Program-made: the position numbers and the translations under genes
Assembly: GCA_944320495.1 (NCBI GenBank)
Contig: CALUHR010000014.1
Coordinates: 1-50,526 of the forward strand
Reading direction: 5' to 3'
From: Candidatus Methanomethylophilaceae archaeon
Lineage (GTDB): Archaea > Thermoplasmatota > Thermoplasmata > Methanomassiliicoccales > Methanomethylophilaceae
Length of the DNA stretch: 50,526 bases
Notes under the pieces: model-generated
The model's database searches: none
The model's input: the letters and a program-made list of their open reading frames with translations, nothing else
What the model was told of the DNA's origin: nothing
Part shown: in pieces, positions 1 through 50,526 of the stretch
Numbering within the stretch: position 1 is the stretch's first letter
Layout: every line of letters begins with the position of its first letter

Positions 1-149
1 GATCTAGCAGTCAAACAGGTTTCGTATGAAAAATTCTCATCCTCCGAAAACCGCCTTATTTCTTTCATGTCTTCCGATCCATCGGTTCAGCGAAGGCTCC
101 GTCCGTCGCCGCCGTCCCCGCATCCGATCGGTGCTTCCCAGACGCCTCA

Positions 150-156
150 TTAAATA
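150..156 (+). promoter_or_regulatory. Archaeal TATA box (TTAAATA), probably for a leaderless transcript
   Basis: TTAAATA ends about 22 nt upstream of ATG 178. Similar TATA-to-ATG spacing recurs at 5050, 14602, 40686 and 47007. Confidence 0.5.
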
Positions 157-177
157 TCGTCGTTCGATGGACTCCGT

Positions 178-813
178 ATGTCGATCGTGACCATCCCGAG
201 TTCCGTCCCCTATGATTCGAACATCTTCCTCGTAGAGGGGGAACGCCCGATCCTCGTGGATTCCGGCACCGGGCAGGATTCTGGTACGGTCATAAGGCGC
301 ATACACGAGGTCTGCCCCGAGGGCCCTTCCATGATAGTGGCGACGCATTGCCACTACGACCACGCGGGAGGGCTGCACGATCTCGTCGAGGAGTTCGGCT
401 GCCCCGTCTACGCGGGATGGAGGGACGCCCCCGTCATCCGCCACCCGGATAGGCGCGATGTCGCGGCGCTATTCGGAGCGGCGATGAGGCCCGTGGATGC
501 GAAGGACCTGAGGGAGGGCGACGTCCTAGACTCTGGATCCCGCAGGTTCACGGTGCTGGAGACGCCCGGGCACACGGAGGGCAGCATCTGCCTCTACGAT
601 GAGGAATCTGGCACATTGATCTCCGGGGACACCCTGTTCCTCGGAGGATACGGCAGGACGGATTTCATGGGCGGGTCCTTCGACTCCATGCTCGCGTCCC
701 TCGTGCGTCTCAGCAAACTTGACATAAGGGAATTGTTTCCGGGTCATGGAAGCACGTGCGAAAGCTATACGCCCGGCATGATGGCCGAGGTGCTGAGAAT
801 GGCTGGTGTCTGA
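178..813 (+). CDS. MBL-fold metallo-hydrolase (glyoxalase II-like)
   Basis: THCHYDHAGG (HxHxDH) motif, TPGHTEGS, SGDTLF and FPGHG; 211 aa. Confidence 0.9.
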   Translation: MSIVTIPSSVPYDSNIFLVEGERPILVDSGTGQDSGTVIRRIHEVCPEGPSMIVATHCHYDHAGGLHDLVEEFGCPVYAGWRDAPVIRHPDRRDVAALFGAAMRPVDAKDLREGDVLDSGSRRFTVLETPGHTEGSICLYDEESGTLISGDTLFLGGYGRTDFMGGSFDSMLASLVRLSKLDIRELFPGHGSTCESYTPGMMAEVLRMAGV

Positions 814-1452
814 ATGAAGATAATAAAATGCGACTACACACACGGGTTCGATGTCCACTGCGAGGAGGCCGTCGCGGCCGCCGCCGAGGACATCGCCGAC
901 GGAAAGCTCATAGTGTACCCCACCGAGACCGTCTACGGCATCGGTGCCGACATCTACAACGAGTCGGCCGTCAAGGACCTGTACGTTGTCAAGAACAGGC
1001 CCTTCGACATGCCCCTCTCCGTGGCCGTGTCCGACAAGGCCATGCTCGAGAGGGTCGCTGTACTCAACGAGAACGCCGACAAGCTGATCAAGGCGTTCCT
1101 GCCCGGCCCACTGACCATCATCATCAAGAAGCAGCCCGATGTCCCGGACATCGTCACCTCATCCTCCCAGAAGGTCGGGATACGCATCCCCGACAACAGG
1201 TTCGCTCTTGAGCTCGTCAGGCGCACCGGGCCGATCGTCGCGACATCCGCCAACCTCCACTCCCATCCGGACGCGGTCGACGTGGATTCCGCGATCAACG
1301 ACTTCGGGGATGCCGTCGACACGTACATCGATGCCGGGGCCTGCACCATAGGGCAGCCCTCCACGATCGTCTGGCTCATGGACAACCAGGTCGAGATCGT
1401 GAGGCAGGGTGCCATCCCGGCCGACAGGATAAGGGAAGTCTTAGGATGCTGA
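814..1452 (+). CDS. tsaC: L-threonylcarbamoyladenylate synthase (YrdC/Sua5 family, no SUA5 C-terminal domain)
   Basis: VYPTETVYGIGA, KNRP..PL, PGPLT, VGIRIP and ATSAN motifs. Confidence 0.93.
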   Translation: MKIIKCDYTHGFDVHCEEAVAAAAEDIADGKLIVYPTETVYGIGADIYNESAVKDLYVVKNRPFDMPLSVAVSDKAMLERVAVLNENADKLIKAFLPGPLTIIIKKQPDVPDIVTSSSQKVGIRIPDNRFALELVRRTGPIVATSANLHSHPDAVDVDSAINDFGDAVDTYIDAGACTIGQPSTIVWLMDNQVEIVRQGAIPADRIREVLGC

Positions 1453-2336
1453 GTTCAGACGATCTCGAGAAGCTCCGCAAGGCCGGTCGCGTGTCCGGCG
1501 AGGCCAGGGAGCTGGGAATGTCCCTCGTGGCTGAGGGAGTGAAGCTTTACGACGTGGCACAGGAGGTCGAGGGTTACATCCGCGAGCACGGATGCGGCCT
1601 GGCGTTCCCCTGCAACATCAGCCGCAACGAGATGGCCGCCCACTACACGCCGTCCTGCAACGACAAGTCCGTGTTCGAGCTCGGCGACGTCGTCAAGATC
1701 GACTGCGGCGCCGAGCTGGACGGTTTCGTCGGCGACACCGCCGGGACGGTCGAGGTAGGCACCAAGAGGTACACGGAGCTCATCGAGTCGTCCAAGAGGG
1801 CCAGGAACACCGTGGCCGAGTTCATCGGCGACGGGGTCACCCTCGGCGAGATCGGCCGCACCGTGGAGATGAGCATGAAGAGGGACGGCTTCGTCCCCAT
1901 CGAGAACCTCTGCGGACACCAGATCGACAGGTACGAGCTCCACGCGGGGATGTCCGTCCCCAGCTACGACTCCGGGTCCACGGAGCTCATCAAGGCCGGC
2001 ATGACAGTCGCAATCGAGCCCTTCGCCACCGACGGCAAGGGCTACGTCAGGGACGGGAAGTTCGGGAACATCGTCAGGATCGCCAGAGACCGTCCGCTCT
2101 CGGACCCCAAGTCCCAGGAGTTCCTGGACTACGTCAAGGAGGAGTTCCACCAGTTCCCGTTCTGCGCCAGAAGCTGCGACTTCCCGGACGCCGAGAAGCA
2201 CGTCAGGAACCTGATGAGGCACGGGGTCCTCGCCGGGTTCGCCACCCTCATCGAGGCCGGCGGCGGCATGGTCTCGCAGCACGAGTACACATTCTACATC
2301 GACGGGAAGCGCGGAGAGGTCACCACCCTCCCGTGA
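1446..2336 (+). CDS. map: Type II methionine aminopeptidase
   Basis: AFPCNIS.NE.AAHYTP, KIDCGA..DG..GDTA, GHQI..Y.LHAG, AIEPFAT and SQHEYT motifs. Confidence 0.95.
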   Translation: MLSSDDLEKLRKAGRVSGEARELGMSLVAEGVKLYDVAQEVEGYIREHGCGLAFPCNISRNEMAAHYTPSCNDKSVFELGDVVKIDCGAELDGFVGDTAGTVEVGTKRYTELIESSKRARNTVAEFIGDGVTLGEIGRTVEMSMKRDGFVPIENLCGHQIDRYELHAGMSVPSYDSGSTELIKAGMTVAIEPFATDGKGYVRDGKFGNIVRIARDRPLSDPKSQEFLDYVKEEFHQFPFCARSCDFPDAEKHVRNLMRHGVLAGFATLIEAGGGMVSQHEYTFYIDGKRGEVTTLP

Positions 2337-2370
2337 CGCGTCGTTCCCAAACCCCTTAACCACCCATCGT

Positions 2371-2458
2371 GCCAGGGTAGCCGAGCCTGGTCAAAGGCGA
2401 GGGACTCAAGATCCCTTACCGCAGGGTTTCAAGGGTTCGAATCCCTTCCCTGGCACCA
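2371..2458 (+). tRNA. tRNA-Leu(CAA), with encoded CCA
   Basis: Acceptor stem GCCAGGG/CCCTGGC, anticodon arm AGGGA-CTCAAGA-TCCCT, long variable arm, T-arm AAGGG-TTCGAAT-CCCTT, then A-CCA. Confidence 0.95.
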
Positions 2459-2644
2459 CCCACATCCCGTCCGGGGCGTCCGGAGGTCCCGCGCTATCTT
2501 TATTTAATATAAGGGCTTCGCACGCCTCGCGTAAACTCAGGACCCCCTGTCGGAGACGGCACGGAACACTGAGAGCTCCTTCCCTTCGGGAACACCGGAG
2601 CTTGAGCACATCCCCTCGGGGATTCATTTACGGAGGTCATACAC

Positions 2645-3115
2645 ATGGCTAAGAAGAAAGAACAGAAGACGGAGGACGAGAACTTCAACTTCATCGTCCG
2701 TATCGTCAACACCGACAGCGACGGTCAAAAGAAGACCGTCGTCGAACTGCAGAGCATCAAGCGCGTCGGCAAAAGGGTCGCCCAGATCGTCGCCAAGAAG
2801 GCCGACGTCGACCCCCATGCCAAGATGGGTTCCCTCTCCGACGAGAAGGTCAAGGAGATCGAGAACCTCGTCAAGACCTACGTCGAGTACGCCCCCGTCT
2901 GGGCCATCAACAGGCAGAACGACTACGAGTCCGGTGCCGACATGCACCTGCTCGGGAACGACCTGGACATCATCCAGAAGGATGACATCAACAGGATGAA
3001 GATGATCCGCTGCTACCGCGGTGTCAGGCACGAGGGACGCCACAAGGTCAGGGGTCAGAGGACCCGCTCGAACGGCAGGCACGGGCTCACGCTCGGTGTC
3101 CAGAAGAAGTCCTGA
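2645..3115 (+). CDS. rps13: 30S ribosomal protein uS13
   Basis: YRGVRH...KVRGQRTRSNGR C-terminal motif; first gene of the archaeal S13-S4-S11-RpoD cluster; GGAGG Shine-Dalgarno. Confidence 0.96.
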   Translation: MAKKKEQKTEDENFNFIVRIVNTDSDGQKKTVVELQSIKRVGKRVAQIVAKKADVDPHAKMGSLSDEKVKEIENLVKTYVEYAPVWAINRQNDYESGADMHLLGNDLDIIQKDDINRMKMIRCYRGVRHEGRHKVRGQRTRSNGRHGLTLGVQKKS

Positions 3116-3125
3116 GGTGATTTGA

Positions 3126-3773
3126 ATGGGAGATCCTAAATTCTCACGCAAGACCTACGACACCCCCTCCCACCCCTGGCAGGGCGAGAGGATCAAGGCG
3201 GAGGTCGAGGTCGTCCGCGCTTTCGGACTCAAGAACAAGACCGAGGTCTGGAAGGCCGAGACCATCCTCAGGAACCTGAGGAAGCAGTCCAGGGACCTTC
3301 AGGCCCGCCTGAGGACCGGCGACAAGCAGGCCCAGAAGGAGGCCGACGCCCTTCTCGAGAAGTGCGCCAGGCTCGGATACCTGCCCACCGGCTCCAACCT
3401 GAACGACATCCTGTCCCTGAAGGACGAGGACGTCCTGTCCCGCAGGCTCCAGACCATCGTCTACGAGAAGGGACTGTCCAGCACCATCAAGCAGGCCCGC
3501 CAGATGATCACCCACGGCCACATCTTCATGAACGGCCACAGGGTGACCGTCCCCGGGTACCTCGTCACCAGGTTCGAGGAGTCCTCCATCGAGTACAACC
3601 CCTCGTCCCCCTACACCGACGAGATGCACCCCATGAGGGTGTCCGCCGAGCAGGCCGCCGCCAACGCCGCGGTCAGGGCCAAGGCGGTCGCAGAGCAGGA
3701 GGCCGCTGACGCGGCCGCAGCCAAGGCGGATGCCGCCGAGGCCGGGATCACAGCAGAGGACGGTGTTCACTGA
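3126..3773 (+). CDS. rps4: 30S ribosomal protein uS4
   Basis: [31 protein letters not shown] and [10 protein letters not shown] motifs; Ala-rich C-terminal tail. Confidence 0.97.
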
Positions 3774-4159
3774 TGACCGCGAAATGGGGAATTGCCAACA
3801 TCTACGCCAGCTACAACAACATCATGATCACCCTCACCGACATCACCGGTGCCGAGACCATCACCAAGGCCACCGGCGGAATGGTCGTCAAGCAGGCCAA
3901 GGACGAGTCCTCGCCCTACGCCGCCCAGAAGGCTGCCGAGAAGGTCGCCGAGGCCGCGAAGGAGAAGGAGTTCGTCGGGATCCACGTCAGGGTCAGGGCC
4001 CCCGGTGGCAACAGGTCCACCTCTCCGGGACCCGGAGCCCAGGCCGCGATCCGCGCCCTCACCAGAGCCGGCCTCAAGATCGGCCGCATCGAGGATGTCA
4101 CACCCATACCGCACGACGGTACCAAGAAGAAGGGCGGACGCAGGGGACGCAGGGTCTGA
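3773..4159 (+). CDS. rps11: 30S ribosomal protein uS11
   Basis: [19 protein letters not shown] and [21 protein letters not shown] motifs. Confidence 0.97.
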
Positions 4160-4170
4160 GGGGTGACCTC

Positions 4171-5013
4171 ATGGAGATAGAGATTCTCGAAATGGCGGAG
4201 AGGAGGGCCAGGTTCATCCTGCGCAACTCGTCTCCCGCCATGGCGAACGCCCTCAGGAGGACGCTCCTCTCGGACATCCCCAAGATGGCGATCGACAAGG
4301 TGGAGTTCCACCTCGGTCCCATCATGGACGGCGAGAAGGAGTATGAGAGCATGACGCCCCTGTTCGATGAGATCATCGCCCACAGACTCGGCATGGTCCC
4401 GGTCCCCACGGACCTGGACCTGTTCGTACCCCAGGACCAGTGCACCTGCGGCGGCGAGGGCTGCCCGAACTGCTCCATCATGTACAGCCTGAACAAGCAC
4501 GGGCCGTGCACGGTGCTCTCGGGAGACCTCATGCCGCTGGGGAACCCAGACCTCAAGGTGAAGGACGAGTTCATCCCGCTGGTGGAGCTGACCGACGGCC
4601 AGGCCGTCATGATCTACGCCACCGCCGTGATGGGCACGGCCAAGAAGCACGTGAAGTGGCAGGTCTGCAACGGGGTCGGGTACTCGTACCTCCCCGTCAT
4701 AGACATCGACTCCGGCCGCGCCTCCGACGAGGCCGTGCTGGAGGCCGCCTCCGTGTGCCCCAAGCACGTCTACGCCGTCGAGGACGGGAAGCTCGTCGCC
4801 AAGGACCCCCTCGCATGCAACCTCTGCATGAGCTGCATCGAGAGGGTCGGCTCCGACCGCGGACTCAGCGTCCGCGGGGACGAGACGAACTTCATCTTCA
4901 AGTTCGAGACCGACGGCTCCCTCACCGCGAGGCAGGCGCTCGACAAGGCCGTGGAGATCCTCTCCAAGGAGGCCGACGAGTTCGCCGAGGGCATCGAGGC
5001 CCTGGCCCAGTGA
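4171..5013 (+). CDS. rpoD: DNA-directed RNA polymerase subunit D (Rpo3), with Fe-S domain
   Basis: Starts at ATG 4171 after GGGGTGA, inside ORF 3730..5013. ANALRR, DEIIAHRLGMVP, CPKHV...CNLCMSC and FKFETDGSL motifs. Confidence 0.95.
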   Translation: MEIEILEMAERRARFILRNSSPAMANALRRTLLSDIPKMAIDKVEFHLGPIMDGEKEYESMTPLFDEIIAHRLGMVPVPTDLDLFVPQDQCTCGGEGCPNCSIMYSLNKHGPCTVLSGDLMPLGNPDLKVKDEFIPLVELTDGQAVMIYATAVMGTAKKHVKWQVCNGVGYSYLPVIDIDSGRASDEAVLEAASVCPKHVYAVEDGKLVAKDPLACNLCMSCIERVGSDRGLSVRGDETNFIFKFETDGSLTARQALDKAVEILSKEADEFAEGIEALAQ

Positions 5014-5020
5014 AACTTCA

Positions 5021-5040
5021 GCCCGGCCTTCGGGCCGGGC
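5021..5040 (+). terminator. Hairpin after rpoD (GCCCGGCC-TTCG-GGCCGGGC)
   Basis: Perfect 8-bp stem with a cUUCGg tetraloop, 8 nt after the stop. Confidence 0.6.
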
Positions 5041-5075
5041 GACACCCCCTTATATCTCCCCGTATTCGGCGCCGC

Positions 5076-5981
5076 ATGAAGGTATGCCCCAAGTGCGGCC
5101 AGGTCACCAACGACGATTCCGACGAGTTCTGCATCAAGTGCGGAGCCTACTTCACGGATCAGAGGAAGGGTCCGTCCCAGCAGACCTCCGCGATCTCCGC
5201 CGCAATGGGCATGACCGCCCCCCATGTGAGGGAGGAGCCGGTCCCCGTCCCCGAAGGAGGGACACTGCAGGCCGGGATGGACGACATGTCCTCCGGGAAC
5301 TTCCCGGAGGGGGTGGCGCAGTGGACCTCGTGGGTAAGGTCCGCGGGGGAGCCCTCGGAGGTCGACTACCGCTCGATGGTGGTCTCCGCCTGCGACTGCA
5401 TCATGTCCACCGTGGGGGACGGCCAGGCCCACAGCCGCGCCGGGCTCGCGGAGCTGGCGATGGAGCTGGAGGCCGACCTCCTGCAGGACATGTCCGCGGA
5501 GCTGATGTCGAGGCTCGGAGGGCTGACGACCATGGTCCAGGCGGGCGACCTCGCCACCGAGTGCATGTACCTGGCGATGGAGGCCTTCAGCGTCTACCCA
5601 GACCTGAGGGACGTCCTCGAGGCCATGGAGGCGCTCCCCGGACAGATGGACGCGATCTCCGCCGCCTCCGCATCGATGGAGCCCGATGACGGGAGGGCTG
5701 CGAGGCTCACCGAGACCTACTCGTCCTACGCCCGCATGATGGACGGCGCGATGCGCACGGAGATCGGGAAGGCCGGCGACGAGAGGATGGACAGGCTCGC
5801 GGACTACTGGTCCTCCAAGGCCAGGCTCCCGTACGCCGACATAGCGTACCAGATCGCCAGTCTCCACACCCAGATCTTCGCGATGAAGAACGTCGGCAGG
5901 TTCGCCGGCAAGCTCCTCAAGAAGGGCCTCGACATGCAGATCGAGGGCTTCGTCAGGTCCTACTTCGGCCCCAAGGTGCGA
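5076..5981 (+). CDS. Zinc-ribbon-containing hypothetical protein (301 aa if CGA at 5979 is a stop)
   Basis: TTATAT at 5050, N-terminal CPKC...CIKC ribbon and host-like codon usage up to 5978. In the standard code it runs on to 7853 as antisense of polC. Confidence 0.8.
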
Positions 5982-8900
5982 TCGGAAGAAGTCCGACAGC
6001 TTGCACTTCTTGACCTTGTCGTTGTTGAAGACGGAGTCCATCGACATCTCCAGGAGCTCCACGCGCTCCTTGGTGTACTCGTCGAGCCCGTACTTCTCGC
6101 CGATGGTCTTGGAGATCTCCAGGTACTTCTTGACGGACGCCTCGTGGACGGTCAGCGTCAGCGCGTTGCCGCACTTGGTGCACTTCCCGGCCAGGGGCAT
6201 GCGCCTGTACTTCTCGCCGCACTTGGTGCATCTGACGGTCTGGGTGGAGAAGCTCCTCAGGTTCCCGATCATGTCCGGGAGGAAGTGCTTGTTCAGCACC
6301 CTGCGGGCGACGTCCTGCTCGTTGACGGCGCGGATCTTCTTCCCGAGCATGAGCTGGGCGTCCATCTTGTCCATCATGGTCTCCAGGGTGGTGTAGGCGG
6401 AGTACTTCGGACCCTCCGAGATGTCGCGGGTGTCGTGCGTGAAGCCCAGGTGCTCGTACTGGTCAGGGGTGCCGATCCTCCCCGCGATGAGGTCCATGAT
6501 CTTCTCGATCTCCTTCGGCTCCTTCATGTCCATCGCGGCGCGGTAGAGCTCGATGGGGTAGTGCCTGAGGCAGTCCACGTTGTGGGCCTCCTTGTCGATC
6601 TCGTTGGGGTCCAGCCTCGTCGTGAGGACCAGCGGCGCATCCATCTGGCCGCCCCTGCGGTCCGGGAGGAAGGTCTTGGAGAAGTTCAGCAGGCCGTCCA
6701 TGGCCAGGATGAGACAGTCCTCGTCGCCGTCGCAGTTCCTCCTCTTGGCGGCGTGGAAGAACGGGTGGCCGTAGCATCCGCGGACGTCGGCGTAGCCGAT
6801 GATCCTGCACAGGATGCATCCGGACGTGTGGGGCGCCAGGCCGAACACGATGTGGCCGATGAGGTCGAAGCGGTTCTGGACGTTGTAGTAGCGGGGCAGA
6901 TGGTACAGCCTCTCGAGCTCGTCGTCCAGGAACCTCGCGACCTTAACCAGGTAGTCCCCGCAGTCCTTGGCCGGTATGACGTCCTGCACCCTCAGCTCGC
7001 AGATCTGCTCGGGGTCCGTGAGCGGGTCGCCGTTCCAGTCGTGGGTGTAGCCGATCTCGTGGGCCTTCTCGATGCTCAGGCCGATCTCCCTGGGCTTGAA
7101 GTGGGTGATGGGGATGTCGGTCATGTCGAACCTGACCGTCCCGTCCTTGAAGCAGCTGATGCCGTTCTTCTGTCTCAGGATGCCCTTCTCGACGGCCTCG
7201 CAGGTCTTGGTCTTGGAGATGAGTGCGTCGAGGCACTTCAGCTCCGACGGGGGCCTCTCGCCGACCTGCTCGCAGGCGGCCTTGAACTCCTCCTCCAGGG
7301 GGATGCCGAGGGGCGCGGGGCCCATGTTGCCGAAGTCGTTCTGCCTCGGGACGTACTCCGTATGGGAGCCGCAGACCCTGCACCAGTTGCGGAAGGTGTA
7401 GTTCCTGCAGACGGGGCACAGCCTGTTGCCCACGTCCACGGTGACCTCCGGCTTGCCGCCCTTGCGGGATGCGGCGGAGGACCTGGCGGCGGCGATGGCG
7501 CTGTTCATCTCCCTGCCGGCGTCCGCGTCCTTGCCGACGGGGAACAGGGAATGGACCTTGGGGGTCATCTCGCGCTCCTTCGCCTTCTCCGGACGGCCCA
7601 TCCTGGTGCCGATGCGGGTCATGGCGCGGGCGCGGACCTCGTATCCGGTGGCCCTGCTGATGGCCTCCAGGGTGCTGGACCCCTCGAGTTCCGGTCCGGG
7701 TTCGAGACGGTCTCCGGCGACCTTCACGCCGAGGCAGTCCAGCATGGGCATGGAGTACACCTCGTCGATTACCAGGCGCCCGTCCCTGACGACGTGGAGG
7801 GCGCAGAGGTCCTCCAGCATGCGCTTCTGGACGGGGTCGTTGGCGACCGATAGGTTGACGCCGTCGTAGGACCCGGTGGCCAGCACGTGCTCCCTGAGGG
7901 ACCTGATCCTGTCCAGCTCCCAGTCGGACCAGAACAGGTTGAACTTGGGGTGGAGGGGCACGCCCATCGTGGCGCACATCTCCTTGGCGCGCTCGTAGGT
8001 GGGGTCGCGCCAGTCGGCCGGGAGCTCCCCCTTCTCCTTCAGCTCGAGCTCGTGCCACTCTATCGGGTATCCGCAGGGGACGAGAGTGTGGTTGTTCTCG
8101 CAGAACTCGCCGAAGGGGACGAGGATCTCGCCGTTGTCCACGATCTCGGAGATCTGGTCGTGGATCTCGATGGCCTGCTTGGCCGTGCCCACGTAGACGA
8201 GGTCGCCGTTCTTCAGCAGGACCGTCGGCCCCTCGAGCTGGTCGCAGGGCGTGACGACGGAGGCCTTGCCGGGCCTCTCGATCTTGAGCTGGGTGCCGAT
8301 GGCCATGAACTCGTCCATCACGTACATGGCGGGGACGCTGTAGGCCAGGGACGCCAGCCCGGAGGTGCGCGCCCTGCCGTATCTGAGCCTGAAGCCACCG
8401 ACGGCGCAGGGGTGCCCGAATATGGGGCGTCCGGCGACGATGTCCATGAGGTACTTCTCCTTGGGCTCGACCCTCTTGGGGGCGTCGCTGTTGGCGTCGG
8501 GCTTCTTGTCCGCCTTGTGGGCGTCCAGGTACTTGCCGATGAACTCCCATCCGGTCATGCCGAGCTTGTCGACGTGCTTCTTCAGCTTGGAGGCCTTCTG
8601 GCACATCCCCTCGGCGATGACCAGGCAGGCGCCTCCCCTGACGCGGTTGGTCTCGATCCTGGGGAGGTCCCTGAAGCCGGAGATCTCCATCGTCTCGGTG
8701 CCCTCGCCGTCGACGCAGACGGGGCAGTTCCTCACGATGAGGTCTATCTCCTCGGACGTCGGGGTGTACTGCAGGTGCTGGCACTGCTTGTAGAGGGGGA
8801 TCTCCTCGTCGAACCTGGCGATCTCGCCCTCGGTGGGGATGTACTTTCCTATGCCGAGCTCGGTCCTGACGACGTCCGCGATGAGGACGCTCATGGCCTG

Positions 8901-9371
8901 TCCGGTCCCCCCTGCGGCGCGGATGGGTCCGGCGAAGATCAGGTCCACGTAGGTGGAGCCGTCGGAGTTCCTGCCGATGCGCGTGTCCGCTATGCCCTCG
9001 AGCGGGGCGACCAGGATCCCCTCGGTGAGGACGGCGAGACCGACCCTCACGGCCCTGTCCAGGGCCTTCTCCTGGCTCTCGGCGGGGCGCTTGGCCATCT
9101 CCCTGGCGACCATCAGGGCCACGAGCTCGCGGTTCCCGAGCTCGGCCGTGAGGCGCCTGATGTCCTCGGCGACGCCCTCGACGTGGTAGTCCGCCAGGAG
9201 CTTCTCCACACGGGACGCGAGGTCCTCCGCCTGGGGGATCTCCACGTCGGTCATGGGGTCGAACCCCATGGACCTGGCCTTCCTGGCTATGTCGTAGCAC
9301 TCCTCGTTCTTCCTCGAGAGCTCCGAGAAGTACGCCTGCATCTCCTCGCTGCAGGCGGGGCCGCCGGTCAT
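5982..9371 (-). CDS. polC: DNA polymerase D large subunit DP2 (1129 aa if CGA at 5984-5982 is a stop)
   Basis: GPIRAAGGT, GRPIF, GGFRLRYGRARTSG, RIGTRMGRPEKA, AKRRNCDGDED, LTTRLDP.EID.EAHN and the C-terminal Zn site CTKC..CTKC. The acidic-hydrophobic tail KLSDFF is followed by CGA. The standard code reads on to 4770. Confidence 0.96.
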
Positions 9372-10366
9372 TCCTCCTCTTCCTCCGCCGCCTTGCGGCG
9401 GGCGACCGAGCGGAGCTCCTCCATGAGCCTCTCCGTGAGGACGTCCATGTCCTCCCCGGTCTGGGCTGAGAAGTGGATCCTGTCGTCGCCGGTCTTGAGG
9501 ATGTCGCTCTTGCTCTCGGCCTCGATGATGACGACGCCCGGGAACCCCTTCCTGACGGTGGCGAGCAGCCTCTCCTGCATCTCCATGGGGAACCCGCAGG
9601 TCTCCGACGGGTCGAGGACGAACAGCATGACGTCCGTGAGGTACCTCAGGGCGAGGACGGCCTGCTTCTCGATGTCGTTCCTCCTGTCGAACTCCCTGTC
9701 CAGGAGCCCGGGGGTGTCGATGATCTGGTACTTGCGCCAGTCGTCCTGGATGTGGCCGACTATGACGCCCTTGGTGGTGAACGGGTAGGGCGCGATCTCG
9801 GGCTCCGCGCTGGAGAGCACGGTGACGAGGTTGCTCTTCCCGACGTTGGGGAACCCGGCGACGACGACGGTCGGCAGCTTGGGGTCCACGGCGGGGAGCC
9901 TCCTGAACTTGTTCTTGGCGTCCTGCAGGAACAGCAGGTCGTCGGAGATGCGGTCGACGTAGGAGTTGAGCCTCCCATAGAAGCTCCTCCTGGCGGCCTC
10001 GACGATCTCCGGGTCCTTGGTCCTGCGGATGTCCCTGAGCGTGTCGTTCCTCAGCTTGTCCGCCCTGGTGGCGCACCAGTTGACGGCGCCCAGCGCCTTC
10101 TTGTAGCGGTCGATGCCGATGACGATGTCCACCAGCTCGGGGAGGAAGTCGTCCTCCTTCTCCAGTCTGGGGAAGCGCTCCACGTATCCGTTCAGCGCCG
10201 TGACCACGATGTCCCCGGATGCGGTGACCTTCGCCAGCGCCGTCTTCTTCTTGGTGTCCAGCGAGCTTACGCCCTCCTTGCGGATCTTGGATGCCCTGTG
10301 GAAAGCCTTCTCCATGAGCTCCTCCGAGGTGAGGACGGTGGGTATCTTGAAATCCATCGCGGCCAT
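9368..10366 (-). CDS. NOG1-family GTP-binding protein
   Basis: VAGFPNVGKS, PYPFTTKG and DTPGLLDR motifs. Start is ATG 10366 or 10357; ATGA overlap with the polC start. Confidence 0.92.
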   Translation of the reverse strand: MAAMDFKIPTVLTSEELMEKAFHRASKIRKEGVSSLDTKKKTALAKVTASGDIVVTALNGYVERFPRLEKEDDFLPELVDIVIGIDRYKKALGAVNWCATRADKLRNDTLRDIRRTKDPEIVEAARRSFYGRLNSYVDRISDDLLFLQDAKNKFRRLPAVDPKLPTVVVAGFPNVGKSNLVTVLSSAEPEIAPYPFTTKGVIVGHIQDDWRKYQIIDTPGLLDREFDRRNDIEKQAVLALRYLTDVMLFVLDPSETCGFPMEMQERLLATVRKGFPGVVIIEAESKSDILKTGDDRIHFSAQTGEDMDVLTERLMEELRSVARRKAAEEEEE

Positions 10367-10434
10367 GGCCGGAGGATGCGCACGCGCATATAAGGGGATG
10401 GGGTCCGACTCCCCCGGGCGTACGGTGCGGACGG

Positions 10435-13400
10435 TCATGCCATCGACACCTCCGCGCGGAAGAGCCAGAGGTCGTAGGACATCCCCTCCCTGACGGACAG
10501 GCGCGGTATCGCGTCCACGACGGCCGCGGGGCAGTCCCTCGCCATTATGCCGAAGTCGACCCCGGGGTCCCCGGTGTCGGACCCGACGATGCGGGTGAGG
10601 GATGCCAGGTTCGCGCGGAAGACCACGCACAGGTCCATCTGCGGGAGGTCAATTCCCAGGTCCTCCGCCCCTCTCGACAGCAGCCTGGGGAACCCGACCC
10701 CCGCGTGGAAGGTCACCTGGAGGTCGATGTTCTCCGTGAACATGCCCAGGGGGTCCACGCTGTACGGGCTCCTGGTACCCAGGACTATGGACTGGACCTG
10801 ACCGGAGATGTACCTCAGACAGTCCCTGACCAGGTCCCCGTCTGTGCGGAGGGCCACCTCGATCCCGGCGGTGACCGTCGACGTGGCGTCCCTCACATCC
10901 ACCTTCGCGTAGACGGAGGCCTCGATGAGCTTCGCGGAGACGGTGTCGATGAGGTCCTCGACCGAGTACCTCACCAGGTACTGGACGAAGTCCGCCAGGG
11001 AGTCCAGGTCGGTGATGCTGCCTATGCGGTTGAAGGACTTCTGGACCCCCTCCCACACCGCGTGCCTCATCTCCTCGGGCGTGAGGATCTTGACCGGCCC
11101 CTCGTTGGACCTGCCCATGGTGCCCTCGGCGAGCACCCACTTGGTGGAGCCGTCGGACTCCCTCTGCCAGGTCATCCCGTCGTTGGCACCGTCGGCCCTG
11201 ACCGCGAGCTCGTCGACGGCGGTGCCCTCCGGGTCGAGGAGGGTCAGCGTCCTGCCGGAGGTGTTCACCAGTGTGAACGTCGGCTTGACCACGAGGAACT
11301 CCCCCGGCGAGAGGTCGCCCGAGAGGTCCATGACGCTCGCCTTGGACCTGGTCCCGTAGCTCAGCGAGTATCCCGTGAGGTCGATGGTCGACCCGGTGTT
11401 GTTCAGCAGCTCGACCCACTCGTTGCCCCTGTCGGTGCCCTCGGGGTTGGTCTCCACCTCGTTGACGATCAGCCCCTGGACGTTCGCGCTCCCGAACCTG
11501 ACGCTGACGCCGACGTCCAGACCGACGTTGACGCCGAGCATGGGGATGGGGATGTTGTCGATGATCTCGCCGAGTCCGGGGATGTCGCTGAGCGCGAACC
11601 CCGTCTCGTGGTACTCGTCCAGCTTCGGGGCGACGAGGGACACGGAGTCCTCCCCGACCCTCCCGTCGACGGTGAGCATGTACTTCCCGCCCTTCATCAG
11701 CGGGTCGAAGGTCCCGTCCACGTCCCAGTCCCCGTCGGCGTCCTCCAGGCCGCCGAATCCGGTGACCACGAGGTTCTCGGCGCTCAGGTCCCCGCGCACC
11801 TTGGCCACGATCCCGGCGGTGACGACGACGCCGCCCACGGGGACGGCGAGGGTCACCTCCAGGAGGGTCTTCGTGTTCGCCGCCCACGTCACGGCATCGG
11901 TCGCGATGGTGAGGGTGCATCCGAAGAAGTCCAGCTGGAGCATCTGGGTGCCGAGGTCGATCCGCACCAGGAAGTCGAACACGGCCTCCTCGACGAGGGT
12001 GTCCAGCAGCTCGCCCAGGGCGCCCAGCGGGTCCATGAGGACGTTGTACAGCCTCAGGAGGTTCTCCGCCAGGAACCCTGCCACGTCGGTGACGGTCTCG
12101 CCGAGGGCCACGAGCACCCCGCGCATCGCCTCCAGCACCTGGCGGAGGGGCTCCACGATCGGGCCGAGGGCGTCGAGCACGAGCTCCCACAGGTCGGTGA
12201 GCGCGGTGCAGCTCGGCTGGTACGTCAGACCGGCGAGGGCCCACCCCGACGCCGCCGTGACCTCGATGGTCGCGTCGATCGCGAACCATCCGGAGTAGAC
12301 CGAGGATCCGGACCCCATCGCGGACGAGAGAGAGCCGGTCCCGACGATGTCGTAGGACACGGTCCCCTGGACGGTGGCCACGAAGGTGGTGGAGTAGGCG
12401 GCGCTGGGGTTCTCGCGGAAGCCGACGGTGTGGACGCACCTGTCGCCGTCGATGGACACGTCCACGATCCCGGGGGCGAACGAGACGTCGGCGGAGAGCC
12501 TCTCGACCGTGACGCCGCCGTCGCCGCCGACGAGCTCGAACCCCTCCCCTCCGGGGAGGTCGAACACCCCTCCGTAGGGGTTGGTGTCGCTGATCGCCAG
12601 CGCCTCGGCGACCATGTTGGACGCGTTCCTCTCCGCCGGGGACAGCATGTCGACCAGGGCCAGGCCGTAGGAGCAGATCCAGGTGGCGGCGGTCTTCAGG
12701 ATGCTCCCGTCACCGTCCTCCACCTCCCTCAGCGGGTCGAAGACCCCCAGGTCGGACTGGACGGACGCGGAGTAGGAGCTCAGGGCGGAGGACACGGCCC
12801 GGGAGGACATGATCGCCCCCAGGTCGGGGGCCTCGTACTGCTCGCCGGACTCCTCCGCCTCCCTCTCCCTCTCGGCTATGGCGGAGGCGAAGGCCGACTG
12901 AATGCGCGCGCGGAGCTCGTCCGAGAGCACCATGTCCGACGCGTGGGACTGGATCTCGTCGGCCAGGGCGCCGTAGAACTCATCGTACACCTCCGAGTCC
13001 CCGAGGGAGGACCCCAGGCACTCGCCCACGCCCTCCATGCACCCCTCTGTCCTCCCCAGGAACTCGCGGGACAGCTGCTCCAGGAACCCCTCGCCGTCGG
13101 ACGGGTCCACGCGGACCTCGATGACGCCAAGGTCCTTGCGGTCGGCGAGCATCGCCGCTGCTTCGTTGACCACCCCGTTGAAGAAGTCGCGGACGTAGTC
13201 GTCCTCCCTGTCGTACCTCTCCCTGAAGTCCTTCAGCCAGGGCTGGTCCAGGACGTCCGCCGTCGGGTTGGTCACGGTGACCGTGATTCCGCCGGCGGTG
13301 ACTGTCGTCGTGCCGGACCCGGGGTACCTGTAGCCGCTCTCCGGGACCCCGTTGGACTCCATGAACCTCTCCAGGTACGGCACGCCGCTGACCGTCTCCT

Positions 13401-14412
13401 CGCCCCTGATGAACGCCCCGAGGGATTCCAGGGCCTCGCTGAAGGGGTCCAGTATCCTGTCCAGTCCCTCCAGGAGCTCGTAGCCGTACAGGTAGTCCAT
13501 CCATCTCAGCGCGATGTCGTCCGCCGCGGACGCCAGCGCCTGGGCGTAGACGGCGGAGAGGTCTATCCTCACCGTGCCGTCGTCCGAGGCGAGGACGTCG
13601 GCGAGGTCAATCCTCCTCTCGGAGGAGAGGTCGCCGTCGCGGAAGCACATCGCGGCGATCGCCTCCATCGACTGGGACAGAGCCGCGGAGACGTCCTCAG
13701 CGGTGAGGATCCCGTGCGTCCCCATCTCGCCGTAGGCGGACCGGGAGCCGTAGCCGTTCAGGATCCTGCACTCGGCGAGGGCCTGGAGCTGGTACTCGAT
13801 CATCTGCGACAGCGATATCCCGCCGCCCCCGGCCATGGACTCGAAGAGGGAGGCCCTCTCCACGGCCAGCGGGAGGTCGTAGCTCCCGTCGGTGTCCACC
13901 TCGATCTCGGTCTCCGCCCTGCCGGACTGGGACTCCACAACCACTGAGATGGTGCCCTTCCCGCGTAGGTAGGCGGGGGTGTAGCCGTCCATGCCCAGGT
14001 CCGAGCCCACCGTCACTGGGTCCGCGGCCAGCTCCACTGAGTGGCCCACGTACGTGGCGACCGCCCCGCCGCTCCTGATCGGGAACTGGTAGGCGATCCA
14101 TTCCTCGGCCATGGTGCGGAAGGCGTCGGCGCGTCTCTCCAGCTCGCTCCTCTCCCCGTCCTCCGTGACGCCGAGCTCCTCGGCGCTGTGCAGGGACACC
14201 TCCCTGACCTTCTCGCCCAGGCCTCTGTTCACGTACGACGTGATGTCGGAGAGGGCGTCGTCCACGGCGTCCACGTCGTCCGCCACGCCCCCGGCGTTGT
14301 CCGCGGAGCGTTCGTACCCCGCCATGACCGCGCCTGCGGCCACGGACACGAGCAGTATCGTGACCGCGACCACGGCGAAGGGCATGCTCCCGCGAGTGTC
14401 GTTCATCCTCAT
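10435..14412 (-). CDS. Large membrane-anchored protein with a lamin-tail domain and an archaeal class III-like signal peptide
   Basis: N-terminal RGSMPFAVVAVTILLVSV; LTD motif LIVNEVETNPEG.D...EWVELLN....IDL.GY; 1325 aa with host-like codon usage. Confidence 0.75.
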   Translation of the reverse strand: MRMNDTRGSMPFAVVAVTILLVSVAAGAVMAGYERSADNAGGVADDVDAVDDALSDITSYVNRGLGEKVREVSLHSAEELGVTEDGERSELERRADAFRTMAEEWIAYQFPIRSGGAVATYVGHSVELAADPVTVGSDLGMDGYTPAYLRGKGTISVVVESQSGRAETEIEVDTDGSYDLPLAVERASLFESMAGGGGISLSQMIEYQLQALAECRILNGYGSRSAYGEMGTHGILTAEDVSAALSQSMEAIAAMCFRDGDLSSERRIDLADVLASDDGTVRIDLSAVYAQALASAADDIALRWMDYLYGYELLEGLDRILDPFSEALESLGAFIRGEETVSGVPYLERFMESNGVPESGYRYPGSGTTTVTAGGITVTVTNPTADVLDQPWLKDFRERYDREDDYVRDFFNGVVNEAAAMLADRKDLGVIEVRVDPSDGEGFLEQLSREFLGRTEGCMEGVGECLGSSLGDSEVYDEFYGALADEIQSHASDMVLSDELRARIQSAFASAIAEREREAEESGEQYEAPDLGAIMSSRAVSSALSSYSASVQSDLGVFDPLREVEDGDGSILKTAATWICSYGLALVDMLSPAERNASNMVAEALAISDTNPYGGVFDLPGGEGFELVGGDGGVTVERLSADVSFAPGIVDVSIDGDRCVHTVGFRENPSAAYSTTFVATVQGTVSYDIVGTGSLSSAMGSGSSVYSGWFAIDATIEVTAASGWALAGLTYQPSCTALTDLWELVLDALGPIVEPLRQVLEAMRGVLVALGETVTDVAGFLAENLLRLYNVLMDPLGALGELLDTLVEEAVFDFLVRIDLGTQMLQLDFFGCTLTIATDAVTWAANTKTLLEVTLAVPVGGVVVTAGIVAKVRGDLSAENLVVTGFGGLEDADGDWDVDGTFDPLMKGGKYMLTVDGRVGEDSVSLVAPKLDEYHETGFALSDIPGLGEIIDNIPIPMLGVNVGLDVGVSVRFGSANVQGLIVNEVETNPEGTDRGNEWVELLNNTGSTIDLTGYSLSYGTRSKASVMDLSGDLSPGEFLVVKPTFTLVNTSGRTLTLLDPEGTAVDELAVRADGANDGMTWQRESDGSTKWVLAEGTMGRSNEGPVKILTPEEMRHAVWEGVQKSFNRIGSITDLDSLADFVQYLVRYSVEDLIDTVSAKLIEASVYAKVDVRDATSTVTAGIEVALRTDGDLVRDCLRYISGQVQSIVLGTRSPYSVDPLGMFTENIDLQVTFHAGVGFPRLLSRGAEDLGIDLPQMDLCVVFRANLASLTRIVGSDTGDPGVDFGIMARDCPAAVVDAIPRLSVREGMSYDLWLFRAEVSMA

Positions 14413-14633
14413 GCCCGGAGGCTCGCGCCGGGGACGGATAAAGGGCGAGCGTCAGTGCAAGTATTAATGAGCATTATTAGATATGTAAAACAAGAACGAT
14501 CGGGACGTCTGGCGCCCATCAGAAGGCATCGGAGTCGTCAGCCGTCCCTGCCTGGCATGTGCCAGCGGTTCGGGCGGTCTCGCGGCGGCCGAGTCCTTCT
14601 TTTTATAGCAGTAAAACGTCGGGACCTTCCGTT

Positions 14634-16280
14634 ATGACTGCAACCTCGAAGGACTACGCGCTGAAGAGGGGCCTTCCCAAGAAGACCCGCTCTATCTGTC
14701 CCGAGTGCGGGAAGCTCATCGAAGCCGACATCTACGCCAAAGACGGCAAGGTCTGGATGGACAAGACCTGCCCCGAGCACGGCAAGTTCTCCGACCTCTA
14801 TTGGGGCGACGAGCAGCTGTACCTGAAGGCGGAGAAGTACGCCTACGACGGCATCGGCCTCCACAACGCCATGGACAGGACCATCGGCGACGACCCGGAC
14901 GACACCGTCCACATCATGATCGACGGGCAGAGGATCGACATGCTCTCCTGCTCCGCCATCGCCAATCTCGACCTGACCAACAGGTGCAACATGAAATGCC
15001 CGATCTGCTTCGCCAATGCGAACGATGCGGGATACGTGTACGAGCCTTCCTTCGAGCAGGTCCACGACATGCTCGTGGCCCTCCGCTCCGAGCAGCCGAT
15101 CAAATGCACGGCCATCCAGTTCGCCGGAGGCGAGCCCACCGTGTACCCCCAGTTCGTGGAGGCCGTCGCCGACGCCAAGAAGCTCGGCTTCGCCCAGGTC
15201 CAGGTGGCCACCAACGGTATCAAGTTCGCCAACAGCTACCAGTTCCTGAAGGACTCCAAACTGGCCGGCCTGAACACCATCTACCTCCAGTTCGACGGTC
15301 TCACCGACGACGTCTACATCAGGTCCAGGGGAAGGAAGATGATGCGCGTCAAGCTGGGCGTCCTGGAGAACTGCAGGAAGCTCAACGAGGAGGGGATCAA
15401 GCCCCCGTCCGTCGTGCTCGTTCCCGTCGTGGGCAAGGGCATGAACGACGACATCGTTGGAGACATCGTCAAGTTCGCCTTCGAGAACGCCGACATCGTC
15501 CGCGGTGTCAACTTCCAGCCCATCTCCTTCACGGGGAGGGTCACCGAGGAGGAGCGCACCACCGGCAGGTTCACCCTGCCCGACCTCGTCCGCTGCGTCA
15601 GCGAGCAGACCGGCTACACCACCGCCGACGACTGGTACCCGGTCCCCGTGGTCGCGCCCATCTCCAAGTTCGCCTCCATCATCCTCGGGCAGAACAAGGT
15701 CACCTTCACCACTCATCCGCACTGCGGAATCGCGACCTACCTGTTCCAGGACGACAAGGGCAACGTCACCCCGTTCCCCAGGTTCGTGGACATCACCAGG
15801 TTTTCCGCAGGGCTCAACGAGATCGCCGACAAGGCCGAGAACTCCAGGTTCAAGAAGATGTACGTCGCCAAGCTGATCAAGCTCCTGAACAGCTGCGTCG
15901 ACGAGTCCAAGATGCCCGAGGGCCTCACCAAGATGAAGTTCGTCGAGCTCATCAAGGACGTCATGTCCGACAAGTCCAAGGACACCCTCGCGGCGTTCTC
16001 GTGGAAGATGATGCTCGTCGCGGGCATGCACTTCCAGGACAACTACAACTACGACGTGGAGAGGGTCAGGAGGTGCGGAGTGCACTATGTCACCCCCGAC
16101 CTCCGCGTCATCCCCTTCTGCGCCTACAACACCGGACCCGAGTACAGGGTCGAGGTCGAGAAGAAGTTCTCCGTGCCCCTCGAGGAGTGGAAGAAGTCCC
16201 ACGCCAAGGAGGCCGAGGAGCTCGCGGCCTCCCTCATCGTCCCGATCGAGGACAGGGCCGACGAACCCGCCAAGGAGTGA
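14634..16280 (+). CDS. tes: Tetraether lipid synthase (Tes/GDGT-MAS; MJ0619-like radical SAM)
   Basis: N-terminal SICPEC...KTCPEHG, radical SAM CNMKCPIC, QFAGGEPT, NFQPISFTGR and C-terminal RRCGVHY...IPFCAYN. TTTATA at 14602 supports ATG 14634. Confidence 0.88.
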   Translation: MTATSKDYALKRGLPKKTRSICPECGKLIEADIYAKDGKVWMDKTCPEHGKFSDLYWGDEQLYLKAEKYAYDGIGLHNAMDRTIGDDPDDTVHIMIDGQRIDMLSCSAIANLDLTNRCNMKCPICFANANDAGYVYEPSFEQVHDMLVALRSEQPIKCTAIQFAGGEPTVYPQFVEAVADAKKLGFAQVQVATNGIKFANSYQFLKDSKLAGLNTIYLQFDGLTDDVYIRSRGRKMMRVKLGVLENCRKLNEEGIKPPSVVLVPVVGKGMNDDIVGDIVKFAFENADIVRGVNFQPISFTGRVTEEERTTGRFTLPDLVRCVSEQTGYTTADDWYPVPVVAPISKFASIILGQNKVTFTTHPHCGIATYLFQDDKGNVTPFPRFVDITRFSAGLNEIADKAENSRFKKMYVAKLIKLLNSCVDESKMPEGLTKMKFVELIKDVMSDKSKDTLAAFSWKMMLVAGMHFQDNYNYDVERVRRCGVHYVTPDLRVIPFCAYNTGPEYRVEVEKKFSVPLEEWKKSHAKEAEELAASLIVPIEDRADEPAKE

Positions 16281-16286
16281 ACCCCC

Positions 16287-16460
16287 ATGATAGTCGACGT
16301 CAACAGATGCCTGCACTGCGGAGGATGCGTGGGCTCCTGCCCCCAGAACGCCATCTTCCTGAACGATTTCGTGCTCGAGTTCAACGACGACTGCACCAGG
16401 TGCGGCCGCTGCGTGAAGCTCTGCCCGGTCAGCGCCCTGAGCCTGGAGGCGAAGGCATGA
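16287..16460 (+). CDS. 2x[4Fe-4S] ferredoxin (57 aa; not listed separately in the ORF track)
   Basis: CLHCGGCVGSCP and CTRCGRCVKLCP motifs; ATGA overlap with ggr. Confidence 0.92.
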   Translation: MIVDVNRCLHCGGCVGSCPQNAIFLNDFVLEFNDDCTRCGRCVKLCPVSALSLEAKA

Positions 16461-17647
16461 GGACCCTCCAGTGCGACGTGGTCGTCTGCGGCGCCGGTCC
16501 CGGCGGCAGCATGGCCGCCAGGTACTGCGCCGAGGGTGGTCTCGACACCATCCTGATCGAGAAGAAGGCCGAGATCGGCGCCCCCCTGAGGTGCGCCGAG
16601 GGAGTGTCCAAGAAGTGGCTCCAGGAGGTCGGCATCGAGCCCGACCCGTCCTGGATCCGCGGTGACATGAAGGGGGCCATCATCAAATCGCCCCAGGGCA
16701 CCACCTTCCAGCTGGACGAGTCCAAGGCCGGGGCCGAGGTCGGATACGTCCTGGAGAGGCACATCTTCGACAAGGCCCTCGCCAAGAAGGCCGCAGAGGC
16801 CGGCGCGAGGATCATGATGCGCACCTCCTGCACCGGCGTCATCCGCGAGGACGGCAAGCTCGTCGGGATCAAGGCCAGGAGCATGGGCGAGGAGATCGAG
16901 ATCCGCGCCAAGTGCGTGGTCGCCGCCGACGGTTACGAGAGCCAGGTCGGCAGGTGGGCCGGCATCGACACCAACCTGAGCCTGAGCGACATCGACTCCT
17001 GCATCCAGTACAGGATGTGCAACATCGACGTCGCTCCCGACTACTGCGAGTTCGTCATCGGATCCGTCGCTCCCGGAGGATACATCTGGATCTTCCCCAA
17101 GGGCAACGGCGTGGCCAACGTCGGCATCGGCGTCATGGGCAGGCTGTGCAAGGGCGACGGGGACGCCAAGCGCTACCTCGACGACTTCATCGCCAAGGAC
17201 CCCCGCTTCGCCAAGGGCCAGATCCTGGAGATCATGGGAGGGTTCGTGTCCACCTGCCCCGGACTGGACTGCTCCGTGGACGACAACATCATCCTCGTCG
17301 GAGACGCCGCGAGGATCATCGACCCGATCACCGGAGGAGGTATCGCCCACGCCTGCCGCACCGGCATGTACGCCGGGAAGGTCCTCACCGAGTGCGCCAA
17401 GACCGGCGACTTCTCCAAGAAGGCCCTCATGGCGTACGAGAAGATGTGGCGCGACAGGATGGAGGACAAGCTCTACAGGAACTTCATGGCCAAGGAGAAG
17501 CTCGCCACCCTGGACGACGAGACCATCGACGAGCTCATCAAGATGATCAAGACCGCCGACATCGGCGAGGTCAACGTCTACAACCTCCTCAAGGCCGTCA
17601 AGGAGAGGTTCCCCAAGGTCGTCGAGGGATTCGAGGACCTGATCTGA
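16457..17647 (+). CDS. ggr: Digeranylgeranylglycerophospholipid (geranylgeranyl) reductase
   Basis: DVVVCGAGPGG, RCAEG, LERHIFDK, AADG.ES, PGGYIWIFPKG and VGDAA..IDPITGGGI motifs; 396 aa. Confidence 0.93.
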   Translation: MRTLQCDVVVCGAGPGGSMAARYCAEGGLDTILIEKKAEIGAPLRCAEGVSKKWLQEVGIEPDPSWIRGDMKGAIIKSPQGTTFQLDESKAGAEVGYVLERHIFDKALAKKAAEAGARIMMRTSCTGVIREDGKLVGIKARSMGEEIEIRAKCVVAADGYESQVGRWAGIDTNLSLSDIDSCIQYRMCNIDVAPDYCEFVIGSVAPGGYIWIFPKGNGVANVGIGVMGRLCKGDGDAKRYLDDFIAKDPRFAKGQILEIMGGFVSTCPGLDCSVDDNIILVGDAARIIDPITGGGIAHACRTGMYAGKVLTECAKTGDFSKKALMAYEKMWRDRMEDKLYRNFMAKEKLATLDDETIDELIKMIKTADIGEVNVYNLLKAVKERFPKVVEGFEDLI

Positions 17648-17656
17648 AACGCTCAC

Positions 17657-17741
17657 GGGAGGGGTCGCACCCCTCCCCACCTTCTGTTCAATCGTCTGCG
17701 ACCCGATGCGGTCATCGCGGACCGCGGGGACCGCGGTCCGC
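17657..17741. terminator. Two hairpins between convergent genes (17657-17677 and 17717-17741)
   Basis: GGGAGGGG-tcgca-CCCCTCCC (8 bp) and GCGGACCGCGG-gga-CCGCGGTCCGC (11 bp). Confidence 0.5.
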
Positions 17742-17837
17742 CACGATTCATCCGGAACGTTCTCCGGGGGCCGTCGACGGACTTGGTCGCAGGACCCCGT
17801 GAATACGACGTCGTAGATGTTCCGAGATGATCGGAGG

Positions 17838-18812
17838 TCGCAGTTCCGGCACCGGTATGCGATGGAAGCCGAGCGTCTCCGTCCTTCCGGCGGCCGCGGC
17901 CACAAGTTCCGATATGTGCACCACCGGGAGGCCTCCCTCATAGGCGTCGTACTTCACATGGCACATGGGGCAGTCGACGACGATGACCTCCGCTCCGGAG
18001 CACTCCTCCTCGCGCATGGCCATCAGCTCCCCCGCGACAGGGGCGCTCTTGCCGCAGCAGCCCCACTCGCGGTTGACCACGCGGCAGTTCATCGCTTCGA
18101 GCACGGCCCTCATCTGCTTCGCCCTGGGGGCGGCGGAGCACCCGGGCTCCATCGCGACGGCGACCGTCCTCCCGAATCTGGGGAGGTCCCCGATCCTGGC
18201 GTCCAGGAACTGGATGAAGTCCACGGCCCCGTCGTCGACGGCGGAGAGCTCGTCGCTGCAGCCGGGGCATATGCACACTATGTCCCTGTCCCCCGCGCCC
18301 TCGCACATCTCCTTCTTGGCGTTGCGTCTCTCGTGACCGGTCATGCCGATGAACTGCACCGGGTGCAGACAGCACCCCTCGTCCGGAAGCGGGCACGGGC
18401 GCACCCCGACGGCGTCCATGGCGGCCGCCCCGGCGTGCTCCAGATAGGGAGCCTGGGCCCTGACCGTGCATCCCGACATGAGGCAGGCGTCCTGTCCCGT
18501 CCACTCGGGCTCGATCAAGCGGTCATCCGCGGGGGCGCGGGCGAAGCCCGTCTCCCTATAGGTGTCGGATACCGTCACCCCGCGTTCGATGGCGATGAGC
18601 ATCCTGATGACCGTGAATGGGTCGGACCTCCTGCAGATCTGCGAGCATGTGCCGCAGACGATGCACTGGTCCAGCCCCTCCTCCCCGCCGGCCATGATCT
18701 CCATGGGGTCGATCCCGCCGACGGCGCAGGACGGGCAGGCGGCGGTGCACCTGCCGCACAGTATGCACGTGCGCCTGATCCTGTCGATCTCCTGTGTAAG
18801 TGCGTGACTCAT
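17838..18812 (-). CDS. Fe-S protein with a 2x[4Fe-4S] domain and cysteine-rich CCG domains (HdrC/HdrB-like; 324 aa if CGA is a stop)
   Basis: CILCGRCTAACP, CIVCGTCSQIC, GCCLHP, CPGC, GCCG and DCPMC motifs. ATGA overlap with the mvk stop. Standard-code end is 17748. Confidence 0.8.
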
Positions 18813-19777
18813 CTCCTCAGCTCCGCGGTGGTGGGCGGGCGGAGCTCCATGCGGGCCCCCGCCCCACCGGTCCTGACTACGTACGGCGTCCCTCCGCGGG
18901 ACGCGATGGCCTGGCAGACCTTCTCCGGGCGGTCGGTGAGGGCCACCATGCACCCTCCCCCTCCGGACCCGGTGAGCTTCGCGCCGTAGGAGTACGGGAG
19001 CGAGGCGTTGACCAGGCGGTTCAGCTCGTCGCACGATACCCCGAGGATCGACAGCAGCTTGTGGTCGCGGGTCATGAGCCTTCCCAGCTCCTCCTTGTCC
19101 CCGCGCATGAGCGCCCTCCCTCCCTGGACCGTGAGCTCGGCGATGTCGTCGATGACCTCGCAGGCGAAGCGGCTGCGCTCCATGTACCTGTGGACCCTGT
19201 CCACCAACGGGCCGGTGGGGGCCCTGATGCCGGTGTTCCCGATGACGAAGGTCATCTCGGGGACCTCCAGGTCGCTGAAGCTCCAGTGTCTCTCGCCGCG
19301 GGAGACGTCCCACAGGTGCCTTCCGCGGGGCTCCGGCATGTTGACCGTTATCCCGCCTCCGTGCACGCAGGCCGAGGCGTCCATGGGACTGCCGTTGCCC
19401 TGGGCGTAGAACTCGGCGCCGTAGGCCTCGAGCATGACCTCCTCCTCGGTGAGGTGCCTGCCGTCCATAGCGGCTAGGGCCATGGCCATCGCGGCGCTGA
19501 GCGCCGCCGAGGACCCCATCCCCGATCCGACGGGGATGTCGCTGTGCGTCTCCACGTCGACGGCGTGCCTCAGGTCCCTGGTGAGGTACCTGAGGTGGGG
19601 CTGGCGCCTGAAGTCGAGCCTCTCGCCGTTCATGGTGTTCCATCTGGAGCGCCTGACGGCGACGGTCATCCTCAGGTCCGCGGCGAGGACTATCGCCGGC
19701 CTCCCGTAGACGACCGAGTGCTCCCCCAGGATGACGAACTTCCCGGGGGCGGATGCGGTGTACCAGTGGTCCCTCAT
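18809..19777 (-). CDS. mvk: Mevalonate kinase (GHMP kinase)
   Basis: SAPGKFVILGEHSVVYG.PAI, PVGSGMGSSAA, G.GSPMD and GAKLTGSGGGGC motifs. Confidence 0.9.
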   Translation of the reverse strand: MRDHWYTASAPGKFVILGEHSVVYGRPAIVLAADLRMTVAVRRSRWNTMNGERLDFRRQPHLRYLTRDLRHAVDVETHSDIPVGSGMGSSAALSAAMAMALAAMDGRHLTEEEVMLEAYGAEFYAQGNGSPMDASACVHGGGITVNMPEPRGRHLWDVSRGERHWSFSDLEVPEMTFVIGNTGIRAPTGPLVDRVHRYMERSRFACEVIDDIAELTVQGGRALMRGDKEELGRLMTRDHKLLSILGVSCDELNRLVNASLPYSYGAKLTGSGGGGCMVALTDRPEKVCQAIASRGGTPYVVRTGGAGARMELRPPTTAELRR

Positions 19778-20289
19778 TCCAGACCGTACCTTCTGACCTG
19801 CTCGGTGACGGCGTCGCTGGGGTTGCGGCCGTTGAGCCTGGGCTGGGGGATGCCCCACCAGGCGTCCTCCATGTCCGCGAGCCTCCTCTGGAAGTCCTCG
19901 TCGGACTCCCCCTCCTCCTGCTCGACCTCGGTGAGGGCCTTGGTCATCTCGCCGAAGAGGTCCACCTCGAAGTTGGTGTTCACCAGGCAGACGCCCAGGT
20001 ACCCGTCGATGGAGGCGGCGACCTCCTCGCGGGTGTCGGGGTCCAGGGACTCCATGACGATGTCGAGGACGCTGTTGGCGGTCATCTTGAAGATCATCGC
20101 GGGGCGGGCCTCGGCGGGTATGTCGGGGTCGTTCTCCACGGTGGCGATCATGTCCTTCAGGAACAGGTCCGCCATGGCGGAGGTCCTGTTGGGGTTCCTG
20201 CCGAAGGTCATCTCGAGGTGCTCCTTCTCGGGGTCCTCCTGTTCGTCTCCGCCGAAAAGCGCCGCGTTGGGGTCGAGCTCTCCTGACAT
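19774..20289 (-). CDS. Acidic hypothetical protein
   Basis: Host-like codon usage and translational coupling to mvk (ATGA). Start is ATG 20289 or TTG 20295. Confidence 0.75.
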   Translation of the reverse strand: MSGELDPNAALFGGDEQEDPEKEHLEMTFGRNPNRTSAMADLFLKDMIATVENDPDIPAEARPAMIFKMTANSVLDIVMESLDPDTREEVAASIDGYLGVCLVNTNFEVDLFGEMTKALTEVEQEEGESDEDFQRRLADMEDAWWGIPQPRLNGRNPSDAVTEQVRRYGLE

Positions 20290-20291
20290 GT

Positions 20292-21422
20292 TCAATCACT
20301 CCTGCGGGACATGACGTCCGCCAATATGTCCATTCCTCTCTTTATCTTCGATTCGTCGGCGGCGTAGGAGAACCTGAGGTGCTTCTCGCCGTATGAACCG
20401 AAGGCGGATCCCGGGGTGCAGATGAGCCCGGCGGAGGCGAGCTCCGCCGCGAGGTCCGCGGACGGGACGTCCGCCTCGTAGGAAGGGAAGGCGTAGAAGG
20501 CGCCCTTCGGCGGGATGATGGACATGCCGGGGATGTCGTTGATCCTCTCGCAGATCAGGTCCCTGCGGCCCCTGAAGACGGACCTGGCGTTGTCCAGATA
20601 TGGCTTCATGTGGGGGAGCGCGGCGAGGATGCCGTACAAGGGCGGCATGGCGGGGCTGGCGCAGACGTGGTACTGCATCTTGATCAGAGCGTCCATCATC
20701 TCGTCCTCGGCGGCGACGAACCCCATCCTCCAGCCGGTGACGGCCATCATCTTCGAGAACCCGTTCACGACGACGGAGCAGTCGAGGGAGTCCATGAAGG
20801 ACGTGTGCTCGCCCTCGTAGATGAACTCGCAGTACACCTCGTCGGCGAGGATGGTTATGTTCTTGTCGCGGGCGATGTCCAGGAGGGCCTTCTTCGACTC
20901 CTCGGTGAGCACTCCGCCCGTCGGGTTGGACGGGGTGGTGACGACGATCATGCTGGTCTCCTTCGTGATCCTGGACTGGATGTCGTCGATGTCGGGCTGG
21001 AAGAGCCCGTCGTCGGTGAGCCTGTACTCCCTCGGGGTGGCGCCGGCGAGGCTGGCGTGCGGCCCGTAGATGACGAACCCGGGGCTGGGCACCAGCACCT
21101 CGTCGCCGGGGTCGACCATGGCCTGGGTGACCTCGAGCAGGGCGGTGGAGCCGCTGGGGGTTATCATGACGTTCGACCCGTTCAGCTTCCCGTACTTCGA
21201 GAAGTAGTCCGCGATGGCGTCCCTGAGCTCGGGGATGCCGGCGGTGGGGCCGTATTTGTTCCTGCCAGCCTTCGAGGCCTCGCACATGGCCTCGATGGCC
21301 TCCGCGGGAGGGTCGAGGTCCGGCTCGCCTAGACCGAGGTTGATCGAGTCCGGTCCCGCCAGGTCGAACATCTTGCGGATGCCCGACATCGGGATGCTGT
21401 CTATCCTCTGTGAGGACTTCAT
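20292..21422 (-). CDS. Class I/II PLP-dependent aminotransferase (aspartate aminotransferase-like)
   Basis: LGLGEPD, YGPTAGIPELR, TPSNPTG, DEVY, NGFSK..AVTGWRMG and P.GAFYAF motifs. Confidence 0.92.
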   Translation of the reverse strand: MKSSQRIDSIPMSGIRKMFDLAGPDSINLGLGEPDLDPPAEAIEAMCEASKAGRNKYGPTAGIPELRDAIADYFSKYGKLNGSNVMITPSGSTALLEVTQAMVDPGDEVLVPSPGFVIYGPHASLAGATPREYRLTDDGLFQPDIDDIQSRITKETSMIVVTTPSNPTGGVLTEESKKALLDIARDKNITILADEVYCEFIYEGEHTSFMDSLDCSVVVNGFSKMMAVTGWRMGFVAAEDEMMDALIKMQYHVCASPAMPPLYGILAALPHMKPYLDNARSVFRGRRDLICERINDIPGMSIIPPKGAFYAFPSYEADVPSADLAAELASAGLICTPGSAFGSYGEKHLRFSYAADESKIKRGMDILADVMSRRSD

Positions 21423-21624
21423 GGGCGGTGAATGGACGTTCCAGATAAATCAGATTGCCAGGGGTCGGGTTTAACGCCGTTGACGGGGTCATCGGGGACC
21501 GACGCTTCGAGGACAAATGTGCCAGACGTCGGGGAAGGGGCCTCCGGGGGGTGTCGGAGGGGCGCGGGGGCCATTGCATCCCCTTAAATACGCACATCGT
21601 GTGGCATATGGAGAGGGATAAGGG

Positions 21625-21792
21625 ATGCCCGGAAGCGCTCCCAGAAGGAGCTCCATAGACCGCTTCGACGCCAGCGTCGAGGAGGGTACATTCGGAGGCT
21701 ACGAGGCCTTCGGCGTCTACAGCGAGGACGCCGGAAGCGGAAGGTCCTCCGAGTACGAGATTTTCATAGTGAGCACAGGGGCCGAGTTCCGA
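21625..21792 (+). CDS. Small hypothetical protein or gene fragment (55 aa, ends at CGA)
   Basis: Strongly host-like codon usage from about 21655 to 21789 that stops at an in-frame CGA; standard-code end is 21858. The start is uncertain and may be frameshifted from ATG 21608. Confidence 0.4.
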
Positions 21793-21940
21793 TCCCGGTG
21801 CTCCGATCGGCAGAAGGGTCCTCCATCCCGCCCGTTTTCAATAACAATCATAACATAAGTTACAAAGATAACAGCCAGCAGTTTATCATTATCCACCGGC
21901 TCATCCGTTCCGGAGGCCATGAGCCTCCGGGAATGATAGT

Positions 21941-22408
21941 ATGAAGACAGGATGGAAGGTGGCTGTGGCCATCGTGGCGGTCGTCGTGATCGTCGCGGTC
22001 ATCGCCGCAGTCGGGTCCGGCGACGATTCGCCGGAGGTCCGCTACGATTACGAGATCGAGGTGGCCGATTTGTTCACCTCGTCGAGCGGCTATGAGGAGA
22101 CGCCCTCGCCGGGCAATCAGTACGTCATCGTCACATGGACCGTGGCCAACGACTCCTACGGGGACGGGTTCCACACGAACGACCTGTTCTTCCAGGCCAA
22201 GGTCGTGGCCGGAGGGGTTGCGTACGGCACGAGCATCGACATGTACACGCATCCGGGATACCTCCTCGGTGATATCCTGGAGGGCGAGAGGGCGACGTTC
22301 GTCTACGTCTATGAGGTGCCAGCGGGCATTCCCGCCGAGGACCTTGATGTGCAGGTGCACTACGCGGACTTCGATCCGCCGTCCATGGAGAGGGACACGT
22401 CCCTCCGA
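21941..22408 (+). CDS. N-terminally membrane-anchored DUF4352-like (Ig-fold) protein
   Basis: Hydrophobic N-terminal helix, then P.PGNQYVIVTWTVAN and FVYVYEVP. CGA at 22406 lies two codons before TGA (22412-22414). A GGGGCC-GCGA-GGCCCC hairpin follows at 22421. Confidence 0.7.
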
Positions 22409-22441
22409 GGCTGAAACCCAGGGGCCGCGAGGCCCCGCTAT

Positions 22442-22867
22442 ATGCTGGTGTGGAGCGGCCCAGAGTCCCGGAAGAGGGCGGAGGCGGCCTGCATCTTGAG
22501 GCGTTTGAGCTCCGGCCTCGGGACGCCTGTGGACGATATGAACTGCCTATCCTTCCCGATGATGCGCAGCCCGAAGGGCGAGGTGCTGAGATCATGCTGT
22601 GGTCGCACAGCGAGGGCACGGTGTCTATACCGGCGGAAGTGCCCGTGCCGGCATGCTAGGGTATCTGTTCGGAGGGCAGATCTGTTGGTAATTGTGGACG
22701 AGGACACGCTCGGGTCCGAGCTGTTCAATGGGCCCAGACACTTCGAGAGTATTTGCCCGGATTTGAGGCAGATCAGGCTCCGTGTGGAGAGGAACAGAAG
22801 AGGTGGCTGCGTGCAGCTGCCCGGTCTGGAGAGGACGATATCTGGCAGGATGTCCTCAGACATTTGA
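22442..22867 (+). CDS. Hypothetical Cys/Arg-rich protein
   Basis: 141-aa ORF with many Arg codons and no CGA; convergent with the next gene. I recognise no homology. Confidence 0.35.
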   Translation: MLVWSGPESRKRAEAACILRRLSSGLGTPVDDMNCLSFPMMRSPKGEVLRSCCGRTARARCLYRRKCPCRHARVSVRRADLLVIVDEDTLGSELFNGPRHFESICPDLRQIRLRVERNRRGGCVQLPGLERTISGRMSSDI

Positions 22868-23071
22868 GCGGGTGTCGGGTCCGAGGGCAGGACGATCATC
22901 CTGAGGTTCCAGCGAATCGATCGACAGCTCGACGGAGAATCTGGCGCCGCAGGGGCAGGAATGGCATTCGAGATACGAGGAGACGGAGGGCTCTGTGTAC
23001 TTGAGAGAGGATGGGTCTAGCAGATGCCCGCATACAGGGCATTTGGATACGATAAACGAATCAAATGTCAT
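22856..23071 (-). CDS. Small zinc-ribbon protein
   Basis: CPVC...CHSCPC motif and an AT-rich upstream region; 71 aa. Confidence 0.55.
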   Translation of the reverse strand: MTFDSFIVSKCPVCGHLLDPSSLKYTEPSVSSYLECHSCPCGARFSVELSIDSLEPQDDRPALGPDTRSNV

Positions 23072-23337
23072 ATGATTGTTATATTGATATCGAATAGATA
23101 ATATTCACTCTAAATCGGTTATGTCAAATGCTGATATCCAATGTTGCCGAGTTAGAGTTTTAATGCTGTATATTGTACTTTTTTGTAATTCATATTTAAG
23201 TAGATTCTATGCTTTACGTCTAATAAAAGTTGTTTCAGAATATTTTTTGGTAACCTAAAAGAATTATTGAAATCGATATTGATTTTTGATTCCTAGAAAA
23301 CCGGCAGTTTAATACGATCTGCTTTGAAGTTACAATT

Positions 23338-23799
23338 ATGACCAAAATTGGCGAGTACGTTGGTGTCGAGCAGATTGTAGAAGAGGCAGGAGTCAAAAGT
23401 GCTGCAGGTTTGCAATGTGGTATTCTAGTAAACGACGATGACAAGAGAACTACACTAATCATAGCGTTGCCTGGAGTGGGCACTCCTAGATATCCAAACT
23501 ACTGGGATCAGAAAAAAATCGGTGTTCTCCACTACTGTGGTACAGACAAGGGGCAGTCCAAGTCTATTCCGAAACAAAACATCAATTCGAGATTGAACTC
23601 TGCAGTCAATACAGGGGTGTATCCGATACACGTGTACATTCGGCATCCGAATCACGTGTTTCGGTACATGGGTGAATTCATTCGGTGCAGAGAGTACGAT
23701 GAAGAGTTGGAAAACGGGGGCAAGATCATCTATCGTTTCGGGCTGATATCGAAGAATATCGATGTAATTGCTCCAATATTGAACAGTTATTTCAATCGA
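23338..23799 (+). CDS. Stand-alone SRA/PUA-like modified-base-binding domain (ScoMcrA/HNH-associated type; 153 aa if CGA is a stop)
   Basis: YPNYW....GVLHYCG..KG......N..L......PIHVY......FRYMGEF resembles SRA-like domains fused to HNH restriction nucleases. Standard-code end is 23907, overlapping vsr. Confidence 0.6.
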
Positions 23800-23872
23800 A
23801 ATTTCTCTACAATAGAGAAAGGCATAGAATCTGAATTTGGAAATACTCAAGAATTCATCATTAAGTCGAGAT

Positions 23873-24337
23873 ATGTCAAACAGGCCCGCAGATCCCCCAA
23901 TGTCTGATGGCGTCCGGAAGTGTATGAGATCCAACAGGTCCAAGGGAACAACCCCTGAGCTCAGAGTCAGAAGCGCTCTTCGTGAAGCAGGATATCCTGG
24001 ATACAGGCTGAATTGGAAAAAGGCTCCTGGTAAGCCAGATATATGCTATCCTGGAAGAAAAGTAGCGATATTTGTCAATGGATGCTTCTGGCACAGATGC
24101 CCGCACTGCAATCTCCCACTGCCAAAACACAATTCCGAATATTGGATCCCTAAGTTAGAACGTAATGTGGAGCGTGACCGCGAGCAGAGGCTTGAGCTCA
24201 ATAGTATGGGTTGGACAGTTGTTGACATTTGGGAGTGCGAGCTAAAGAGGGACTTTGAAGGGTCTGTGAATCATGCACTAGATGCTCTTCGTGAGGCGGA
24301 TTCAGGTATCAAATCATCTAAATCGTATTCTCAGTAA
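23873..24337 (+). CDS. vsr: Very short patch repair endonuclease
   Basis: MRSNRSKGTTPE, GKPDI, AIFVNGCFWHRCP and YWIPKLERNVERD motifs. Likely start is ATG 23873 (ORF track gives 23837). Confidence 0.93.
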   Translation: MSNRPADPPMSDGVRKCMRSNRSKGTTPELRVRSALREAGYPGYRLNWKKAPGKPDICYPGRKVAIFVNGCFWHRCPHCNLPLPKHNSEYWIPKLERNVERDREQRLELNSMGWTVVDIWECELKRDFEGSVNHALDALREADSGIKSSKSYSQ

Positions 24338-24379
24338 AGTAGTCTTAAGCCATCCTATAACATATTAGACAAAGATCAG

Positions 24380-25816
24380 ATGAGGGAAGTACAGTCTCCG
24401 CCAACTGCTGCGGCACTCATGGAATCCACTAGGTCCATTGGATATTCGTTTGACTCTGCAGTTGCGGATATTGTTGACAACAGCATAAGCGCTAATGCTA
24501 TGCATGTATGGATTAGGACGCTTCCTGACGATGACCCCTACCTGTCAATTCTAGACGATGGGGACGGCATGGACTCACAGGAGCTGTGCGAGGCGATGAG
24601 GTACGGCGTTAATCCCAATCTTGTCCGCGATCCAAACGACCTCGGGCGCTTCGGATTAGGGATGAAAATGGCATCCTTGTCTCAATGCAGGCGTCTAACC
24701 GTGGTATCTAAGACTAAAGACTCTCTTTCTGCGTGCAGATGGGATCTGGACCGCGTCATTGAGACAGATGAATGGACTTTACAGATTCTATCGGAAGAGG
24801 ATATCGTGGATGTTCCGATGTATGATGATCTCAAGGATCTCGATCATGGAACCCTGGTGGTCTGGCAGGATCTGGACAAGCTGAAGGAACGCTCAATCGA
24901 TATGCAGGATCTTATGACTGAAACTATCGCATCGTGCAGAAGTCATCTGAGTCTAGTCTTCCACAGATTTCTTGACTCGACGTACGGCGGTCGTTTGGAG
25001 ATGTTCATGAACGGCAGTGAGATAATGCCGTTGGACCCATTTCTTTCAAGAAACACGAAGGTTGCTCGTCTTCCGGAGCAGACAATGGAAATACAGGGGC
25101 AAACAGTGGTCATTAGACCGTTTGTCCTTCCTCCAGAGTCTACTCTGTCCAAGAGGGATGTAGAGCTAATGGGGGGAATGAAACGTAACCTTCAGGGGTT
25201 CTGGGTGTACAGAAACAAGAGACTCATAATTCCTGGAACGTGGTTCAGGCTTACTGGTAGCAAGGAGCTGACAAAGCTGGCTAGAGTGATGATTGACATA
25301 CCAAACACTCTTGACTCAATTTGGGATATTGATGTGAAGAAGTCATCTGCAATTGTTCCGGCACCGTTCCGTAGGGATTTTGAGAGTATTTTGGATCAGA
25401 TTCTGACGAAAAGTGAACGCAAGTACACCTACAGAGGTCGCAAGGCAAATGATGATTCCAAGACGTTCTTCTGGGACAAGATCGAAAAGAACGGTTCGTT
25501 ATCATATCAGGTAAATCTTAGTCATCCGCTGATTAGGCAGGGGATGGATCAGCTTGACGAAGAGTCCCGCGCCTGGTTTGAGAGAATAATAGCTCTTCTT
25601 GGCAGATCTTTGCCACTTGAGGATATCTTTGCATCTTTGGCAGGCAGATCTGAATGGCATTTAGGTGAGACGCGCGAGGAGACGGATCAGATCATTGGTA
25701 TGGGAATAGGTCTTTTGGAAATGGGCCTAAAGCTGGAGGATCTCATCATGATGGAGCCCTTCATTGGAAACAAGAAGGCACTGGATGCGTTAAGGAGATA
25801 CGAAAGGGGAGTATAA
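24380..25816 (+). CDS. mzaB: MORC/MutL-like GHKL ATPase (MzaB-like)
   Basis: AVADIVDNSI, ILDDG.GM, DLGRFGLGMKMASLS, QGFWVYRNKRLI and LARVMID motifs. Confidence 0.88.
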   Translation: MREVQSPPTAAALMESTRSIGYSFDSAVADIVDNSISANAMHVWIRTLPDDDPYLSILDDGDGMDSQELCEAMRYGVNPNLVRDPNDLGRFGLGMKMASLSQCRRLTVVSKTKDSLSACRWDLDRVIETDEWTLQILSEEDIVDVPMYDDLKDLDHGTLVVWQDLDKLKERSIDMQDLMTETIASCRSHLSLVFHRFLDSTYGGRLEMFMNGSEIMPLDPFLSRNTKVARLPEQTMEIQGQTVVIRPFVLPPESTLSKRDVELMGGMKRNLQGFWVYRNKRLIIPGTWFRLTGSKELTKLARVMIDIPNTLDSIWDIDVKKSSAIVPAPFRRDFESILDQILTKSERKYTYRGRKANDDSKTFFWDKIEKNGSLSYQVNLSHPLIRQGMDQLDEESRAWFERIIALLGRSLPLEDIFASLAGRSEWHLGETREETDQIIGMGIGLLEMGLKLEDLIMMEPFIGNKKALDALRRYERGV

Positions 25817-28602
25817 TGATGGACCAGAGCAAGATAGAGAATACAATCACAATCGTTCGTGCGCTAATTAATCAAAAATTCGGAGACGAGACTCCTTCTG
25901 AGTCAGACATTGTCAAGACGGTGATGAGTGTCAAAGATCTTGCAAATCTCACGGACGAGGAGGCAGAGGAGACGTCACGTCAGATTCTCAGCATCATGGG
26001 ACACTACATGGATGTGGGGGTCATGTTATCTTCTGAGCATAAGTCTTGGTACTACTCTCGTACCAAAGATGTGGATTTGCGTTTTACAAATCGTAATTTG
26101 AAATATCAGGATCAATACCGTCATCTTCCTCCTAAGGTAATTACTACTGTAGATCAGGTAACTAGCAGTATCATGGATCAGATAGCAGATCCAACCCAGG
26201 TTGGATCAAAACGTCTAGGACTGGTCATGGGGGATGTTCAGTCTGGAAAAACGAATACCTATACCACCCTGTGCTGTAAGGCGGCGGACATGGGTTATCG
26301 TGTGATCATTCTTCTAACAGGGACTCTTGAGATTCTACGCAAGCAGACGCAGGCGAGGCTGGATGAGGGTCTTGTAGGAAAGGACAGTGCCGCTTTCATA
26401 AAAAAGAAGGATAAGACCATCGGTGTAGGATACATCGATACCACACCAAGCATGGTTGTTTTTACCTCAACCGAAGGTGATTTCAATTCAAAGAAGGCCA
26501 CTGATCTGAATATCAGTGTGGACAATCTGAATGTTCCCCTGCTCCTGGTACTGAAGAAAAATAGCAAGGTTCTCAAGAATCTGAACCAATGGCTATCAGT
26601 CAACACCAGCAAAAGGATAGAGGCTCCTTTGCTTCTTATCGATGACGAGGCAGATAATGCATCGATAGACACATCTGGCAATGATCAAGAAGCTACTGCG
26701 GTGAACAGCTCTATCCGTGACATCTTAGGCATGTTTGTGACTTCCACGTACGTAGCCTTTACAGCCACTCCTTTCGCGAATATCTTTATTGATCCGGAAG
26801 CAGATGACGACCTGTATCCTCGGCATTTCATATACTGTCTCTCATCGCCGGACAATTACATAGGGCCTCAGTCGATGTATTCAGAATCGGGCAGATACAG
26901 ATCAATTCTGAGAATAATACCTGTGCTACCGGCGAGTGAGACTAGCAAGGGAGGTCTTGAGGAGCTTCCTTATGACCACTCCAAGGACTATGTGTTACAG
27001 AGCATCCCTCCGTCTCTGGAAGAAGCAATCAACTGTTTTCTTCTTTCCTGCGCGGTCAGGGATATCCGGGGTAATGAGCGGAATCATATGTCCATGCTTG
27101 TTAACATGAGCAGATTTACAAACGTCCAGAACTCAGTAAAGGAGTTGGTATACGACTATGTATACAATGTAAAACAGGCATTGGAGGCATATAGTTCTCT
27201 CCCAGAAAAAGAGGCACTCAAACACCGGACTATTAGTGGTCTAAAGCTTACATGGGACAGAGAATATTCTCACTTAGGTTACGAATGGCCAGTTATACAG
27301 CATCAGCTTTTCCAATCTGTAAAGCCGATAGATGTCAGAGCAGTTAATCAGACAAACGGTCCGAAGAATCTGAACTATGCAGATGCGTCTGATGGTCTCA
27401 GAGTAATAGCAGTTGGAGGAAACAGTCTTTCAAGAGGGCTCACGCTAGAAGGGTTGTGTGTCAGCTACTTCTACCGTCGTTCACAGACGTACGATACATT
27501 GATGCAGATGGGTCGCTGGTTCGGATACAGGGATGGTTATGACGATCTGTGCAGAGTCTGGATGACTGAGGAGAGCATAGAATGGTACGAAGGGATATGT
27601 GAAGCCACCGAGGAACTGAAATGGGAATTCAGGGTGATGTCGGACAGGGGCATGACGCCATCTGATTTCGGATTCCGTGTACGCAACAATGTGACCGGAC
27701 TTCTGATAACCGCTCGCAACAAGATGAGGTCTGCAGGCGAGAAGTACATTACAAAAAGAATAGATGCAACACCACTGTGGACATCCAGCATATATTATGA
27801 TGACGAGCACGTCAACAATAACAACAAGGCGGTCACAGAGCTCATAACGTGCATCGACAAAACAATTCCGAGATTTTACAATAAATCTACTGGAAATTGG
27901 GTATGGAGGAGAGTTCCTACTGAAGATATAGTGAAATTTCTGGACACATACATATTTCCAGAGGAAGAGAATGTGCTATTCGACAAGGAAGCAATTCTTG
28001 AAACTTTCAGCTCAGGAAAGTTTCCTCGCGAATGGGATGTAGCCATTCAGCACGGAGATAGCAACAGGACCTACGAAATCGAAGGAATCCAATTGGATCG
28101 TCCGATTAGATTGTCTGTTCGTAACAATGTGGTTATCAACAGAAGCAACGAAGGAGTTCTACGTTTCAAGAGTGCAGCACTTATGAGTTCTTCCAATATG
28201 CGTGAAGGAATATACACCATCAAAGACGGAGAGGAGGTGTATGATAGCAATAAAGTCGCTGAGCTTGAAAAGAACTATCGCAATCTTGTAAGAGATGAGA
28301 AGATACGTGAGGGCAAGGATCCGGACAAGGTTGCAGTTCCTCCCAAAGCGTATCTGATGACCACAGAGCGTCGTCCTATTCTGCTAATATATCCCATAGA
28401 AGTGAATGGAGACTGCCAGGGGGATGATGCAAAAGAAATAGCTGCTGTTCTTGGCGGGCTGCCCACAATAGGCGTGGCACTGGGATTCCCTGAAGTGGAG
28501 AATGCAAAGTCTGATGAGGCGTATGTCATACGTTACAAAACCACTGCTGTGTACAACAAACTTGGAGACAATCCAGATCTTGACGAGGAGGTGTACCAGT
28601 GA
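25816..28602 (+). CDS. mzaC: Z1-domain SF2-helicase-like endonuclease (MzaC-like)
   Basis: GLVMGDVQSGKT, IDDEADNAS, YVAFTATPFAN, HMSMLVN, GGNSLSRGLTLEGL and DTLMQMGRWFGYR motifs. Confidence 0.92.
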   Translation: MMDQSKIENTITIVRALINQKFGDETPSESDIVKTVMSVKDLANLTDEEAEETSRQILSIMGHYMDVGVMLSSEHKSWYYSRTKDVDLRFTNRNLKYQDQYRHLPPKVITTVDQVTSSIMDQIADPTQVGSKRLGLVMGDVQSGKTNTYTTLCCKAADMGYRVIILLTGTLEILRKQTQARLDEGLVGKDSAAFIKKKDKTIGVGYIDTTPSMVVFTSTEGDFNSKKATDLNISVDNLNVPLLLVLKKNSKVLKNLNQWLSVNTSKRIEAPLLLIDDEADNASIDTSGNDQEATAVNSSIRDILGMFVTSTYVAFTATPFANIFIDPEADDDLYPRHFIYCLSSPDNYIGPQSMYSESGRYRSILRIIPVLPASETSKGGLEELPYDHSKDYVLQSIPPSLEEAINCFLLSCAVRDIRGNERNHMSMLVNMSRFTNVQNSVKELVYDYVYNVKQALEAYSSLPEKEALKHRTISGLKLTWDREYSHLGYEWPVIQHQLFQSVKPIDVRAVNQTNGPKNLNYADASDGLRVIAVGGNSLSRGLTLEGLCVSYFYRRSQTYDTLMQMGRWFGYRDGYDDLCRVWMTEESIEWYEGICEATEELKWEFRVMSDRGMTPSDFGFRVRNNVTGLLITARNKMRSAGEKYITKRIDATPLWTSSIYYDDEHVNNNNKAVTELITCIDKTIPRFYNKSTGNWVWRRVPTEDIVKFLDTYIFPEEENVLFDKEAILETFSSGKFPREWDVAIQHGDSNRTYEIEGIQLDRPIRLSVRNNVVINRSNEGVLRFKSAALMSSSNMREGIYTIKDGEEVYDSNKVAELEKNYRNLVRDEKIREGKDPDKVAVPPKAYLMTTERRPILLIYPIEVNGDCQGDDAKEIAAVLGGLPTIGVALGFPEVENAKSDEAYVIRYKTTAVYNKLGDNPDLDEEVYQ

Positions 28603-29501
28603 GGGACATTGTGGCTGAGAGGCTCGGAGATAGTTTCTATCTTGCAGGATCACATCCGCTTAGATGGAGCTACAACAAGTCTCGTACCGCACTGATCCTT
28701 CAGACAGATGAAGAGCCAGATGTTCCACAGCGCTCTTCCAAGGCGGTAGCCCTACGCAAGTGGAGACAGGCAGATGGCAGATGGGCCATCGCATTCATTC
28801 TCATCGATGACAGCTACTCGGAGCAATTCAGATATTTCTGCGAGGATGTAGTGGAGTCTAGCAGATCCGTTCCTCTTGAGAAGGGCGCCAGCTTTGCATA
28901 CGGCAGATTCTCGTTATGGATGCGCATGTTTCGTCCGGTAGGAGGAAAGCTCTCTGAGGAGTCCATTCGCGGGCTTATGGGAGAAATATTCGCCATGCAA
29001 CGTGTTCTCATACCGAGATATGGCGAGATTGCCGTTCTCAAGGCATGGATGAATGCGCGTCGCGGAAAGCAGGACTTCGTGATGGAAGACAGCTGGTACG
29101 AGGTTAAATCCATCATGGAGGGGTCAGCAGGTGTCACTATAACATCGTTCGAGCAACTTGATAGGGATGATTCAGGAGGTCTTGTGGTTGTGCAGCTAAG
29201 AAAGACTAGTCCTGAATCTCCATTGGGTACGAACATAAACAAACTTATCCGCGAGTTTATAGACGGTCTGGAGTCAGCCGAGTCCAGAGATATTATGCTA
29301 GACACGCTGGAGCTGGCTGGATATAGCTATACGGATGAATACAACAGCCTGTGCTTCGATTGCTTGTCCCTGACTTTGTATGCGGTAGATGGCGATTTCC
29401 CTCGCATCAGGCGCTCTCATCTTGACGAGGGCATAGTGTGTGGTAGCTACGAGATATCCCTTGATTCTATCTCAGAGTGGCGGGTGGAAAGATGGAGTTG
29501 A
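28599..29501 (+). CDS. mzaD: PD-(D/E)XK DUF4420 protein (MzaD-like)
   Basis: RGLMGE, W......KQDF......YEVKS and ITSFEQL motifs; GTGA overlap with mzaC. Confidence 0.88.
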   Translation: MRDIVAERLGDSFYLAGSHPLRWSYNKSRTALILQTDEEPDVPQRSSKAVALRKWRQADGRWAIAFILIDDSYSEQFRYFCEDVVESSRSVPLEKGASFAYGRFSLWMRMFRPVGGKLSEESIRGLMGEIFAMQRVLIPRYGEIAVLKAWMNARRGKQDFVMEDSWYEVKSIMEGSAGVTITSFEQLDRDDSGGLVVVQLRKTSPESPLGTNINKLIREFIDGLESAESRDIMLDTLELAGYSYTDEYNSLCFDCLSLTLYAVDGDFPRIRRSHLDEGIVCGSYEISLDSISEWRVERWS

Positions 29502-31561
29502 ATGAGTACAGATCAGAGACGCTCCAGGACATCCGTCTGGGTGCTGTAGCGAACTCCAATTTCAGAAGAATTGAGTTTGTTGACCATGTGATGAGGATTC
29601 TTCAGGAGTCAGAGGAGGTTGATGACTACACCCTCTGCTATTATGACGGGATTATAGGATCACGCGGGAAGAGGGTGGAGATAGACGGGTATGATTTCGA
29701 TGATTACGATGGAACACTGACCCTCATTGTGTGTAGCTTTAACGGGACTGATATTCCAGGCGTCAGATTAACCAAGACGGATATCGATGGGATGGTCGAA
29801 AGGGCTAAGCGTTTCGCAGAGGGATCCATAGATGGTGTTGCAGAGGACAGCATCGAGGAAAGCGAGCAAGCGTATGAGCTCGCCAGATATATACGGCTGC
29901 TTAGTGAACAGGAGAAGATCAATAGGTACCGCATTCTTGTTCTATCAGACCTTGAGAAGAGCGATCGCATCAAGACGCTGGAGGTAGGTGAGATCGATTC
30001 AAAGGAAGTCCTGCTCAGAGTATGGGATATATCCAATCTGTTTGACCTGGAGGTGTCCCGGAGAGGCTTCGAGGATATCGAGATAGATCTCAAGGATTTT
30101 GGTGTGGATGGTATTCCATGCCTCAGAGCGTGCAGTTCAGGGGGCGAATCAGGATATGACGCATATCTCTGCGCGATTCCGGGAAGGCTTCTTTCCGACC
30201 TCTACGGAAAGTTCGGTAGTAGACTCATGGAGTCAAATGTCAGATCATTTCTGAAGCTTCAAACAAAGACCAACAAGGCAATCCGTTCAACCATTCTTAA
30301 AGAGCCTGAGATGTTTTTCGCATACAACAATGGGATCACAACCACTGCGACAGACATCTGCATTGACGAAACGCCCTCCGGCAAGGTCATTCGCGGATTC
30401 ACCGCACTCCAGATAGTCAATGGCGGGCAGACCACTGCCAGTATCTACACGGTGGGTAAGTCCAGGGACAAGCCAGATCTGGATCAGATATTCGTTCCCA
30501 TGAAGATCACGGTGATCTCCAGGGAGAGAGCAGAGGAAGTGGTTCCGCAGATCTCGCGCAGCGCAAATACGCAGAATAAGGTCAGTGAGGCGGATTTCTT
30601 CTCCAACAGCAAGTTTCACAAGAAGATGGAGGCGTTATCCAGAAGTGAGATGGCTCCACAGAGGCCAGGCATCCCGTACACCACAAGATGGTACTACGAG
30701 CGCACGCGTGGACAGTATCAACAGGATATCAACTCCAAAACTGGTACTGCCCTCTCGAAGTTCAAGATGGAGTATCCCAAGAGTCAGGTGTTCACCAAGA
30801 CTGATTTATCAAAGTATCGGAACAGCTATGATATGAAACCTCATGTTGTTAGCAGAGGGGCTCAATATAGTCTTGTCGAGTTCTCAAAGAGTATCGACGA
30901 GTCCCATATGGACAGCATCAATAGCCATTATTTCCACGAGACGGTAGCCTTGGCAATCTTGTTCCGTCGTATCCAAGACATGGTTTCGGATCAACCTTGG
31001 TACAACGGAGGCTACAGGGCGCAGATTGTTACATACACGATGGCCAAGCTTTCGCAGATGATTGGCGATATGGGAGGGGCTTTGGATCTGGAAAAAATCT
31101 GGAGCATGCAGGAGATTCCTTCTGAGCTTGAGAGGCAGCTGATTCCGATAATGGACTTGGTGAACACATCTATACTTATGGACAAGCGTGAGGAGAATGT
31201 TGCTCAGTGGTGTAAGAAGCCAGCTTGCTGGGAGTGTGTGAAAGGAAGGGCTATAGACCCGCTTCCAGAGCTCAGAACTTGTCTCATTTCAGAGGCCCGC
31301 TCAAAGTGGGATCGGAAGGTGGCAATTCGCAAGCAGAAGGATTCGGATCTGGTTCATGCGCTGATAGATGTTGTGAACTATGGTTCAGGTGCATGGGAGA
31401 AAGCAATGGAGTGGGGGGAGGAGCACGACTCTCTCAGCTGGGAGGACAAGGACCTTCTGAAAAAGGCTATGAGGTGTGACAAAAAGCGTCCGACGGAGAG
31501 GGAGGCGGTCGCCGTTATGAAGGTTCTGGAGAGACTCAGGCAGGACGGCTTTTCCAGATGA
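29492..31561 (+). CDS. mzaE: AIPR family protein (MzaE-like)
   Basis: LMESNVRSFL, FFAYNNGIT, QIVNGGQTTAS, ISRSANTQNKV and WYYERTRGQY motifs. Start is ATG 29492 (or 29477). Confidence 0.92.
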   Translation: MELNEYRSETLQDIRLGAVANSNFRRIEFVDHVMRILQESEEVDDYTLCYYDGIIGSRGKRVEIDGYDFDDYDGTLTLIVCSFNGTDIPGVRLTKTDIDGMVERAKRFAEGSIDGVAEDSIEESEQAYELARYIRLLSEQEKINRYRILVLSDLEKSDRIKTLEVGEIDSKEVLLRVWDISNLFDLEVSRRGFEDIEIDLKDFGVDGIPCLRACSSGGESGYDAYLCAIPGRLLSDLYGKFGSRLMESNVRSFLKLQTKTNKAIRSTILKEPEMFFAYNNGITTTATDICIDETPSGKVIRGFTALQIVNGGQTTASIYTVGKSRDKPDLDQIFVPMKITVISRERAEEVVPQISRSANTQNKVSEADFFSNSKFHKKMEALSRSEMAPQRPGIPYTTRWYYERTRGQYQQDINSKTGTALSKFKMEYPKSQVFTKTDLSKYRNSYDMKPHVVSRGAQYSLVEFSKSIDESHMDSINSHYFHETVALAILFRRIQDMVSDQPWYNGGYRAQIVTYTMAKLSQMIGDMGGALDLEKIWSMQEIPSELERQLIPIMDLVNTSILMDKREENVAQWCKKPACWECVKGRAIDPLPELRTCLISEARSKWDRKVAIRKQKDSDLVHALIDVVNYGSGAWEKAMEWGEEHDSLSWEDKDLLKKAMRCDKKRPTEREAVAVMKVLERLRQDGFSR

Positions 31562-32530
31562 TCAGATCGCCTTGACGATCTTCTTAGCCATCATCTCGAC
31601 TACGGGCACCGTTATAGAGTTGCCAATTTGCATGTACTGGTGACTTCTGGCCATATTTGAAGGGAACTGGATTCCTGTGAGGCCCTGAAATCCAAGACAC
31701 TCGTCGATAGTCAGTTTTCTGATGCCCCAGTCATCACGGATCATTGGTACGTTGTGCCCTCCACCGCCCATATTCGCTGTCAGTGCCGGGCATACTCCGC
31801 TCTTGTTCTCACGGACGTAGTACCTGCGATACTGGTAGACAACGCCCTGTTTTACAATGGACTCATTAAACTTGTCATAGAGCTTTGTATCCCAGGGGCG
31901 GATATAGTACGATTCATCCGCTTTTTCATCCGTGTGCAAGTATTCAGTGATCGGATCGTGTTTTTTCTTGACAGGTGGTTTGATGCATGGATTGCATCTA
32001 TTTTTGTCAAGTGCCACAATGTAAATGCGATTTCTATTGTGGGGAATGCTACAATAGTCCTTGGAGTTGAGGATGTACTGACTGTAGCTGTATCCTCTAG
32101 ATTCTATCTCGTGCCTTATGCGGGCTATCGTGTTACCGTTGTCAATGGTGTTTAGGCGACTAACATTCTCCAGAAATAGAGCTCTAGGCTTCCTTCCGTC
32201 ATCGGTAAGCTCGTCTAAGATGCGAGTTATCTCGAAAAACATGAGACCACGGCCCCTTGGATCGTCGAATCCTAATTGCATTCCCGCTTGTGAGAACGGC
32301 TGGCATGGGAATCCTCCGATCACAATATCCACGTCGTCCTGTATGGAGTTAGAATGTAGATTCACGATATCCTCCTCAAAAAGCGGGAAATCATGTGAGT
32401 TGCGATAGGTCTCGCAGGCATAGTGATCCTTTTCATTGGCGAGGCATATGTCGCATCCAGCATTGTTGAATGCTGTGCAAATGCCACCTATGCCAGCGAA
32501 CAGGCTAAGGACGCTGGGGCGGGAGTTCAT
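31562..32530 (-). CDS. dcm: DNA (cytosine-5)-methyltransferase
   Basis: Motif I SLFAGIGG, IV GGFPCQPFS, VI ENV and X QIGNS. Its stop abuts the AIPR stop in TGATCA (31559-31564). Confidence 0.95.
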   Translation of the reverse strand: MNSRPSVLSLFAGIGGICTAFNNAGCDICLANEKDHYACETYRNSHDFPLFEEDIVNLHSNSIQDDVDIVIGGFPCQPFSQAGMQLGFDDPRGRGLMFFEITRILDELTDDGRKPRALFLENVSRLNTIDNGNTIARIRHEIESRGYSYSQYILNSKDYCSIPHNRNRIYIVALDKNRCNPCIKPPVKKKHDPITEYLHTDEKADESYYIRPWDTKLYDKFNESIVKQGVVYQYRRYYVRENKSGVCPALTANMGGGGHNVPMIRDDWGIRKLTIDECLGFQGLTGIQFPSNMARSHQYMQIGNSITVPVVEMMAKKIVKAI

Positions 32531-32770
32531 GTTGTGTTACGACTCAAGCATACTAGTTTAATAAGGGATGCGTTCAACCAGAGACCGAGAATTTTAGTGT
32601 CGAGATCTTCGACAAGTCCGACTATTTCGCCAGATCAACTCTGAGTCGTCGCTTCGAGGCAAGTCCTGAGCAGGCTCAGGACCTCCGAATCCCATTACCG
32701 CACAAAGCGGAATTTCGGTTGCAAGGTCATGGAACAGGAATTACAACCTGGTTCGATGGACGTTGAAGAG

Positions 32771-33550
32771 TCAAGTCTCCGACATTTTTACCCCTGCAGT
32801 TTTCTCAAACTCACGGTTGTGAATCTGGAGATATTCGGGATTGGGAGCAATTTTCCTAACATGCAGAGTGGTGAATCCGTCGCACATGGTTCTGTAGATT
32901 TCGCGATTCATGTTTTCCTTCAGAACTGGAGCATAATGGATGCAGCGATCCTCATCCACAGTCATGAGGTGTCTGTCGAAGAGCGAATCGTGGAATGTGT
33001 TCAGGCAGAGGACGTTGTCAAGGCTGGTCTTCTGCTCATCTGTAGCGCATTGGCTCCATGGGACGATGTGGCTGCATCTCAGAATCTGCCGTTCCTTGAT
33101 GCCGGTGACGCTGCATCTGCTTCCAGCTTCGACGAGTAGTGTTCTGCGAAGGGAATCCTGTCCAATGCGTTGCCTGACCTGTCTGATCACATCTCCACCG
33201 TTAACGACCATGGGATCGTATTGGTCCTCCAGGAAGGTCATTTCCCTATAGTATCCGTTATTTTCCAATATGTTTGAGGCTAGTGTGAACATTTCGACTG
33301 GGTCATCCTGGAACATCTTCCAGATGCGTTCTACTTTGGGTCCTCCATGAGAAAAGCCCTTGCGCCCTGATTTCAGATATTCCTTATCGCATGCCGCATA
33401 ATTGCCCCATCTAAAATTGATGGAGCCTTCAGTACGGCCGGTTATTTCCATAAAGATGCGAATATCCTCTTTCTGTGTGCCTTGGGGATCGAGATACATG
33501 GCAAGAGCCAGAATCATCTCATCATCGGACCACGAGTCTCCATCAGCCAT
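32771..33550 (-). CDS. HNH endonuclease (HNH_2) with an N-terminal helical domain
   Basis: RIGQ..LR..LL.....CSVTG.....LRCSHIVPW.........DNVLCLNTFHDSLFDRHL; N-terminus WSDDEMILAL..Y. Confidence 0.88.
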   Translation of the reverse strand: MADGDSWSDDEMILALAMYLDPQGTQKEDIRIFMEITGRTEGSINFRWGNYAACDKEYLKSGRKGFSHGGPKVERIWKMFQDDPVEMFTLASNILENNGYYREMTFLEDQYDPMVVNGGDVIRQVRQRIGQDSLRRTLLVEAGSRCSVTGIKERQILRCSHIVPWSQCATDEQKTSLDNVLCLNTFHDSLFDRHLMTVDEDRCIHYAPVLKENMNREIYRTMCDGFTTLHVRKIAPNPEYLQIHNREFEKTAGVKMSET

Positions 33551-33655
33551 GATTTCTAATAAGGTGGGATACAGAATAACCTTCCGGACTTTGTGCTTCG
33601 ATTCGGGAAGCCGCTATTCCATAGTTACTATACAGGACAGCCATAGGGGGTCGAG

Positions 33656-35929
33656 GTGCGTCCGTTGTTCAAACGCAGCAGTTCCGGACCCGATTCCCGT
33701 CTCGAGTCCGCGATCGAGGAGCTCGGTTCCCTGTGCTCATCGGGCAAGTTCGCCGACCCGGTGGAGGTCCAGGCCCTTCTGAGGAAGCACTCGACGGCGA
33801 GGGAGGAGGCCGAGTCCATCCGCAGGAGGCTCCTCGTCCGTCTTCTCGACAGGAGGCTCCTGGGACGGTGCAGGGTCCTGATCGAGCTCTATGACGGTCT
33901 CGAGGGAGCGGCCCACTCGCACAACCTGGACGTCGCACGTTCCATCCTACCGGGAATCAGGAGGTCGGTGGGGGAGATAGACGGGCATCGGCTCGACGGA
34001 CAGCAGCTCACGGCGATAGGGATGGACGTCAGCACGAGGCTGGTCATCGCAGGTGCGGGGACCGGCAAGACCACGACGGTGGTCGGACTCGTGAAGCACC
34101 TCGTGCAATCCGGTAGGGCATCCCCCGAGGAGGTCCTGGTCCTGTCGTTCACGAACGCGACGGTCGACGACCTCTCGTCGCGCATCATGGAGGCCGTCGG
34201 CATACGTGCCGACGTCTGCACGTTCCACAGGTTGGGCATGAGGATACTGGCGTCGTGCGACGGCAAGGTCCCCTTCGTCTCCAGAATAGACCTCCCGTCC
34301 TTCGTCGGGGATCGCATCCTCGAGCTCGCCTCCGACAGTTCCTACCTCCGCGACCTGGACAGCTACCTCAACTTCGATACCCGCTACCAGGTGGACGAGA
34401 GGGACTTCAAGGACAGCAGCGACTACGAGCGCTACATCTCCGAGAACCCGCTGTACACCATGGACGGCAGGAAGGTCAAGAGCCTCGGGGAGGCGGACAT
34501 CGCCAACTGGCTGATCGCCCATGGCATCCGCTTCGAGTACGAGTCCCCGTATCCGATTGACACGCGCAAATCGGAGTACGCTCAATACCGTCCGGACTTC
34601 CACATCTCCGGCATGGACGTCTACATCGAGTACTTCGGCATAGGCCGTGACGGTTCCGTCGCACCGTTCATGAGGTCTCGCCACGGGGACGATCCCTCCG
34701 AGGAGTATCGCAAGGGAATGGAATGGAAGTTCGAGCTGCACGCGACGAACGGTACGAGGCTCATAGCCCTGTACTCGTACCAGCGCAGCGAGGGGACCCT
34801 CCTGGACGACCTGGAGTCGGCCGTCCGCGGTTCGGGCATACCGATACAAGAAAGGGACCCGACGGTCACGCTGTCCAGGCTGAGGGAGACGGACTCGATC
34901 GTCCTGGGCCGCATCTCCCGCGAGTTCTCCACGGCGATTACGCTCATCGAGGGCAGGGGTCGCGGGTTCGACCTCTCGTCCCTGCAGGGATCCGACCGTC
35001 GTGAGAGCAGGATCCTGCAGAGGGCATGCAGACTGGTCGAGCCCATATACGACGCGTACCGGCAGGAGCTGCAGATGAGAGGGGAGATCGACTTCGAGGA
35101 CATGCTGAACCTCGCGGCCGAGAGGGTGTCTTCCGGGATGTACCGTCACCACCTCAGGTACGTCATCGTGGACGAGTACCAGGACATGTCCCGTTCCAGG
35201 TACGACCTGCTCAGGTCGCTCAGGGAGTCCGGGGGGTTCAAGCTGTTCTGCGTGGGGGACGACTGGCAGAGCATCTACCGCTTCAACGGGAGCGATGTCG
35301 GGTACATCCTGGACTTCGAGAGGTACTGGGGGCCATCGGAGGTCCTCCGCATCGAGAGGACGTACCGGTTCTCAGGCGAACTGCTCCGCATCAGCAACGC
35401 GTTCATGAACTCGTCCCCGAACCAGGTCCACAAGGAGCTGGTCGGCGACCCCGGGTCGGACTCCGTGCTCAGGACCATCACAATGAGGATGGTATCCGAG
35501 GCTGTCTCCGGGATACCTCCGGACGAGAGCATCCTGATGCTGGGCAGGTTCCGTCACGACGTCGTGTCCCTGGAGGGCGGCGGGTTCCAATGGAGGCCCT
35601 GTCCCGACGGCAGGACGCTGACGGTGACCCCGGAGTCGGACCCGTCCCGCAGGATCGTGTTCATGACGATACACGGGTCGAAGGGCATGCAGGCGGACCA
35701 CGTGTTCGTCCTGAACAACAGGACTGGTCCGGGCGGGTTCCCGGACACCCGTGGGGAATCGGCGCTCATCAGGTCGCTCCTCGACGGTAGCGGTTCCAAG
35801 GCTGACGACGAACGCAGGCTCTTCTACGTGGCGATGACACGTGCGCGCAAGGCGACGTATCTCGTGGTCCCCGAGGACGGCGGATCTGCGTTCGTGAAGG
35901 AGTGCAGAGAGCTGTCGCGGCGTCGCCGA
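33656..35929 (+). CDS. UvrD/REP-family helicase (helicase IV/HelD-like) with an inserted nuclease-like domain
   Basis: AGAGTGKTTT, VDEYQD, VGDDWQSIYRFNG, TYRF, TIHGSKG and ERRLFYVAMTRA motifs; insert KS.GE..IANWL...YRPDF...YIEYFG. The first in-frame CGA is at 35927; standard TGA end is 35947. Confidence 0.9.
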
Positions 35930-35947
35930 CGGAGGCCCCGACCATGA
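35865..35947 (+). repeat. 83-bp imperfect direct repeat, copy 1 (3' end of the helicase)
   Basis: Aligns without gaps to 36865-36947 with 12 mismatches by my count, mostly transitions. Confidence 0.85.
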
Positions 35948-36190
35948 CAAATGCAGCGAACGGATCGCTTGGTCCGCGTATGGGTGCCGACATGAGGGAT
36001 GGTGATTCCAAGGAGTTGCCGTACGGTCGGGTCCTCGTCGCCCATTCGTTTCAAGATGGTAGTTCAGACATGAACTTCGAATCTAAGACCGTGCATGTAT
36101 ACTTGCACTGACGGTTCGGTTCATAATACAGGGACAGAGGTGAGGGGTTGCCGGCTGGATTCCGACCTCCAGCCGGCAGGAGGAAGCCAA

Positions 36191-36277
36191 ATGAAGCTTA
36201 ACTTCCTCAACAGGAGGATATACCTCCGGGTCTCTGTGACCATCATTGGTCTGGTCATAGAGGTCGCCGTTGAGTGA
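36191..36277 (+). CDS. Candidate 28-aa hydrophobic peptide (MKLNFLNRRIYLRVSVTIIGLVIEVAVE)
   Basis: AGGAGGA Shine-Dalgarno at suitable spacing, preceded by an 11-bp perfect hairpin (36149-36178); ends in TGATCA. Confidence 0.45.
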   Translation: MKLNFLNRRIYLRVSVTIIGLVIEVAVE

Positions 36278-36864
36278 TCAACGGCCAAACATAGGCCTCG
36301 TCGAGGCCGCGGTCCTGTTACGGCAGGGCCGACATAGTTCTGAGGAAGGGATCACGCTCGGGATATTTAAATGTTTTTTTAGCTATCGATTGCTATATCC
36401 GATTATTTTAACAAAACGGGTCATTGGCCTCGGTTGTGAAGCTATCGATTTGCATCCTCCCCATCGACTCACACATGCATCCGAAGATGAACCTGATGCG
36501 GATCGGTACCCAGTCTTTGATTCTCCAGGGCGAGTCAGTGCATCCGCTGCCGGGGTCGTGCCCGCACACGCGTACGCACATGACCGCACGTCTGTCAGTT
36601 CGGGGACAGGTTCCTCGCATCTATGTCGAGGAGCTCCAGATGGCGGAGGTGCTCTTCGTCCCAGCTCCCGCTCTTTTGATGCCATGAATCCCCGATTCGG
36701 GAGGAACGGAACCGGATGATTCGTAGATGCCACGGCATTTCTTCGGCACATCGTCGATGTACCATCCATGGCGGAGCTCCGAGATTGTGACCTGTCCAGG
36801 CGTTTCAGCATCAGCGGGACGTCCGGCGCTCTCATGTTCCCGTCCATGCGCCGCGACACATCCC

Positions 36865-36947
36865 TGGTCCACGGGGACGGCGGGTCCGTGTTCGTGAAGG
36901 GGTGCAGAGAACTGTCGCGGTGTCGCCGGCGGAGGTCCCGGTCATGA
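36865..36947 (+). repeat. 83-bp imperfect direct repeat, copy 2
   Basis: Offset exactly 1000 bp from copy 1. Confidence 0.85.
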
Positions 36948-37060
36948 TGACCCGGATTCTCGGATAAAGCGAATTACCGTTTTGGTAAAATGTGGTAATT
37001 CATAGTAATTGGTGATTCGCCCCCGGACGCCTCCCGACGCCCGAGGGCATGGTTTCACAA

Positions 37061-38971
37061 TCAGCCGAAGAGCTTGAACACCCTGTCGGAGTACCCGAGG
37101 ATGTCGTCCACCGGCATTCCGGCGATGAGCGCGGCCTGGTCGTACATGATGACGGCGAGGTCTTTCGCTTTCTCCTTGTCCTCATCGTACGCCTTCTTCA
37201 GAGCGGCGTAGGCGGGATGGTCGGCGTTGATCTCCAGTACGCGCTTGGCCTTGATTCTCTCCTGGTCGCCGGGGATCGAGGAGAAGTACTTCTCCATCTC
37301 CAGCGAGATGTCCCCGTCCGCCGTGAGGCAGACAGCGTGGGACTTCAGCTTGCTCGAGAGCCTGACGTCGGACACCGCGTCCCCGAGGGCCTCCTTGACG
37401 AACGCGAGCACGTCCTTCTCGGCCTCGGCCCTCTCCTCAGACTCCTTCCTCTCCTCGTCGGTCTCCAGTCCGAGGTCCTTCCCGGCGACGTCGCAGAACT
37501 CCTTCTTGTCGTACTCCCTCAGGGTCCTGAGGGCGAACTCGTCCGCGTCCTCCGACAGCAGGAGGATGTCGTATCCCTTGGAGGACACCATCTCGGTCTG
37601 CGGGAGCTGCTTCGCCCTGGCGACGCTCTCGGCGGCCGCGAAGTAGATCTTCGGCTGGTCCTCGGGCATCGCGTCGCGGTACTCGCGCAGGGTGACCAGC
37701 TTGTCCTCCCTCAGGGAGTGGAACATGATCAGGTCCTTCAGCAGGTCGGCCTTCATGCCGTAGTCCTCGACGATGCCGTACTTGAGCTGCAGGCCGAAGG
37801 ACTTGTAGAACTCGAGGTACTTGTCGCGCTCGTCCTTCAGCATCCTCTCCAGCTCTGCCTTGACCTTCTTCTCGATGTTGGCCCTGATAGTCGCCAGCTG
37901 CCTGTCGTGCTGCAGCATCTCCCTGGAGATGTTCAGGGACAGGTCTGGCGAGTCCACGACACCGCGCACGAACCTGAAGCAGTCCGGCAGCAGGTCCTTG
38001 CACTTCTCCATGATCATGACCCCGGAGGAGTACAGCTGCAGCCCGGGCTCGAACTCCCTGCTGTAGAAGTTGTACGGGGCGACCTTGGGGATGAACAGCA
38101 TCGCCTTGTAGCTCACGGCTCCCTCGGCGTTGATCCTGATAACCGACATGGGGTCCTCCCAGTCGCGGAACTTCTCCTTGTAGAACTTGAAGCACTCCTC
38201 GTCCGTGGCCTCGGACTTCGGCTTCTGCCAGATCGGCACCATGCTGTTGACGACCTCGTCCTCGACGCTGGTGACCCAGTCCTTCTTGGGCTTGCCGTCC
38301 TCGTCGGTCTCCCCGGTCTCCACCAGGTCCTCCTTCTCCACGTCCATGTGGATGGGCCAGCGGACGTAGTCGGAGTACTTCCTGATCAGCTCCTGGAGGC
38401 GGTACTGGTCCAGGTAGTCGGAGTAGCGCTCGTTGTCGTCGTCCGGGCGGAGGTGCATCACGACGCGGGTGCCCCAGCCGTCCATCTCGCACTCGTCGAT
38501 GGTGTAGCCGTCGGCGCCCTTGGACCTCCACCTGTAGGCCTGGTCGGTGCCGTACTTCTTCGTGTACACCGTGACCTCGTCCGAGACGAGGAACGCGCTG
38601 TAGAACCCGACGCCGAACTGTCCGATGATGTCGACGTCCTTCCCCTGCTCCATCTCCCTCTTGAAGTCGAGGGAGCCGCTGTGGGCGATGACGCCGAGGT
38701 TGTTCTCCAGGTCCTCCTTGTCCATGCCTATCCCGTTGTCCTCGACGGTCACGGTGCGGGCGTCCTTGTCATAGGACACCTTGATCCTGAGGTCCTCCCT
38801 GGCGACCTTCACCTCGTCGGGCTTGGTCATGGAGAGGTAGTGGAGCTTGTCTATGGCGTCCGAGGAGTTGCTCACGATCTCCCTCAGGAAGATCTCCCTG
38901 TGGGTGTAGATCGAGTTGATCATCAGGTCGAGCAGCTGTTTGGACTCCGCCTTGAACTGTCTCTTTGACAT
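37061..38971 (-). CDS. htpG: Hsp90 family chaperone HtpG (bacterial type)
   Basis: FKAESKQLLDLMINSIY..REIFLREIVSNSSDA, DNGIGM, IGQFGVGFYSAF and FVRGVVDSPDLSLNISRE.LQ motifs; GGAGGTG Shine-Dalgarno before ATG 38971. Confidence 0.96.
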   Translation of the reverse strand: MSKRQFKAESKQLLDLMINSIYTHREIFLREIVSNSSDAIDKLHYLSMTKPDEVKVAREDLRIKVSYDKDARTVTVEDNGIGMDKEDLENNLGVIAHSGSLDFKREMEQGKDVDIIGQFGVGFYSAFLVSDEVTVYTKKYGTDQAYRWRSKGADGYTIDECEMDGWGTRVVMHLRPDDDNERYSDYLDQYRLQELIRKYSDYVRWPIHMDVEKEDLVETGETDEDGKPKKDWVTSVEDEVVNSMVPIWQKPKSEATDEECFKFYKEKFRDWEDPMSVIRINAEGAVSYKAMLFIPKVAPYNFYSREFEPGLQLYSSGVMIMEKCKDLLPDCFRFVRGVVDSPDLSLNISREMLQHDRQLATIRANIEKKVKAELERMLKDERDKYLEFYKSFGLQLKYGIVEDYGMKADLLKDLIMFHSLREDKLVTLREYRDAMPEDQPKIYFAAAESVARAKQLPQTEMVSSKGYDILLLSEDADEFALRTLREYDKKEFCDVAGKDLGLETDEERKESEERAEAEKDVLAFVKEALGDAVSDVRLSSKLKSHAVCLTADGDISLEMEKYFSSIPGDQERIKAKRVLEINADHPAYAALKKAYDEDKEKAKDLAVIMYDQAALIAGMPVDDILGYSDRVFKLFG

Positions 38972-39159
38972 ATCGAACACCTCCGCCTGAAGCGGTATAT
39001 GCCTGTGACTGTAAGAGCTTCTATAAGAACATTATCATAGAGGGGATGTCCCGGGGTATGTGAACGGACGGAGGTCGGCCGAGCGGATTCTGATTGTATT
39101 TGATTATATTCAATTGTACGAAATCAAGTTTTATTATGTTGCAATCGTATGAGGTGGTC

Positions 39160-49742: not shown

Positions 49743-49821
49743 TGTCATCCACGCTCCATCGTCCACTCGTCGCCCTAAGCGCGCGTTAAATACGATAAAA
49801 CCATCCCCATCCACGATACAA

Positions 49822-50526
49822 ATGGTAGACGAGAAGGCCATCCAGGCGGCGCAGGAGAAATTCGGCGCCCTCGTTAGGAAGCAGCTCGAGAGGGTCGAGG
49901 CCCTCAAGGCCGAGGAGGGTCCCGTGGACTACTCCAAGCTCGACAAGCTCATCATCGGCGTCTGCGGAGGTGACGGGATCGGCCCCTACATCTGCGCATC
50001 AGCCCAGAAGGTCATGGAGTTCCTCCTGGCCGACAAGATCGCCGCCGGCAAGGTGGAGGTCAGGCAGATCGACGGCCTCACCATCGAGAGGCGCGCCGAG
50101 GTCATGAAGGCCATCCCCGACGACACCCTCGCCGAGCTCAAGAAGTGCCATGTGATCCTCAAGGGTCCGACCACCACCCCCGCCAAGGGAGACCCCTGGC
50201 CGAACATCGAGTCCGCGAACGTCGCCATGAGGAAGGAGCTCGACCTCTTCGCCAACGTCCGCCCCGTCAGCGTCCCGGAGCTCGGCATCGACTGGACCTT
50301 CTTCAGGGAGAACACCGAGGGTTCCTACGCGCTCGGAAGCGACGGGTTCTTCGTCACCGACGACCTGGCCATGGACTTCTGCGTCGCCACCCACCAGGGT
50401 ACCGAGAGGATCATCCGCGCCGGTTTCGAGCACGCGAAGAAGACAGGCAAGAACTACGTCTCGATCATCGTCAAGGCGAACATCATCAAGACCACCGACG
50501 GACTGTTCGTCGACCTTGCGGACAGG
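49822..50526 (+). CDS. Isocitrate/isopropylmalate dehydrogenase family protein (5' part; runs off the window end)
   Basis: GDGIGP, ILKGPTTTP, MRKELDLFANVRPV, FRENTEG and KANIIKTTDGLF motifs. Absent from the ORF track because it is truncated. Confidence 0.9.
   Translation, partial: MVDEKAIQAAQEKFGALVRKQLERVEALKAEEGPVDYSKLDKLIIGVCGGDGIGPYICASAQKVMEFLLADKIAAGKVEVRQIDGLTIERRAEVMKAIPDDTLAELKKCHVILKGPTTTPAKGDPWPNIESANVAMRKELDLFANVRPVSVPELGIDWTFFRENTEGSYALGSDGFFVTDDLAMDFCVATHQGTERIIRAGFEHAKKTGKNYVSIIVKANIIKTTDGLFVDLADR

Follow-up and report, generated by a model that had tools for sequence, protein, structure and literature searches.

Two convergent genes meet without any spacer at positions 5979-5984 of the 50,526-nucleotide stretch analysed here (positions 1 to 50,526 of contig CALUHR010000014.1, hereafter the window). 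The hexamer at this point, CGATCG, consists of two adjoining CGA triplets, one for each gene: on the + strand a zinc-ribbon protein gene ends ...CCC AAG GTG CGA and on the − strand the gene for the DNA polymerase D large subunit DP2 ends ...GAC TTC TTC CGA. The exact abutment of the two genes at this palindrome, reported in a preliminary description of the contig, is thus confirmed in the sequence. The features of the locus are:

5076..5978, + strand: zinc-ribbon protein gene, 301 aa, fast-evolving, with an N-terminal CxxC...CxxC
5979..5981, + strand: CGA ending the zinc-ribbon gene, in frame right after ...SYFGPKV
5982..5984, − strand: CGA ending DP2 (TCG on the + strand), in frame right after ...KCKLSDFF
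5985..9371, − strand: DNA polymerase D large subunit DP2, 1129 aa, assigned by Pfam domains
4770..5981, − strand: apparent read-through frame of DP2 under translation table 11, 403-404 codons, judged not coding
5982..7853, + strand: apparent read-through frame of the zinc-ribbon gene under table 11, 623-624 codons, judged not coding

The identity of DP2 rests on matches over the full profiles of PolC_DP2_N, PolC_DP2_central and PolC_DP2_cat (E values of 1e-113 to 1e-142) and on a C-terminal zinc finger match to zf-DPOE. Its 1129 codons include neither CGA nor CGG. The zinc-ribbon gene gave weak matches, under the curated cut-offs, of Pfam zinc-ribbon families to its N-terminal CxxC...CxxC. The short PIP-like tail that had been noticed at the end of DP2 matches a known feature, for Pyrococcus DP2 has a C-terminal PIP box (cPIP) and the tail K-x-K-L-S-D-F-F resembles the cPIP peptide (PMC7101311).

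Under table 11 neither gene stops at the junction. The DP2 frame is open from 10076 down to 4770, beyond the ...KLSDFF end, and the additional 404 codons run antisense to two scored genes, the zinc-ribbon gene and a gene at 4171-5013; the zinc-ribbon frame continues for 624 codons, to 7853, antisense to DP2. These lengths agree with the extensions of about 400 and 620 aa predicted earlier, as does the absence of any backup stop, there being no standard stop over the whole of either interval. A search of both extensions returned no Pfam match. If CGA were still plain arginine, as the presence of a tRNA-Arg(UCG) gene in this genome might be taken to indicate, both proteins would have to be truly extended or lack a stop codon altogether. 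We regard this as very improbable: the extensions lie antisense to real genes, score as non-coding and are not conserved, that of DP2 would bury the C-terminal PIP-like motif, and in every other species both proteins stop at this residue. Frameshifting onto a hidden stop, as has been proposed for human mitochondrial AGA/AGG, was also considered and was rejected, since at ...TTC CGA TCG... neither shifted frame stops immediately. The likely C-termini are ...KLSDFF, the PIP-like tail, for DP2 and ...YFGPKV for the zinc-ribbon protein.

Comparison between species places standard stops at the same residues. Orthologues of the zinc-ribbon protein, although only 24-97% identical, are collinear to the last residue, and the stop at that aligned position is CGA in four genomes (G018, G010, G002 and G014) and TGA in six (G009, G013, G017, G011, G004 and G006). 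For DP2 the stop across species is TGA in 57, CGA in 6 and TAA in 2; the six further GTDB species with CGA come from independent projects and all belong to the group of at least 86% identity, and CGA is also found in G018 and G009. Across sister species from independent assemblies, CGA and TGA occur at the ends of the two genes in every combination, and the sequence following the DP2 CGA varies between species. The TGATCA junction that had been expected in relatives is present in Ca. Methanoprimaticola sp. MG2 (G013), M. hominis Mx06 and others, alongside mixed TGATCG junctions and CGA followed by other bases. A metagenome search with the exact DP2 tail yielded eight contigs, all with TGA, in a scan that perhaps did not cover the window's own genome. 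As the outgroup control for CGA usage we took aRF1 codon counts: aRF1 genes of the sister families contain 29 CGAs, 17 of them in invariant arginine columns, and by this measure CGA is ordinary arginine there.

The symmetry of the junction brings to mind a sequencing or assembly artefact in which TGATCA at a methylated GATC site is miscalled as CGATCG on both strands. The change does lie symmetrically within a GATC palindrome, and the window encodes a dcm-type methylase. The TGATCA junction previously likened to this one is real: at 31559-31564 the AIPR gene (29477-31561, + strand) meets the C5 DNA methylase gene (31562-32530, − strand). However, TGATCA is not depleted in the window (20 against 17 expected) and seven assemblies, produced by different studies and differing in their flanks by species, have CGA at the DP2 stop; a GATC-linked error is ruled out on these two grounds. 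CGA stops before other bases are moreover common, and no such error could strip CGA from gene interiors, leaving this explanation with next to no probability. Nor is the CGATCG hexamer itself over-represented, with 22 occurrences in the window against 39 expected; what is above chance at 5979-5984 is the in-frame position.

The same pattern is found genome-wide, in counts that rest on a simple codon-score gene model and not on a trained gene finder. When an in-frame CGA follows coding-like sequence (n = 120), the sequence beyond it is non-coding-like in 95% of cases, compared with at most 12.5% for any other codon; a repeat analysis gave 122 of 129 for CGA versus 186 of 244 for TGA, making CGA the more stop-like of the two. 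Coding-like gene ends comprise 884 TGA, 253 CGA, 32 TAA and 31 TAG, so that CGA accounts for about 21%. Within the window the model proposes three further candidate CGA terminators:

17838..17840, − strand: candidate CGA terminator of gene 17838-18812; next standard stop 30 codons on
40624..40626, + strand: candidate CGA terminator of gene 39154-40626; next standard stop 45 codons on
41694..41696, − strand: candidate CGA terminator of gene 41694-42923; next standard stop 102 codons on

Over the genome the next standard stop lies a median of 25 codons beyond CGA, and backup stops are not enriched. The terminators have a characteristic context, with T at −1 in 5% and T at +4 in 57%, and CGA stops with varied following bases are common. 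Genes ending in CGA are less codon-adapted than others (p = 3e-24; they make up 2 of the 120 genes that form the top decile). CGA is otherwise missing from gene interiors, even those of a low-GC foreign island of 45-51% GC, where none of 234 arginine codons is CGA. CGG still encodes arginine in this genome, CAA and CAG remain common glutamine codons, and methyltransferase genes contain in-frame TAG.

C-to-U editing of the mRNA, which creates some stops in plant organelles, could convert a terminal CGA to UGA and leave the code standard. CGA is indeed one C/T change from the main stop, TGA, and the DNA sequence by itself is compatible with editing. Such a process would be blind to reading frame, yet only in-frame CGA has been purged: out-of-frame CGA/TCG triplets are plentiful, numbering 97,784 genome-wide and 279 within the island, where in-frame CGA is lacking. 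Editing would also require recognition of each of more than 250 sites with diverse flanks, it leaves the tRNA and aRF1 changes described below and the conserved CGA in the aRF1 gene unexplained, and we know of no mRNA C-to-U editing in archaea. We therefore consider editing improbable.

Taken together, position, composition and between-species comparison strongly support termination at CGA, and they support the earlier proposal that CGA terminates both genes at this junction. CGA is absent from conserved sense sites apart from a special one in the aRF1 gene (below), it occupies the stop position of orthologues and it is followed by non-coding sequence, as in a sense-to-stop reassignment. It is likely, then, that this organism and its genus (Ca. 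Methanoprimaticola / UBA71-type Methanomassiliicoccales) read CGA as a stop, and we would with similar confidence call it a genus-wide fourth stop codon, added to the existing stops and replacing none. The low-GC members of the genus (G005, G007, G008 and G015) have few CGA terminators and one in-frame CGA inside a conserved gene, which leaves doubt about how old and how complete the change is; a homology check of CGA-ended frames in these four genomes was noisy, as antisense frames gave matches too.

Two components of the decoding machinery differ in the genus. First, the anticodon arm of tRNA-Arg(UCG) is aberrant in all 16 genus genomes in which the gene was found. The anticodon stem has its canonical 5 bp in five outgroup genomes; 12 genus members have a mismatch at 31:39, with the other four pairs kept by compensatory changes, and in the four other members position 33 is C and not the universal U. 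The tRNA is still encoded and its stem is maintained by compensation; therefore some decoding of CGA as arginine must persist, and the tRNA has presumably been weakened, not lost. Second, aRF1 carries substitutions specific to the genus at sites equivalent to human F56, V66, R68, E115 and T122 (and G31 in this genome), beside the NIKS and YxCxxxF codon-reading motifs. A second, specialised aRF1 was considered and rejected, only a single aRF1 plus Pelota having been found in each genome.

A single in-frame CGA is present in the aRF1 gene itself in 15 out of 15 genus genomes. In 14 of these it falls at the same arginine, aRF1 residue 78, and is invariably framed as NCU CGA CUN, with variable synonymous sites nearby; outgroups use five other arginine codons at this residue and never CGA. 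The context is the opposite of that preferred by true CGA terminators, and the reading frame is continuous through the codon. RNAalifold gave a weak fold after the CGA (−9.75 kcal/mol) without covariation, and thus no conserved RNA structure was found there. The gene shares with RF2 genes a conserved in-frame codon that its own factor would read, in a special context; the +1 frameshift with a Shine-Dalgarno-like stimulator that is typical of RF2 was not found in it. The in-frame CGA suggests an RF2-like autoregulation of aRF1 by a putative feedback. The RefSeq assembly of Ca. Methanoprimaticola sp. MG2, at 218x coverage, shows the full set of features. A second site of this kind may be the GmhA-GmhB junction, where ten species have CGA, one has TAG, and fused forms have AGA or AAA.

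The aberrant tRNA could also be accommodated if CGA were a hungry, effectively unassigned codon, at which the crippled tRNA-Arg(UCG) stalls ribosomes. These would then be released by rescue, whether through aPelota/ABCE1 with peptidyl-tRNA hydrolase or through an unspecific action of aRF1, and aRF1 would not truly recognise CGA. This explanation agrees with the aberrant tRNA in every genus member and with the low codon adaptation of CGA-ended genes, a bias that fits a costly mode of termination, and it does not need to explain how aRF1 distinguishes CGA from CAA/CAG. Against it, about 21% of genes, essential DP2 among them, rely on CGA, there is no sign of selection for backup stops, the genus-specific changes in aRF1 lie at codon-reading motifs, and the CGA of the aRF1 gene, in its special context, is best understood if aRF1 acts on CGA. 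On balance we judge a hungry codon to be unlikely, though less so than the other rivals.

Under the preferred reading of CGA as a true stop, the single aRF1 with its genus-specific substitutions would have come to accept CGA besides UGA and UAA, reading it in competition with the weakened tRNA-Arg(UCG). Residual activity of this tRNA may then suppress termination naturally at a small number of programmed sites, most clearly at the single CGA in the aRF1 gene: when aRF1 is scarce, more full-length aRF1 would be made, a feedback resembling that of bacterial RF2 but operating through read-through instead of a frameshift. TGA-to-CGA transitions could have spread by mutation and drift, chiefly in weakly expressed genes. 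One point against the aRF1 mechanism is that a factor tolerating C as the first base of CGA might be expected to read CAA and CAG as well. We give roughly even chances to the complete scheme, in which four stops work side by side, an altered aRF1 has captured CGA, and the weakened tRNA is a built-in suppressor that sets aRF1 levels and, via a leaky junction CGA, the balance between GmhA and the GmhA-GmhB fusion.

To our knowledge, the conversion of a sense codon to a stop has so far been accepted only in organelles, and we found no published description of a CGA stop in a free-living organism. If the reading is true, the cellular set of stops can grow, and can do so via an ambiguous stage in which the tRNA is still present; the genus would be a natural test case for recognition of the first stop-codon base by an eRF1-type factor. 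For these methanogens of the human and livestock gut, annotation under table 11 would be wrong for roughly a fifth of genes, with extended or fused proteins and suppressed antisense genes affecting protein databases, pangenomes and metabolic models, and code-inference tools that assign only amino acids would be blind to the change. The junction at 5979-5984 offers a compact test site: a single 100-bp amplicon covers the ends of both genes, one of the two products is essential and has a known motif at its C-terminus, and backup stops are lacking.

Organelles provide the closest precedents for sense-to-stop change: AGA/AGG in vertebrate mitochondria (table 2), UCA in Scenedesmus (table 22) and UUA in Thraustochytrium (table 23). 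Further organelle variants occur in the Sphaeropleales (PMC6821328). In these cases, as here, the sense codon has gone from gene interiors and stands where homologues have standard stops. Their genomes are tiny, with about a dozen genes, and their release factors are of bacterial type, whereas CGA here would end about 250 genes of a free-living archaeon with a genome of about 1.8 Mb, one aRF1 and a retained, altered cognate tRNA.

Bacterial prfB, encoding RF2, is autoregulated through an in-frame UGA and a +1 frameshift. Both prfB and the aRF1 gene have a lineage-conserved single in-frame copy of a codon at which the factor would itself terminate and need recoding to give full-length product; unlike in prfB, the frame in aRF1 is unchanged, read-through would be by tRNA-Arg(UCG), and there is no Shine-Dalgarno-like stimulator.

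Blastocrithidia nonstop and Condylostoma combine a mutant eRF1 with a tRNA whose anticodon stem has 4 bp, according to Kachale et al. (2023) as cited in PMC13092985. To the extent described there, they share with the present case a code change accompanied by eRF1/aRF1 substitutions and the loss of one pair from a tRNA anticodon stem. In those organisms the change is from stop to sense and the short stem raises near-cognate reading (PMC13092985); here it would be from sense to stop, and it is the cognate tRNA that is altered and presumably weakened.

Within the Methanomassiliicoccales, TAG is decoded as pyrrolysine, including in an all-TAG-Pyl code (bioRxiv 10.1101/2024.09.30.615893). The stop repertoire of this same archaeal order was thus already in flux, although that change runs from stop to sense and CGA is unmentioned in the report (bioRxiv 10.1101/2024.09.30.615893). 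Finally, two hydrothermal-vent archaeal assemblies have CGG reassigned to Trp and CGA as a suspected stop (bioRxiv 10.64898/2026.04.02.715157). There too CGA is missing from recognisable domains, and the author raises a possible stop role, untested in that work; the assemblies belong to another lineage of about 50% GC and lack tRNA(UCG) (bioRxiv 10.64898/2026.04.02.715157). In contrast, in the genus studied here CGG stays arginine, tRNA(UCG) is present, and position and orthology both point to the use of CGA as a terminator.

The sequence CGATCG at positions 5979-5984 of the window constitutes the ends of two convergent genes, one of which encodes DP2, the large subunit of DNA polymerase D:

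5076-5978, plus strand, zinc-ribbon gene (301 aa; N-terminal CxxC...CxxC), ending ...TAC TTC GGC CCC AAG GTG and then CGA
5985-9371, minus strand, DP2 gene, ending ...AAG CTG TCG GAC TTC TTC and then CGA

The preliminary description of this junction, with both CGA ends and open frames beyond them, was correct in all details checked. Under table 11 neither gene has a stop there: DP2 gains 404 codons antisense to two genes and the zinc-ribbon gene gains 624 codons antisense to DP2. No Pfam matches were found in either extension, and genuine extended proteins from the two genes are contradicted by the comparative data. In full-length DP2 the Pfam domains PolC_DP2_N, PolC_DP2_central and PolC_DP2_cat are each covered over their whole length, and a zinc finger comes after them. 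A short PIP-like tail had been named as typical of DP2 proteins, and the C-terminal residues here, K-V-K-K-C-K-L-S-D-F-F, resemble the PIP box at the C-terminus of DP2 from Pyrococcus abyssi, whose partners are PCNA and primase (PMC7101311). The contig's sole tRNA, tRNA-Leu(CAA), lies at 2371-2458.

Thirty relatives, given G numbers here (G000 being the genome that contains the window), were searched. The C-terminal residue of DP2 is identical in position in all of them and the junction itself reads as follows:

G018, CGATCG
G009, CGA then TGT
G013, TGATCA, as had been predicted for relatives
G014 and G002, TGATCG (DP2 stop TGA, facing gene stop CGA)
remaining genomes, TGA plus other bases

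The zinc-ribbon protein is fast-evolving (24-97% identity) but its orthologues are still collinear up to the final residue. Their stop is CGA in G000, G018, G010, G002 and G014 and TGA in G009, G013, G017, G011, G004 and G006, so that, with the DP2 stops, all four combinations of CGA and TGA occur. Scanning one genome for each GTDB species gave 65 readable DP2 ends (TGA 57, CGA 6, TAA 2). The six CGA-ended genes come from separate projects, two of the six being further cases of CGATCG, and all six fall, at 86% identity or more, inside a group that holds Ca. Methanoprimaticola hominis Mx06, Ca. Methanoprimaticola sp. MG2, UBA71, UBA480, UBA537 and numerous human-gut and ruminant MAGs. The comparison shows, as judged from sequence, that TGA and CGA have been interchanged repeatedly. 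An assembly or base-calling artefact is excluded because CGA ends of DP2 recur across projects and because the TGATCA count is normal; sequencing error as the source of CGA is likewise contradicted by the comparative data. Several Methanoprimaticola-type contigs were also found inside public bins labelled as bacterial (for example Bacteroides ovatus, Dialister hominis, Prevotella hominis or Lachnospiraceae); the mislabelled titles are on GenBank CAV... records (loci L210-L213, L222, L225, L229, L230 and L232).

To follow CGA through G000 (1.77 Mb, 14 contigs, 62% GC, the window being one whole contig) we used our own codon log-odds model, trained on long high-GC3 frames, from which all genome-wide counts derive, and asked for each codon whether coding-like sequence upstream gives way to non-coding-like sequence downstream. 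CGA did so in 114 of 120 cases (95%), while all other codons did so in at most 12.5%, the majority in 2-6%. When each stop in turn was set as sense, the switch was seen at 122 of 129 CGAs and 186 of 244 TGAs. Coding-like ends in G000 numbered 884 for TGA, 253 for CGA, 32 for TAA and 31 for TAG. From a CGA end to the first standard stop behind it the distance has a median of 25 codons and is 50 or more in 38%; backup stops are therefore not enriched behind CGA. Six in-frame CGAs had coding-like sequence downstream, four of which lead into a neighbouring gene that happens to share the frame and two of which are special (the aRF1 gene and GmhA/GmhB). Taken together, these data make it probable that CGA serves as an added stop codon in G000 and in all or part of its genus. 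TAG, at only about 31 coding-like ends, also occurs in frame before coding-like sequence (C3:56642; C3:153732 and C6:9627, both minus strand; and others) in methylamine-methyltransferase-like genes and a few more; this fits pyrrolysine decoding.

ARAGORN found five Arg tRNAs in G000, one with anticodon UCG, and CGA is thus not simply deprived of a reader. We recovered tRNA-Arg(UCG) orthologues with a covariance model and compared their anticodon arms. Five outgroup genomes have a canonical 5-bp anticodon stem closed by C31-G39. In 12 higher-GC genus members 31:39 is mismatched (A/A, C/A or U/C), with the other four stem pairs maintained by compensatory changes, and in four lower-GC members the loop is CCUCGAC, C replacing the universal U33. 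The 31:39 pair is intact in tRNA-Arg(GCG) and tRNA-Arg(CCG).

Each genome has one aRF1 plus Pelota. Aligned to human eRF1 (offset +3), genus aRF1 differs from that of all twelve outgroups at F56 (Gln), V66 (Thr), R68 (Met), E115 (Asn/His) and T122 (Ala), positions that border NIKS and YxCxxxF; G31 of the GTS loop is Ser in G000 and G018. These substitutions may be tied to CGA reading. Rescue of ribosomes stalled at CGA, true recognition by aRF1 being absent, is a less probable alternative. Editing of mRNA that turns a terminal CGA into a stop is improbable, as it would be blind to reading frame and accounts for neither the tRNA and aRF1 changes nor the purge of CGA.

The aRF1 gene itself carries exactly one CGA in 15 of 15 genus genomes. 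In 14 this encodes the Arg that lies 17 residues beyond NIKS, in the conserved ...SIAxRLK... stretch; G005 has Lys at that site and its sole CGA at another conserved Arg (Arg25), just before the GTS loop. The gene in G000 is:

G000:C2:85942-87135 (locus L041:1495-2724), minus strand, aRF1, CGA at Arg78 in the context GCU CGA CUC

Outgroups use AGG, AGA, CGC, CGG or CGT at this site. Sister families use CGA ordinarily for Arg: their aRF1 genes contain 29 CGAs, 17 in alignment columns with Arg in all 27 sequences. The context of the genus CGA is invariably NCU CGA CUN while adjacent synonymous sites drift, and GCU and UCU are among the rare codons of G000. At CGA terminators the bias runs the other way: 5% have T at -1 and 57% have T at +4, compared with 30% with +4 T after TGA. 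A search for conserved RNA structure downstream of the aRF1 CGA found none. With CGA as a stop codon, autoregulatory feedback at a candidate read-through site is the simplest reading: plentiful aRF1 would terminate at the CGA in its own mRNA, and when aRF1 is scarce the weak tRNA-Arg(UCG) would read through it.

The second special case is:

G000:C13:193621-194718 (locus L082:622-1719), minus strand, GmhA and GmhB frames joined by CGA

GmhB lacks its own start codon beyond this CGA. The junction codon is CGA in ten genomes, TAG in G017, AGA in two genus members (G016 and G012) and AAA, in a plain fusion, in two outgroups; in G005 and G007 the two are separate overlapping genes. The CGA looks like a candidate leaky stop that would fix the ratio of the two products.

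Codon adaptation is lower in CGA-ended than in TGA-ended genes (medians 0.52 versus 0.64; Mann-Whitney p 3e-24), and CGA ends 2 of the 120 best-adapted genes versus 109 of the 300 in the lowest quarter, DP2 being among the few well-adapted genes so ended. This is consistent with a stop signal that is newer, weaker or costlier and that spreads by T-to-C mutation under lax selection. The share of CGA ends varies from about 1% to 34% across genus members (samples of 20-100 kb), and GC content is not a simple predictor of it. In G000, 21 convergent junctions have zero spacer (YGA|TCR; for example C3:57417, C5:30886 and C13:91302): eight are CGATCG, 12 mixed and one TGATCA. CGA is here far above expectation from its 21% share, an excess to which the +4 T preference, the only contributor we can offer, may add.

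The window also holds a defence island (22000-34000, 45-51% GC):

24380-25816, HATPase_c_3
25816-28602, Z1-domain protein
29477-31561, AIPR
31562-32530, minus strand, C5 DNA methylase (dcm)

The TGATCA junction claimed for the last two genes at 31559-31564 was confirmed. Of the island's 3,288 codons 234 encode Arg; they are of five types, none of them CGA, and 279 CGA/TCG triplets lie out of frame. Its composition is foreign, yet it has zero in-frame CGA; the donor may share the code, or the island may have been purged of CGA.

In low-GC genus members there are few terminator cases, and CGA and CGG are both nearly absent. In G015, the complete genome of a lower-GC genus member, one CGA lies within a conserved 445-codon HTH/TPR-like frame (G015:C1:200001-300000, minus strand, offset 3574 of the reverse complement). 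The G000 homologue aligns on both sides and has Ser there, and in the G015 subclade CGA may still be sense or be read through.

In the literature searched we found no free-living organism for which CGA is described as a stop, and no mention of a CGA stop for Methanoprimaticola; CGA is nowhere mentioned in the all-TAG-Pyl preprint (bioRxiv 10.1101/2024.09.30.615893). Large code screens limit their inference to amino acids. In a 2026 preprint (bioRxiv 10.64898/2026.04.02.715157) a CGA stop was raised as a possibility, untested there, for two unrelated vent archaea.

Follow-up and report, generated by a model that had tools for sequence, protein, structure and literature searches.

An AT-rich Mza-type defence island without sense CGA codons in an archaeon that appears to use CGA like a stop codon

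Mza is a candidate anti-phage system in PADLOC whose components, MzaA to MzaE, are a methyltransferase, a MutL-like ATPase, a Z1 helicase-like protein, a DUF4420 protein, and an AIPR protein. An AT-rich island in the genome of a chicken-gut methanogen of the Methanomethylophilaceae matches MzaB to MzaE in the same order, with a cytosine methyltransferase adjacent to them. Unlike other Mza clusters, the island belongs to an archaeal sub-lineage (45 to 60% identity) and is joined to Vsr, an HNH endonuclease, and a stand-alone SRA-fold protein.

Differences in the genetic code hinder viruses and the transfer of genes in recoded E. coli strains and in natural stop-codon-recoded bacteria and their phages. 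The present case is similar in that host and mobilome appear to read one codon in the same non-standard way, by which genes of standard-code donors would be mistranslated. It differs in the direction of the change, from sense to stop, by which incoming genes would be truncated instead of extended or mis-sense, and in that the barrier is here one that we infer. Sense-to-stop reassignments are known from organelles (NCBI tables 2, 22, and 23, for AGA/AGG, TCA, and TTA). As in those, the codon has disappeared from sense positions and is found where genes end, but here the organism is a free-living archaeon and the gene for the cognate tRNA is still there. Horizontally acquired DNA also drifts toward the codon usage of its host (amelioration), and in this locus too the host seems to shape the codon content of a foreign island. 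However, the GC3 of the island is unameliorated while one codon is wholly absent, which resembles an all-or-none filter and not a gradual drift. In the KACI preprint (10.64898/2026.04.02.715157), CGA as a stop is only a possibility, raised for two archaeal assemblies from hydrothermal vents in which CGG is also read as Trp.

The window, that is, the whole stretch of DNA analysed, is a contig of 50,526 nucleotides, and the features discussed below are as follows.

5982 to 9371, minus strand: DNA polymerase D large subunit (DP2), ending in KLSDFF and then CGA; reference case for the host rule
21941 to 22408, plus strand: gene of host GC content left of the island, ending at CGA; the orthologue in relative G013 has TGA at the same codon
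23100 to 33600, no strand: AT-rich defence island, delimited by the GC trough
23338 to 23799, plus strand: stand-alone SRA-fold protein of 153 aa, ending at the CGA at 23797 to 23799 (from homologue ends, an AlphaFold model, and a structure search)
23797 to 23799, plus strand: in-frame CGA, the sole one within an island gene, at the natural C-terminus
23867 to 23869, plus strand: second CGA, in the vsr frame upstream of ATG 23873 and ATG 23900; intergenic
23873 to 24337, plus strand: Vsr very-short-patch repair endonuclease (PF03852, E 7e-21; PADLOC Vsr)
24380 to 25816, plus strand: MzaB, ATPase with a HATPase_c_3 (MutL/GHKL-type) domain (PDLC02204, E 4.5e-68; PF13589, E 6e-31); 0 CGA
25816 to 28602, plus strand: MzaC, Z1-domain helicase-like protein of 928 aa (PDLC02205, E 6e-127; PF10593, E 2e-80); 0 CGA among 54 Arg codons
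28599 to 29501, plus strand: MzaD, DUF4420 protein, putative PD-(D/E)XK nuclease (PDLC02206, E 8e-15; PF14390); 0 CGA
29477 to 31561, plus strand: MzaE, AIPR protein (PDLC02207, E 5e-78; PF10592); 0 CGA
31562 to 32530, minus strand: C-5 cytosine DNA methyltransferase, Dcm type (PF00145, E 2e-61; PADLOC MTase_II); 0 CGA
32771 to 33550, minus strand: HNH endonuclease (PF13391; PADLOC HNH, E 3e-35); 0 CGA
33701 to 35929, plus strand: UvrD-like helicase of host GC content right of the island, ending at CGA six codons ahead of the next TGA

The island (approximately 23.1 to 33.6 kb, 10.5 kb) has a GC content of about 47% in a genome of 62% GC, and it appears as a sharp trough of 32 to 53% GC per 300 bp between flanks of 60 to 68%. 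Its eight genes comprise 3,288 codons. MzaD and MzaE are adjacent, and the genes of the MzaB to MzaE block abut or overlap. Next to MzaE, in the opposite orientation, lies the Dcm-type methylase. Among the PADLOC models it matches MTase_II best, and its top 25 do not include MzaA. These profile matches identify the island as a Mza-type defence cluster (MzaB to MzaE and Dcm) accompanied by Vsr, HNH, and a putative SRA-fold reader, with a predicted anti-virus role.

The GC trough, the occurrence of the cluster in just 6 of the 261 Methanomassiliicoccales species, and a Z1 tree at odds with host taxonomy, where a copy from another genus is nested among same-genus copies, indicate that the island is foreign and horizontally mobile. 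No tRNA, integrase, or flanking direct repeats were found at its borders. No empty site by which its arrival could be dated was found, and the contigs of the closest relative (G018) end at both island flanks. Synteny over 21.4 to 37 kb is lost in G013, G004, G126, and G009, and the contigs of four chicken-gut runs contain no joint that skips the island.

The use of CGA by the host was explored genome-wide. After 40 strongly coding codons, an in-frame CGA is followed by loss of the coding signal in 89% of cases, compared with 3 to 14% for eleven control codons. Under a four-stop model, CGA is the terminator of approximately 388 of the 1,798 high-scoring ORFs; the ranking of candidate fourth stops by the number of ORFs ended did not discriminate, and coding ORFs were chosen with a GC3 filter, iterative selection having taken in shadow ORFs of high-GC genomes. 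Left of the island, four host genes end at CGA, and for each of them G013 or G004 has TGA at that codon or almost at it. The DP2 gene ends at CGA (5982 to 5984) in this genome and in those of two sister species; in 25 relatives the same codon is a standard stop, mostly TGA. The open frame runs for about 400 codons past the CGA. These observations suggest that CGA is used like a stop by this host and by part of the Methanomethylophilaceae, presumably through termination.

A structurally conserved tRNA-Arg(UCG) gene is nonetheless present in 12 of the 19 genus genomes searched; the loss or change of the cognate tRNA that a sense-to-stop reassignment would entail was not seen. Its anticodon stem shows compensatory changes and a mismatch at position 31-39. 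The release factor aRF1 retains the NIKS and YxCxxxF motifs (by eye). Because the tRNA gene is kept, CGA may partly still be read as Arg. This raises the alternative that CGA is unassigned or very slowly decoded, with stalling of the ribosome, and is avoided for efficiency without being a true stop, in which case a barrier to gene transfer would be weak. Besides the retained tRNA gene, the slow-codon reading can draw on genus members G008, G015, G144, and G136, where CGA is near zero at sense and gene-end positions alike, so that more genomes have lost sense CGA than use the codon to end genes, and on 24 in-frame CGAs of this genome, one of them within the aRF1 gene, that are flanked by coding signal on both sides. 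However, CGA takes the place of TGA at the exact orthologous stop position in this genome (G000), G018, G009, G126, and others, with long open frames beyond, which fits termination. We regard a stalling codon as unlikely.

Within the island, 234 codons specify Arg, and they divide into 77 AGA, 50 AGG, 47 CGT, 46 CGC, 14 CGG, and no CGA. The GC3 of the island genes is 0.44 to 0.59, against a strong GC3 bias with dominant G/C-ending codons in the host, and A-ending codons make up 27% in the seven other four-fold codon boxes. An earlier note on this DNA, made from the letters and open reading frames, had described some 3,300 codons of relaxed usage (CGT frequent, CGG present, many A/T-ending codons) without internal CGA, and the counts bear this out on every point. 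In-frame CGA occurs only twice in the standard-code ORFs of the island, at 23797 and 23867.

An island that encodes a cytosine methylase, Vsr, and nucleases could have lost CGA, TCGA, or CpG at the DNA level, by restriction or by mutation of Dcm-methylated cytosines. Out of frame, however, CGA is plentiful. The two other frames of the coding strands contain 35 and 97 copies (132 in total), and the two strands of the island contain 142 and 137 CGA trinucleotides, from which it follows that the lack of CGA is specific to the reading frame. CGT, CGC, and CGG are, moreover, freely used. Since the depletion is confined to the reading frame, these counts rule out avoidance at the DNA level, an explanation that is hardly credible.

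The absence of CGA from the island genes is beyond chance. The probability of 0 in 234 is 1e-6 if CGA makes up 5.6% of Arg codons, as it does in the homologous cluster of the nearest CGA-sense host. With the shares found in bacteria and in two further archaeal copies, it falls to between 1e-12 and 1e-16. A counterproposal is ordinary codon bias or chance, the family or its donors using CGA rarely for reasons unrelated to any change of code. CGA is indeed rare in many prokaryotes, and in sense-CGA relatives of the same family it accounts for only 1.6 to 1.8% of Arg codons in core genes. Even at the lowest host-core rate, the probability of 0 in 234 is still 0.014. The clusters of sense-CGA hosts, however, use CGA for 6 to 16% of Arg, in G176 above the level of the host core genes, and at these rates the probability is at most 1e-6. 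The single in-frame CGA of an island gene, furthermore, lies exactly at a C-terminus. Among bacterial Z1 homologues, 79 of 80 contain CGA, at a median of 12% of Arg codons; the one without it (L132) has 30% GC. Homologues from standard-code organisms therefore do not share the absence, and the refutation that the earlier note had named, an equal lack of CGA in them, does not occur.

The comparison of one mobile cluster in six hosts shows that its CGA content tracks the code of the host, following the codon use of each. Same-genus copies in G144, a CGA-free host, and G126, a CGA-stop host, have 0 internal CGA. In sense-CGA hosts the cluster carries 10 to 11 CGAs in G176, 25 in G254, and 15 to 19 in G226, where CGA as a sense codon amounts to 1.8%, 5%, and 16% of Arg in core genes, respectively. 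When pooled, CGA accounts for 0 of 545 Arg codons in three same-genus copies versus 50 of 434 in three sense-CGA hosts (Fisher p = 4e-19), where the three CGA-free copies come from one genus and are not independent samples, and where the six clusters compared as DNA do not include the 95%-identity cluster (P0001) and most of the archaeal clade (P0002 to P0059). Alignment columns with CGA for Arg in outgroup copies have AGG, CGC, AGA, CGT, or CGG in the same-genus copies, which is the replacement of CGA positions that the earlier note proposed to look for, and at conserved Arg columns these copies employ all Arg codons but CGA. More distant AT-rich Z1 paralogues split by host likewise, and nine further comparisons divide according to host code, which argues against ordinary codon bias and leaves it very unlikely.

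The origin of the island was traced through the Z1 protein. Its nearest relatives are the 95%-identity cluster, followed by the clade of G144 at 59 to 60%, and the nearest homologues whose DNA was examined are from the same genus and free of CGA. All named and genome-resolved members of the lineage belong to the Methanomassiliicoccales, and the sole named cluster within the archaeal clade carries the labels Methanomassiliicoccaceae and Methanomethylophilaceae. Bacterial homologues are widespread and at most 44% identical; in a metagenome scan, the homologues among the matches listed reached at most 43% identity and were apparently bacterial. The most likely source of the island is a pool of CGA-free genes within the clade, the distribution of sequences pointing to a donor with the same code.

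We consider it probable that the island lacks sense CGA because it evolved in, and was acquired from, a pool confined to hosts where CGA is no longer usable as Arg. In such hosts CGA is missing from genes, and in this genome it ends roughly a fifth of them. There, a copy of the cluster with CGA would be truncated or translated poorly, and only CGA-free copies would persist. The selection would act via translation termination, the donor would be a same-code relative and not an outsider, and the code would limit the inflow of genes from standard-code organisms. Of the two options in the earlier note, a same-code donor or a purge, the first is favoured by same-genus copies that are CGA-free and by copies with 10 to 25 CGAs in sense-CGA hosts.

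In the second option, a copy with a dozen or more CGAs would have come from a standard-code donor and each CGA would later have been replaced by selection. The deeper branches of the Z1 tree (G254 and bacteria) bear CGA, so the archaeal lineage did lose its CGAs at some point, and the retained tRNA-Arg(UCG) could have permitted leaky expression during codon replacement. Yet the GC3 of the island is far from the host bias, which indicates little amelioration, while CGA is exactly zero, and two other same-genus copies, 50 to 60% identical to the island, are CGA-free too. Synonymous codons at conserved Arg positions are fully shuffled among the copies, an indication that these have long evolved in the absence of CGA. 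A six-gene system with 13 to 34 premature stops would, moreover, be non-functional on arrival, leaving nothing to select. A purge after arrival is thus distinctly unlikely, and acquisition from a CGA-free pool is preferred. The island provides evidence for the proposed CGA-stop code that is independent of gene calling and of host core genes.

The resident mobilome is adapted to the altered code: the island, its same-genus homologues, integrase genes, and proviruses all lack internal CGA. In integrase ORFs of this genome, every CGA lies either before the probable start or at the C-terminus. Searches with PF03354 and PF03237 found no terminase in this genome, and the proviruses examined, as the earlier note had suggested, are those of relatives in the genus. 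The terminase regions of ten genomes of the genus contain 0 internal CGA versus 185 CGT, 170 AGA, and 97 CGG in an unbiased count. In a provirus head module that PHROGs confirmed, none of the 312 Arg codons is CGA, in ORFs called with CGA as a stop; for the provirus modules of G113 and G136, called in this way, the zero is partly built in.

Such adaptation is a precondition for a code-based barrier and makes the idea testable. CGA-as-stop would plausibly block gene transfer, and the block may be leaky, since the structurally conserved tRNA-Arg(UCG) gene persists. The frequency of the cluster in the genus is not visibly below that in the rest of the order. The earlier note had also proposed looking for recent arrivals truncated by CGA, and none was found in low-GC regions of the genome, nor was an intact gene with internal CGA. 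A CRISPR array with 9 spacers is present (G000:C6:66299-66850); six of the spacers have no exact match in IMG/VR, and for two, 61 genomes of the genus contain no protospacer even with up to 3 mismatches allowed. Tentatively, the CGA change could split the archaeal mobilome by code, with defence islands and proviruses of the clade forming a closed CGA-free pool and standard-code multi-gene systems dead on arrival, though we lean somewhat against so strong a form. If true, free-living cells would offer a natural example of isolation brought about by a sense-to-stop codon change.

The only gene end of the island at CGA is that of the SRA-fold gene. Its standard-code ORF (23338 to 23907) has 189 codons, of which the CGA at 23797, preceded by NSYFN, is codon 154, and five homologues (P0159 to P0163, 156 to 158 aa) terminate 3 to 4 residues past this position. 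Contigs from two chicken-gut runs, of which one may be the source sample, have the identical CGA. The CGA at 23867 lies in the spacer between the SRA-fold gene and vsr and is in frame only if vsr starts at the upstream TTG 23837; the alignment with Vsr homologues begins at residue 9 counted from ATG 23873. Both the proposed gene end and the removal of the overlap with vsr are consistent with these data. A Pfam search with the protein gave no match. The SRA-like identity was borne out by fold: the AlphaFold model (pLDDT 77) matched SUVH5 SRA, AspBHI, LpnPI, TagI, MspJI, and UHRF1 in a Foldseek search of the PDB (E 1.6e-6 to 1e-3, TM 0.5 to 0.6), the first five being the best folds at E about 1e-6 and TM about 0.6, and the model suggests that the protein is likely a 5-methylcytosine reader. 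Standard-code annotation of these genomes misplaces gene ends, in this locus making the SRA-fold gene 36 codons too long and creating a false overlap with vsr.

The use of CGA in the host genome (G000; 1.77 Mb in 14 contigs, ~62% GC, the window being the entire 50.5-kb contig C14) was explored with ORFs selected by GC3, in which each in-frame CGA that followed 40 strongly coding codons was scored for loss of the coding signal. Genome-wide, the signal was lost after CGA in 89% of 265 cases, versus 3-14% for eleven control codons, and with CGA counted as a fourth stop it ends ~388 of 1,798 high-scoring ORFs. The gene for the DNA polymerase D large subunit (DP2; 5982..9371, minus strand) reads ...KLSDFF and then CGA in G000 and two sister species, and the same codon is a standard stop, mostly TGA, in 25 relatives. 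Four host genes in the syntenic left 22 kb end at CGA, and the counterpart of each in the related genomes G013 or G004 has TGA at that codon or very close to it. These comparisons give good support to stop-like use of CGA in this host. Three accessory genes of host-like GC in the window also end at CGA:

33701-35929, UvrD-like helicase, its CGA six codons before the next TGA
39148-40626, Schlafen/AlbA_2-HATPase_c_4 protein
48477-49742, AAA_14/DUF4143 ATPase

The same test, applied to sampled DNA of other genomes, returned stop-like CGA in G018, G009, G013, G004, G126 (21/21) and, from a second genus, G063. CGA was nearly absent from the sampled DNA of G008, G015, G144, G136 and G065, and was an ordinary, often rare, sense codon in that of G176, G172, G157, G048, G254, G226, G019 and G024. 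Codon usage in G000 is archaeal-like, with AGG as the main Arg codon and ATA in use. AGG is likewise dominant in every other family member sampled except G065, of the second genus, where CGG is the commonest Arg codon (220 of the 452 central ones in L371-L374) and CGA is near zero. Our literature search did not find CGA-as-stop in Methanomassiliicoccales; it has been suggested in passing for two unrelated vent archaea (10.64898/2026.04.02.715157).

Across G000, 24 in-frame CGAs have coding signal before as well as after them. One, at G000:C2:86934 (inside L001), lies in frame within the sole aRF1 gene, with strong coding signal on either side. A tRNA-Arg(UCG) gene is present in G000 (C13:413317-413390, L338; relatives in L340-L351) and is kept in 12 of the 19 genus genomes searched, with 79-100% identity. 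Its anticodon stem shows compensatory changes among these genomes, and position 31-39 is mismatched in every copy (A.A or C.A), leaving a 4-bp stem. The retention of this tRNA argues for some leakiness of the CGA stop.

The borders of the AT-rich island are sharp (~23.1 to 33.6 kb), and a search of them found no integrase, tRNA or terminal repeats. Apart from the first gene, which has no Pfam match, the island genes were assigned with Pfam and PADLOC:

MzaB (HATPase_c_3)
MzaC (Z1)
MzaD (DUF4420)
MzaE (AIPR)
Dcm-type methylase
Vsr
HNH nuclease

The structural model of the first gene (pLDDT 77) matches the SRA domains of SUVH5 and UHRF1 and those of the modification-dependent nucleases AspBHI, LpnPI, TagI and MspJI, which bears out its earlier description as SRA-like. 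Where the GC trough begins on the left, a 71-codon ORF (22856-23071, minus strand) without a Pfam match carries two CxxC-like pairs and is possibly a zinc ribbon. Synteny with genus relatives is gone on both sides of the island (21400-37000), and the contigs of the nearest relative stop at ~22.26 kb and ~37.16 kb; a variable hot spot for defence genes seems to lie here.

The eight island genes contain no CGA in 3,288 codons, of which 234 encode Arg (CGT 47, CGC 46, CGG 14, AGA 77, AGG 50), and in seven other four-fold boxes 27% of the codons end in A. Avoidance of CGA at the DNA level is ruled out by the plentiful out-of-frame copies (35 and 97) on the island coding strands. The CGA at 23797, read likewise in contigs from two chicken-gut runs, is in-frame codon 154 in a standard-code ORF of 189 codons, and five homologues (156-158 aa) terminate 3-4 residues beyond its position. 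With the first gene ending there, its overlap with vsr is gone. A further CGA at 23867 is in the vsr frame only from an upstream TTG and precedes both ATG starts.

Homologous clusters were taken from five further genomes, the CGA status of each host being set independently from core genes only.

CGA in homologous clusters, by host
G144, CGA-free host: 0 in 2,741 codons
G126, CGA-stop host: 0 internal
G176, sense host (CGA 1.8% of core Arg codons): 10-11
G254, sense host (5%): 25
G226, sense host (16%): 15-19

Pooled, CGA accounts for 0 of 545 Arg codons in same-genus copies versus 50 of 434 in the others (Fisher p = 4e-19), and it is present in 79 of 80 bacterial homologues (median 12% of Arg codons). 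Among more distant AT-rich Z1 paralogues, those of four hosts from the two CGA-free genera lack CGA, and those of two sense-CGA hosts contain 2 and 4 copies. The earlier note had proposed that the island obeys the CGA rule and that its genes be compared with their homologues, and the comparison agrees: the CGA content of these mobile genes tracks host usage, and its absence is not shared by homologues from sense-CGA hosts or by 79 of the 80 from bacteria. At Arg columns where outgroups have CGA, the same-genus copies carry AGG, CGC, AGA, CGT or CGG; these codons are shuffled between copies, which suggests that the cluster has long evolved without CGA and was not recently edited.

Of 261 species genomes of the order, 6 carry the cluster; three of these belong to this genus, a fourth to a different genus of the same family and the remaining two to a different family. 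In the protein database, Z1 homologues comprise one cluster at 95% identity, followed by a set of others at 45-60%, one of which bears the names Methanomassiliicoccaceae and Methanomethylophilaceae; those from bacteria reach at most 44%. In a Z1 tree of these database proteins, the six archaeal copies and 20 sampled bacterial sequences, the database proteins and five archaeal copies form one clade separate from the bacteria, with the G176 copy, from another genus, placed between same-genus copies. Island copies are 50-60% identical, versus 82-100% for the C-terminus of the core protein DP2 within the genus, which indicates that the cluster moves horizontally within the order. In the G254 cluster (L234, G254:C12:80001-100000), with 25 CGAs, the GC content of single genes is 29-37%, versus 59% for the host; for six genes still intact as a cluster, such a difference in composition is extreme.

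Two origins may be considered for the absence of CGA, namely a donor with the same code or purging after arrival. The same-code donor appears more likely, because island GC3 is 0.44-0.59 in a host dominated by G/C-ending codons, yet CGA is exactly zero, and because the same-genus relatives of the island are likewise AT-rich and CGA-free. Copies from outside would be expected to bring 13-34 CGAs, and under a strict stop the six-gene system would be non-functional on arrival. The putative genetic isolation proposed by the earlier note is reasonable as arithmetic. The low-GC regions of G000 yielded no CGA-truncated remnants and no intact gene with a CGA inside it, and in the CGA-free genus, where 3 of 62 species have it, the cluster is no less frequent than in the rest of the order. 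The sole archaeal copy that groups with bacteria, that of G226, resides in a standard-code host, a single case that hints at a barrier.

Throughout the low-GC regions of G000, long ORFs lack in-frame CGA or carry it near one end, and the small number of short ORFs that contain several CGAs appear to be spurious. In the integrase ORFs of G000, CGA is confined to positions 5′ of the likely start codon and to the C-terminus. A genome search found no terminase gene in G000; one is present in 13 of 61 genus relatives. The rule seen in the island extends to these provirus regions, where the earlier note had suggested looking for it: in 24 kb around ten of these terminase genes, none of the CGAs in standard stop-to-stop ORFs is flanked on either hand by coding signal as an internal codon would be, seven being terminal-like and one ambiguous, alongside internal counts of 185 CGT, 170 AGA and 97 CGG. 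The G113 region (L392:420-16154; G113:C1:1010420-1026154) is a confirmed head module of a head-tailed provirus, with terminase, portal, protease, major head protein, head morphogenesis protein, adaptor and a 1,725-aa protein. It has host-like GC (64%) and no CGA in 4,849 codons (312 Arg), a zero that rests on ORFs called with CGA as stop, the unbiased figure being that of the ten regions. These provirus data, like the control across hosts of differing CGA status, are new here. G000 also carries a CRISPR array (C6:66299-66850) whose 29-nt repeat reads GTGCTCCCCGCGAATGCGGGGGTGATCC plus one base, with nine 32-nt spacers and an AT-rich leader at the left. IMG/VR gave no exact match for six of the spacers, and the genus genomes no protospacer for two.

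A host protein, the tetraether lipid synthase homologue (14649-16280), is 72-74% identical to 'Candidatus Methanomethylophilaceae archaeon' proteins and ~65% to those of Methanoplasma. Island DNA is present in four chicken-gut metagenome runs of one study. In all four, other contigs match the island only rightward of 27489, in the conserved Z1 motif region, and diverge leftward; the stretch to the right is probably shared with other Z1-bearing organisms in the same samples.
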